A stretch of DNA of 64,000 nt from Phyllosticta citribraziliensis (Eukaryota). Below, piece after piece: positions 1 through 64,000 of this stretch; within the stretch, counting starts at the first letter, position 1; every line of letters starts with the position of its first letter. A program made the position numbers and the translations under genes. The notes beneath the pieces were generated by a model. It worked only from the letters and a program-made list of their open reading frames with translations. It ran no database searches and was not told where the DNA came from. The stretch covers positions 62,001 to 126,000 of the forward strand of contig NW_027117338.1 in assembly GCF_038025025.1 (NCBI RefSeq), in the 5' to 3' direction.

Positions 1-346
1 CGGGACGTTTGAAAAAGACGTACCGCTGCGTTCCGAGGCACGTTGGGCAATACGAGCATGCGAGGACGGGACGGGCTGAAACTTGGGCGCTGCAATGTGA
101 GAATCAACGAGAATTACGGTAGAAATGCACAAACATCATCTGCAGGCGAATACCTTACGTTAAACATGCTGGTCGGCGGTGCTGCTTCGCCAAGACATGT
201 TGCGCCATCCGTGTTGGGACTAGCTTGGTTTAGCCGAGCAACCCACAATCCTCTCAGAAACTTTCCTTGGACGCACCATCGACGACACCAGCGACATCGC
301 CCACCCGACCCCGACCACCCTCCACGGACGAAGATACGACAAGAAG

Positions 347-620
347 GTTAGTTCTCGATGCGCTCCCGCTCGCTGCACGACTCGACTGCGACTTCACGAT
401 TGGATATTGGACGACGACGAACGAACAACGCCAGCCGGTCACCCACGCCTCGCGCCCTCGGCAGCCAGCAGCCATCGCAATGGAATTGGCAAGCTTGGGA
501 ACGGGTTGGATACGAGGCGGCTGGTCTGGATGGCTCTTTCGAAATCGACCAATATTCTGTGAACTCGGTGTCGGGGAGGCGGAGCTCAAGGACGAGAACA
601 GACGCTAATTCGACATACAG
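347..620 (+). other. Probable 5'-UTR intron of RPS8
   Basis: Donor GTTAGT at 347, branch GCTAAT at 604-609, acceptor TACAG ending at 620, 21 nt before the ATG. Confidence 0.7.
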
Positions 621-641
621 TAATCTTCGACCGCCGCAATC

Positions 642-1349
642 ATGGGGTATTTTGAAATCAGCTCCTCTACCTCTACAACGGACATGGCTGACATTCTGCA
701 GTATCTCTCGCGATTCTCGTCACAAGCGCTCGGCCACCGGCGCTAAGAGGGCATACTACCGCAAGAAGAGGTATGCATAACCCGATCGCTCTGCTAAACC
801 ATGTCTGACATGGCTCGCAGGGCTTTCGAGAAGGGTCGCCAGCCGGCCAACACCCGTATCGGTGCCAAGCGCATTCACCTTGTGCGCACCCGCGGCGGCA
901 ACCGGAAGTTCCGCGCTCTGCGTCTGGAGGCGGGCAACTTCTCGTGGGGCACCGAGGGCATCTCGCGCAAGACGCGTGTCATCGTCGTCGCCTACCACCC
1001 GTCCAACAACGAGCTGGTCCGCACCAACACCCTGACCAAGTCGGCCGTCGTCCAGATCGACGCCGCGCCCTTCCGCCAGTGGTACGAGGCCCACTACGGC
1101 ACCAACCTCGGCCGCAGGAGGCAGGCCAAGGCTGAGGCCGAGGAGGTCAAGAAGTCCAAGTCGGTCGAGAAGAAGCAGGAGGCCCGCGTCAAGGATCACG
1201 GCAAGGTTGACTCTGCCCTGGAGAAGCAGTTCGAGGCCGGTCGTCTGTACGCCGTCATTGCCTCGCGCCCCGGCCAGAGCGGCCGCGTCGACGGCTACAT
1301 CCTCGAGGGTGACGAGCTCGCCTTCTACCAGCGCGCCATCAGGAAGTAG
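642..1349 (+). CDS. RPS8: 40S ribosomal protein S8 (eS8); exons 642-646, 702-770, 821-1349
   Basis: Spliced translation [39 protein letters not shown]...[15 protein letters not shown] is the eS8 signature. GT..AG introns 647-701 and 771-820 carry CTGAC branch sites and restore the frame. Confidence 0.98.
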
Positions 1350-2584
1350 AGGCTTGGCAGCTAGCATGCGGGTTCTTTACGGTTTATGCGGGGTTCAAAA
1401 TTCAATGGTCAATTGGGCATGAGACCACTGGGCTGCATGTCTCTTTCTGGGGGGGAAAGCTAGATATTCGATCCGGTATGACGAATACCAACAAAAGTCA
1501 ACCGTCGGCACTTCCGATACCCTTTTCAAAATTCAAATTGTGAAACTGTTCCACTGTGCCAGTGGTGGACGGCTTCGACTGTGCTCTCACAAAGTTCTCG
1601 ACAGCGCTTGTGGAGCTTCTCCACCTCGCCAGACCTTTGCTACTGAAGCTTCATTCCAATTCCCACGACACGAGTCTGGATGCTGGACATCTCACTTTGC
1701 AAACTCTCCCTTCCAAGTGCCTCCCCGGCACCATTTACCCTCTTGCGCATTTCCAGGCTGAATCCCACGTCCACTGACTCTGCCACAGGACCATTCGACA
1801 TGTCGACACTGCGATTGGTCAACAGCCAACCGACACACGTCCAGAGACCGAAAGCCCTTTGGTCCAACAGTCAAGTCCCCATCAGCCCTGCCACAGTCTT
1901 TCGTCGAGTCAAACCAGCCAGTCCCTGTCCTGTCAGTCCAGTCAAGCCCCGGTCCGGGCCGTCCCTCCGCCGCAGCCAACCCTCCCATCCGCACCGCCAG
2001 CCAGTCCCCGACCACCACCTTCAATCTCCCTCTTCCTCCGCTCCCACGCAAACGCATCGCGCTTCTCCGAAGCAGCGAATGAGCCGTGTCGACTGCGTCT
2101 CGTTTGTGTGTCTTTGGTTCGATCAACGCATCATACTTCCACACGCGCATCACACATCCTGTGTCATCGCCCCAAGCGACGCAGCGGAAGCATGTCCCCT
2201 GGCGCGGAGAGGCTCGACGCGGTGCGTGACTGACTCCAGCCGCGCGCTCGCCTGCATGCTTGAGCCAAAACCGACCGCTCGAGCGGAACCTTTGGCCAAA
2301 CAACCTGCCTTTCCTTCTCCATCGCCATCGCAGATCAACTGATCCCACGGCTGCCGACGATTAGCAGGAGCAGTGTCGTCGGCGTCCTGCAGCAGTCTGC
2401 TACGTCGACTCTAATGCACCCTTGACTGGACATCCACTGGGCCGTGGGTTGCTCGGCGGCTCTTGCGTACAAAAGAAGGCGGGTGGGATGTGTTGGAGCG
2501 ATGATGAGAGTACCGCTCCTCGGACGCGCAGCAGACGGGCTCCTGTCTTCGACATTCATCGTCAGGCTACGCGCGGGATACGCC

Positions 2585-4174
2585 ATGGTTTCCAAAGTCG
2601 ACGTTGAAGAGACGGCGCGCGCAGCGTCTCCCACCACCGCGGAGCAGGAGGTGGACGAGGAGCAGCAGCCATGCGACGTCGCCTCCGAACAGTCGATTCA
2701 GGCCAACAAGTGGCATCGAGCAGCGTACACGGGCGCTCTCGTCTTCAACCTCGCTTCGTTCATACTCCCGGCTCTATACAGCACGCTGTCCAAGCTCTGG
2801 GTCGCCAACATCGACTCCTCCCTCGTCGTGACCACCGACGCCTACACGTACATCGGCGTCGTGGCCGAAGTGCTCAACGAAGGCCTCCCGCGCGCCGCAT
2901 GGGTGATAATCGGAGACAAAGCGTCACGGCCGCTGGCCCAACGGCTCCAACTAACACACACGCTCATCGCCTTCCAGGCGGTCCTGGGGCTAGCAATGAG
3001 CCTCGCCTTCGTGGGCGGCGCAAAGGCCTTCGCGCGCGGCTTCGTGCCCGCCGACGTGCGCGCGCTGAGCATCACGTACGTGCGCATCGGGGCCTTCAGC
3101 GCCTTCAGCAGCGCCGTCGAGACGGCCGTGGCGGCGGCCACGCGCGCCCTCGACCGCCCGGACGTCCCGCTGCTCATCAGCTCGGTCAAGTTCGCCGTCA
3201 ACATCGTGCTGGACCTGCTGCTCATCTCAAAGGTGCACGTCGGCGCGCACCGGCCGTCCGTCAATCTGCAGACTGGCATCCAGCTGGCGTGCAATCTGGC
3301 GTCGGCGGCCGCTGGACTGGCGTATTTTCTGTGGAGGAACACGCTCAAGTTCCGGAAGACGCGGAGGAGAACGACGACAACGAGCTTTGAGCAGGCAGGA
3401 GATGACACTCCGCCATCGACGCGGCCCAGCGCGCAAGCCCTCGCGATCCTCCTCCGCCCGGGCATCCTGACGTTCATCGAGTCGGCCATCCGCAACGCGC
3501 TGTACCTGTGGCTGGTGCACACGATCGTGTCCATGGGCTCGACGTACGCGACAGCGTGGGGCGTCTTCAACACGATCCGCTGGGGGCTCGTCATGGTGCC
3601 GGTGCAAGCGCTGGAGCAGACATCGCTCGCCTTCGTCGGGCACGCCTGGGGGTCCTGGCGCCGCAGCATCGGCGTGACGACGCGGCGGCCGGGCAAAGGG
3701 CGCTGCACGCCGTCCACGCTGCTCGCCATCACACGGCCAGCCCTCGTGTCGCTGGGGCTCGCCCTCGCCGTCGAAGTCCCGCTCTGCATCTTCCTCTCGA
3801 CGCACGGCGCGGCGCCCTTCGCGCGCTACCTCAGCGGGTCGTCCGCCGTCGCGGCCGTCACGGCGCGCATGTGGCGCACGATCGACTGGTGCTACGTCTT
3901 CTACGCGGCGTCGACGATGCTGGTCACGGTGCTGCTCGCCACGCGCCCGCGCTGGTACCTCTACCAGAGTCTGGCCAGCAACCTGCTGTACGTGCTGCCG
4001 TGGGCCGTCGTCTGCCAGGCCGCGCACCTCGACGCCGACGTCGCCTGGACGTACCACCGGCTGGTATTTGGCGGCAGCCTCGTCTTCAGCTTCGTCGACG
4101 TCCTCGTCGTCGATGCGCTGTGGGCTTGGGCGCTGCTCAATGGGAAGATGCGCCTGGATGTGTTTAGGGGGTGA
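2585..4174 (+). CDS. MATE-like (MOP superfamily) multi-pass membrane protein, intronless
   Basis: 529-aa ORF from ATG 2585 (cgccATGg) with many hydrophobic segments in two halves and strong GC3 codon bias. Segments such as [28 protein letters not shown] resemble MATE transporters. Confidence 0.7.
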
Positions 4175-5843
4175 CTTAAACGGACAGATGGATGGATCGG
4201 TGTTCGCGGAGTTCCGGGTGCGATTTTTTGGCATTTGTAGAGACGGAAAAGTTGCTCTGGGTATCCTCGTTTGGAATCCAGCGCGTAGATGGTTGGCAGA
4301 TGCCCTTTCGTCAAATTGTCGGAGAAGGAAAGGTCCAAAATGTAGTACCAAATCCAACTCATCTGCAACAGTCAGCTCATATCCGTCGAAGTAAATTTGG
4401 GATCCATGTCAAGTGGGGAGCACACGTCAACCTGTGAGGGCGACCAAGAGCACTCGGCAGCTCTAACCTGTAGAAACCACAACAACTTATGCCACGACCC
4501 CTATGAGCGCGCCCTAATACATTGTAGCAGCAGCAGCAGCAGGAGGAGGGTATTAGTAAGATGTGAAAAGTAAGCTGAGCACCAACAGGGCTAATCACGT
4601 CAACACTAAAGTGTGGTTCGTTTATGTTCAAATTTGTTGGGACTCAGGATTAGAAGTGAGAAAAGAAGGGGAAAAGCCGCTGCCCGTCAAAAAAGGAGTA
4701 AGAGAAGAATAGAAGAGACCCCAAACAAACATTGAATCATGACTAACACATTCCGAAGGCTGGGGGGGAGGATGGGGGAGAGGAAGAATAAGAGAGAGAG
4801 AGAGAGAGACAGATGGCAGAGAACGAACACAACGTCCTTGGAAGTAAAGGAGGAGGAGGAGGAGGAGGAGGAGGACAGTGATAACAAGGCAAGAGTAGTC
4901 AAGGGATAGAAAATCCAGTCAACGCCAACCAAGGACACGGTTCCACTCGCTGCCATTCTGGCTTCCAACCATGGCCGCACACATGAATTGAAAAAACGCC
5001 AGGAAATGGGAGTACATCTCCCCTTTTCAAATTAAAACATGAATAAGAGCAGCCGTGTGACTATTGACCTGATCAGTAGCGGCCAATGTGGAAAGGGGAA
5101 TATCCCATGGTACAAAAAAGTGTCTATAAGGAACTCCAAGGGAAAGGGAATGGTCCTCCCGTATGCGACTTGTGCAACTGCAGATGGGGTCTTTGAAAGG
5201 AATCCCCTCAAGTCTTGACTGTCTCGGACATGGATATTTAAGACCGTTGAGAATGTTTGGCAAGACATGCCGCTGTGGGTCTTGCAACCAGTAGTGACGG
5301 GATTATGTAGAGGAATGCCAGTCGATGATAAGGACAGGGCGGCATTCCGTGTCTGGTTCCGTGCAGATGCCAGCCGTGGCTGGCCTGATATGAGTGTCGA
5401 AGTATCATGTATGCTGGAACCAAGTGGAAAAGCAGAGGCAAGAGCATGGGTGGTGGTGAGAATACCTCTTCGGAGAAGATGCACGGGTCGACGCAAACGC
5501 AGGAGCGAACCGAGGGGAGGCGGTAAGGTCTTTATCGAAAGTCGCAGCTTGTCCAACAGTGTGCCCCGGTAGATCATGCCGGGTATTTTGCAAGCGTGAG
5601 ACCCATGGGACTGAAGAGAGCCCCGGATATCTCTTCCTGCGGGGGCGCTGTGACTGTCTGGACCGTTGGGACTGGAAACCTGGACAAGGCCGCTGAGGGA
5701 GCAGAGCCAAAAGGTAGAGTTGGTACAGTACAACGTGCTGTTTCCGCCGGTGGTGTCGGGTACCAAAGAGGTCGAATATGGATGGCGGACATGAACCTCG
5801 ACGCAATGATGGACGCGGCGAGCCACGGCTTCGAAAGGCGTCT

Positions 5844-7370
5844 TCAAGTCTCACCCAGAGCCTGACGCAGCATTTGGTTGCCAACTACCAGGTTCTCCAG
5901 AAATTTGGCTGCCTCGATGAGCATGGCGCTCTTGCTGAACCCACCCGCCTTGAGTCCCGGGACAAGCTCGTTGAGCGCGCCGAAGCCAACCTTGATGGCG
6001 TTGCGACGCTTTTGCTCGCTCAAGATGTGGTTACTACGCTTCTGCTCCTCGCTCAAGTTTTCGCGCCGTTCCTTCTGTGAAACCTTGCCCTTCTTCACAG
6101 GGCTCTCGGCTCCTGAGTCCCTCAACCTCTTAGCATTGCGGGGGCCGACGCTGAAAGAGGCGGCACGCTGACCGCCTGCACTGGTGGGTGTAGAGGAGCC
6201 GAGACGAGCGGTCGGAATGAGACCGTTCTCGGCAAGAGTGCGACGACGCTTGATGGGCCCACCGCCTGGACTTGCATTTTCAGAGGTTGAATCACCTCCG
6301 TCAGACACTGGGGCGCCTGGGTCGATAGGCATGAGGTCCACGAGCATGCGCTTGCGATTGGTAGGCTGTTTGACGTGATTAGCATCGTGGTAGCTCAAAG
6401 GTGCGCGTTTTTGAAGCGTAGGACTCGGCGGCTGCGTGTTGGGCTGGGTGCTCGGACCACTGCCCGCGGGCTGCAACACCTGCATGTCGCTCACCAGCCT
6501 ACGTACAATGGCGTCTTCCGTCTGCGTCGTCTTGGAATCCGGGCGGAAGCCGTTGTTGTTGAAGTTGGTGTCGGAACCGAATTGCGGAGGAGGGCGGGGG
6601 CGGACAGGCACGGATGTCGTGCCGTAGTAGGGATGGCTTTGGGAGGGTGCGACACTGCGGCCCATGGTGAAGAAGTTGAGGACGGTCGTCGGTGCGCCGT
6701 CATCCGCAGACGTGGCAGGAGCATTCGTGTGGTGGTGGTCGGCCGTCGAGGTAAAGGGTGCAGATGCCGGAGGGCTCGGCAGGCTGGCGCCTGGCATCGA
6801 GGTAGGATGAGGTTTGCTGAGAAAGGTCATGTCATGGGGTTGTGAGCTCGACATGAGAGCCGTAGCAGCGCCAATGACTTCGTCGGACGCGCGGGTTTGC
6901 ATGCTGCCATTGCGCGGCTGCATGTAGTGATTCACGGGGTGGTGATCGATATGGCCAAACATGGCTGCGTTGTGGGAGGGTTCTGTGACGGTGCCATGAA
7001 AGGTCGGCGCCGAGTCCATGAAGTTGAAACCACCAAAAGAGTCTGTAGGATGATGATTTGAAGGTCCAAAGTCATGATCTGAAAAGGTAAAGTTGTTGGA
7101 GCCCTGGTTGAAGGGACCTTGGTCAAAAAAGTCCTGGAGCTGACCGAACTGGAGGTCATTCAGCAAGCCCGGGCCTGGCGCTTGGACATTTTCAGCAGCG
7201 GCAGCATAGTCGACGTCGCCTGGAAAATTGCCCATCATCTTGTACGCTGTCTCGTCCAGGACCTTGGGGTCGGTGTAGTGGTACCCGTAGATGTTTTCAT
7301 CCTTGCCGGGCACCTGGTTGGAGCTCATTCCGAAATGACTAGCCGGCGGCTGGTTCACGAGCGCCAACAT
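5844..7370 (-). CDS. bHLH transcription factor, Ino2/Yas2-like (start at 7370 or 7328)
   Basis: C-terminal bHLH RRENLSEEQKRSNHILSEQKRRNAIKVGFGALNELVPGLKAGGFSKSAMLIEAAKFLENL after a long low-complexity activation region. Confidence 0.85.
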   Translation of the reverse strand: MLALVNQPPASHFGMSSNQVPGKDENIYGYHYTDPKVLDETAYKMMGNFPGDVDYAAAAENVQAPGPGLLNDLQFGQLQDFFDQGPFNQGSNNFTFSDHDFGPSNHHPTDSFGGFNFMDSAPTFHGTVTEPSHNAAMFGHIDHHPVNHYMQPRNGSMQTRASDEVIGAATALMSSSQPHDMTFLSKPHPTSMPGASLPSPPASAPFTSTADHHHTNAPATSADDGAPTTVLNFFTMGRSVAPSQSHPYYGTTSVPVRPRPPPQFGSDTNFNNNGFRPDSKTTQTEDAIVRRLVSDMQVLQPAGSGPSTQPNTQPPSPTLQKRAPLSYHDANHVKQPTNRKRMLVDLMPIDPGAPVSDGGDSTSENASPGGGPIKRRRTLAENGLIPTARLGSSTPTSAGGQRAASFSVGPRNAKRLRDSGAESPVKKGKVSQKERRENLSEEQKRSNHILSEQKRRNAIKVGFGALNELVPGLKAGGFSKSAMLIEAAKFLENLVVGNQMLRQALGET

Positions 7371-8477
7371 GAGGTCGATGTTGGATGCGGGTGTAGTGTA
7401 TGTTGAGTTGAGCAGAGGTCGACGGCAGGGTTATACGCGGGTGCCGGTCGAGGTGGGCGTTTTCATGGCGGGACGAGGTCCGATTGCAGACGGAGAGGTG
7501 CAGACGAGGACCGACAGAGTGGATGACAAGTCGTGTCTCGTCTACGGGCCGGCCGAGCATGGACGACGGATGCTTCAGGAATTGCGGGAGCTTAGCAGGC
7601 TAAGCGGATGGTGTCGAGGGCGGCGGACTTTGGGGTGGTGACGGAGGCGGAGGTCTGGGAAGAGATGGGTAGAAGAGCAAATGTTTTGGAGGCCAAGACG
7701 TCGAGGGCGAGATGGAGCAGGCCGGGGTGGTGGGCCTGGGATTGTTCATGCATCCCAGCGGCGGGCGGCGGGCGGGCGGGCAGTCGAGGTCGTCGAAGAA
7801 GAAGTCGGAGTCGTGGTCGAGGTGAGGACGACGGGACCGGGACTGGGACTGGGACTGGAGGTGAGCGAGAGGGAAGCGGGCGCATCACATGTCAAAATGC
7901 ACCTCAGGCAGGCACACTACTCCAGCACCGAAATGCCCCCAGCCCCAGCCCCAGACAGACCTCGCCCTCGACCTCGACCTGACCTCGACACCACCCACCC
8001 CTGCCCACCACGGCACCAGCACGACGACTGCAATCTGATAATTTGGATTCCCATTTCTTCCCTTTCTGATTCTGGCGCGCGGCCCAGTCCCTTTGCATTC
8101 TGTTCGCCAGGGGACCGACCTATCGTTACCTCCACCTCACCTCCTCGCCGTCGTCGTCAGCGTTTCACCACGCCGCCGTCTGCTCCAGTCTGCTCCTACC
8201 TACATCGAGTCGACTCGACTCGGCCTAGTCCTGTTCGAGTCCCAGGTCCAGAGAGAGCGAAAACGAAGACGACGACGACAACCTCACAAAAGTCGATGCC
8301 CTCCGGCCGAGGCCTCCCCCTGCTCGCTCTCCGCACTGCCGTGTGACCTCATGCCTGTCTGGTCAATGTCCAAAACTCCCTCCAGGAGACCTGACTCCTC
8401 CTCTGTCGAATCTGAACGCGCCAGGCGACCGAGCCTCGGTGTCTCTCTCCTCTTTTCCCAAGCAGCAGCATCAGACT

Positions 8478-10211
8478 ATGGCCGCTGACCGCCATCCGTC
8501 TCCGCCGCCGCCGCAGCTGCTCGCGCCGTGCGTCTCGTGGCTCTGGTACCGCCCGATACCTTGCTGATTAACAGCTACCCGCAGGATCCTCAGGGCCTAC
8601 CTGCTGGCCTTTGGTTCGACCGCCGGTCCCCGCATCGCATCCCTCATCCTTGCGCTGCTCCCCCACAGTCCGAAGCATCCCCAGAACGTAAGTGAGATTG
8701 CCTTTTGGCCTTTCGACTCGCTGATTGCTCCCAATTTCAAGCTCACCATTAAGCTGTGGCAAGCTCTGAAACAAAGTGCGGGATGGAACCGCTTCCCTGC
8801 TTTTTGCGCAATCCTGGTAGGCGGCTCTCTAGCATTAGAGGGACCGTTGCGTTCCCTTGGCCATTGGATTCCATCTAACCGACGCCTCTGCCTACGCCTC
8901 GCTACCAAATTTCTCTCGGCCACAGTTGCTGCCAATATTGGCTTCAATCTGCTTAACAGCGAGCCAAGCGCTCCTCTGCCCTCCCAAGACGGTTCCGCCG
9001 CTCCGAAACTCAAGGAGACTGGTCAATATGGAAATCTCCGAGGATTAGATCCGACTGGAGCAACAGACGCCCCTCCCGTTGCCGCAGCCAGCGCCGAGAC
9101 AGTTGCTATCGAGCGCGAAGATGACCTTTCTTGCGACTTTCGTGCCACGGTAAACCCATCGCTGCCACCCCTGCCGGCCAGAGACGTCTACCGGGCCCGT
9201 TCGCTGCAGCCGTTGGCCGGCAAGACGATTGATCTCACCCTCTTTGCCGCAGTACGCGCTCTCGACATATGTATTGCTCCCGTGGTCGCAAAGCGCCGGA
9301 ACACGGCCGCTCGCATTGTTGCGACGTCGTCCAACACGGTCCTATTCGTCCTGTCCTGCTACATCATCATGCGTGCCTGGTTCTACGCGCCCAATCGTCT
9401 CCCGCGCTCCTACAATCGATGGATCTCATCGGCTGCCCAGCTCGACCCACGACTGCTCCTTACCCTAAGGCACGCGCGCTACGGGCACTTTAGGTACGGC
9501 ATTGAGACGGGCATCGGGCCCCTACTAGGCACCATGTGCCGGGACTACGGTCTCCCCTATGAGTGGGGCAACCCGGCAAAGACAATACCAATTCCCTGCG
9601 AGCTAGTCCACCAGGGCGTTGGGCCAAGCTGCGAACACCACTTTGCCCACCGCTTCGCCAAGGCCTGGCTCTTTGCTGCCAAAATGTACGTCCCGTTGCA
9701 ACTGCTCGTGTGGGCGCAGCGGTACGCCATCTCGGCGCGCCACGGCACCGCTGCCAAAGCCGATGCTCTAGTGAAGGCACTACGCGAAGGCGCCCGCTCC
9801 TCTGCCTTTCTCGCCGCCTTCATCTCGCTCTTCTACTACGGCGTCTGCTTGGGTCGCACGCGACTCGGGCCCCGCGTCTTTTCGTCCAAGACTGTCACGC
9901 CGCAAATGTGGGATGGCGGACTTGCCGAGTCGGTGGGCGCGTGGCTTTGCGGATGGTCCGTCCTGCTCGAGAAGCCGCACCGGCGCACCGAGTTTGCCTT
10001 TTTCGTCCTGCCTCGCGCGCTGGCTGTCGTGATGCCGCGCAGGTACGAGAGGAAGTACCTGGGGCGCGAGCGTATTGCCTTTGTCTTGTCTGCGGCCGTC
10101 ATCATGACGGCGGCGGGCGAGAAGCCTGAGCTTGTACGCGGCGTCTTAGGACGCGTCTTGTCCGGCATTTTGGGGACCGGGCACAAGAGGAGGCCGGCGG
10201 TAGAGGTATAA
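8478..10211 (+). CDS. TMEM135-like integral membrane protein (putative peroxisomal/mitochondrial); introns ~8528-8584 and ~8688-8741
   Basis: Splicing GTGCGT..GCAG and GTAAGT..CAAG joins MAADRHPS..PILRAYLLAFGSTAGPR..RFPAFCAILVGGS to the 454-aa ORF. It contains IMRAWFYAPNRLPRSYNRWI, IPCELVH..SCEHH and EKPHRRTEFAFFVLPRA, typical of TMEM135-family proteins. Confidence 0.8.
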
Positions 10212-13200
10212 AGCTCGTCCCCTATTAGAGGATTTGCACGTGTTGCAGGTGTGTTTTTAAGGACTGGCTGAATCTATTGTATTGCTATACTCCCTGTAAC
10301 ACCAGGAACATCTATAGATAAGGCTCTTTTCTCGCGAAGAGACGTGGTCACGCTTTTACATATAATGTGGTAGTCACGCAAGCAGCCCAGGGCACAGTAA
10401 GGTACCGGTAGACCCACGGCAGACTGACCCACTGCGGCACTCACTCCCCCTGGCCCCCTTTCTCCTCTCCCGTCCTGGGCTGGCATTTGGCATTAGCTCA
10501 TACCGCACTCTCTAACCAGCACGCGATCGTATCTAAGATAGCGAGAGCGAGTACGCTAGGCGAGTGGTGGTAGAAACCTATTGAACCGGCGACCAACACC
10601 AATACCATCTTGCCCATGACTACCACCATGCGATGGCAACGCAAGGCACCTAGACTGCTGCCGTTGTCGCTTCGCGCAGTCATTCGACCTGCTTCTGTCT
10701 GACTCGCGGCAGCTCTAGCATTGTGCGGTAGCAGACGCGCCACGCGCTGTATGCACAACGGAGTACGGCAAAAACACACATATCTCGATCTCGCCCGTAC
10801 AACCTTACCAACGTCCTAAACCACAATCGCATCCTTCCGCGTCGTTTGCCGTCCTATCTAGCTAGCGTCGCCGTCGGAACAATGCTGGTTTACCGCGTGC
10901 TCTGTTACTGGCTGGCTGGCTGGCTGGCTTGCTGGCTGACTTTACATGAGCCACCTGCGCTGCAGTAGATACATGTATGTGTACTCACTGCTCGAAAGTA
11001 CGGCACTTACAGTAGAGCGTCCCGTAAATGAGTACCGGCAGCTTAGCTACGTCTGAGTGGCATCAACTGCTGTGCGGCACTTGTCAACAAACGGCACAGT
11101 CAGGACAATCGGCACACGCTCCCGCAGAAAGTTGTTCGTCTGCACGCACTGCATGTACTGTATGTACAGTGTGTACAGTGCAGCAGCATGTACCCCGCAC
11201 GCCTGCACGTCTACCTGCCTACCTACCTACCTACCTGGCAGCAAGACATCAGGTCAAATCATCTCTTTACCTTGTCCCTACCGCCTGGCTGCCTGGTTGC
11301 CTGCCGCCCGCCTGCCAACTCAGCCCTACGCAAATGAAGCCACGCGGCGGCCGGCCCAGGGGCGAATGACTCGAGCAAGAGGGCCGGCCGTCACCATCGC
11401 TCGATCTGTCGGCTCTTTCCTTTTTGGATGAAGGTGCTGGGGTGTTTGTCTGCGTGTCTGCTTGTTTGCTGGGAAGAGGGGGGAGGGGAGAGGAAAGAGA
11501 GGTTTGCTTGCTTTCGCTGTTGCGAGAGATGAGAGGGGGGGATGGATGGTTGACTTGACGGATGACTTGCTTTCCACGAGTGAGCGTTGGATGGTGGAAT
11601 GGTACTTCTGCGTTGCTTGTTGGGCGCAGATGCACAGCGAGAGAAGGAGGAGGAAAGAATCGTGCGCCGCGCCATGCCATGCCATTGCGCCAACACCGCC
11701 TCAGCCATTACCCCCTCTCTTCTCTCGACTTTTCTCCCCCTCTTTGCGCATGCAAAAGACGCATTTCCCTTACGGCCGTTGGCAGGGAAGGTCGCGGTGG
11801 AGTGGTTGCAAGCAGCCCGGTAAGGTAGCGCCCGCCCGCCTGCCCGCCGCCAAGCCCTCGACCGACGCCCTGACCTGACCTGACCTGACAGCACGGCTGG
11901 AAGACTGGCGAAGAGAAAAGTTGGCTGCCCTGGGGTGCGGGCGTTGGTCGAGGAGGGAGGAGGGCGGACGAGATAGCGCACGTCATTCGTCGCATCTCGA
12001 TCTCAAACACCGCGATCCATCGTCCATCAGGTCGCGCGTGGGTCGGTTGGGTACTACCACGTAAGCAAGTGCCCTACCGTCTGGGTTTCCCGTTCCCGTT
12101 CGCGCTTCGCGTCGCAGCAGCGGGCGGCGGCGGCGGTGCGTGACGTTGTGTTGCGGGGAAAGACGGGACACTTGTCTAGCGGCGGGAGCGGAGAACGAGG
12201 CGAGGCGAGGCGAAAAGTCTACCTACGTACCCCGTGGGGTAAGTGGTCGTACCGTTACCCCAGAGGAACCCCAGACGAAAAGGGTGACTGACTAGTGAAG
12301 GAAAAAAGAGAGAAAAAGAAAAGGATAGGGCGGCTCGGTCCTTGTCGTCGTGCTGTTTTTCTTTGCGACCCCACAACACCACTCACGCGGTACCTGCCTG
12401 GCTACATTCCTTTGCCCGCTGCAGCAGTCGTGGCGGGCAGACACACACCCACTGCGCAAGGCCAACCGCCGCGGTACTTTACTCGTGGAGGAGGGGCTGC
12501 CCCTCGTTTTCACCTGCTTTTGCCTGCCTCTGCGGTAGATGGGAGATATTTTCTGTCGAGAAAACCTTGCCGTCGCGGGCTCCGAGAGCAAGCGACACAG
12601 TCTGGAATGGTTGGCTGAGCATTTTCTGTCCTGTCCTGCCCCCATCTTTGCCTTTTTTTCTCTCCTCTTCTCGTCCCGCATGCTACGTGGTGCTCGGTTT
12701 GCTGCCATGGGTATCGCGGTCGGACTTGTGGAAGTTGGTCAAGTGTGGGCAGTCATGCTGTGGGCGAGTTGACTGCCCTGTTTGTCAGCGGTAGGCTGTT
12801 TGCCTGCCCTTTAGACTGCGGGATGTGCGCCGGTTTCTTTTCTCTTCGTCCTGGCTTTGACTTTTGCTCGATTTTCGTGGCTCGACTGCAATTGACGCGC
12901 CTGCGCGTTTCGTCTGAGAGGACCGCTGCATTCTCAAACTCGACCGACATGAACAACTCAGAAGAGAGCTCAACGAATAGGATACAATGTGCAAATCCGC
13001 AGAAGCTGCGTGACACTGACAGGAAAGGCCAGTCTTGCAATGCCGTCATAGGCGACGCAATGACCTTCCTTGCGCTCGGCACTCTTTCGCCAACTCGCAC
13101 AACTCGAGCATCAAGACTCAGCAAGGGGGTAAACGACGAGAAAGGAGACTGTAAGGAGAGGAAACCCCGCCCGCAGTACCTCAAACGTTTGACATCGGTA

Positions 13201-16200
13201 GGAGCCAAGACGCGCCGCGCCGTCCGTCGTCTGCGCCAGCAATCCGGGACTGCCTCCGCGCCAGCTAACACTGGCACGTACGCGCATAAAGAATCCAGAA
13301 TCCTCCTCATCCTTCTCCTCTTTTCTCAGAATGGTGGGAGTGCCTTCTGTCTCCGAGCCTTGTCAGGCGAGCATCGCGTTTGACACGCGAGCGAGCGATC
13401 ACAGAGCGCGGCCCGTGCCACCCACCCACCAGCGGTAGTATCAGCGCCAGACGTCTGGGACACAGCACGCGACGGCGGCGCTGGTAGCCGGCTGGTGCGC
13501 ACATTGCCCGTTCCAGTTGTCTTCTGTTCTTCTCTCCGTTTCTACCATGCCCACGCTCTTTCTCAGCCGAGGCGCTTGTTGACCACCACCTCAACGCACG
13601 TCCTGTGGGTTACATGGCCGGGACGAACGGGAGGCTCGAAACGAAACAGCCTGCTCCAGATGGACGGCGGGCCGTGATCCGCCTGGGGCTTTCGCTTTCG
13701 CTTTCGCCGCCGTGACTCCTTCTCTTGGCTGTGATGGTGACGTTGGCAATTCTGCGTGTTGCTGTCATGTCAACTTCACGTCGCCCCCGTCAGTCAGTGT
13801 TGCACGTCAGCGAGGAAAGACAGCGGCCGAGACGGCGCCGTTTGGACCTGGCTTCGCACGAAGCATGTTTCTCGGTGCATCAGTCAAGCACAAAGACCTT
13901 TGCGGCCGAGGCGTAGCGCTTCGCGCTTGACGTGATGGATACACGGTGGTTTTGCGGCAGAACGAGCAGGCCGCAGATGAGCGGACCAACGACGAAAGCC
14001 AAGCGCAACATGGGGCTTTCCGAAAAGGACAGACTGTGTTGAAGCGAAGGCAGAGTCGTGTTCCGCAGATGCAAATCAACGTGGACGTTGAGAGTCGAGG
14101 TGAGGTTGAAAAGCAGTGCAGGGGCTGGCGGCGCCCAGCGTTTGTGATTGGTGCGTTTAGCGCGCTCTGCCCTGCAAGGGCACCAAAAACCTGGCGGCGA
14201 TCTCATGAGCTCAATCTGACGACAACAGAACACAACCACCAGTCCAGCAACCTCGGACAATCGACCATGTCAATTCGCTACGTGAGCTAAACGTAGGTTA
14301 TCGCCAAGACTACGCACAATCACAATCTTCCTCCGTACGGACGTAGGGCAAACATTCAACAAGACCCAATTCCAAATCTCCAATATACCTACGTCTCAGC
14401 AAGACTTGGTCCAGGAGAAAAACCTAACGACCCACTCAATTCGTTTCTCTTATTTCTAGTCTCCTTCCTTCGTTCGTTCTTCCCCACACTCCCTACAACG
14501 CACCATGTCTCCCGCCGCCACGCACAGCACAGCGCGCGTCGCGCCAGCGGCCGCTAACATATCTGACATCAATGCCGCTGCTGTCAAGCTGCCGCGCGTC
14601 CTCTCTATCTCTCCCTCTCTACTGCTGCGCTCGTCCTCCAATTTCCCCATCTCTTTTCACCATTGCCATGTCTATTTCACCATCCGCCGTTTAGTGTTTC
14701 CCATCTCATCCTGCCGGCTGCATCGCCTTCCGGTCTACGTTCAGAAATCCATGGATGGTGGAAACAAGGCGACTTGTCTGCATTCAATGGCTAGTGGCTT
14801 CGGCTGTGGGAGACGGTAGGCAGCGGATTTAATATGCTGCCCGAAACGGGTGCGAAAGCGGATTTGTGCTATGAAATTTGGGCATGAAGGCTCCGTGTCT
14901 GCGGCGCCTACTTGCCTTGGGAGCATGATCATGTGCCTCGTACTTTCCGCTGTATGAATGGACAAGATCGTTTTGGTCGTCCGTCGGAGCTGGAAGATGC
15001 AGCACTTCGGCCTCGAGCGTCACCATACACTGAACCGCTGAGCGCTCGAGCTGCTGGGGAAGCCAGAAAAGGATGTACTGTTGTCGATTTGATCCTCGTT
15101 GAAATCGTCAAGTTGTACTACTGTTGCAGTGTTAGACAACAGTGGTTTTTTTGAAAGGGACAACGCCGTGCAAGGCAATCTTCCTCCATCCTGGTGTTTT
15201 CCGTCACTGCAACTTTTGCACAGCACTCCGCCGTCGGTGTCATGTCGGACCTAGCATGCCATCCATGTCGCTTTCGTGTTGCAATTCCAGTGTGCCCGAG
15301 AAACTCCAGGGCGTTGAAAGGGCGTTTGGAGGTGGCGGGATGTATGGTCAACGATGAAGTTGCCTGCTGCCCTCCCAGCCAACTTGAACAGAACAGTAAA
15401 GTTGACATTCCGACAATGCCCTTCTCGGCGTCCTGTTTGTTGTGTCGAATTAAGCAATGTATTTTGGTGGAAGTTCGATTTCGATTTTGCTTGGGTAAAA
15501 CTCCTTGCGCAGGATAGTGCAAGTCCTACACTTTAGCGGTGACGGAATCGACAACTGCTGTCATTCCTCATCTTTTTCTCATTGGACTGCGCGCTTCTGG
15601 GTGTTGCGCGTCGTCGTATCGCTACGTTCGGTGTAAACGCTTGTTGGCTTCGACGACTGTTGGGTTGGTCCACCACATTCCTCCCATGGAATGCAGCGCG
15701 TACCGACTGCGCCGTACCAACCGCATCTCTCACGAATGAAAGCCATTCTATAATGTTCTACGCTTGTGTCTGGGGTTGGGGCAGCCAATCCGGCGCTCGG
15801 CGTGGCCTGCTCTGCTGTCCTTCTCGCTTGCAAACGCCGATGCCCGCGACTTTTCTACCGCCACCAACACTCTCTTCTCTCCAGATATGCTCGATACAGT
15901 ATGATCTGTCCGTCCCACAACATGCCGTCGACTTCGATTATGCGCGTAGCAAATGATGAGCCTCATCACACAGCATAGCTTCCTTGGCAAGTCATTTCTG
16001 GCCCATCTCTCATGTACTGCTCACATCATCGAGCCATGACTTGCTGATCATCGGCGTTCGCACATTTATGAAGCGCTGTCAGCTCCGGGGCCAACATGCA
16101 GATGGCGAATCTCCATCCTCATCACTTCTGTCCTTCGCGCCTCACTTGCAGCCTCCGTTTCTAAAACTTGCTCCTGGAGTGACACGACTATTTGGGCCAT

Positions 16201-16548
16201 GACTTGTCTGCCAGCCATTGGCACCGTCCTGATTCTCTTCAGCAATTCCGGGAGATGTTGGTCCGGGATAGCTGCAAGAAAAGTCTTCCTGACGCTGGCT
16301 GGTCCAATCTTTATGGTCCCGTCATGAAAACTCTGACAAGGCGATCAATATTGGCGCCCGCATGCAAACATTCTGGGCCAAAGAAACCAAAGACCTCCAG
16401 GAAAAGATCTGTGCCTCAAGTCCCAACTCTCCACCCACCTTGATGCGATAGACAAATCCTGGCAAGACTGCGCAGGCAAGTCGACAGTTTGGTACGCGCG
16501 CCGTGTGTCTCTGTTCGTAACGGAACCGACGTTGGACTTCTGGTCAGG

Positions 16549-16555
16549 TATATAA
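16549..16555 (+). promoter_or_regulatory. TATA box upstream of the 60-aa microprotein gene
   Basis: TATATAA followed by a CA/CT-rich leader, ~160 nt before ATG 16716. Confidence 0.5.
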
Positions 16556-16715
16556 TTGTCTACAATCTCCGTCAGTTACTCTGCTTCATCACAACCCTCG
16601 ACAGCTCCTCAGCAAGCTTCAATACCATCCGCATTCGCAGTCAGAATCACGCTCAAGTTTCGGGGATTCAAGCTGATCCGTGGACAGGAAAGAAATCTTC
16701 TCAACAATCGCCAAA

Positions 16716-16898
16716 ATGTGCGAAATTCACCATATCCCTACGAAATGGGCGGCCTGCAAGGAGAAAATCAAGCACGTGAAGGACGATGAAATGGAAGTTC
16801 CGTGCGGCAAAAATTGCGAGGACAAAACCCACAAATACAACATGGGAAATGCCACTGTCAAGACTCCGGGCGCAAAGTGTCCCATGTGTCCGACTTGA
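16716..16898 (+). CDS. 60-aa Cys/His-rich microprotein (MC-x11-C-x5-H-x9-C-x3-C-x20-CxxC), putative Zn-binding, no signal peptide
   Basis: Strong fungal start context ccaaaATG, upstream TATA, a UTR branch/acceptor GCTGAT..GGACAG at 16687, and a canonical 3'-UTR intron (GTAAGT at 16906, GCTGAC branch, AG at 16963/16969). Confidence 0.65.
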   Translation: MCEIHHIPTKWAACKEKIKHVKDDEMEVPCGKNCEDKTHKYNMGNATVKTPGAKCPMCPT

Positions 16899-17638
16899 TC
16901 AAGGCGTAAGTTATTTCCAAGTCACCGACCGACCAAGAAGTCACAGGGGCTGACCACACGAAGCAACAGCGCGCGAGGTCTACTCGCGAGGAGAGAGGAG
17001 GAACGGCAAGAAATCTGAGTTTTCGATGGACACTGTTGGCCCTTGGAGGTTACTGGACAATGTGAGATTTCCGGGCAGATCGAACTCTTCACGATGCTGG
17101 GAAACGGGTGTTGCAAGAGATCCTCGCACAGACTTCCGTTCGTGTCGAGACGAGGAGCATTGGATCTGGAGAACATACAAGAAACAGTAGAGGAAGCTAG
17201 CTCACCATGTGGTCACTCATTTACAAATGACATGAGTTTGAGTCGCTCCATTCTTTGCCAATATGCTTGCTCTGATGAACGCCTTCGCGTCAAGGATGAA
17301 GACCTTTGATCTGTTCTATTAGCATGAAGCAGAAGGTTTCGTTCCAGAAATGACCTGGAAAAGAAAGGCTTCAGGGTGGAACGATATTTCAGAATCGTAC
17401 TCTTGATGGTTGCCTATCAAGATTCCGTGGACCTATCTTTTTGATGGAGTCGATTTCGTGTAATCCGGATAACACTATCGATGAGTAAGCTTCCTGCAGG
17501 TTGGGGTCGCGATTATGAGGGCGCTTCGCCGCTTCACATTTTTGCCGCGGGCGCTTAGCCGTGACTGCAACACACAACCCTCAGCATACGTGGAACTCCA
17601 CCGATTCGCGACGAACGGCGTCTTTGCTTCTATCCGCA

Positions 17639-18442
17639 ATGTCTGACCCAGAATCTAGGGGTCGCATCATTCGTTTCTGGTACCCTGGAGATCCAGATAA
17701 CCGCATTGTCAAACACGGCGTCACCACTGGAGGTGACTACTTCATTGGTTACGTCGATGAGACCACAGTCCTAAAATTCCCACATTTCAAGGGAACTCCT
17801 CAATCCATGGAAAATCTCCAAGTCGAGAGGCAGATTTACGAACGCGTCGGAAAGCATCCCCGCATCATCGAATACAAGGGATGGCATAAGGACGGCCTGT
17901 TGCTAGAATATGCGCCCAACAAAAGCCTCAACTGCTTCCTGGCCGACAGCCCTACCCTTTCAAAGCGGGAGCGGCTTCGGATTGCAAAGGAGACGGCCGA
18001 GGGCGTTGACTTTGTCCACAAAAACAACGTTCTCCTGCGCGACATTGCCATGCGCAATATCCTCCTTGATGCCGACCTGCACGTTAAGCTGTGCGACCTG
18101 ACAGGCCAGCTGCTGGGAGACGACGGCCAAGTCATTGCAAAAGGCCACGGCTGGGAGGACTTCGACGCCATGAAGCCACGCGCGGACACGCAGTATGCCG
18201 ACATAGTCACCGACCTTTTCGCTCTCGGTACCACTGTTTACAAGATCATGGCCAGTCAAGGACCTTTTCCTGATACGGATGATGATGAAGAGCTAAAGCG
18301 ACGCTTTGAGCAGAGACGGTATCCGGAGCTCGATGAGAGGTTGGGCGGCAAAGTCGTCTGGGGCTGTTGGGACTCCTTGTACAAGTCGGCGAGCGACGTT
18401 GCCAAAGATTTGGAAAAGCTGGAGCAGGCGTCTCTAGAGTAG
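17639..18442 (+). CDS. Atypical, intronless protein-kinase-fold protein (267 aa)
   Basis: VLKFP (beta3 Lys), VERQIY (alphaC Glu), HPRIIEY, LLLEYA hinge, catalytic loop LLRDIAMRNILL, KLCDLTG (DFG position), TDLFALG (subdomain IX). Confidence 0.85.
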   Translation: MSDPESRGRIIRFWYPGDPDNRIVKHGVTTGGDYFIGYVDETTVLKFPHFKGTPQSMENLQVERQIYERVGKHPRIIEYKGWHKDGLLLEYAPNKSLNCFLADSPTLSKRERLRIAKETAEGVDFVHKNNVLLRDIAMRNILLDADLHVKLCDLTGQLLGDDGQVIAKGHGWEDFDAMKPRADTQYADIVTDLFALGTTVYKIMASQGPFPDTDDDEELKRRFEQRRYPELDERLGGKVVWGCWDSLYKSASDVAKDLEKLEQASLE

Positions 18443-18713
18443 CAGAGCAGATTAGAGAACCAGCAAAAAGCAAGACTGGTTCTGAACACTTCCCATCTAT
18501 AGCATATTCAATCGAATGTCTCGAATTTCACATGTGCTGCGCCTCAAAAGTAAGCAGACGACAAAAGACCGACGGACCCGCCCAGCCAAGTAAAATACAA
18601 CGCTGAACCGAAACAAAACAAAAAGACCAAGAACATAGACGGAAATGCAACGGGGGTATCATCCATGCAACGCGCAGACACAAAGCCGCTCCGGCTCGCT
18701 AATCATCAAATGC

Positions 18714-20524
18714 TCAGTGGGCGAAGCGGAAATCGAGGCGCTTGTTGCCCTTGTCCTTTGTCGTGGAGAGGTACGCCTTCTTTTCGTCCACAGACATGGC
18801 GTCCCACGTCCGCTCGCGGTACCTGCAGAACCCATTAGACAACGTCCACGGTCAAACTAGGGAAGGGACGGACGTACCGATTGATAGACACGTAGAAGAA
18901 CTTGGTGCCAGCAAATAGGACAAGATTCCACAGGCAGATGAAGATGAGGATTTTGTTTCCGCGCCGGTACAGTGGCATGTCGTCTTCGCGGTAGACCTGC
19001 GCGGGGTTGGGTCAGCGGAATGCCAGGGGGTGTTGACGGGGAGACGCACGTTTGCGCTGATGATGGCGCCGAATTGTACACACATGTTGTACAGGGCAGA
19101 CGCGACGGTTCGGGTCCGCACGGTGCCGGCGTTGCGGCTGGTAATGGCGACGAGAATCTGCGGATATGAGCTGGCGCTCCTTTACTTGAAGTGGACTTCT
19201 TACCGCGTGGACGTAGGGGTTCCCCACGAGGAGCGCTATGACTATGTACCTTACGCCCGCAGCCGCTGTGCCGGGCAGCAAAAGTAGCATGACCAGCAGT
19301 GGCAGCGCCCATAGCTGGCTCACTGATGCCAGGATGAATCGCTCTCTGCGCTGTTCACTAAGCCAGGTCCAGAACAACAGCTGTGCAATGTACAGACACA
19401 AAGGCGGAATGGTCAGAAGATTGGTTTGGAAAGTGTCGAAACCAATCGATCTCAGCTGAAGTGTCATGTACGAAGTCATAGGGTGCGTCGGGACAAATGC
19501 GGTCAGGCCCAAAAGGTAGATGGGCCAAAGATGCCAATCCGTGAGACAGTCGTACAAGTTGGACAATGTAAGTGCCTGCCGGTTGTGCATGTCGCCCTTC
19601 GACGGGTCGTCGCGCAGGATACGGTTCACCATAATCTTCTCCTGGCGCTCAGTGAACCACCCATCCTCTCCGCGGAAACTGCTCGCCGTCTGGGTCGGCG
19701 ACGGAGGCAGATAGAACCAAGAAAGGACGCCAATGACGCAAGTCAAACTCCCCTCGATGGCGAAAAGCCAGCGCCAACCTTCGAGCCCCCACATACCGCG
19801 AAGATGCAGAATCAAAAAGGCAAGGAAGGCGGAACAGATGTTGGTCCCTTGCGCAGACACCCAGAACCAACTCAGTCGCGTGGGAAGCTCCGACGATGTG
19901 TACCAGTAGCTGAGGTAGAGTATGTTGTCGGGGATGAAGCCTCCTTCAAGCAGACCGAGAAGGCAGCGGCAGAGGAGATATGACTTGCGGCCTTGAAGAA
20001 GCGACTGCATGCTGGCTACCACACTCCAAGAGATCATCTGGATCGGAATCAAGTTGTCCGCGCCAATCCATTTCGAAATGAGTTGCGAAGGGAGTTCTGC
20101 CAGCAGGAAACTGAGGAAGAAGATGGTCTGGCCCTTGTTGTAGTCGTTGGTAGAAAGGCCCAGGTCGTCCAGTAAGTTGTCAGACAGCGCTTGTTGAATG
20201 TTGCCCCGGTCCAGCTGCAGCGCAAAAAACATGATGCAAACCCACAAGCATATCTTCTTGTCAATCTGCGCGGAGTGAGCAAAGGCGTTGGGGTAGCCGG
20301 CCACTCAGACGTACCTTCTTGACCAACCTCTTCTCTTCCAGCGGCTCCCACTCAAACTCCGGATCCCATCGATGGATGCCTTCATAGCTGTCGACCGGAC
20401 GGTAGTATTTTTCAATTCCCTCGGTTGCAAAGGCAGATTCCTCCCGTATGGTGACCAGCGGAGCTTCCTCATAGCGAGTGTCTGTCTTCTTGGCGTAACC
20501 TTTGGCGTCGATTGGAGATCCCAT
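18714..20524 (-). CDS. MFS anion:cation symporter, Dal5/Soa1 (sulfonate/allantoate) family, ~4 introns
   Basis: Motifs FFALQLDRGNIQQAL, LAELPSQLISK, GLLEGGFIPD, GWRWLFAIEG, LRDDPSKGDMHNRQ and C-terminal DKGNKRLDFRFAH, which resembles the yeast Soa1-type tail. Confidence 0.92.
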
Positions 20525-21248
20525 TTCCTGGTAGGCGCTAGCCTCGCAGGCTATCAGGTGATATTGAGACGAATTCCATGGTGATTCCTGAGAGGGGCTG
20601 CCCAAGTAGTCCGTGCCTGCTTCTGCTATGTGGAGCGATCTGGGGGTGCGGCGGCCATGGCGGTTGGGGAGAGGCATGTTGTGGAGAATCCGGAGTACGA
20701 AATCAGGGGGCGCTCAGAGGATGCACCAGCGACTGGTCCAAGGTACCCCGGAAATACGAACAACAAAGGGGACAGGCAGAAAGAGGGAGGCTAAGGGGGA
20801 CTAGAACAAAGTGGTTGGTGAAAAGGGCGTCTTGATATCGATATGGCGGCCATGTTGGGAGGTGATGCAAGCACGCAAAAAGACTGGGCCATGATGTAGC
20901 AAGACACGACCAGGCGAGGGCGTCGCGTCGCGGTGAGGAGGGTCGATTTGGGAGCGTGCATTGTCCCGCAATTGCGTGATTGCGCCGGTGGCTCGCGTGC
21001 AACAACACCATGCAGCCATGAGACAGCTCCCTCGCTTGCACTTGGTGCTTCTCGACTCTGGTCCGGCGAGACATGGCAGAATGCTAAATCATCTGGTGTG
21101 CACAGCAGGCCTTGGTTGCTTGTTTTCTGTGGAGGTGCAATTTGGCTTTCTCCACGTCCTCGAGCTTCCGAACCAGGCTGACCGTGCATAAGATGGACAA
21201 AAACCCCGCCCCAGGCAGCCAGTAGAGGAACGTCAAGCCATAGATATA

Positions 21249-21255
21249 TCACGTG
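21249..21255. promoter_or_regulatory. TCACGTG (Cbf1-type E-box) in the MFS/TauD bidirectional promoter
   Basis: ATCACGTGA between the divergent genes. A one-mismatch CYS-3/MetR-like site ATGTTGCCAT lies at ~21438-21447. Confidence 0.3.
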
Positions 21256-21591
21256 AAACATCATGACTTGGACAATCGCTTCGCCATATCGCGGCTACGG
21301 CTGCAGGTTCCCATGACGGCAAAGCTCCCAAGTTGACGCGACTTCCGTGGCAGCTGATTGGAGGAAGCCCTTGAAACGGCGTCGTTGTCTTCATCGTCAT
21401 TGGACTGAAACATTGCAGAACGGTGCTCCCCGCCGTCATGTTGCCATGTTGGCGTGTCGTGTGAGAATCCAGGAGATACGGGCACTCGTGTCTTGTTAAT
21501 CGTTCTTGGTACTTAACCTTCTGGCGCCGCCCATCGAAGCTCGACATCCTTCTTGGTTTTGAAAGACAGCTGCTTTTGATTCGACTTCATC

Positions 21592-22813
21592 ATGGCCCCA
21601 ATTGCCGTTGAGACTCCCCAGCAACAGGCTCCCGTTCGTGGACCTATTGATTACAAAGAGGCCTTCATCACCGGCCCCAAGGCTTTCAAGAGGGACATTG
21701 AGGAGCATGGCTCGGAGAACCAAGCTCCCGCTTCGTACCCCCACTACCTGCCTACGTGGGATCCCAAAGTGTAAGGAGTCTTGGACAGGTAGCTGCGAAT
21801 GTTTCTGACAAGATCAGGTACCCACCTCTGCAGCCATTTGAGCACTACGAGCACGGCAAAGACGCCGACCCTACCTTTCCTCATCTCTTCGCCAATGGAA
21901 CCCACAGGCCACTGGCTCCCAAGATCGGTTCGGAGGTGAATGGAGTGCAGCTGAGCAAGCTTTCGGATAAAGGAAAGGATGAACTGGCTCTCTTCATTGC
22001 CCAAAGAAAAGTGGCAGGTACGCAGACTGGATGCGACGACAGTGGAAAACATGCTTACCTTTCGCAGTATTCCGCGACCAAGACCTCGCAGACATCCCCA
22101 TCCAAGAGGCCTTGGACTTTGGCGGCTACTTTGGTCGTCACCACATCCATGTCTCTAGTGGCCAGCCAGCTGGGTATCCAGAGGTTCATCTCGTCCACCG
22201 TGGCGCCGAAGACACGATTGCTCGTGATTACTTCACCACCAGAACCAACTCCATCACATGGCATTCGGACGTGACTTTCGAAGCCCAGCCTCCTGGCACC
22301 ACGTTCTTGTATGTCTTGGACGGTCCGGAGGCAGGTGGTGACACGATCTACGCGAGCATGACCGAGGCATACAACCGTCTCTCGCCGGAATTCCAGAAGC
22401 GTTTGCATGGTCTCAAGGCAATCCACTCTGGCTTCGAGCAGGCCGAGAATAGTCGTTCCCGTGGAGGTGTGGTCCGTCGCGAGCCAATTGCTACCGAGCA
22501 TCCTCTTGTGCGGACGCACCCGGTGACGGGAGAAAAGGCCCTGTTTGTGAATGCGCAGTTCACGCGCCAAATCGTGGGCCTGAAGAAGGAAGAGAGCGAC
22601 TTCCTCTTGAAGTTCCTCTTCAACCACATTGCCATGGGCGCCGACTTCCAGGTGCGGCTCAAGTGGGAAAAGGGTAGCGTCGTGGTGTGGGACAACCGCG
22701 TCGCGGTTCACACTGCGATCCTGGACTGGGACGACGGTGCGAGGCGCCACTTGGCTCGCATCACACCGCAGGCGGAGCGTCCGTATGAGACACCGTTTGA
22801 GGAGAGAAAGTAG
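21592..22813 (+). CDS. TauD/TfdA Fe(II)/2-oxoglutarate sulfonate dioxygenase (Jlp1-like), 2 introns
   Basis: WHSDVTFE (HxD), GGDTIYA, HPLVRTHPVTGEKALFVN, WDNRVAVH (distal His) and ARITPQAERP. Confidence 0.95.
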
Positions 22814-23193
22814 GCGTCGAGGGGTTTTCGGCTTTGATCAGCGTTGATAGCGTGATGATGCGATGAATTCAATCTTTTGAGCGGGTCTAGATGAGCCAGA
22901 CGAGATGCAGGAGCTTCAAAAATTGAACCAGATGAACAAGCGAGACCTTTATTGATTAGCATGCCAATCGAATGACATGTCGGAAGAGATCGAGGTGTTG
23001 AAGTGACTTCGTGGGTGTAGAAAGGAATCCGATTCCAGCCTGCACGGGCGCCAAGCCAGGTGCTAAGTCAGCCTTTTCGCCGGCAACGCACCTCCACCAT
23101 CGGAACTTCAAGTCCTGCTGCTGCTCAACAGCACCTCGACGGACAACGCCGCCACTCACGCCCACCACATCGAATCTCCGCTCTCCGGCCATC

Positions 23194-24155
23194 ATGTTTG
23201 CAGCCCGGTTCGCGCGGTCCGCCGCAGCTCGCGCCTCGTCGGCCACCGCTCCCCGCGTCGCCGTCAGGAGCTATGCCCAAGCCGCCGCACCCTCCACCAA
23301 GCCGCCCGTTGCCCTGTTCGGCGTCGACGGCACCTACGCGAGCGCTCTGGTACGTCTCCCCCGCCCGAGGAGATGCCAATTGAAGAGATGGATGCAATTG
23401 GGCCGGTACGCCCGCGGCGAGATGAGATGGAAGCAAAGGGACCGTGGCTCGGAACCGGGAAGCAAATGGCGGGGAAATTTGGACCCAGAAGAGACACGCT
23501 GACGGCTTCGCTTTTGCGATCTGACGACAGTACACGGCCGCGGCCAAGACGTCCTCGCTCGAGCCCACGGCCAAGGCCCTCGAGAGCCTCGCCGCCGTCT
23601 TCAAGAGGGACCCCAAGCTGACGCAGGTCCTGTCGTCGCCGTCGCTGTCGCCGGCCGACAAGAAGGCCATTGTCGCCGAGCTCCAGAAGAACGTTGGCGC
23701 GGACAAGGACGGCCTCATCAAGAACTTCCTCGAGACGCTCGCCGAGAACAATCGCCTCGGTGTCTTGGAGCCCGTGACTGAGAAGTTCACCGCCCTCATG
23801 AGCGCCTACCGCGGCGAGGTCGAGCTCAACGTCACCAGCGCTGCTGTACGTCCACAATTCGAATGAGAGAAATCCAACGTCGGTCGCTGACTCTTTCGCA
23901 GCCCCTCGACAACAAGGTGCTCAGCCGCCTCGAGGCCGCCGTCTCCAAGTCGCCCCTCGCCCAGGGCAAGAAGCTCAAGGTCGTTACCAAGGTGAGACGA
24001 CCCAGCACCAACCTCCGTCAAATCTGCTGACCGCGGTGCAGGTCAACCCGGACATCAAGGGCGGTCTGGTCGTCGAGGTCGGCGACAGGACCATCGACCT
24101 CAGCGTCTCGTCCAAGATCGCCAGGCTGAACAAGCTCCTCCAGGACGCTTTGTAA
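23194..24155 (+). CDS. ATP5: Mitochondrial F1Fo ATP synthase OSCP/subunit 5, 3 introns
   Basis: Arg/Ala-rich presequence, then KPPVALFGVDGTYASAL|YTAA...NFLETLAENNRLG...VNPDIKGGLVVEVGDRTIDLSVSSKIARLNKLL. Confidence 0.97.
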
Positions 24156-25071
24156 AGTGCCGCACGCAATCTAAACTCTTGGTCGCGCCTGGGACAAGAA
24201 AGGACAGGACGATGATGAGGCAAAGAGCGCCTGTGTATGCTAGATGCGGCGGCGACGGGCGGCTGCTTTGAGATGAAGGATGCATATTGGAAATTTTTCA
24301 ATCTGGCATCCCAAGTGACGGGGATGGGAGAACCAACGAACTAGCTCAATCCGGCCCCAGAAGCAAGCAAGCAAGCATAGTGGATAGAGAGAGCGTCTGT
24401 TTGGAATGCAGTCAGTCTATTAGTGACTTACTCTCCGGTTGCCGCAAGCCACGCGCACGTCGGTGAGCACCGCATCTCACGCTGTCCGACGTCGTCGTCG
24501 TCGTCGTCGTCGTCGTACCCTATCCAGGTGCCGTGCCGTCTTTCTTTGATTGACGGCCCCCCTCCCTTTGCTCCCTCCAAATTTTCACAATCAGGCGCGA
24601 GAACATCTCCGAGCCAGCCTGGGCACCTTGTTTCCCCTCCTCTTGCGCTATCATTCCGTCTGGGTAGACAGACATCACTGCAGGCTCTTCTCTCCCTCCT
24701 CCCTACCTTGTACACTCGAGCCTGCCTCCGTGAGATTAGACAATGAAGACACGCCGTAGACAAGCAGATCGGGAGAGACGGGAGAAAAGACAGCATGGAG
24801 AAGTACGGTAGATACCTATGTAAGGAAGGAGGGAGGGAAGAAAAAAACTACACGTAATTGTTTACACAAAACCGACCAAGACCAACCACTCAGCATCCAC
24901 CCACCCACCCACCCCTTCCAGCACCTTCCTGTCTGATACACGCTGCGCTGCTACTGCTGCTGGTGCTGCTCAACTCGCCCAATTGATCATCAAATTGCAA
25001 GTCTCTCCGTCATCATTCCTCTTCCCATCCATCAATGCATGCATACAATGAATGACGCCGCCAACCATCAT

Positions 25072-26868
25072 TTACACGTCAACCAATGTCTCACCATTCT
25101 GCTGCTGCTGGGGCTGCTGGGCCTCCTCCCCATTCCCCTGCGGCTGAGCCTGCTCACCATCCTCAGCATTATCCCTCGTATCCTTATTCGGCTGCCTGCG
25201 CGCGCGCTTCTCCTCGGCGCGGCGCTGGTAGTAGACGTCGAGCACCTTGGCGGGGATGCGGTTGAGCAGGTCCTTGGGGTAGATGCGGAGCAAGCTCCAG
25301 GCGAGGTCGAGGGACTCGAAGATGTTGCGCGCCTCGTACGCGCCCTGGTTGATGAACGTCTTTTCGAACTTGTCGAGGAACTCGAGCGAGAGCTTGTCTT
25401 CGGCCGACAGCGCTTCCTCGCCGACGACGGCTTTCATGGCTGCGGCGTCGCGCCCGATGGCGTACTTGGCGTACAGCTGGTTCGACACGTCGCCGTGGTC
25501 CTTGCGCGTGCGGCCCTCGCCGATGGCCGACTTCATGAGACGTGAGAGCGACGGGAGCACGTTGATGGGCGGGTACACGCCCTTGTTGTACAGGCCGCGG
25601 TCGACGAAGATTTGGCCCTCGGTGATGTAGCCTGTCAGATCAGGGATCGGGTGCGTGATGTCTGGGAGTGGTGTGAGCTGCTGTTGCTAAATCTGCTGTC
25701 TGAGATGCTTACCGTCGTTAGGCATGGTCAAGATGGGAATCTGGGTGATGGAACCATTCCTTCCCTCGACACGACCCGCACGCTCGTAGATGGTGGACAA
25801 ATCCGTGTACATGTAACCTGGGTAACCGCGACGACCAGGCACTTCTTCACGCGCGGCCGAGACCTCACGAAGAGCGTCACAGTAGGACGACAGGTCGGTA
25901 AGAATGACCAAGACGTGCTTCTCGAGCTGGTAGGCGTAGTATTCGGCAGTGGTCAGGGCCAGACGGGGCGTGATGATGCGCTCAATGGTGGGGTCGTTGG
26001 CCAAGTTGAGGAACAGAGTGACGCGCTCCATGCTGCCGTTCTCCTCAAAGTCCTTGGTGAAGAAGCGGCTCGTCTCCAAGTTGACACCCATGGCACCAAA
26101 GACAATGGAGAAGTTGTCCTCGTGGCCGTCGTGCACGTCCTTTGTCGGCTTGCCGACCAAGCTAGCTTGTCTGCAAATCTGGGCGGCGATTTCGTTGTGC
26201 GGGAGACCGGCAGCGGAGAAGATGGGAATCTTTTGGCCACGGGCAATCGAGTTCATCGTGTCAATGGCCGAGATACCGGTCGAAATCATTTCTTCGGGGT
26301 ACACCTGGGACAGGGTCAGCCAAGCTGCTTGCTCATAGTTGTTGCCACACCTACTCGAGAGTAAGGGTTGATGGGACTGCCGTTGATATCGAGATAGTCC
26401 TCGGCGAGCACCTTGGGGCCCTTGTCGATGGCGCGACCGGAACCATCAAAGATACGACCAAGCATGTCCTCGGAGACACCAAGCTTCATGCTGTGGCCCG
26501 AGAACTCGACCTTGGTCTTCTTGACATCGATACCAGAAGTGCCTTCGAAAACTTGTACTACGGCACGGTTTCCTGCGGATAGCGTCAGCACCGAGCTCTG
26601 CCTTGGACGTGTTGGATATCCCACCTCTAGCTTCCAGGACCTGGCCAGACCGCTCCGAGCCGTCGGGCAGCGTCAGAGATACGATCTCGTTGTAACGGGG
26701 AAATTTGACCTGTCATCGTCGCGTTAGCTTCCATGGAGTCGTTCAAAAGCTCGCTTGCAAACCGACATTGTCCAAGACGACCAATGGACCGTTGACACCG
26801 CCGATGGTGTTGTAACGTATCCTGGGCTTTACGGACATCATGCGGGGGTCTATCGGGGCGGGCGCCAT
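25072..26868 (-). CDS. VMA2: V-type H+-ATPase V1 subunit B, 4 introns
   Basis: [83 protein letters not shown]. Confidence 0.98.
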
Positions 26869-28956
26869 GGTCGGTGGTGGTGTGTTTGTGGAGTCGAGAT
26901 TTGGAGGAGCTGTGAGATTCGTAGGGAGGACGTCAGAGATAGCAGCCGGGTGCCTGCGACTGGTGGTTTGGTGTCGAGGTGCGGGTGGAGGTCGAGATGC
27001 AGCTTGGCAGCTCGACGTTGGAGGTCCGCTGACGGCATGGTACGTGCACGACGGACGGGTTGGGTTGGTCGGCCTGGAATTAATGAAAGCCCCGCCATCC
27101 ACCCATGCATGCCTGAGGTGAGGACGGCACGTTCAAGACCAACGCCAACCTTTGCAGCCTCACCCACCTGGACGCTCATTGGGTTCATTGCCATTAAACA
27201 GTGCGAGTTTGGGACCTCACGGTGAATGGGCAGCATGGATGAACAGTAGATACATCACGTGGCGAAGCACAGAGAAAGTGTGTTCAGAAAATTTATTTAT
27301 TCTTTGTTCTATCATGAAAAGTTGCGAGGCTGTCACGGTCAAAATCTGCGAGCACAGTTAGCTTTGGTCCACCGCAAGTGACTTGAAAACATGTGCTTTG
27401 TGTGTGGAGTCAGACATCCAAGGAAGATTGAGCCCTCATTGTCCGTCTAAGATGGGTTCTTAAGCGACGGCTAGAGTGAAAACTGCGAATGTGGTATAGA
27501 TTTCATCATGAGAAGGAAGGCAGAAGCAGAGAAAAATGCACTGACCTGGCAAGATGGGCTGTGAGCGGTGCGGGTAGTGCGACGACAGCACCGAGGGCAG
27601 GCCCTGACAGAAACTTCTCAACATCAGAGATTGTGCGCCAGGGCCGTCCGTGTGCCAGAAATGGCGTCGCGTCCAAAGGTGTGCGAATGTGGGTGTGGGC
27701 GGTGGGCGGGCGATTGAAAGGTCACTAGGAGAACTAGAGCATGTCAGCGAAGAGTTCTGGAGAGCTCGTTGAATGCAATGCGACGGCAAGTCTTGATCAG
27801 ACAGCGTTTACTGGCAAGTAGCAGGTCTCGTGCGATGGAGACCCGGACAGACGTTTTCTTCAAGGTCGACTCAGTTGGGAAAAGAAGACAATTGCTTGGG
27901 TGTCATCATGAAAGGGTGCGCGTCGCATTGAGGGAGGGGGGAGCTTACCGTCAAGGAATGCAGAGAGGAGAGAAAGGTAATGGTGGTGTTGAGTCGCGAG
28001 AAAATCCGCGTCGAATCTTATAGCGAGGCCTCGGAGAAACCTTCGGCGGGCTTAACCCGATTCGGAGCGACGGCCGCCCGACGGCAGCCCTCGTCAGGTC
28101 CAGTCCACCCACCTGCACCCAGTCCCAGTCAGTCAGTGAGCAGAGAGAGCCTGAGCCTGAGCCTGCCTGCCTGCCTGCCTGCCAGCCAGCCAACCTCCAC
28201 CGGCTGTCGACACTTCATCTCGTCCTCGCCCATCATCGAGCCCGCCCGCATCGGCCCCCAGATCCGCTCTTTTCAACCTCCAGGATCGTCTTGACATGGC
28301 CGACGCATCGCTCTGCTCCCTGTGACTGTCTCCCCGACGCCCATTGCGCCCGGCAACCCACGCTCGCTCGCTCGACCGCTCTCCTCACCGTCGCGCCCAA
28401 CCTCCTGTAGACGCATGCGCGACAATCCCCCGATCCTCAACCGCCAACGGTACTTGGTCCCTCGAGCGTCCCTCTGCAGTCGCCTACACGCCGTGTTTGC
28501 GCGAGGTGGCTCATACCACTCAGTCACCTGCTGACCTCCGATCGCAACTGTCAGCTCCGGTAGTTGCCGCCGCGCCGTGGTACCCTGACCGCACTCCAAC
28601 ACCCAAACCCAACTCAACTCTCTCGCCCTCACCACGCCCTCTCTTCCACTCTTCAATCCGACGCTCGGTTCCGCCCTGCCGCCTCATCGCGCCGCGGCCT
28701 CGCATCGCCGCCGACTGTGCCTGATTCCTTTGCCCGCTCACCCTGCACAGACGCCGGCCCTCGACGCCATCGCTCCACCACCGTTCGTGTGGCATATTTT
28801 GGTCCCCGCCGACACACTCGAAGCACAAGAGGCCATCTGTAGCCACCGACCCTTGCGGCACTCCAACGGCCCTCGGCACCAGCAGTGACCGGGGGGTTTT
28901 CCCTACAGGCCCTGGGAGATAGGTCGTCGCTGCTGATATAACCTCCCAGTGTCAAG

Positions 28957-31583
28957 ATGATGGCGAGTGCTTACCCGCATCATCCTGGTGGTCTGCAGCA
29001 GGCCGGAATACCTCATGGGCAGCCCATGGGTCCGGGACCTGGGCCCAATCCAGGACATCCAATGGGCCCTCAAATGCACGGCATGCATCCAGGCGTATCT
29101 GGACCGAATGGACCGCACGTCTCTCAGTCGGGTCCGATGATGGGCATGCAGCCGGGAATGGGCGGTCCTGGTCCCAGCGCGCATGCTCTCCAACACCTCA
29201 CTCCCCAGGCACACATGTTCCACCAACAGCCCCAGATGTGTAAGTGTCTCTTCTCCGCCATTCTCTTCTCTACTTGCCTGCTGACTCGTTCCCAGTCGCA
29301 TCGAATCCAGCCATGGCCATGCAGCAACGGCAGCAGATGATGCGCCAGCATCAGATGCTCCAGCAGCAACAGCAGCAGCAGCAGCAGCAAAATGGCATGA
29401 TATTTCCCGGTCAGACAAGCCAGGGCCTGACACCTCAACAAATAGCGGCAATGCAGGCTACCAACCCTCAACTGCAGGTTCCCCTGCCGCAGCATATGCG
29501 CCAGCAGCTTGCGCAGCAACAAGCGTTGCAGCAGCAGCAACACGCGCAGGCACAACAGCAAGCTCATCAGCAACAGATGAGTCAACAGCAGCAACAGCAG
29601 CAGCAGCAGCAAATGTTGGCGCAGCACACTGCCGCAATGCAGCATGCGGCATCGCAGCAGAGTAATCCAGGTCAAGGCGGTCCCCAGGGCCAGCAGGGTC
29701 CCCAGGGTCAACCTGGGCAAATGAGACCGCAGCCACCGGGAATGCAGCCAGGCCATGAAGCTCAGGCATCACCAGCACAACCGCCGAGTCAGCACCACAC
29801 TCCGCAGCAGACTCAATCACAACCTCAACCTCCGCCCCCGACTCAGGCACCCACGCCTCATCAACAAGGGCCTCAGCCTCCAGGTCCTCCTCCACCGCAG
29901 CAGGGGCCTCAACCACAGCCTCAGAATCCTCAACAGATGCAGCAGCAGCAACATGCTCAGCAACAGCAGCAGCAGCAGCAGCAAGCGCAGCAGCAGCAAC
30001 AACAACAGCAGGCGCAGCAGGCTCAGCAGCAGCAGGCTCAGCAGCAGCAGGCTCAGCAGCAGCAGCAGGCTCAGCAGCAGCAGCAGGCTCAACAGCAACA
30101 GCATCAGCAAAGACACCAGCAGCTCTTGATGCAACAGCGCCAAGCTCAACAGGCTCACAACGCACCGGATAGGATATACGGCGTTTCCATATTGAAGTTG
30201 TTGAATCTCGCAGACCACCTCAGTAGGTTTACGTCGAACCGGCAGCCAAACGATCTGGCTTACTGGAAGGGCTTTGTTGGTCGCTTCTTCACCGAGAATG
30301 GTGTCTTCAAACAGACTCTGCTCGACTATGGCGCGCAATCAGCTGCTCCTGGCTCCAAGAACTTTGAAATTTGCACGCTGGCTCTACCACGATACTTTTA
30401 CACACAGTTTCAGAGCGGACTGGACAATTTGCAGCTGACAATGGACGGTTTAATTGAGAAAGAGCTCGGGAACGCATGTCACTATGTCGAAAGTGCCCGC
30501 GCCAAGTTCATCTACTGGTACAAGAACGGAACTCAGGTACAGTGCCAGTCTCCAGGCGTCCCTTTACACCATGCTGACTCTTTCAGGTTGTACACAACGG
30601 CAAGCTGAGCGCCATGTTCGACCAGGCTGATAAGATCAACCTGCTTTCATTCGAGACTCAAGAACATCAGCAGTACTTGCCACGCTTGCAGCTGGACTCG
30701 CTCTTCCAACAGAGATCTCCGCAGCAAAACATGCAAGTCTCTCCGAAGATGAGCAAAAAGAATGCGCCAAACCAGAGGAACCAGCGCGCGCGCGGGGAAC
30801 CGACACTCCTCTTGTCCGAGCTCATCGAAGCGCCGGTTTCGTCGTGGGGGATTGCCAATTCGGTGTTACAATTTCTTGAAGTACGTCAACTGTCAGATTT
30901 TAGCGAAACCAAGGCTGATATCATCTTAGGTTGGCGAGACGTTGACCAATATGCAGGAGCTATTTGCTCACTATCACCAGAACCCTGGGACCACGCCTGC
31001 GCAAGCCATGACGGGCTTCGTCGCCTCTCTCGGCCCGCAGCCAAACCAAGCTGGGCCGCAAGGTAATCAGATGCAGCAGCCGCCTCATCACCTCCAGCAA
31101 CAACAGACGCCGCAGATCAACGTGCCTCCGAATGGCCCAGTCCCGAACAATGCTCAGCCGGGGCAGCGAACACCAGGCACCATGCCTGGCGGCATCCCCA
31201 ACGTACCGCACCCAGCGGCAAACCCGCAGTTCATGTCGCCCCACATTGCAAATCTCCAGCAGTTCCCTGGCGGACTCAACCCGGCTGTGAACGGATCACC
31301 GCATCTCGCTGGCCAGACTCACACGCCGTCCCCAGCTCAGGGACACATGCAGGCCCCGGGCCTCGTGGCACAGCATAGCCAGCAAGGTACGAACAGCAGC
31401 GCAGCTGCAAGCGCAAACACCAGCCCAAACGTTAGTAACAAGAGGCGGCGCAGCACGGTGAAGACAGAAGGCGATGATGGAGGTGGAGATGCAAACGGAG
31501 CGAACCCGAATGCACCCAAGGTCAAGCCGAGTCCCAGAATGCCGCACAACAACAAGCGGCTGAAGGGCAACCCGTTGGGATGA
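28957..31583 (+). CDS. ptaB: LIM-domain-binding (LDB/Mfg1/Adn1) transcriptional co-regulator PtaB, polyQ-rich; introns ~29240-29295, 30537-30587, 30881-30929
   Basis: Q/P-rich N-terminus, then a LIM_bind-like domain (LKLLNLADHLS..DLAYWKGFVGRFF..KNFEICTLALPRYFYTQF..FLEVGETLTNMQELF) and a C-terminal SANTSPNVSNKRRRS. Confidence 0.88.
29320..30150 (+). repeat. Coding CAG/CAA polyglutamine tracts within ptaB
   Basis: Long runs of CAG/CAA and a (CAG CAG CAG GCT)n-type subrepeat at ~30010-30100. Confidence 0.9.
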
Positions 31584-33100
31584 TTGGCGCACCCAGCACC
31601 GCAACCTCGGAAGACGGACGGCATGTTCACGAGATCTTGATGGGCTCCACAGAGACGATTGACGACGAACGGGCACGACGTGGTCGGGTCGAGGGCTGCC
31701 ACGGACGAGGCGCCAGGCCAGGCCAATGCATCATGTCGCGATGACATTGATATAACCCCCCCCCCCCCCAAAAAGCTCGCCAGTCTGCTTTGGCCAGTGT
31801 CCAAAGCGGCTATGCGATTGATGCGGTTGGAAGTTTCCTTGGCGCTTACTACTATTGTTCATGTTGGGTACAGCAGCAGAATTCCCATTATTGCTTGTCG
31901 TTACAGGGCGAGTTGTAAGGCGAAATTGGGATATTTTCTTACGAGTCGGGAGAGGTTCTGCGACATTGTTCGATCATTGCGTACATTTGATATTGCGTCT
32001 GGTGTGCTGCTGCGGGCGTTTGGTGTGCGCATGGTTCCGAGAGTTTTCTTTTCATTCTTTTCCCCCTTTTACAGCGCGGCGTTTGTCTGCTACGAGTCAT
32101 TGCGTCATACAGCTGCGGTCTATACTCTGCTCGCTCTCCCATTTTGGTCTATTTGGAACAGTCACTGGTCAATAACGTTATGCTCGAAAAATTCCTCACG
32201 CGTATTCTTGTCGACTCCTCAGGACGTCCACGCTTCGTCATGTTGTTTGGCTTTTTGAGTAGTATCTCCTTTTGAATTTTGATGGATGACGAATTCTCTG
32301 TACATTGCGAACGACATCTTCAGCAATTAATGGTTAGGCTGGGCGACGTTGATGCTGTCGGCTCCTCCTTTGCTTGGCTTGCGTTGGTGCTGTGGAACGC
32401 GAGCGTCACATGGGTCCTGAAAAAATCCAGTCGAGTCACGCGTTTGGTTCCGTCTCGGGCACGGCAAGGAAGACAGCAACCACTGACGAGATGGGGGCGT
32501 ACGCGGCGGGATGCACACTTTTGCTCTGGGATCTGATTGGCTTTTGGCGCCCCGCTGTTGACTGGCGACGGGCGAGTACTAATTTTCCTTCACCTCTGTC
32601 GACGATTTCGCCCGGCTCCAGCGTTGTAGCAGTGTCGTTGTCGTTGTTTGCAATCCACAGCCATGATCCATGTGGTGAAGCGGACCGAGCCGAATCGAAT
32701 TATATTCTTGTCCGACGAGACGGAAGTGGGTCGATCCCGTTGGGCGGGCGGGGGAGATGGGTGCGTCAACGGAACCCTCTGCTCACACAAACAATCCAAT
32801 CGCCTGGTCGGCAGCGCAGAGCCGCATCTCCCTGATTTCCAGTCAGAGGCCTCCGTCCGTCCATCCATCCCAAGCCAAGCCATGTGAAGCCGCACCCAGC
32901 ATATAGGCCATCGCCCTCCGCCGCCGCCTCTGCCGCCGCCGCCAACGCCGCCCTCCGCCGCCGAGAGAATCATCGTACGACTCGACTCGGACGCTGTAGC
33001 GACGAAGAAAGTGTCGACGTTCCAGCAGAGCGCGACCAACGCCTCTCCATACCTAGTCGAGGTTGCAGCGTCGAAGGATTCTCGTTGCTCGACCCAAACC

Positions 33101-34428
33101 AGTAAGCTCCCGCCCCCAGCTGCGCACCCGTCTCCAGTCGTGCCGTCGGGTATGATAAGGCTGAAAAATGATCTGATCTCCAACAAGTGGCCTCGTCGTC
33201 GCCGTCGTCCTCCTACTACCACCACCACCACCACCACCACCACGGCAATCATCCCGCGCAAAGCACTGCCTCGCGCTCGTCGGCCGCCGCCACCGCCGCA
33301 GCGTCGTCCGTCTCAGCCTCGTCCCGGCTGTCTTCTTCGTCGCCTTCTTCCCACCAGCACCAGCTGCCATTTGCTGCTGCGCTCCAGGACCAAGACCACG
33401 AACAGCAGCCCCCAATCCTGAGGTGGAGTAACGATGCGCATTCTGGTGGAGTCGGAGAGCGCCTCTTTGCTGCTCACTACTCGCTGAACCCCACCACCAC
33501 GGCGGGGGGCAGCACAAATCCCGACCATCCACAGCGGCAGCAGCAGCAGCAGCACCAACATCAGCACCAGCAGCAGCAGCTGTCGTCAGACTACCCTTAT
33601 CCCGCCTCTCTTTCCTACAAGAGCACCTCGTACATGGATCCCTCGGGCCGGTCCGTCTCGGCCCACCACATGCACAACCACAATGGCTCCTCCTCGTCCC
33701 CATCGTCGCGAGGGGCCTACCACCACCACCATGCTGCCACCGCCGCCGCCGCACCCTCCGTGTCAGACATGGTCGTGCCGTCGCTCGACTACGACGCATC
33801 CTCGGTGGCCGAAAGCTCCGTCAACACGTTCAAATCAGGCCAAGGCCCCGCCAACCGCGTGCTGGAAGAAGGCCACGACGGCGTGCTGCAAGTGCCCAGC
33901 GCATCGTCCGCCTCCTCGCCACACAACACCACCGCCACGCACACGACGCCAAACGCCATCACCTACGACTGCGCCTTCAGCTTCCTCGGCTGCCGCTACT
34001 ACGCTCCCGCTCCCGCTCCCGCCGCCGCCGCCGCCTCTCCAGCTGCCACGGCCGCCGCCGAGGCAGAGTGGAAAACGCACGTCCTCTCGCACTTCCACAC
34101 GCACAGCCCGCCGCGCAAGGTGTCGTGTCCGCTGTGCGACTGGGGCTTCGAGCACGCGTCGGACGGATCGCGCGCCTGGGACGTGCGCATGAACCACGTC
34201 GCGGCGCACCACCGCGCCGGGCAGCGCCTCTCTCTGTCGTCCGACGGAGCCTGGGTCGATTCCAATCTGTTCCGCTATCTGTGGCAGAAGCGCATCATCA
34301 GCGACGCCGAGTATCAGGATCTGAGCAGCGGCGGCGCGCTGAGGGGGCCGCGGATGGCGACCATGGGGCAGCAGGTGGAGGGGAGGAGGGGGAGGCGGGA
34401 GTGGGCGGCGAGGAGGGTTGGGTCGTGA
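33101..34428 (+). CDS. Conserved ascomycete protein with C-terminal C2H2-like zinc-binding region; start probably A|TG split by intron 33102-33187
   Basis: 413-codon frame with CAFSFLGC...WKTHVLSHF...CPLCDWGF...RMNHVAAHH...FRYLWQKRII. The low-complexity His/Ser/Gln N-terminus has no ATG until ~33634 unless spliced. Confidence 0.75.
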
Positions 34429-35103
34429 TCATTTTTCTTGTCATCTTTTCTTTTCCTTTCTCTTCTTTCTCTCTCTCTCTCTCCTGTCTCATTCATCCAG
34501 CACTCAGATTAGCGGCGATTGATACCCCCTTCCCCAGATTGTTAGTTGCATTCCATACGCGGTTGGATTAGCTAAACGTACCGTACTCCTCCTCCTCCTA
34601 CACCACACGTGCACCGTTGGCTAAATTAGCCCGCCCCAACTCCTTCACACTTCCACCCCCCCACCCCTCCCCCTTTCCCTCCTCTCCCTTCTCCACCGCC
34701 AACAGTACGCGCGGCACCACAAAGCAATTCCCCATCCCACCTTCTTTTCCCCATCCCCATCCCCATCCCCTTCGTTCCCAAATTGGACAAGGAGAGGGTA
34801 AAAACACGACGATGACGACGACGACGAGAATAACGATTACAATGATGAGGTCAAAGCAGCAAACATGCGCGCGTTCGTGCGCCCGCGAGTATTGCAACAA
34901 ACGAACTTCTACATGCGTACCCGTTGACTCATGACCTATGACCTATGACTTATGACTCATGTGATGTGGTGCCCACGGCGTAAAATGACGGGTGAATTGA
35001 CGGGGTTAGTTGATGGGCGGTGGCAGGCCAAAGTTCTCGCGTGCGCGCGTGCGTGCGTGCGTGCGTGCGAGGTGTACATAAAGTGTGGTCACAGATGGAG
35101 GAC

Positions 35104-35129
35104 TTTTTTTTTTTTTTTTTTTTTTTTTT
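35104..35129 (+). repeat. Poly-T homopolymer (26 nt) next to (TGCG)n at ~35040-35068
   Basis: Directly visible. Confidence 0.9.
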
Positions 35130-38100
35130 GCTTTTGGCTTTGGAGCGTTGCTTGTCTGCGTGACGCACGGATGCGGAAGGACTGAGCAACACCGAGTAAA
35201 TCTGGCTCGGGAGGTAGGAGGTGTGGAATGGGAGTGGTCGGTCTGCTTCAGGCGCACGGAGTAGTAGTCGTCTTGTTCTAGGATCTGGCGGCACGAGAGA
35301 TTACGAGTGCACTGGGTAGCGAGGGAACACTGGCGGAGAAAAGGGGGAGGAGGGATGATTTAGGCCGCTTGTGTAGGTGCCTGCCTAGCTGCCTGGCGTG
35401 TAGATGGCGGTGATTGGAAGGGTTGGGAGACTCGATGCGAGTGACGGATGTGAGGAGTGGGTAGTGTATATATGCGTGTGTATATGGAGGTATGTGCGAA
35501 GACTAGGAAGTAGAGGATGGGTAGACGTGTAACAAGGACCACAGACGTGAGAGCGCCTTGCTGACTTGCCGCAGTCGACTTACCTAACTGTGACCGTGAG
35601 CTGTGCGTGCGGCTAAAACTCGCGCGCGCTTCGAGGACAGGAAAGAGACGCCACAGTAGGCATCGAAAGGAATGAGACTCGTGCAACTGCGACTGCACCC
35701 ACGGAGCATCCGTCCACTGGTATAGCTGCGCCTCGGGGGTTTTCGTCAGCTGCAGAAAAGGATTGCCACTGCTGTCAACACCCACTGCGGCGCCAAAGCA
35801 GAACAGGAAGAGAAAATCTCAACCCACAACTAGCAGGCAAGCGACTCACCTTCGACTTTTTGCGGCACCTCCGGCCTCTTCCAATTGCCGCCACACCTTG
35901 CCTCCTCGCGCTCCACCTGGTCTAGGTCAGTCCAGACAGCCGGACCCACGTCCAGCAGACCCGCACAGGAAATCTCAGATTTCCCTTCCTCACCCCTACC
36001 CCTCCCTCCCTCCCTCCCCCTACCGCCCAGCCAACCCGGCCTATAGCCGCCCCTCATCATGCCTGGCGTTGTTCCCTGCCCTTGCTCTCTCGGGTGCGTC
36101 CCCTCCGAGGGGTAGCTGCTCCGGCGCACGTTTGCCGTCCTGGCCACTCGGGGCCAGAGGAGAGGCGCGGCGCCGCAACATTGAACGTCGTGAATGAATC
36201 AACGGCTTGTGAGGGCGACTGGGATCGCCGATGGCTGTGGGGCGTGCTTTAAGGGTCGGGCTGTGGCGCAAGAGGGGGAGAATGGACTGGCAGAGCACAC
36301 TGGCTGGAAAAGGATATTTCCGGGCCCTCTGAGAACTGCAGCTGTAGGAAAAGATGATCAGCGATACTCAGCTGATGGTTCTCATGTGAGGTTTCTGGCC
36401 GTGTCAATTCCAGAGTGTGCAGTTGCCCGTCGTCTTCGCCACGTCCAGTTGCGCCTCACCTGCGGCGGCGAGCCACCCCGGCGCATCCTCCCACGCCTCA
36501 CTGGCCTAGACCGGGGGCAAACGACAACTTCAGACGTAGTGACTGACACGACCAAGTGGCGGCAGCGGTGATGTGGCCGGGGTTGTAGGGACACGGATCT
36601 GCAGCGTCATCAGCCTGGTGGTTCGCTTTGTGGGGCCGCCCGGGCGGGTATGTGTGTGATGAATAAAAGTGGCTATGAATAGTGCGCCACGTGAAGAACG
36701 TTTTCCGTTGTTTCACAGATTGTTTCTGCCCGGCTCTGGGGGTCGTTGTTGGGGGGCCTTTTGATGGCACTTTTGATGCTCTTTTTCCTGCAGGTGCTTG
36801 CTGTGCAATGGTTGATCCTGCGTCTGAACATGCATGTGATGCTGCTGTCGAAGTTCCGGTCATTTGAAGACAGTGACGGCTCTTTCAGCCAGATCTGTTT
36901 CCACATGCCTCGTGCCGTGTCCATGGCCTTCAACGGCGATTGTCATACCAGCCAACTGTCATTCCCTCCGCGGCCCTTGCTTTTCTCTGGCGTAATACTG
37001 GATGCCGCCGGTACTCCGAGGGATTCCCACGCCTCATCCACAGAGCGGACGCAACTTCAAACGTCGGCATGATTCACGAGCGGTCGACAATGAGTCGTGG
37101 CAGGGGGTTTCCAAGGAGGTTTCGGTCATGGCCAGACGTAATAATGGCAGACGTGTGCGTTGGCGGCGCGCCGTCGGCGGCGGGGGGCAGGTGAGGCAAT
37201 GACGCATGGATACCCACTGACTGGGCCGGAACAACAGCAGTCGAGGTTGGGTTTGCGTTTGAGATGAGGCGGGCGTATCCATCTCGGGTTGGGTGCGGGA
37301 TGACGTAGGAGAAGCCGGTCAAGGTTCTTGACCGTCGCTGAGTTCTGCCGGGATGCTCGACCGCAAAACGTCGTTGCAAAACAGACTCGTGACTAAGCGA
37401 CGTTGCGAAAAGTTTCCGCTTACAAGCATGTCTTCCGTTCGACAACGCTCTCGTTTGCTCCGACTCCCCTCACCAACACCCATCTTCGCATGTCAAAACG
37501 CTCTCGTTGAAGAGCTCTGCTGCGTGTTTTTTCAGGGCCTCGATGCTGATGTGTGCTTCAGCTTCCCAACGACGGCTTGGCCCTATCAGCCCCGGCGTTG
37601 GACAATGCTGGCCATTTCTTTCAACACCCACTTTGCATCTGTACACTCAGCTTCGGGTAGATGCAGAAATCCGTGGCACGTCTAGTTGTAGCTGGGAAGA
37701 AGTCTCCTCCTTGATCCCTAAAATCCCTTTACGTCTTCAAGAACTTGAATATTGTCTTATCCCATCTTTCGCTTGACTTCTACAAATCCAACAGGATTGC
37801 AGGTATTCTCCCTGATGTCTTCTCTTCAGAGAGTTTGTCAGGTTTTCCTCGTCTTCTCATTCTCGTCACATCGTGTGCTACAGCTTGTGCTCCCAAGTCC
37901 ACTGGCCCTGGTTGATCGGACCCCTCCTCATCGAGCTAAGAGCCGCCGTCCTGCTCACCTGCTGCATCGCCATCAGCGCGCGCCAGAAACGGCGTGCCGG
38001 CACGCAGAAATTGAACGATTTGGTCTTCCCGTTTCTGTTCAACGGGGTTGAGCGGGAGAAGTTGGACGAATGGGACGAAATGCTTGAAATGCACGAGGTG

Positions 38101-39609
38101 GCCAGCGGAAGTGGGGATGAGGATAGCGCGTCGTATATGGAGGCGAGGGCGCGGCGGGTGCGTGTGAGGTTGCAAAGGGAGGGGAAGGGGGAGGGGGAGG
38201 GGGAGGGGAGGTTGAAGTTTGCTAAGGGGTGTGTGGTGATTGTGGCTGTGTTTATTGTTGTGTGGTGAAATGCAGCTCCTTTGGCGCAACTGTGTTTGTC
38301 GGCGACTACCTTCCCTAGATGCGGCTGCAGCCGGGTCTCATTCTTGTAGTACCCACTGCAGGAAGCAGACTGCGGGCTGATGTTTGGGAGCGATCATTGT
38401 TCAAAGCAGAGTGCGTAATAGACGACCTGGGATGGAGGCAGAGGCAGTCGAATCCAGAAAACGCCAGGCCATATTTGCGTACACAACGCAAAAGAAGAGA
38501 TGAGATAAGAGTGACAGGGCCCTACTCACCGTCCAACGTATTTTACCTGATCATCGGCAATGTCTGCCAGTCAGGCCAGTCGGCAACTCCAAAACGAAAC
38601 TGTAAAGCCAGCAGCAGAGCAGCGAGCATACGTCCACATGCATACCTACTTCCCCAGCACCCCTGAGCCAACTGCATTCGCGTCGCAAGAACACTGTTCA
38701 CCAGGCGCAAGACCAACGGGAATAACAGCAAGCAAGCCAGCAAGCAAGCAAGCAAGCATCGGGTCAGGGGTGAAGCGGGAACTCGGCAGACGATCCGCGC
38801 TGTCGGGTCCTACCCGTACGAGACGGATACGCGCAGAGAAAGCAAACGAAGGGCCTCCCACTTCCCAACCACCAACTACCGAATCAACGAGCCGAGCAGC
38901 ATCTGGACGGCGTGATGAGATGAGAGATGGAGACGAGCAGTGGGGTCGTCTGCGCGAAACGGCAACAAGATTGACTCGGGGGAGGGAGTAGGCAGGGCAG
39001 GGGAGTGGGCAAGCGCTGCAATAATGATCCAGCGTGCGTGGGTCGCGTTTGGTGCTGTCCGTCGCCGTCGGCCTGCCCTGCCCGAGGCTGCTATTCGTGG
39101 ATATGACCTTGGGCCTTGTCCTTGTCCGTCGCGCTGGTCCGTGGGCTCGGTGATCTGAGGGCCGTGGCGGACCCAGACCAAAGGCTCGGACCGGCTGGTG
39201 CGCCTGTGTGCTGCGGGTAAGGTACGCAGCCGAGGGGAATTGTGGGTTTGGGACGGAATCTTTTCCGCAGATCGACAGATGGACGCTTTGGGGTTGTATG
39301 GGATTCTTCGTTGTGTCGATTGCCTGCGTATGCAGGCTCAGGGATAGAGCAGCGTGTTGTGGAGCGCAAATGGTGGCTGAGGTCGTGATAGGGATCACGA
39401 CAGCTTTTGAATCTCGCTGCAACGGTGGACATCTGCTCCCAAAGCGCAACTGTAGATGCAGACGACTGCTCCCTAGGTGCAAGTGTAGTGATGAACGAAC
39501 ACTCCCATGGCTTTTGAGTGCTATGAAAAGGAAGTGTGGGATGAGCGCGGACAAGGTAAATGCTAAACAGGGAGGGGAATTAGCGCTGTCCACAGAAACA
39601 ATATCAAGA

Positions 39610-40130
39610 CAACTTCAAACGTCGCAACGAGTCGACATCGAGTCCTGTCTTCCCGTTATAGAAGAGGAGTACGTCGGCGGCGGTGCTGTGTGGACCGTTC
39701 GGGTGTCGAGAAGGGGATGGTCCAGGAACACCACAGGAGAGATACCAACGTCAAACGTCGCAACGACTCGATGTCGAATTCTGCTTTCCTATTATGGAAG
39801 AAGAGTGCGTCGGCGGCGGTGCTATGTGGACCGTTCGGGTAGCAAGGCAGAGATAGTCCAGGAACACCACAGGAGAAATACCAACTTCAAACGTAGCAAC
39901 GACTCGATGTTGAATTCTGTTTTCCTGTTATGGAAGAGAGTGCGTCGGCGGCGGTGCTATGTGGACCGTTCGGGTAGCAAGGCAGAGATGGTCCAGGCAC
40001 ACCACAGATGAAGTGGAGTAGGAGTACCAACTTCAAACGTCGGAATGAATCGACGGCGAGACCAGCATTTCCTTTCCCGGACATAAGATCCTTGATGTCC
40101 TGGTTTCTGTGTGCTATTTGGACCGTGACA
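39610..40130 (+). repeat. Tandem repeat, ~136-bp unit x3 plus a degenerate fourth copy
   Basis: Unit starts 39610/39746/39882/40028 share CGTCGGCGGCGGTGCTRTGTGGACCGTTCGGGT and GTCCAGGAACACCACAG. Confidence 0.95.
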
Positions 40131-43100
40131 GAGCGAACGTGGCACCGGAGACGGCAGATGCATGGCCACGGCTGGGATGTCTTCGCCTCGTAACATGCAG
40201 ACCTGATTTGTTTTCAATCACCTGCAGGTCTAGTAGACTCTTGTGACCCAAGGCGAATTCAATTGTCCAAGACTTCGAAACAGTGCTGATATGGCGTCAT
40301 ATCTGGGTTATAGGACAAGATCTGGACAAGACTTGGTGGCAAAGGGTACGGAGACGGGGATCCGGACGCAGATGAACCGGACGCAGGATGGATGGCCCAT
40401 TTGCCCAATTGCAAGGGGCTCACTTGCAAGAAAACAACTTCAATCGTCTGACTGAGTCGAAAGTGTCTAGTGTGGGTGCTGCTCCGACCATTGTACGCGC
40501 CCCGTCACGTCAGCGCTTGAGCCGCATGCATATGGAGGGCGGGGGTCCGCGGACGACGAGCCTCGCCGGGCGTGGGCAGCGAAGTTGGGCAAAGGCAGAC
40601 AGGGAAGCCGCAGTGGCAATGGGGGCGCGTGGATTGATGGGCCGTAGTCTGGCTGCAGTGCAGGGCAAAGACAAGTTCAAACGTCGTGCCTGAATCGATA
40701 AGTCGAACGTTTGCCTATCCAGGCTAATATCCGACGGCGGTCGTTGGGTGGACCGCATGGGAGCAACCTTGAGAAGTGGCGACGACAGGGAACACGGCTG
40801 GGTCCAAAATAAAAGATTAAATGCTGCCACTCGCGCGAGGCCAAAAGCCAACTTCAACCGTCGGAAATGAATCGAGGGTGTCAGGAGATGGCCTTTGGCG
40901 ATTCACGACGACAGTGGCGAGCTGGCGCGGGGCCACACAGGGCGAGTCGAGGAACAAATTTTGGAGCATCTGGAATGAATCAGAAGCTGTTTTGGCTGAC
41001 TCGGGGGGGTGGATTTTATTACCTGAAGGGCGGGCGTTTCGAGTCGAAGGATGAGAGGTGGTCGGAAGCGTGGGCCGAGGCATCGTGTCAAGCGACGCAA
41101 TGCTGACTCTGAGCAAAGTGTCCATGACTTTTGGGCCTCAGTTAGCGCGGGCTTACGAGCCTGGTGTCGACGTCGTGCTGCGATACGCTGCGAGGCGACT
41201 CATGATGAAGAAATGCAGTGCGCGCGCGTCAGAGAGGGCTGGATGAGTGTGAAGGAAGGGTCAAGGTCGGCTTCAGCCCTGCCGCCACGGTGACGTCAGG
41301 TCAACGCTGGACGGGAATAACCTACAGCACGGTACGGGATGGGATGTACCTTACAAAACGACTGAGATAAGGTTGGTATCGTATGCCATCTTCCCGTATT
41401 TCATGGCAGTCATTGGACGACATGTACCGAACTGCAACAACATCACGTCTGCTGCTGACTTGCCGGCTTTCATCATTTCCGCTCAACACCACCTCATCGC
41501 CATCGACACGGCCATGCTGATGCCCGGACCAGCTCGTCGGCCGTCGGTGCCAGCTCCGTCCTCGCTTGCCGTCTTCGACGCTGCATGACATCTCGCGAGT
41601 CATAAATCCGCGGCGGAACCAGTACCGCGCAACAATATCGATGGACCACGACGACCGAAAAAAAAGGCGGCCCCCTTCCTCTTACCACTTGTCCGCCCCG
41701 CTTGACATTTTCCTTCCAGCCTCTCCTGCCCCTGACGCTTGACAATGACCGTCACCGACTCTGACACGGCTCGCTCTGCCTGCCTGACGCTACTGACTCT
41801 AGTGCTGACTTGATGACTTCTGGAAGCCCGCCGCCGCCGTTGCACGGTCCCGCTGCGTGCCATCCAGGCCACGCTTGCTTTTCCGCACCCGCGCCGTTTG
41901 TGGCGGCACCGCGCGCCCAGGACCAGCCATCCACCGGCCGGTTGCTGGGCGAGATGTGTGACGGGCACCTCTAGACCTCTGCGCACAGAAAGAGGCGTTA
42001 TCTCACTCTGCCAACGTCGAACGTCGGGAAATGAGTCGAGGCCGTTGTTCGACCGCTCCATGGCGACGCCCACGTCATTAATTGTCCACCGTCAAACGTA
42101 GGAAATGAATCGAGCTCTTCCAGGCCCAAAAACAGCCTTGAAGCTGTCCATCGTCACGTGGAGCCGTTCGACCGAGAATTTCTGGTTGCTTCTACGCCAG
42201 CATGCCCAGTAAACCACGGCGTCATGTTGTCACCTTTGGAAAATCGTCCCACGATCTGGGATCTTCTGCGACCAGCCTCAAGAATATCAGGGGCCAGTTT
42301 AGGCGTGTCTTTCCCCTCGACAGACCCCTGATACGGAGCATTCAAGCCACCTCAGACTCCAGTACGTGCTCGAGAGCATCCAGAAGTCTCAAAGAGTAGT
42401 GACAGGGAGCATGTGAGCTCGCTCTTTCCGTTTTACTGCTTGATGTGGCACCGGGCAGCACCCAGGGCTTTTAAGAGCGAGGACAATCGAAATAGGAAGG
42501 CCGGCGTCGTGGGTGTAAGATTCCCAGACCATGTAAAACTGGAGGTTCCTTGCGAGCGGTAGTTCCAGTGGGCTTTTATATGAGTATCCTGCGGACTGCC
42601 TTCACGCCTTTCTTCCCAGCGAAATATGCTCTGGTTGAGACTTTTTCCCATTTCCATCACTCGCACAGTCGAAATTTCTCAAATCGCCCGGCTTTGGCTA
42701 CGAGCTTCGATGCGGTCTCCCGGTCTCATGTCCTCTGCATAAAACATCACACCCCTTTTCTCCCCTTTGTTCTCCTGGTTTTGATCAACTTTAAAAATCT
42801 GCCCATCCAGTCTTGTCAGTCTCTTGCTTGCCGTCGACCGACCGCAGAACCAACGCCTATATGAAAGAGAACACGCCTATTCCTTGAAGCACCAAAACCA
42901 GTACAGTCCACTTGCCAGTCAGACCAAGAGCAAACCAGAAGACCAACCAGCTCCCTGGCCACGATCAGCCGCGCGTGAGGCTCCTCTGCCATCTTTCTAT
43001 CGACTACTCGTGGTCAGGATCGGTCGTCTAGCTCAAAGTTTGCCCCCGTGGATGCAAGTCCAGTGCGCCCGTTTAGTTGACTGCTTCCCTCGCACTTTCC

Positions 43101-43789
43101 GAGCAGTTTCGCGTGAAGCTCTTTCTGGATTGGCTCAACTGGAGGCGGGGTCTAATGTGGTATTCTTCCACAAGCTCTGATGTCGAGGAATCGACTTGCC
43201 TAAAGCCATTTCCTCGTCATCTGTTGGGTCAGGGTCGTTCATCTCGGGGTTGCGAATGCGATCCTCCATTTCAAATTGTCGACCCCAGCTTGGGCGGATT
43301 TCAGCGACCTCTAGGTGGGCTGCTTGCACTTGTCGGCGTCGTTCCTCGTTGTCAGAGGACCTGAGAGGTGAGGCAGTCGCGACCGCATCTGGTTGCGCGC
43401 CTTCCTCGATGGCTCCCATTTCCAACTCTCCCATCCTCTGCTCCTCCACTTCATCCACCACATCCTGCACCCTCCTCCACAAAGCACCTCGCCCTCGTCG
43501 TCTCGCACTCGTTCTATCACGCTGAAGGTACGTCTGTCTTTGAGCGCGCCGCATCTTCCCTCACCCCCAGACGCTGGACTTTGAGCTCAAGGCTTTGCTT
43601 ACCGCGCAGCCGCGTTTGAGCTTCAGCTCAAGGCATCGTCTCGCTCAAACCTGGGCTTTCTGCATTACCTTGCTTGAATTTGAGCTCGCGACCTCATTTT
43701 GTCCTTAAAATATCGCTTCCCTCTTTGCTGTGGAGCTCCAGCTCTTCTCGAGACTGCATCACTTTCACCTCGTTTGCTAATTCTGCAAC

Positions 43790-44700
43790 CCTTGCAGGAC
43801 TTCCTGGAACGCTACAGGACTATCAGGCGCTGCACAATCCAGACAAACACCACCAACATGTAGGCATTACTCACATGAAGCGGTGGTATTCAAGAACTGA
43901 CACGTCGCTTTCACAAGGTCGCTGCATCATCAATACCGTGAATACCTTCAGACAGTTTTTGGCTCCGTTTCTGGCCCTCCGGTCCCACCGGCGTCAGTAG
44001 GCGTCGGTCAGCAGACCGACGCTGCTGCTAGTAAGAATCAGAATCAAATTTTTGTCGACCAATTGCTAATTCATTGACAGTCAACCTTGGAGCTGTCGAG
44101 ACTGCACCTGAGGCTGTGGAGACGACCGCGGTTGACGAGTCACCGGCACCAGTTGGTATCGGCCGGCAGACCGAGGCGGCTGCTGGTAAGGACACAAATC
44201 ATCACACTTGTCAGACAATCACTAATTCGTCAACAACTGCTACTACTGCTTTGATGCGCTTCCCTGATGATGATGATGAAGATATCATGTCGCAGGTGTG
44301 CCCAGATCACCTCCGAGGACAGCGATGCCGCTTGGGCCGAGAACTCGGCACTGGCAATCCCGAATTTCCTCGCGATTCCAACATTGATCGATTGTCCTAA
44401 AGCGCCAAGCACATATGCCAAAAAGCTCAAGAACAACAATCCCCGCGATCCCTGCCCGTATCCTGACCATCACGGAACCATGGTCCACATCAAGAAGACC
44501 TGCCGTTCAATCCTTCTAGACACGGCCTGCAACCGTGGTGGTGAGGGCATCTGCCCATTCGGCCATGACAGTGACAGCGCGCAAGGATGCTGAGACCCGT
44601 CGCCGAGCCATCTCACAACATCGCACAGCCGTCTTCCACAATGTCGTCAGGGGCAGGTCCATCCGCTCTTGGCAGGCCAATCCATGCTACATCCCATTCT
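43790..44700 (+). pseudogene. Frameshifted relic of a CCCH zinc-finger protein gene
   Basis: CRSILLDTACNRGGEGICPFGH (C-x8-C-x7-C-x3-H) at 44501-44566 and a broken finger CPDHLRGQRCRLG in another frame. Intron-like segments at 43860-43917 and 44031-44080, with stops and frameshifts. Confidence 0.5.
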
Positions 44701-46047
44701 AAGTTCAGTTCGGGGTTGGCAGTATTGATGTCACTGCCTGCGACCAGCATTCGGGAGTAGCACCAGTAGGTGTCACTACCACAACCGACGGCTGCTTTAT
44801 TTTCTGGATGCTTTCATGGGGAGGTGGTTGGCTTGACTAGAGTTGCCCCGGAGGATACGAACGGTCTGAGGAAACGGAATCTGGTAGTTTACAACAGTCT
44901 TTCTCAATCCACTGCTATGAGCTCTCTCAATCTCCTCGCTGCGCCGGGCTTTGTTGTCTGGAAGAAGCCGGAGGCGCCCTCTGCCTGGCCCGAGCTTCAA
45001 GTCCATTGTATCAAGTAACGCCACACACTTTGCTAACCCCCGAGAAGCATCCATGCGAAGACGACCTAAATCCAACGTCTAACACAGTGACCGAGTCGAG
45101 AGCCTCCACAACGCCGTTGTCTGACATGCACACAATCTGCCACCTCCGCCCACGCTCTATCGTTCTTCCCTGGTCCACCGCTCGTGCGGCCTGCGGTGGT
45201 CTGGAGCAGCGCCAGTGACGCCATTGTTCCCCGCCATCCGTCCATGCCAGCGCCCCATTCCCACACCGCTTTCTTGCCTTCACTTGTATCCCCTGCTTCC
45301 CTTCTTTCTTCCTTGTTTTCTTGACTTGGCTTGTATGTACCCGTACTCCACTACGCCTGTCTGGCATGCTCAGCTCCACTTACCGTACCGTACTGTGCGT
45401 TGCGGCGATGTTCCGCTGCTAAGTAATAGACAGACAGACAGACAGACAGACAGAGACACTGACAGACACAGAGGACAGAGGACGGCGATTCAGGACGAGG
45501 CAGTATGACGAAATGGGCTCGACCGCTCTCATGCGAACCGCTCATTGCGTTCCCGCTTTGCCAGTCGAACAGGCTGTAGCGAGATGCGCTTTCGTCGGGA
45601 ATTTGGTCCTTGGCTACATACGGACATATGTGTACGTGAGCGAGGAAAGAGGAGTGACTGACAGACAGACAGGCAAGGCAAGGAGAGAAGGACCGAGGGA
45701 GAAGAGCACTCATTCAGTGGCTGGCTGGCTGGCATGGATGGTCTATATAGGGTACCTATGCAATCGTTCGCTCGTTCATGATTCGTCCATTCCGTTCGTC
45801 AATCATCATATCATGTCTTCTTCTTCTGCCTCGTGGAGTTTTGATGAGAGAGGGGGGCTCCATGGATGCATGCAACACAATCAATGCAATCATTCCAACC
45901 ATCCGAATTCATGATCCGACCCCAATCCATCGCCAGTTCATCCACGCCAATGCAATCCAACCCAACCCAGAAGCCCCCAAAGCCAACCATCACCACTCCT
46001 TCGCTTTTCCATCCTCACTCTTGACTAGACCCTTTACTTCCCTACTC

Positions 46048-49000
46048 CTACTCCCACTCCCTCCACTCACGCCTGCACTTGTCCATCTCCTCCTTCAGCC
46101 GCTCGACCAACTCGCGGTCCCGGCCGCTCGCAGACGGCTTGCCCCCCGCACCCGCCTCCATGTCGTCGAGGTACTTCCTGAGCCGGCGGTGCCGCGCGCC
46201 AATGTCGCGCTCCGCGGCCCGCCGCTCGCGCACGCGCCGCAGAAAGGGGCCCAGGTCGTCGTCGCGGCACGCGCGCGTCCACGCCCGCCGCATGCGCGCG
46301 CTGTACAGCTGGCACGAGCGGCCCTCGTCCGGAGAGGAAGTGCCGTCGGAAGTGATGCCGCCGTCGGCAGTAGAAGGGTCGCCGCTCCCGACGACGCCCA
46401 GCTCCTGAGCGCCGTCGACGTACTGCAGGGCGCCCGTCACCATGCCGGCGACCTTGGACCCGGCGCGCGCCAGCGGCCACACGGCCTCGTCGTAGCACTC
46501 CTCGCACACGGTGAAGTCGGGCACGCCCGGGATGACGTGCCATAGGGCGCCGAGCAGGGGCGCGTCGCGCTGGCACTCGGTCTTCCACGCGTTGTCCTGG
46601 GCCAGGTCGGCAAAGGGGGCGAGGTCCGGTACACCGCCTCGACGCTTCGACGCCGACGCCTGCACGTCGAGCAGCGCGTCCAGGTACTTGGGGAAGCGGC
46701 GCGACGAGGTGCGCAGGGAGCAGAGGAACTTTGTCGGTGCGGGCGAGGTGGGGGGTTCGCGCTGAAAGGCGCCGCGCAGCGCGGGCATGAGGGCGTCGAC
46801 GCAGCGCACGCAGTGCTGGCACACGTGCAGGTTGGCGATGAAGCCGTCGTTGTACTTGTTGGGCAGACTGTACCAGGTCCGGTGCGCGCGGTGCTTGTCC
46901 GGGCACTCCTTCTCCTCGCCGTCGACGCCCGCCAGCGCCCGCAGCAGCCCCAAGTCCTCGCGCTTCTCCTGCAGCGTGAGCAGCCACGCGATGCGGAACC
47001 ACGGGTTGCCGAGCGCGCACTTCTTGGGATATTCCGGCTCCATGTCGTGCACGCGCTTGAACTCGCGACGGAACGACGTCCGTCGAACTACGTTGTCAAC
47101 GCACTCTGGGCAAAAGTCGAGCGTCAGCGCGCCATCCAGCGTGTACCAGTCGTTGTACTTGGTCGTGTACTCTGGCCGCGGGCAGGCTGGAAGCGGACCG
47201 CTCGGAAACTCCAACTCGGCAGCCTCTTGGCTCTTCTTTTCCCTAGCGAGACCCGACGTCGACCGCCGCGTCGCGTCCGTATCCGAGTATGTGCGTCGAA
47301 TGGCGGGTTTGCGCGCATAGTCAAACTCCTCGTGCAGTCGGCTTGGAATGGGCGTAATGGGCGTGGCCGGCAGCCGCGCGTAATCTGGGAAACTTCTGCT
47401 GGTGGGAGTCTGGGGGCTGTTAGGGAAGAATTGGAAATGCTCTTCCGAGGGCATCAGCTGTTGTGCGTCGTTGTCTGGATAAGGCAACGACGCGACAGCG
47501 GCAGCGGCTGCAGCTGCTGCTACTGCCGGGAGCCTTGCAGAAAGCGGCTGCATGTCTGCCCGCCCAGGCGCGTCTCTCGGATATGGCATCGGCTCGTCGC
47601 GTGGACCCGAATCGCTTCGGCCATGTCGAGACGATGGCCGTGACCGCTCGGGGGGAGGGTTTACCAAGGGGAAAGACGTTGTTCGTTCTAAGCGGTTGCT
47701 CGAAAATTCCACCGGGGACTCGACGCGCGGGGTCCGGGGTTCGAGGTCGAACGACGCGGACAGGGGAGATCCTCCGCGTGATGCATTGCGGGACCCTTGC
47801 TTGGGACCTGGGATGGAGCGGGGATCAACTCTTGGCCGCACTGAATCGTCCTTGGGCCTCAGCATCGGTGACCGCGGCGGGGATGGCGGCAAGTCGTGGT
47901 CTCGAGAGAGCGGTGACGCAGGTCTTGAAGAAGGTCTCGATGCGGTGCCTCTTTGGGTGCTTCCGTACAACGTCTCGCAAGTGCTGCGCCTCAAGGGCAA
48001 GGGCCGGCTCCACGGAAGGTCTCCCGTCAGCATTGCAGATGACTGAGGAGTCAGACCTGCAGAGGAGCCTAAGCTGGAAGGGCTGAATGGAGTCGACCTT
48101 GGCGGCGTGTCGGGTCGCGAGGAGGTCGGTATTGTGGTTCGCACTGAGAGACGTTCTCTGGGGTCGACATCGCGTGATGAGGTGGTATTAAAGTCTTGTC
48201 TGTTTGATTCCACAGGTTTGTAGGAGTAGGGTGTCGATGTTCGCTCCTTTAGGGTTGGCAGGTCTTCTTTCGCGTCTCTGTTGAAAGAGTATGGCGCTGG
48301 TATCCTTTCCTTGTCCAGAGCCTTGGAGTCTTTAGGCGACGAGCTCAACTGGTCTTTGCTAAACGAGTACCTCGTGGTACGCCGCCGCGATCGCATCCGA
48401 GGCACCTCATCCTCATCCAAGTCTGAATCCTCAGAAATGGCACCACCGCTTCGCCCGAGCTTGCGCATGTCAGCCGGTGCTTGTAATGGCGCCTTCTTTC
48501 TCCTCGAGGCGGACTGTCTGGCGTCGGGTGACAAGTAGGCATCGCTGTCGGATCGCACCCTGACCAAGTCCGGCTTGGAGTAGGCATAGGGGGATGGGGG
48601 CCGTCTTGGAGGCTCAATGGGTTTCTTCTTCCTCTCCGTCTGCAGGGGTAGCTTTTTCGAGATATGTGCATCGTCACACGCAGCGTCTTTACGAATGGGA
48701 ACGCCATCCGAGCGCCCGTCTGCATCACCTGCCGCTCCTGGCACGATCACGAAGCGGCGTTCCGGATTGATTTCCTCTTCGACCTCGAGTAGCACCGGTT
48801 CCTGGTCGATAGATCCACGATTAACTGCTTCTTCACCGGCATGCTCGTCCAGCGAGGAATGGTCGTGCTCTTTTGCCCGGGCCTCATTCAAATCCTCGAC
48901 CGTCGGAAAGGGAGGCCATGTCGCCTGCCGTCGATGCCCCGCAGGATATGACACGGACCGGGATAGTGAAGGCTGGTTGCCGTGGCGAGAGGAAGAGTAG

Positions 49001-49185
49001 GAGTAGTCGTCCAGCCGGCGGCGCGAGTACTTCATGTCGGCTGGAGGGAGGGAGTCGTAATTAATGTCGCGGCGGTCCTCGTAGCGAGGCTGGTATGCAT
49101 CGTAGTCGCGCGACCGTGAGGTGTTTGGTTCGTAGCGGCGACCGGGTTGGAGGTGCGAGTTGTCGTGGTAGTGATGGTAGGCCAT
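46048..49185 (-). CDS. 1045-aa protein: Ser/Arg/Pro-rich disordered N-terminus plus a C-terminal Cys-rich domain with repeated W[YH]..CxxC units
   Basis: Long intronless ORF with strong GC3 bias in the C-terminal third. Motifs DWYTL..DFCPECV, TWYSL..HVCQHCV and LWHVI..FTVCEECY. Confidence 0.88.
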   Translation of the reverse strand: MAYHHYHDNSHLQPGRRYEPNTSRSRDYDAYQPRYEDRRDINYDSLPPADMKYSRRRLDDYSYSSSRHGNQPSLSRSVSYPAGHRRQATWPPFPTVEDLNEARAKEHDHSSLDEHAGEEAVNRGSIDQEPVLLEVEEEINPERRFVIVPGAAGDADGRSDGVPIRKDAACDDAHISKKLPLQTERKKKPIEPPRRPPSPYAYSKPDLVRVRSDSDAYLSPDARQSASRRKKAPLQAPADMRKLGRSGGAISEDSDLDEDEVPRMRSRRRTTRYSFSKDQLSSSPKDSKALDKERIPAPYSFNRDAKEDLPTLKERTSTPYSYKPVESNRQDFNTTSSRDVDPRERLSVRTTIPTSSRPDTPPRSTPFSPSSLGSSAGLTPQSSAMLTGDLPWSRPLPLRRSTCETLYGSTQRGTASRPSSRPASPLSRDHDLPPSPPRSPMLRPKDDSVRPRVDPRSIPGPKQGSRNASRGGSPLSASFDLEPRTPRVESPVEFSSNRLERTTSFPLVNPPPERSRPSSRHGRSDSGPRDEPMPYPRDAPGRADMQPLSARLPAVAAAAAAAAVASLPYPDNDAQQLMPSEEHFQFFPNSPQTPTSRSFPDYARLPATPITPIPSRLHEEFDYARKPAIRRTYSDTDATRRSTSGLAREKKSQEAAELEFPSGPLPACPRPEYTTKYNDWYTLDGALTLDFCPECVDNVVRRTSFRREFKRVHDMEPEYPKKCALGNPWFRIAWLLTLQEKREDLGLLRALAGVDGEEKECPDKHRAHRTWYSLPNKYNDGFIANLHVCQHCVRCVDALMPALRGAFQREPPTSPAPTKFLCSLRTSSRRFPKYLDALLDVQASASKRRGGVPDLAPFADLAQDNAWKTECQRDAPLLGALWHVIPGVPDFTVCEECYDEAVWPLARAGSKVAGMVTGALQYVDGAQELGVVGSGDPSTADGGITSDGTSSPDEGRSCQLYSARMRRAWTRACRDDDLGPFLRRVRERRAAERDIGARHRRLRKYLDDMEAGAGGKPSASGRDRELVERLKEEMDKCRREWREWE

Positions 49186-50077
49186 GGGGGTGGAGTAGAG
49201 GAAGCATAGACGTAGGTGAGGGCAAGAGGTGGGAGAGGGAGAGTATTAATCGCAAGGCCAGGCGGCGATGGTCACGCAAGTCGGTGCATGCGTGTGGTGT
49301 GGTGTGGTGTGTGGTGGGGTACCAGGCAATGTATGTAGGCTGACGGAAGCGCATGTATGTCCCATGAGAGCGCATGCAAGTACCGCTCCGCTGCGCCCCA
49401 GGCCTTGGTTGCCCTCACCACCGCACCACAACGACTCGTTCCCGTCTGCGAGCCGCAAAAAGGGGGATATGCCAATGGCGCGCCTGGCTCGTCGCCACTG
49501 TTGCGCAATTGCACCTCTGCCAGCCTCGCGCGCATTCGAGCGATGCGTCTCACGCGCCATGCTCACGACAGCCCCAGAGCCGCACGTCCGCCTCGTCCTG
49601 GTCCTGGTCGCTGCTGTGGCAGTTTGCAAAACGGGCACACCGGTGCCACGTTCGCCTGCATCTCGACTGTGCGAGCGATGGGGCAAAGGTTGTGTGAGTT
49701 TGGGGTGCAGCCCGTATACCTACCTACCTACTTGGACAATGGTGGTGTCATGCGTGCCGTTGCAAAATCACTCCAATCACAGCGTGTTTCCCAGTTGGGC
49801 GTTTTGGCTCTCTGCATCGGCCTCTAGACATTTCCAGGTTGATCCCGATGCCTTGCAGACAGCCTGGCCGGCCGGCTGCATGGCTGCCGACTGCCTCCTC
49901 TCCAACCACGACAAGGGTACCTCACTGTCTCGGCGGTGCGGGCCTCGAAGCTTTTTTATGCTCAGAATGACCCGACCCAAGGCAAGGAAATGTTTGCCAT
50001 GAAACCGCAGCGACCTACTGAACCTACGACGTCCCGACCTGACGTGGCGGCTGACACGCAAAAGAGAAGTGGCTCAT

Positions 50078-51361
50078 TTACCAAGGATGGGGCTGCTCGC
50101 CGTCAGCATGCGCGGCTGCAGGACATGAGTCCCGTGGCGGCATTTGCCTACATACCTGGTTCTCCCAGGTCCAAAAGGTGCCGCTGTGCTGGATGCCTTT
50201 GCTTTGTATCACGTCGATCATGCCAGCGACCGACACTTCTGGGCTGATTTGCCCTTGGATCGCCCACGGAAGTTGAATGTTTGACATGTCTCTGCTGACT
50301 TTTTAGCCACTCCTTTGGAGCGAACAGGCAGACTTACGTCGCGACCTCTCCGGGATGCAGGGCCAGAATGATGGTGTCGTCGTCCTTTCTCTTGAGCTCC
50401 GCAGCCATGTGCTAAGCAAGCAAACAATCAGTACCGTGCCATGCCTGTGCTTCGGCATCACTTACCCGAAGCATCTGGTTCAAGGCGGCCTTGGACGCGG
50501 CATACGCAGCGAAACCGTCTTCCATCTCCCGAAAGTTGATGGCGGAACCCGAGTCGCTGCTCATGAAGGCTATGGAGCCAATGGGAATGTTGGTCTGGAG
50601 CAGCTTCTGCGCCGTTATGATGGGCCCTAGCCCATGTCAACCTTTATTCAGGGATTCCCAGGGGTCAGCAGAGTGCCCACCGATGGTGTTGGTGTGTAGG
50701 TGAAAGGCAAACTCGTCAAAGGATCTGCAGCGCAGTCATTAGCATAAGGTTGGCGAGACTCGGTCCTCACATGGTACAAAGAGGCGGCAAAAGGAATGGC
50801 AAATTGGGAATGGCTGCCTTGACTTTAAGCAGTGCAACCATCACTGCTTCCTGCGGCTTTCTTGTCCACACCCACGCGAACAAGACGGCTGAGGATCCAG
50901 ACGAAGCGCACCGGCAGTTGCCAAGGAGGTTTTGGGCGGAGAAGGGTCACCAACAGTTCGGTTGCCCTCTGGTCACATCAGCCTGAATTCTCGAAAGGAC
51001 GGCAAAAGTCCTCACATTGGGATATCTCAAGACGCCGGCGTTGATGACGACGTAGTCTATCTTGAGATTGGGTATCTGGACGAGTTGATGCACAAAGTTC
51101 TGCGTCGTCATCAACTGACCGGTCTTGACGACCAATCTGGGAGGATGCAGGCCGTACTACGATGCTGGCCTCTGAGAGAATATCGCAAACAAACATCTGA
51201 CAGCGGCCGTGGTCGTTGCCTGAGTGGCCCCAGAGCGCAGAGGCATGCTCTGCCCAGGGCTGGCGGACCGTGGCGATGATTTTCTCGCCCCGCGCGAGCA
51301 GCTGGCGGACAAACTCGAGGCCAATGCCTCTGCTGGCGCCGATGATGACCCAGGTGGTCAT
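50078..51361 (-). CDS. Classical short-chain dehydrogenase/reductase, CsgA/C-factor-like, multi-intron
   Basis: TWVIIGASRGIGLEFVRQLL, YVVINAGVLRY, FMSSDSGS, AYAASKAALNQM (YxxxK), LALHPGEV, GTFWTWEN..PW. Confidence 0.9.
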
Positions 51362-52256
51362 GTCTTGGTCGGAGTACAGGGCGTCTGGGATTAGGTTCAT
51401 TTTTTCAACGAGAGCATTGTAGAATGGGGGTGGAGAAGAAGGAGAAGCGACGGTCTGACTCGCGCGACAGACTGGACCCTAACGGCAGGCCGACAGAAGG
51501 GTTGAATATGGTGTAAAGCAGCGGTGCGGGCCGTTTTGAGGGACAGACTACTTGGGAAAAGGGCGTGGGGCGGACGGCGATGTTGGGAGAGGGGGAGCGG
51601 GACGGTGGCAGGGCTGGACATGGGCGCCACGCCGCACGCGATACGGTGGCATTTGCGGCAAACAAGGTTTGTCTCGAACGGGCTTGATTTGAAAGACGAC
51701 ACCAGATGAAGCGTGTTTGAAGTGTGTGCTGATGAAACTGGTTTGTTTTTGAGTAGAGCGAGCCAAGGAGGGGAGGCCGTGGTTGTCGGCAAAGAACGGC
51801 AGTTTGGTCGAGGCGATTCAGCAAGGGAACCAGCGCATCATCAGTGTGAATCGCGTGGCGGAAGTGACGAAATTGATCGTAGAGGCGTCGACCTGATGGA
51901 CTTCGTAGCCGGCACTGAGATCCGAGGGATTCTCCCACTTTCAGAGGGCTGTGGCTGTGCGAGGCTCGGAATGCAAACAGTGAGGACAGCCACACGGCCA
52001 ACAAGTCAGATGGACTGTGATACAGATAGATACAGCGTGCAGCGTCCGAGGTGAGGTGCCGAGCAGTGAAGTGAAGCGAAGGAATGAGATGCCGAGAAAG
52101 ATCGAGAATAATCAATGAGCCCAGGGCTGCACTGGTCGGCGATGAGATAGATGATGACGACACGACAGCGGGAAAAACTGCGAGCAATCACCGCCGCCCG
52201 AGCCACCCCGGAGCGCCACACTCCGCTATTCCGGGCGCGCCCGACTGCCCCTTAGA

Positions 52257-52276
52257 ATCCCGCCCGCCCTGATTGG
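52257..52276 (-). promoter_or_regulatory. Bipartite CBC(HapB/C/E):HapX site CCAAT-N12-GAT upstream of cytochrome c
   Basis: Minus strand reads CCAAT cagggcgggcgg GAT, an exact match to CSAAT-N12-RWT, ~180 nt before the ATG. Confidence 0.7.
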
Positions 52277-52456
52277 CCCACAGCTCGCCGCGCCGCCTGG
52301 CCGTCATCAGCACAAAAAGTCCTCATCGGTTCCCTTTTCTCCTGCACTTCTCGTCCAGCACCTCTCTTCCACTCCATCCACTGCAACCTGCGACTCTCGC
52401 TCATCCTCACGCTTCCATATCCTCACTCCTAGACTTATTCCTCTCCTCACTTCACA

Positions 52457-53226
52457 ATGCCTTTCGCTGCTGGTACGTTTGCCGCCCCGACTCTCATCGT
52501 CATCGAGTGCGCCGCGACTCCAACGTGGTCCTTCAGCCTCCAAGACCTCTAGCAGCGTCCCGCCAGCCTCGAAGCACCGTCCGCTCGAATACCCTTCGTC
52601 TGGATGTTGAACGGAGGAATGCGCGCGGGTTTGGCTGTCCGTCTGCCCTTGCGACTGAGGATCCCACTGCTGGCGCTGGCGGCGCACTCAACGACTATTC
52701 ATCAACAATCGCCACTCGGACAATACACTAACGACACCTGCAGGTGACGCCAAGAAGGGTGCCGGTCTCTTCAAGGTATGCCTCTGCGCTGCGCCTGGCT
52801 CCCACCCTCGGGCGCCTCGCCCCCAACATTTTGTCGTACGCTCCTAACACCTGGTAGACCCGCTGCGCTCAGTGCCACACTCTCAAGGCCGGCGAGGGCA
52901 ACAAGGTCGGCCCTGCCCTGCACGGCGTCTTTGGCCGCAAGTCTGGTCAGGTCGAGGGCTACTCCTACACCGACGCCAACAAGTCAAAGGGCGTCACGTG
53001 GGACGAGAACACCATGGTACGTTTCAGTCGGCCCTGGACGGGCGCTACCGCGGCGCGACAGCGGACCTCCCGCCCGCAGGAACGAAACCGCTAACTAGGG
53101 CTGCAGTTCGACTACCTCGAGAACCCCAAGAAGTACATCCCCGGCACCAAGATGGCCTTTGGCGGTCTCAAGAAGCCCAAGGACCGCAACGACCTCATCA
53201 CCTTCCTCAAGGAGGAGACTGCATAA
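52457..53226 (+). CDS. CYC1: Cytochrome c; exons 52457-52472, 52744-52775, 52858-53016, 53107-53226
   Basis: [39 protein letters not shown]...[21 protein letters not shown], with the CxxCH heme motif. Confidence 0.98.
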
Positions 53227-54127
53227 ACGACCTCTTCGACGACGACCACCCTTGTTGCTCCACGATACCTCCTCTCACACCTCTTTGTTTCTCTCATCAA
53301 AAAACTTTTTTTCCTCTCTCAATGTTGTATCAAGACGCTATAGACGTACGATAGGTGGGCCCGGCTTCTTCATCTCACTTTAGCAGAGGGGTTTGGCATG
53401 TTTGTATAATACGCTTTGATTGTGTATGGCTAGACATAGACCTCGTTCAGCGGTGGGTCGGTGTCTAGACGGCAAGAAATAATTGGCTCTCCACTTCCGA
53501 CTTCGGTGTCCCGCATTCTCCTTTTTTTCCGTCGTTGTCCTGCTTGGCGTTGCATTCATCGCATTGACAGGCGTGCGGCGTGCAACGGTACCAGGCGTGT
53601 CCGGCGCACACGTCACATCGTCGTCGGACACCATGCCTTATCCTGCTTCTTGTGATTTGCGAATGCGCTCACTCTTCGTCATTGCAGCAGCACAGCGACT
53701 TGCCTCAAGGTACACACACGTCGAGGCGAACGGTTCGGATCGAAGCGAGACTCGCAACCCGACACCTACCGGCGATTACCAGCAAGCAACTCTGTATCCC
53801 GAGGATCCGTCCCGATTGCGACCGCATCATCGATGCCGTATTCAAGCGAACGGATGCTCCCGTCAAACTCTACTTGCGCTCGCTCGCTCGCCGAAGAATT
53901 ATTCGCGCAGGGTTGTCATGTTCCTCACCGCCCGCCGTTGATCACCGCCAATCCCCGCCGCGCCGCCCAAACCCTAGCAGCACACCAACACCTTGGCCAG
54001 TCGTCCTGGTCGCCGAAGTTCGCCACCCGAGCTCCGCTCCGCACCGCAGCGCGCACGCCGCAGCCACATGGGTAGGTAGCAAACAAACTCGAGCAAAGCC
54101 GCATCGCGCGCATAGGCGACAAGCAAA

Positions 54128-54175
54128 CAAGGCGCAAGGCGCAAGGCGCAAGACGCAAGACGCAAGACGCAAGAA
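54128..54175 (+). repeat. 7-bp minisatellite (CAAGRCG)x~7
   Basis: caaggcg x3, caagacg x3, then caagaacg. Confidence 0.85.
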
Positions 54176-55388
54176 CGCAGGCAGACAGGCAGGCAAGCAG
54201 GCAAGCAGGGCGGCGCGCGACCCGCAGACCCGCTCGTTCACTGTTCACCTCAGTTGCCCTACGTACCAGGTACGACCGACTGGTTCGCGACGGGAACAGG
54301 CTTCGATTTGCAGCCCGCAAGCCGCGAGCCGCGAGCCGCGCTGCAGTGCCGTTGTCTGCCGTTGGCAGCCGTTGGGAACCGCGCCCTTTCCGGTTCTTTC
54401 TCCCTACAAGCACGTCCGCCTGTCGTACAGAAGGCTTCGTTCGTTGTTGCTTCCTTTGCTCCGGCGCCGCGCCTCTGGGTCTGGCTCTGACTCTGTCCTG
54501 AGATGAAATGATGGAGGGGTACTGGGTGGGGTGGGTGGGTGGTGAGGAGTGCTGGCTCTCTGATACCGTACTTGCTTTGGTTTTCTTGGTTTGTGTGCTT
54601 TGATCGAGGACGGATGGATAGATGGATGCTAGCTACTTCACCAGCCCGCCTTGCTATAAATCACTCCGCTTGTCCGCCTCTTTGTCAGCCCAGTTGCCCG
54701 AGTCTTGTACTGACTAACCTAACCGGCTTTCCAGTCGACGGTGTATCACAAACCACACCACACCGTAGAAAGACAGACTGAAAAGGTAGAGATAGATAGA
54801 CGGTTAGAAAAGACGAATAAAGGTACACATCACAGGGTACACATACACACATACATAGACAGACTCAAATAGACATATAGCCAACCAAGTACAATAAAGG
54901 GCTCCTCTCTCCCTCACCTACCTACCTACCTACCTACTCCCTCCGCGGCGTATAGTAGAGCAGCCTAGACCAGACCAGACCAGATCGCTATGGAATAGAC
55001 TACTACTAGACAGGCCGTCTCTTCTATGCTCTACTCTCTTCTCTTCTTCTCTCCACGCTCTTCTTTGGCTGTTTACGCGTAGAGAGCGCGCCTTGGATTT
55101 ATTTAGTAGGTAGGTAGGTAGACAAGGCGGAGGACATTGACAGCAGTGATGGATACCGGGGGCCAGGTACACGGGTTGCGTCCGTGGTTCGTCCTCTTTC
55201 GCTCTTCCTTTCTCTCTGTCTCTCTTTCGCTCTTCAAAACTTGTGTCCAAAGTCTGCCCACCGGAGGGCTGGCGTGGGTGGCGCAACAGCCGCGCGCGCG
55301 CCGGGTATACCACCAATCGTCAATCTCCAATCTCCAATAACAACAACAACAAAACAACAACACCCTCTCCTTCTCTCTCACTCCCTCT

Positions 55389-56211
55389 CTACGCCGCCGC
55401 CGCCCCCTCACCACCTCCCCCACCGCCACCCCCGCCCATCGACCGCCTGCCCTTCTTCCCTGCGCCCTTGCCCGCCGGGCTGTTATTCCCACTGCCACTC
55501 CCGCTGCCACTGCCACTCGCGCTCCTGCGGCCCCTCCGCGCACTCCCACTCCCACTTCCACCAGCAGCACCTTGCGCACCCGCACCCGCACTCGCGACAG
55601 CCTGCGCCCTCACGCGCGCCGCCTCCAGCACATCCGCCGTCCCGCAGCCCGGCCGTCTCCTCTCGACGCGCTCGCCGCCCAAGGGCACCATGTCCGGCTC
55701 TCCCCCACCTGCATGCTGTTGTAGCCCTTGTTCCACGACGGTGCTATTCGCGCCGCCGCCGCGCTGCTTGTTGTTCTCGCCAAACAGGAAGCGCACGCGG
55801 ACGCCGGGCGTGCCGGCCGGCGGCGGGCCGCCCGACGGGTCGTCGTCCCACTCGGGCTCGCTGTCGTCGCTGGCGAAGCCGGCGAGTTGGTTTTCGAAGT
55901 GCAGGCGGGTTTGCGGTATGGACTGCGAGGATGCGCGGGGGGCGCGCGAGATGGTCAGCTTGGTCGGCATGGGGGGGGGCCCATTGGGGACAGTGGGAAG
56001 AGAAAGGAAGGCGGAGAGATACCTCGTTGCGCACCGTACTCCACCAGATCAGCATCTCGTTGGACTCGAGCACGCGCGCGGCGTTGTAGCGCCGCTGCCG
56101 CTCCTCGTACGTTTCGCTCAGCGGCTCGTTTGTTGCGCTGACGGCAGCGGCGGCGGCGGTGGGCGTCTTCGTTTTCGTCTTGGTGGTCGGGGGAGCCGCT
56201 CGGGTCGCCAT
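55389..56211 (-). CDS. Small conserved hypothetical protein, one intron (~55926-56022), Gly-rich tail
   Basis: GAG|GTATCT..TCGCAG splice joins EERQRRYNAARVLESNEMLIWWSTVRNE to SIPQTRLHFENQLAG, a motif I recognise from Pezizomycotina hypothetical proteins. Confidence 0.7.
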
Positions 56212-57311
56212 GCTGCTGCTGCTGCTGCGTGCGGCTGGCGTCCGTTGGCCTGTCTGTTTGTCTATGTGTGCGCTGGCAAGGAAGGGTGGGCGCGCGGAGG
56301 AGGGTCGGTCGGTGGGCAAGGTATGTAGGTCGTCGAGGGTCGAGCGAGCGAGCGAGGGAGGAGGGACGGAAACGAGGATGGCCGATTTAAAGGGCGAGAC
56401 GACTGGAGGCGGAGAGAGACGTGTCGCAAGGGATGCAGCAAGCAGTCAATCCAGTCGAGGGAGGCTGAGAGACAGGTCGGTAAGGTGGTCGGTAAGGTGT
56501 TAGGCAGGTGGGCGAGCGCGAAAAACGGCAAGTAAGCTGATGCGGGGTGGGTGGTGGGCGTGAGTGGTGCCACTAGTGGGGCAAGAAGCAGAGGGCGAGA
56601 AAAATTTCTTGGTTGCGCGCGCGCGGCTATTCAAAACAGCTCTGGATATAGAAACGCGCAGGAGATCGAGGACGAGTGGAGAGTGGTGAGGGCGAAATGA
56701 TGGCGCTGGAGGTAGTGCTGCGCGCACTTGGGGGTTGCGAGAAGGATTGCCTCTTGTGGTAAGCGGGCGGATGGGGCCTTGAACCGCACGGGGCACTTCA
56801 CCATGTGCCCCCAAGGAATATTTATAGGCAAACTCAGCTTCATTATCAGATCAAGAATTCTAGGAAGTGATGTAGGAGAAGAATCATATTGATGTCTCGT
56901 CTTCCCATCCACTCAAGGTCTCAAGCCAATCGCAGAATGTGAGAGTGCTGTTTCGGAACAGTACTGCCTCCAACCGAATGCAGTCTTTAGTGGAACAAAT
57001 TCCGACGTTTCTACCATCTTCGTGTTCGGTCATCCCACTCTTCGGCCTTTCATCCACAAGGGGGCGAGCAAGCGAGGTCAAGAATAGTGCTCACTCAATC
57101 TCCGCCAGCATTGTGATGGACCTCCAATCACTATCTAACCGTCAGTCGTTATATTTCTATCAGTCTAGCGACAAGATACAAGTCAATCTGAAAGATGTTC
57201 ATGACGTGCCCAGAGACAAGCAAGCAGCGAGAAATGGCAACTGTATTTTCAAAATCTATGCCCACCCAAAATCCATCTGTCCAGGGTATATGCATCACTC
57301 ATGAGTCCAGT

Positions 57312-58408
57312 CTACGGCAGGTTGTCCAGAGGGTCGTAGTCTCCGGTCGGGTGGGGCTTGTCGGGGAAGTGTAGGTTGACGCCAAAGCCGGGGTACACGA
57401 AGCGCGTCAGACCCTTGTTCTTGTGAATGTCCTCGAGCGCCGCCAGCTCCTCGGCGTCGAGAGGGATGATGTTCTTGTTCTCGTCTATCCGCGAGGGGTT
57501 GACGGACTTGGCGAGAACGGAGCTGCCACGTGCCACTGCTCACTGTCAGACAATGAAAGGTGGGGAAGGAGATGAGACGTACCGTGGTAGCTGAGCAATA
57601 CGGTGCCGGCCGTGACCTTGTGCTTCTGGGCGACTTCGTTGACGGCCTCCTCCTTGAACATGGGGCTGCCCGTGCTGCCAAAGGGGCTGTAGGCGGTGAT
57701 GTGGATGCCCTTGGACTTGCAAAAGTCGACGATTTCTTGCTGCGGGAGGTAGGGGTGGTTCTCAATCTTGCGGGAGGTCAGATGTTTGCATCCACGTGTC
57801 TGGCAGAGCGCTTACTTGATTGGCGGCGGGGACGACTTCGACTCTTTTCAGCAGAGCCTCGAGGTAGGGAACGCTAAAGTTGGAAACGCCAATGGCCTTG
57901 ACCTTGCCAGTGGAGAGGAGCTTCTCCAGCTGCTTGTACGTGTCGACGAAATTCCACGACTTGTCGAGGTCACGGGAGCCGTCGGGGTGCTTGGGGAACA
58001 TGGGGTCGTTTCCTGTCGGCAATTAGATTGTGCATGGTGGCAATTGGTCGTTTGCTTACCATTGGGGTTCATGGGAACGGGCCAGTGCATGAGGTAGAGG
58101 TCGACATAGTCGAGACCCAGCTTCTTCAAGCTCAGGTCGAGGTTCTCCTCGACGCGCGAGTGATAGGTACACCACAGCTTGGTGGTAACGTGAATGTCTT
58201 CGCGCTTGACGCCCGAGGCGAAACCCTCCTTGAGACCCTCGCCGACCTCTTCCTCGTTGCCGTAGACGTAGGCGCAGTCAATGTGCTTGTAGCCCGTCTT
58301 GAGGGCGTGAGCGACGGCCGTCTTGACCTGGCCAGGCTCCGACTGCCAGGTGCCCAGGCCCAATGCGGGGATGGTGGCGCCGGTGTTGAGGGGCAGAGGG
58401 GTGTTCAT
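57312..58408 (-). CDS. NADPH aldo-keto reductase, GAR1-type hexuronate (D-galacturonate/D-glucuronate) reductase-like, 3 introns
   Basis: AKR tetrad in [10 protein letters not shown] / TTKLW / LMHWP. Segments [46 protein letters not shown] and [13 protein letters not shown] closely follow Trichoderma GAR1 as I recall it. Confidence 0.9.
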
Positions 58409-59629
58409 GGTGGGCTTGGGGTTGATGATGCTGGAGGGGGTAGCTTTGAGGATGAATTTGCAGAGTTGGGGATTCATGACAGGAGAAGAGGGGAATGGCG
58501 TGCTTTCAAGAGACGACCCCCAGGAACAGGAACCCCACCTTGTCCTCACGGCACGCAATCGCACCAAAGGCCGATGACGCCACGGACGCTGATGGGTGGA
58601 GCGTGCTCAAGCTGCAGTGCCGTCCACCAGTCGTCTCCAGCTTCGCTTCGCTTCGGCCAACGACCCCAGACGGGAGCGATGAAATGCCTTGTGGCCTGAG
58701 GCCGAAACAACCTGAACCTAACCTCACTTCTGCATTCACGTGCCTTGTGCGACGACGACCCGACGACACCTGATGTCAGCCTGCAGCTTCATCAACACCA
58801 CATCCCAATCCATCGTCATCCATCCTCAGAAAAAAACCGCTGCCCGTGGCGATCGCAACCTGGTTTCCACAAGCGGGTAGCTCTCAACTAGCGCTCCCGC
58901 ACCCAAGCCGTAGGGCAGATTGAGCCGCAGCCCAAGACAAGACCCGGTGCCTTCGGACAAAGATTGCCATCAAGAGACCGCCCTAATGTAACCATGATTC
59001 CAACAATCCCGTCGTCCTCTTCCGGCTTATGAGACTGTCAGATACTGCGAGCTCCAGCCTCGACAGCCCGCATCCGACTGTCCGTCGCACTTGATCGGCG
59101 GATCTCATCCTCCACGCTACCGAAAAGTGGTTTCCGAGCCTCGCCTCCCTGTTGACATCAGTACATTGCCCAATGGAGGCCGTGTGTAACCTGATGCTCA
59201 GGCGAACCGGCCAGTCTGCGCTCGCCCATTTCCTCTGGAATCCGTAATGCCGGTCCGACTTTGTGGGGTTGGCTGGAGGCTGTCGACCGTCGTTGCGCAG
59301 GGCCGCTGCGGAGTGCATGTGCTGGGGAACTTAGTTTCCAGACCCCTTCTGCATCATGGATTCCGGGGCTTTGCCTTTGTCTCATTCGCTTGGCCTCGTA
59401 AACTTGCCTCTTTGGGTCCTCATCCAGCAAGTCCAACACTGCGGAATTTGCTGGCCAGCGCTGTTCGACGACTTGGTATTTAAACCTTCTTGCCACCATT
59501 CGGTCTTCATCCCATACCAACCCAAGCGCCAGCACCAAACCCACGTCAACCTTTTGCAAGTCATCCTTTGTCATTTAGAGTTTCAGAGATACCCAACTTC
59601 GCATATTCCACCACTGTTCGACCTCCACC

Positions 59630-60666
59630 ATGGCCCCCATCGCCATCGACCAGATCAACAACGGCCAGACCTTTGAGAAGCCGGTCTTCAACAAGGCTCG
59701 CGACGGCCACGCGCTCGAGTCGCTCTCGGACGACATTGACTCGGTCAACGTCCTCAAGGACAAGATCAAGGCCGGCAAGGCCTCGCAGGAGGAAAAGGAC
59801 ATTTACGAAAAGTCGCAGTTCGACGCCCAAAAGGACAAGACGCAATTCCGCCAGTATGAGTCGGCCTGCGACCGCGTCAAGAACTTTTACCGCGAGCAGC
59901 ACGAGAAGCAGACGGTCGCCTACAATCTCAAGGCGCGCAACGACTTTAACAGCAAGACGCGCGCCGAGATGACCATCTGGCAAGCCATGGAGAAGCTCAA
60001 CACCCTCATCGACGAGTCGGACCCGGACACCTCGCTGTCCCAGATTGAGCACCTGCTGCAGTCGGCCGAGGCCATTCGCCGCGACGGCAAGCCGCGCTGG
60101 ATGCAGCTGACGGGCCTGATCCACGACCTGGGCAAGCTGCTCTTCTTCTTCGACGCGCAGGGCCAGTGGGACGTCGTCGGCGACACGTTCCCGGTGGGCT
60201 GCGCGTTCGACGAGCACATCATCTACCCGGACACGTTCAAGGGCAACCCGGACCACGACAACGAAATCTACAGCACAAAGCACGGCATCTACACTCCCGG
60301 CTGCGGCCTCGACAACGTCATGCTGAGCTGGGGCCACGACGAGTACCTGTACCACATTGCCAAGGAGCAGAGCACGCTGCCCGACGAGGCGCTCGCCATG
60401 ATCCGCTACCACAGCTTCTACCCCTGGCACAAGGAGGGCGCGTACGACTGGATGATGAACGAGAAGGACAAGAAGATGCTCGAGGCTGTGCGGGCCTTCA
60501 ACCCTTACGACCTGTACAGCAAGAGCGACGGCATCCCCAAGGTCGAGGACCTCAAGGTACGTTGCGCCAACACTTTCAAAGAGAACATGCAGCTAACAAC
60601 TCTCTTCAGGACTACTACCTCGAGCTCATCGACGAGTACTTCCCCAACAAGGTCATCAAGTGGTAG
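59630..60666 (+). CDS. MIOX: myo-Inositol oxygenase; intron 60557-60609
   Basis: DESDPDT..QIEHLLQSAEAIR, GLIHDLGK, VVGDTFPVGC, SWGHDEYLY, IRYHSFYPWH, FNPYDLYSK (di-iron HD-fold MIOX motifs). Confidence 0.97.
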
Positions 60667-62769
60667 CGGATGAAGCTGCAAGAATTTTGTCGTCGGGCGC
60701 AGTTGTTCCATCCCATGTCGTAATGTCTTTCATTTTGCTCAGTCGGTTTATTTTTCCCACATTAGATGACGATGCACCAAATTCCCCTGGGTGCATCATA
60801 GCGGCTACAAAGTATGAGGTAGCATAGACCAATGATGATTCGCAAGAGCGTCTGGACACCGGCTCTTGTCATTGGCTTCGTCTCTGGACAGTTCTTTCGA
60901 AGTGATTGCGCTGAATACAGCTGTGCCGTACTTACAGCCTCCTCCACCGCCACCTTCTCTGCAGGTGTTTGTTTGCTTGTCCGTTGATGCGACGTCGTCG
61001 GCGCCCAAGACCAGACCACAACGCAGACTGGGCCGCACCGCCCTCTCAACCCGCTCAATCCAGTCAGACACGTCAGACACGATTGCAACCCAACCTCCCT
61101 CGCTGTTCAGTCTTGAGTGCACCACACAGGCTCAAGCACCTGATTTCCCCGCACCCACGCGTCCCAGACCCAGCGGCAAAGCAGAGCAAAGTAGACAGAA
61201 AGACGGCCGACCAACCATCGCAGCCTACTTCTCATCGGCGCTTTACGCTTCGCTCGCTCGCTCGCTCGCTCGCTCTAACCCGCCGACCAAACGCACGCGA
61301 AACACAGCGAAGAGAGACCAGTCGACAAACGAGGTCGAAATCGGAACAAAGAATGGCGGAAACGTGGTCCCGCTTCCCTTCCTGTCCCCTTCCTTCCCTT
61401 CCCTTGTTGCTTTGCTGCGCTCGCTACTCACTTACTATCTGCCGCGTACTTACCAACGCATCTTCCGGGTGTCTTCGTGGTTGGCTACTTGCGTGCCTAC
61501 TCATGGCGCTGTAGTACTTATGCCTCCCTCCCTCCCTCCCTCCCTCCCTCTGTCCCTCTTAGCGTCCCCTTCTTCGTTATAATGTCTGTCTTGAGCGAGC
61601 GCGAGGGAACCATCTCCGCGCGCCTGACCGCGCCGTTTTTGCTGTTTTGAGAATACGGAGGAGAGGAGGACGTACGTTGTTAGCGGAGAGAGAGCGTGTA
61701 CGATTGACGTGTCGGCTGGTGGACGAGTATCTGTAGCGAGTGCACTGCTGCTTTTACTGACTTGATGCACACACACTCTCGCTCTCTCTCCTATCCATCT
61801 CTATACCTCCTGCTTTACTAACCTCCGCGACCGAGCCTTCTCCCTCCTCCCCTTACACGCGCAACCGCTCTCGCGCTCAAGACAACCTTTCTAGCCCTGT
61901 CAGACGGCAGCGCGGCAGCGCGGCAGTACGGTCCACCAAAAGAGAAGAAAAAGCGGCAATAATTGCCTCGTTTGCTCCTGCTCGGCTGAGCGGCAACGCG
62001 GGCGCGCGGCAGAGCGGTGAGCGAGGAAAAGGCCCGGCGGCGCGTCGCGTTGCGATTTGCGGCTCTTTTTGCCTTGTTTGGATGTATGGTGGAAAGAAGT
62101 GTGGGTGGGAAGTAGTGGCGTAGCGTAGGCAGGGTTGGGTTCGCGGATGGGGGGTTGGTTAATCTTGTTGTTGTGGTATGAAAGGTTGGGATGTAGATGG
62201 GTGAAGGAACAAAGGAATGGTAGTAGAAGATGGCGAAAACAACAAGAAGTAAGTCGAATAGAAAGGTAATGGAAGCAAGATCTCCTCTATATATATGTTA
62301 CATTAAATACAGCACTTAGAGGTTCTATTGTCAGCAAGAGTCGGCCTCCTACTAGTATCACCGTCACCATCACCATCACTATTAGCAGCGATAACCACTC
62401 GCTTCCCCTCTCTTCTAAGTAGACAGATAAGTCGTGAAACGCTACAACAACAAGATACATACCTACTAAACTACGCACCTTCCTTCCCTCTGTCCCTCCA
62501 CCATAACCGCCGCCGCCGCCGCCGCCGCCGCCGTACACAAGCAATCACCACATACGGACGTCCCCAGGCAATGATGCACACACCTTCCCTCCGCAGACCC
62601 AAAACAGCAACTCCACACACCCGCCACTTGCGACGTTCGACGCTGTGTGCTGCAGCTAATCAGCGCGCAGCGTGAGCACCTTATGCCGCTTAAACAATTA
62701 GTGATAAAAAAGGAATGACGAGTACAGGTGAAAAGGTCCGCTCAGCCGCTGGTGCGGACACGGATGCGG

Positions 62770-62808
62770 GTAAGAGTAAGAGTAAGAGTACGGATAAGAG
62801 TACGGATA
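62770..62808 (+). repeat. (GTAAGA)n / GTACGGATA microsatellite
   Basis: Directly visible. Confidence 0.8.
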
Positions 62809-63534
62809 CGCTGGTTTGTTGGTTGGTTGGTTGCTGGTAGGGCTGGACGGCCGAGCGAATGGGGTAGGTATGGCGCGAGATGGGATGGGCAGCTTGTCCC
62901 GACAGAGCACATGTATGTAGCTAAGCATCATAACCCGAGAGAAAGAAGGACCGCAAACGGCAAAGAGTCGCGAGTGAGTGAGCAAAGCATGGCCAAAAGA
63001 GAGATTTTGGCGCGCGCTGAGCTGAGTTGGGTTGAGGCAGTTCAGCCCGCCCGTCTGGTCGCCGTCGAGAGTGGTCTGGTGAATGGAGTAGGTATGTATG
63101 CTGGTACTGTAGGTAGAATGAGTGCAAGGCAAGTTTACCCCGCGTGCCCGCGCGCTTGATTGGGTGGGTGGCTGGCTGGACGGAAGAGATGTTCCATCAC
63201 CGGTACGGCACGGTATCTTCGTGTAGAAAGCGGAACGCGAGGAGGAATGAGGCGACATGTGAGAGCGTGTCGCGGACGTGATAAAGCGACTGGCCGAGAG
63301 CCGCGGACCGCTGGTGGGTGGTAAGAAGAAGGTTGTGGAGGCGGATGCAGCCGCAGCGCCGTGTGGAGAAGTGTGGGCAGTGGATGGATGGATGGATGGC
63401 TGGACATCAAGGTGTTTGTTTTGGAAAGAAAAGCGGACGGGTGTCTGGATTTGGGTATTCGTATGATGTGCCCAACACTACAGTAGCTTCAATGAAGCTG
63501 CGTTCACGTCTCCCCCAACACCCCCTGACACCCC

Positions 63535-64000
63535 CTACCTGCCCATCCACCCCCCGTCGACCGTCACCACCTCTCCACTGACGTACCCGGCGCCCCGCCC
63601 GGCCAGCCAGACGACAACGCCCTTAAAGTCCTCGGCACTGCCCCATCTCCCCGCCGGAATGCGCGCCAAAATGCTGTCCGCACGCGCCTTGTCGTTGATG
63701 AGCGCCGTGTTCATCTCCGTGGCAATGTAGCCCGGGGCAATGGCGTTGACGTTGACGCCCTTGCCCGCCCACTCGTTGCTCAGCGCCTTGGTGAGCTGCG
63801 CGACGCCGCCCTTGCTCGCCGCGTACGCCGGCACCGTGATGCCGCCCTGGAACGACAGCAGCGAGGCGACGTTGATGACGGCGCCGCGCCGCCCGGATGC
63901 CGCGTGCCCGACTGACGCTGGGATGCGCTCGGCCGGCCGCGACAGCATGTGCGCGCCCACGTCGCGCGCCAGCGCAAACACCGTGTGCAGATTCACCTGC
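63535..64000 (-). CDS. 3' part of a KduD/IdnO-like SDR (2-keto-3-deoxygluconate or 5-keto-gluconate oxidoreductase family); 5' end lies outside the window
   Basis: [53 protein letters not shown]...RIPAGRWG...VDGGWMGR is the KduD-type signature. Confidence 0.9.

Follow-up and report, generated by a model that had tools for sequence, protein, structure and literature searches.

Three neighboring genes at the right end of the window, by which we mean the whole 64,000-nt stretch of DNA analyzed, occupy positions 57312-64000: an aldo-keto reductase (AKR) gene, a myo-inositol oxygenase (MIOX) gene, and a partial SDR gene. A sequence-only reading had placed them in one pathway that ties inositol cleavage to the fungal idonate route. 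Do the three genes belong together, and which chemistry would they encode? We found that they are real, spliced, transcribed genes that are linked beyond chance. It is reasonably probable that they are members of one conserved fungal inositol-utilization cluster in which the AKR leads into an idonate/gluconate route with the substrates proposed below; the substrates of all cluster enzymes and their co-regulation are putative assignments. The linkage in many related fungi suggests that inositol is burned via a known sugar-acid pathway.

Three transcribed genes and a shared promoter region

The features of the locus are as follows.

57312..58477, minus strand: GAR1-type AKR gene, 340 aa (splice model, RNA contigs, Pfam)
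58477-58060, 58012-57816, 57766-57583 and 57535-57312 (with stop), minus strand: the four AKR exons
58478..58763, no strand: bidirectional AKR/MIOX promoter core, about 290 bp between two transcript ends (RNA contigs)
58737..58742, no strand: CACGTG (E-box), candidate shared cis-element (position conservation)
58764..59629, plus strand: long MIOX 5' untranslated region (RNA contigs)
58988-59041, plus strand: MIOX 5' UTR intron (GT..AG joint 58987->59042, seen in one X1 contig and one X2 contig)
59630..60666, plus strand: MIOX gene, 327 aa (Pfam, spliced contigs)
59630-60556 and 60610-60666 (with stop), plus strand: MIOX exons, separated by a 53-nt intron (X1, X2, and X9 contigs)
60667..63534, no strand: MIOX-SDR spacer with no conserved ORF and with low-depth transcription over part of it
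63535..64000, minus strand: KduD/gluconate-5-dehydrogenase-like SDR, C-terminal 154 aa (Pfam), a GluF/KgrA-type candidate

The three AKR introns (47, 49, and 47 nt) are bounded by CT..AC, which the minus strand reads as GT..AG, and are absent from both the X1 and X2 contigs. Pfam Aldo_ket_red matched exons 1-3 (E values of 1.1e-22, 5.3e-07, and 1.7e-05), and exon 4 had no Pfam match. As the predicted start, 58477 is preferred to the short start at 58408 because the resulting 23-aa N-terminal extension is conserved and the GenBank Phyllosticta models are 340 aa long. This extension (MNPxLxxF[IM]LK..TP.SI..P) was conserved in 17 of the 25 AKR-MIOX intergenic regions read, which comprise those of 24 locus groups and the window. 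Exon 1 showed 97% identity to the Phyllosticta cluster representative, and the nearest solved structures include mouse and human AKR1A (E values of 8e-37 and 3.2e-35). Source names in 120 rows of relatives included 'D-galacturonate reductase' (6), GAR1-derived misnomers (10), and 'glycerol 2-dehydrogenase' (7). Position and literature together suggest GAR1, and not the glycerol dehydrogenases GldB/GLD2, as the putative ortholog of the AKR. According to PMC4870679, D-glucuronate is a further substrate of Gar1 and GaaA, and A. niger must have an additional reductase; AKR1A1, the animal aldehyde reductase, is likewise described as reducing D-glucuronate (PMC12337341). In Table 1 of PMC4870679, the A. 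niger gar1 homolog was uninduced on D-glucuronate or D-galacturonate (FPKM 89, 59, 130, 134), and PMC5488244 reports it to be independent of GaaR/GaaX; we counted both observations against the cluster reading.

MIOX matched PF05153 with an E value of 2.4e-120 and its relatives were 77-96% identical; its intron is absent from the X1, X2, and X9 contigs. His141, His165, Asp166, His236, His261, and Asp294, which we take to be the iron ligands, were invariant in all 20 aligned sequences.

The stop codon of the SDR gene is at 63535-63537 and the gene leaves the window at 64000, hence it is partial here. The fragment matched Pfam adh_short_C2 (E value of 2.3e-28), is covered by X2 record 10, and shares 99% identity with a Phyllosticta citriasiana protein of 293 aa. 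With NCBIfam models, the latter scored 290 bits for KduD (cut-off 338.85), followed by 207 bits for gluconate 5-dehydrogenase (cut-off 279), and the nearest PDB entries were KduD 4z9y (2.8e-60) and then gluconate 5-dehydrogenase 1vl8. By these family, structure, and database matches, the earlier labels 'GAR1-like' for the AKR and 'KduD/IdnO-like' for the SDR are fair. The SDR thus falls under every NCBIfam cut-off with a higher score for KduD than for gluconate 5-dehydrogenase, which we counted against the cluster reading, as we did a gene model of A. affinis in which the SDR is fused with a DgoD-like dehydratase. Its position and the literature point to orthology to GluF, a 265-aa SDR according to PMC5814732; the N. 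crassa entry P0337 is probably NCU01904. From the MIOX stop at 60666 to the SDR stop at 63535 there are 2868 nt, in agreement with the 2.9 kb first given. The spacer has no ORF family in common with the other loci and carries an X2 contig at 62179-63512 and an X1 contig at 62439-62846; the GenBank numbers of the Phyllosticta AKR and SDR are 2 apart, leaving room for MIOX only.

AKR and MIOX stand head to head across the described distance of about 1.2 kb, their ATGs being 1221 bp apart if the short AKR start is used and 1152 bp apart with the conserved start upstream of it. The X1 AKR contig reaches 58476 and the X2 MIOX contig (record 8) begins at about 58764; these ends, which we used as bounds of the promoter core, are contig ends and not mapped transcription starts. 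The bin 58508-58758 was uncovered in all four runs. Record 8 continues from the 5' UTR into the MIOX coding region, and a second, weakly supported 5' UTR intron may lie at about 59475-59531 (joint in X1 only, depth 6). The X1 and X2 contigs align with 0 mismatches, and what they leave out is precisely the MIOX intron and the three introns of the AKR, each with GT..AG ends; all three genes are transcribed in the same runs. In 14 of the 25 intergenic regions there was a single CACGTG, at 300-504 nt from the ATG of the short AKR start, and none elsewhere in them. Counted at 250-450 nt, it was present in 11/25 regions, whereas 500 shuffles gave 1.2 on average and never more than 5; some of the loci are related, so that the copies are not all independent.

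Linkage and further members in related loci

The comparison set consisted of 80 metagenome loci fetched with MIOX, forming 64 locus groups; in 35 of them the DNA upstream of MIOX extends for 2 kb or more. An AKR ortholog (57-75% identity) was divergent from MIOX within 2.5 kb in 24 of these 35 groups, lay elsewhere in the locus in 3 more, and was missing from 8; its start was still visible in 9 of the 12 groups whose upstream DNA was limited to 0.8-2 kb. Since the AKR is kept divergent from MIOX although the outer flanks vary by locus (PRP8, TOR kinase, Dicer, LeuRS, and others), the arrangement is not due to chance. An SDR ortholog was found within 10 kb in 22 of the 64 groups, in at least four arrangements relative to MIOX (60-84% identity over the full-length query and 68-79% to the 154-aa fragment of the window). 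Because the SDR appears in varying places and orientations, the linkage outlasts rearrangement.

In named genomes, where adjacency was seen in Dothideomycetes only (the metagenome loci carry no taxon assignment), SDR, MIOX, and AKR are KAF2460278/279/280 in Lineolata, and several Phyllosticta species have the AKR at number n and the SDR at n+2. By GenBank number or locus tag, AKR adjoins MIOX in Extremus, Lepidopterella, Diplodia, Sphaceloma, and Bogoriella. The linkage is not universal, which we also counted against the cluster reading: the SDR was present in only 8 of the 16 groups where 5 kb or more flank MIOX on each side, AKR and MIOX are unlinked in Rhizodiscina, MIOX and SDR in Glonium, and AKR and SDR in a Mollisiaceae species, while N. 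crassa MIOX (NCU08856; PMC6468284) is apart from NCU01904-06. The synteny comparison and the named genomes bear out the proposal that the three genes belong together.

Further members had been predicted beyond 64000. In all 19 testable groups, the SDR is head to head with an IdnD-like Zn-ADH, for which the best NCBIfam match in the relatives is L-idonate 5-dehydrogenase (IdnD; 202.8 bits versus a cut-off of 469). An idonate-dehydrogenase-like Zn-ADH is therefore likely beyond 64000, and this part of the prediction stands. For the predicted 2-keto-gulonate reductase and a conserved Zn2Cys6 regulator, the relatives offer no support: among 120 flanking ORFs of the relatives' loci, 2-Hacid_dh was matched by none, and one Zn_clus and one Fungal_trans piece were each found in a single locus. 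A fifth member in 18/64 groups is a GFO-family oxidoreductase, whose best NCBIfam match is inositol 2-dehydrogenase IolG, and such a gene is possible beyond 64000 in this genome. No GluC/GluD-type gene was found in the loci studied, no dehydratase was conserved across the 64 groups, and no conserved transporter was found, with one MFS_1 match among the 120 ORFs.

Proposed route and alternative explanations

[quoted passage not shown] The SDR and the IdnD/GluE-like Zn-ADH would invert C5 of an L-aldonate via a 5-keto intermediate, most likely as L-idonate -> 5-keto-D-gluconate -> D-gluconate, two steps that in A. niger are ascribed to GluE (IddA) and GluF (KgrA), and the carbon would join central metabolism as gluconate. 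The IolG-like oxidoreductase is probably an inositol dehydrogenase that supplies MIOX from other inositols. Supplementary Table S2 of PMC13158570 (2026) gives the orthologs of GAR1, IddA (GluE), and KgrA (GluF) as NCU01906, NCU01905, and NCU01904 in N. crassa and TrC1350W, TrC1351C, and TrC1352W in T. reesei. Because these are consecutive loci in both species, the earlier pathway reading is largely supported, as is the link it drew with the idonate route of A. niger; our literature searches found no report tying MIOX to the GAR1/GluE/GluF idonate route. As encoded, the idonate route is incomplete because the cluster as seen has no gene for L-gulonate -> 2-keto-L-gulonate -> L-idonate, a gap that we counted against the cluster reading.

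The same cluster could instead carry out another chemistry, in which L-gulonate would be oxidized at C5 by the Zn-ADH, yielding D-fructuronate, which the SDR would reduce to D-mannonate, making the idonate steps unneeded. We regard this as unlikely. Work on Chromohalobacter reportedly describes such a bacterial L-gulonate route via D-fructuronate to D-mannonate. If the AKR product were inverted at C5 directly, the encoded steps would follow one another without a gap, in keeping with the lack of a 2-keto-L-gulonate-forming or -reducing enzyme in the cluster; moreover, the SDR is closer to KduD/hexuronate-type SDRs than to gluconate 5-dehydrogenase, and the dehydratase of the fused Aspergillus model is a sugar-acid dehydratase of the enolase superfamily, the type expected to process D-mannonate. 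However, no dehydratase is conserved in the 64 groups, L-idonate 5-dehydrogenase is the best bacterial model of the Zn-ADH, and the table of PMC13158570 has NCU01905/04 and TrC1351C/52W as GluE/GluF orthologs.

It is quite improbable that the AKR is a general GCY/GldB-type glycerol/aldehyde reductase merely sharing the MIOX promoter region (for example as a stress/osmolyte pair) without a dedicated glucuronate role. Its PDB neighbors are broad-specificity aldose and aldehyde reductases, the 7 close relatives named 'glycerol 2-dehydrogenase (NADP+)' include the MIOX-adjacent Sphaceloma protein, and uronic acids do not induce the A. niger homolog (PMC4870679), but the head-to-head pair persists amid changing flanks, the AKR adjoins the GluE/GluF-type pair without MIOX in N. 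crassa and T. reesei by locus number, and GAR1 and AKR1A1 reduce D-glucuronate (PMC4870679, PMC12337341). Very unlikely, too, is that in this genome the SDR lies 2.9 kb from MIOX by chance, as a KduD-like enzyme from 2-keto-3-deoxy-sugar-acid metabolism unrelated to its neighbors. KduD is indeed its best family model, its tail-to-tail orientation with MIOX across the spacer precludes a common promoter, and it is missing in 8 of the 16 well-flanked loci and unlinked in Glonium and the Mollisiaceae species; against this stand its recurrence near MIOX in 22/64 groups and the consecutive or near-consecutive numbers in Lineolata and Phyllosticta. We retain the inositol-utilization cluster with the idonate/gluconate route as the more probable reading.

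Comparison with known systems

In the D-pinitol/inositol regulon of Leptographium procerum, D-pinitol induces MIOX, iolG, and iolT1, and growth on myo- and D-chiro-inositol requires MIOX (PMC9788770). The loci here resemble it in combining MIOX with an IolG-like gene (18/64 groups) and differ in having no conserved transporter such as iolT1; the available text of PMC9788770 does not mention downstream glucuronate enzymes or gene clustering. The animal glucuronate-xylulose pathway (MIOX, AKR1A1, CRYL1, C11orf54, DCXR) also proceeds from MIOX to L-gulonate by an aldehyde-reductase-type AKR, but the CRYL1/decarboxylase/DCXR set is typically missing in fungi according to PMC12337341, the animal genes are not described as clustered, and the fungal neighbors are IdnD-like and KduD-like, pointing to the idonate/gluconate branch. 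In the E. coli L-idonate (GntII) system, idnD and idnO likewise encode a Zn-ADH and an SDR that invert C5 of L-idonate via 5-keto-D-gluconate, and IdnD is the best model for the Zn-ADH of the loci. The fungal proteins are nevertheless well under the equivalog cut-offs (202.8 vs 469; 207 vs 279), with the SDR nearer KduD, and PMC5814732 gives GluF as <35% similar to the E. coli enzyme.

The A. niger D-glucuronate pathway (GaaA, an unknown step, GluC/GluD, GluE, GluF) has the same proposed D-glucuronate -> D-gluconate chemistry, and its genes are also paired on a bidirectional promoter (gluD/gluE, 455 bp; PMC5306355). There, however, GluE is paired with GluD instead of GluF, no MIOX or inositol link is described, and the GluC/GluD-type gene is one that the loci here lack. 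Closest are the trios of T. reesei and N. crassa. Although PMC13158570 orders the genes by pathway step in its table without calling them a cluster there, N. crassa has MIOX elsewhere, and in the window the divergent partner of the AKR is MIOX with the Zn-ADH not in the window, the trios comprise the same neighboring families (AKR, Zn-ADH, and SDR) as those beside MIOX here, and the strand suffixes C and W in TrC1351C and TrC1352W agree with the Zn-ADH and SDR standing head to head in the 19 loci.

Gene models at the right end of the window

We scanned 54-64 kb for stop-to-stop ORFs with the standard code and then read the DNA directly, which yielded three genes, namely a GAR1-type aldo-keto reductase gene (AKR), a myo-inositol oxygenase gene (MIOX) and a partial short-chain dehydrogenase gene (SDR). 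They are given here with one promoter motif that is discussed below.

58477/58408-58060, 58012-57816, 57766-57583 and 57535-57312, minus strand: AKR, four exons (upstream/short start)
59630-60556 and 60610-60666, plus strand: MIOX, exons 1 and 2, separated by a 53-nt intron
63535-63537, minus strand: stop codon of SDR, which runs off the window; C-terminal 154 aa present, cofactor-binding N-terminus outside the window
58737-58742: CACGTG, in a core without transcript cover, just upstream of the MIOX contig start

The sequence-only reading had proposed a cluster for inositol, glucuronate and gulonate catabolism here, and its coordinates and distances were right: the ATG codons of AKR and MIOX lie 1221 bp (short AKR start) or 1152 bp (upstream start) apart, and 2868 nt separate the stop codons of MIOX and SDR.

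The three AKR introns (47, 49 and 47 nt) have GT..AG ends, and exons 1-3 matched the Pfam profile Aldo_ket_red (PF00248) with 80.9, 29.4 and 24.5 bits over profile positions 2-237 of 291; exon 4 searched alone against Pfam gave no match. By its match to the profile of the (alpha/beta)8 barrel, AKR is a member of the aldo-keto reductase superfamily; LMHWP is present in the spliced protein and is among the motifs that we take to be those of the catalytic Asp-Tyr-Lys-His tetrad. The best named match of exon 1 was a Phyllosticta protein (97% identity), and mouse and human AKR1A were among the nearest solved structures. Extending the reading frame 5' of the short start revealed a conserved peptide, MNPxLxxF[IM]LK..TP.SI..P, in 17 of 25 AKR-MIOX intergenic regions (24 groups of metagenome loci plus the window), with stop codons or unconserved sequence on its 5' side. 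Because of this peptide, and because the GenBank models of Phyllosticta orthologues are 340 aa long, we placed the AKR start at 58477. The resulting N-terminal extension (23 residues, 58409-58477, minus strand) is missing in loci that have only an IolG-like gene, AKR and MIOX, and may serve in targeting or regulation.

Ten of the 120 closest AKR relatives listed (P0004, P0006, P0038, P0062, P0066, P0092, P0105, P0111, P0112 and P0114) bear the GenBank name 'H/ACA snoRNP pseudouridylase subunit', the MIOX-adjacent Extremus protein KAK3056374.1 being one of them. This label looks like the mistake of a pipeline that mapped the symbol GAR1 (galacturonate reductase) onto yeast Gar1; the present identification corrects public annotation on what is apparently a confusion of gene names.

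Exon 1 of MIOX matched PF05153 with 401.2 bits (cut-off 25, E 2.4e-120) over profile positions 1-232 of 249, and this score above the gathering threshold places the protein in the HD-domain family of MIOX; exon 2 supplies the final 18 residues. H141, H165, D166, H236, H261 and D294 were invariant in all 20 aligned sequences, and we take them, after the mouse and human structures, to be the di-iron ligands.

The 154-aa SDR fragment matched adh_short_C2 (PF13561; 99.8 bits, E 2.3e-28) and adh_short (PF00106; 76.7 bits) and contains ...VASLLSF...PAYAASKGG..., so that both the profile and the Ser ... Tyr-x-x-x-Lys motif of classical SDRs are found within it. Its best named match was a P. citriasiana protein (99% identity). 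By the matches of AKR exon 1 and of this fragment, the window belongs to a Phyllosticta species or to a very near relative (Botryosphaeriales, Dothideomycetes). We scored the full-length Phyllosticta orthologue P0241 against NCBIfam models, and KduD (TIGR01832) matched best, at 290.1 bits below the cut-off of 338.85; the SDR orthologue of locus L029 scored 305.9 bits against the same cut-off, and assignment of SDR as a KduD equivalog was rejected. P0241 scored 206.7 bits against the gluconate 5-dehydrogenase model NF006070 (cut-off 279) and 187-190 bits against the other two models of this enzyme, of the bacterial IdnO type (cut-offs 369-408), so SDR falls under all NCBIfam cut-offs, with KduD a nearer match than gluconate 5-dehydrogenase. 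N. crassa is represented among the 120 SDR matches listed by one protein only, P0337, which was 66% identical and belongs to a cluster with members of 265-281 aa; we infer that it is NCU01904. The accessible portion of one report describes A. niger GluF (EHA27001.1) as a 265-aa SDR (PMC5814732).

Divergent transcription and the shared intergenic region

Four public RNA runs were compared with window positions 56500-64000. The contigs of two of them, X1 and X2, showed zero differences from the window, with precisely the three introns of AKR and that of MIOX spliced out; they are therefore spliced RNA of the same organism, and the gene models are correct. SDR was also covered by X2 contigs, and no transcript cover was seen at 61018-61770 in the compared runs. 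The contigs show all three genes transcribed within the same runs but carry no conditions or levels, and their depths were left out of any expression ranking.

The AKR contig of X1 extends to 58476, the MIOX contig of X2 starts at about 58764, and the bin at 58508-58758 lacked transcript cover in all four runs. From these contig ends, which are not the same as mapped transcription starts, AKR and MIOX appear to diverge from a core of about 290 bp. The MIOX 5' leader is unusually long at about 870 nt (58764-59629) and contains a GT..AG intron at 58988-59041; a possible second leader intron at about 59475-59531 is seen in one low-depth contig. CACGTG occurs as a single copy in 14 of the 25 AKR-MIOX intergenic regions; its distance from the short AKR ATG is 300-504 nt in every case, and it stands nowhere else in them. 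Within a band of 250-450 nt it was found in 11 of 25 regions, several of them from related loci, whereas 500 shuffles gave 1.2 on average and never more than 5. The motif is a candidate shared element, perhaps a site for a bHLH-type factor, and is offered as a lead, not as proof. A k-mer search of the shared promoters also returned GCCCCGCC and CATCAATCA, and both were set aside: they are recurrent mainly in one group of related loci and absent from the window.

Two further transcribed stretches lie outside the coding exons. The X1 contig of AKR (2787 nt) extends about 950 nt leftward past 56500, and the stretch beneath it (about 55547-57311) is G+C-rich, of low complexity and has long ORFs without a Pfam match; the extension reflects either a 3' UTR of great length or a transcript that overlaps it and is unannotated. 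Low-depth contigs of X2 and X1 (62179-63512) lie over part of the ORF-less stretch that separates MIOX from SDR, and may stem from an extended 3' end of SDR or from a non-coding RNA.

Linkage in metagenome loci and named genomes

Twenty aligned MIOX proteins led to 80 metagenome loci, taken with flanks of up to 10 kb; we merged them into 64 groups at 97% or more MIOX nucleotide identity and searched them by tblastn with the AKR, MIOX and SDR of the window. Of the 35 groups whose loci extend 2 kb or more upstream of MIOX, 24 had an AKR orthologue (57-75% identity) divergent from MIOX and within 2.5 kb of it, so the linkage is conserved in most of them. AKR stood elsewhere in the locus in three more of these groups (L010, L035 and L060) and its orthologue was absent from eight, including L047, where the only AKR was 40% identical. 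The AKR start was visible in 9 of 12 groups with just 0.8-2 kb upstream of MIOX. An SDR orthologue was present in 22 of the 64 groups, and in 8 of the 16 with both flanks 5 kb or longer. It lay past the 3' end of AKR in some loci and, in others, next to MIOX on its downstream side and on the minus strand (the arrangement of the window), downstream but on the plus strand, or 6-8 kb upstream; because its position varies in this way between loci, the linkage must have survived rearrangement.

All-against-all clustering of ORFs, followed by Pfam and NCBIfam scans, brought out two further recurrent neighbours, both absent from the window. The first, in 22 groups, is a zinc-dependent alcohol dehydrogenase (Zn-ADH) whose best bacterial model was L-idonate 5-dehydrogenase (202.8 bits; cut-off 469). 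The other, in 18 groups, is a GFO/IDH/MocA oxidoreductase whose best model was the inositol 2-dehydrogenase IolG (247 bits, cut-off 355). SDR and Zn-ADH were head-to-head and less than 1.5 kb apart in all 19 judgeable groups, and seven groups had the IolG-like gene, AKR and MIOX only. We also scanned 120 of 130 long ORFs outside the five families (at least 170 aa, a length at which intron-rich genes may escape; L013:8468-15529 was left out). They encode unrelated housekeeping proteins that vary by locus, such as PRP8, TOR kinase, Dicer and leucyl-tRNA synthetase, and because the flanks differ from locus to locus the linkage is not mere regional synteny. The linkage is thus conserved beyond local synteny, as in a fungal catabolic gene cluster, with five families in several orders and orientations. 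Among the 120 ORFs there was no 2-Hacid_dh; Zn_clus, a fragment of Fungal_trans and MFS_1 were each seen once, in one locus.

In the left flank of the window (39-57 kb), no further pathway gene was found among 12 long ORFs scanned. Two features lie 6-11 kb left of AKR on the minus strand: a weak adh_short match (50978-51478, E 2.3e-05) to an N-terminal piece of another SDR gene, and a 1065-aa open frame (46048-49245) without a Pfam match. Among the metagenome loci, an ORF family of 635-682 aa, c24, occurs in seven groups between AKR and other members. In one lineage (L029, L032, L035, L036 and L004; e.g. L036:4875-6920, minus strand) it lies with a CENP-S gene between AKR and a block of Zn-ADH, SDR and the IolG-like gene. 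It was rejected as a pathway regulator or enzyme, with no Pfam match and a likeness in the ESM Atlas to hypothetical or extracellular Ascomycota proteins. Two tandem IolG-like genes in L072 (3436-4578 and 5614-6381), and a second copy of both Zn-ADH and SDR that lies a few kb outside the cluster in L007 (17142-19025), suggest that cluster members were duplicated locally. In L019, the PRP8 gene (4134-7253) lies upstream of the cluster and contains a Hom_end_hint domain (E 4e-10), probably as part of a PRP8 intein.

Locus tags and accession numbers in GenBank were used to read the arrangement in named taxa. SDR, MIOX and AKR are in consecutive order in Lineolata rhizophorae, and the AKR and SDR numbers differ by two in several Phyllosticta species. 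AKR adjoins MIOX in Diplodia intermedia, Sphaceloma murrayae, Extremus antarcticus, Lepidopterella palustris and Bogoriella megaspora and is four genes from it in two assemblies of Bathelium mastoideum; MIOX and SDR are four numbers apart in Polychaeton citri and three in Elasticomyces elasticus. All these linked cases are Dothideomycetes. AKR and MIOX are unlinked in Rhizodiscina lignyota, MIOX and SDR in Glonium stellatum, and AKR and SDR in one Mollisiaceae species. GenBank also holds models that join SDR to Zn-ADH in Aspergillus thermomutatus (487 aa), Tolypocladium (674 aa) and Pyricularia (664 aa), and one in A. affinis (630 aa) that joins SDR to a DgoD-like dehydratase of the enolase superfamily. 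These models (P0297, P0312, P0352 and P0303) are probably joined neighbours, not true fusions; the merged models place SDR next to Zn-ADH in the first three taxa, and the A. affinis dehydratase hints at another context for SDR in Aspergillus.

A proposed route from inositol to D-gluconate

The fungal D-glucuronate route was reportedly worked out in A. niger during growth on the free acid. It runs from D-glucuronate through L-gulonate, 2-keto-L-gulonate, L-idonate and then 5-keto-D-gluconate to D-gluconate; in the accessible portions of the reports, the first step is assigned to GaaA plus another, still unknown reductase, the second is without a gene, and GluC/GluD, GluE (an alcohol dehydrogenase) and GluF serve the rest (PMC5814732, PMC5306355, PMC4870679). 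A 2026 model paper, as far as its text was accessible, still treats the second step as hypothetical and the first reductase as only partly known (PMC13158570). In another fungus, Leptographium procerum, D-pinitol induces MIOX, iolG and an inositol transporter, and growth on myo- and D-chiro-inositol requires MIOX (PMC9788770, accessible portion), consistent with the IolG-like cluster member being an inositol dehydrogenase.

As the best overall explanation, and a fairly probable one, we propose that the cluster serves the conversion of inositol to D-gluconate. MIOX would cleave inositol, and its aldehyde product would be reduced at once to L-gulonate by a co-expressed AKR; enzymes encoded outside the cluster would carry L-gulonate to L-idonate, and the Zn-ADH/SDR pair would invert C5 of L-idonate to give D-gluconate. 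In the main alternative, which we consider rather unlikely, the pair would take L-gulonate itself as substrate and give D-fructuronate and then D-mannonate. Such a route would explain the absence of 2-keto-gulonate enzymes from the cluster, and it is favored by the Aspergillus model that joins SDR to a DgoD-like dehydratase; against it, the best bacterial model of Zn-ADH is that of L-idonate 5-dehydrogenase. It is very unlikely that AKR is a general glycerol or aldehyde reductase, a reading that draws on the names of its close relatives, which are split between galacturonate reductase and glycerol dehydrogenase among the best 120 listed. Least likely of all is that SDR is unrelated to MIOX and AKR in this genome.

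The proposed route from inositol to D-gluconate can be extended into a joint reading that, taken whole, is unlikely. Under it, a mobile five-gene inositol module (IolG-like dehydrogenase, MIOX, GAR1-type reductase, GluE-type Zn-ADH and GluF-type SDR) would be present in many Pezizomycotina, endogenous and plant-derived inositols rather than plant glucuronoxylan would be the main substrate of the 'fungal D-glucuronate pathway', and the IolG-like enzyme would be the long-missing oxidiser of L-gulonate, or its lactone, towards 2-keto-L-gulonate. The IolG-like gene stays with MIOX and AKR even where the Zn-ADH/SDR pair is absent.

The enzymes and the pathway are already known, all belong to well-known families, and no new kind of system is involved. 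What appears to be new is the physical tie of MIOX, with the IolG-like gene, to the glucuronate pathway, and the nomination of the GAR1-type AKR as a candidate for the unknown second glucuronate reductase. Plants are rich in inositol, both free and in the form of pinitol and phytate, and the cluster would give the fungal glucuronate pathway this compound as a physiological input. The co-located candidates, including the IolG-like enzyme, form a compact set for finding the missing pathway step, which makes the cluster both useful and testable. Neither MIOX clustered with these genes nor the trio of AKR, Zn-ADH and SDR as a cluster was found in the literature searched, subscription journals and closed supplements being outside its scope. 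The same search gave no main-text mention of NCU01904, no mention of NRRL3_06931 or NRRL3_06932, where an A. niger MIOX might stand beside the gar1 homologue, and NCU01904-06 together only in the 2026 model paper (PMC13158570).

According to Supplementary Table S2 of that paper, the GAR1 orthologues are NCU01906, TrC1350W and A. niger NRRL3_06930, those of GluE/IddA are NCU01905 and TrC1351C, and those of GluF/KgrA are NCU01904 and TrC1352W (PMC13158570). SDR adjoins the GluE-like Zn-ADH in the metagenome loci as NCU01904 adjoins NCU01905 by locus numbers, and the MIOX-linked AKR neighbours this Zn-ADH/SDR pair as GAR1 does by locus numbers, which is positional support for its putative place in the GAR1 orthogroup (T. 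reesei GAR1, BcGar1, NRRL3_06930 and NCU01906) rather than in the GldB/GLD2 or GaaA groups. In the accessible portions of the papers concerned, Gar1 and GaaA also reduce D-glucuronate, and the A. niger gar1 homologue shows no induction on uronic acids (PMC4870679) and stands outside the GaaR/GaaX regulon (PMC5488244). In N. crassa and T. reesei, the GAR1, GluE and GluF orthologues are thus numbered consecutively and make up the same AKR/Zn-ADH/SDR trio that is found beside MIOX, and the W/C suffixes of T. reesei fit the divergent Zn-ADH/SDR pair of the metagenome loci. N. crassa differs in that its MIOX, NCU08856, is not beside the trio (PMC6468284, accessible portion). In animals, MIOX is likewise followed by an aldehyde reductase, AKR1A1 (PMC12337341, accessible portion), and AKR1A is close to the AKR of the window in the structure search.
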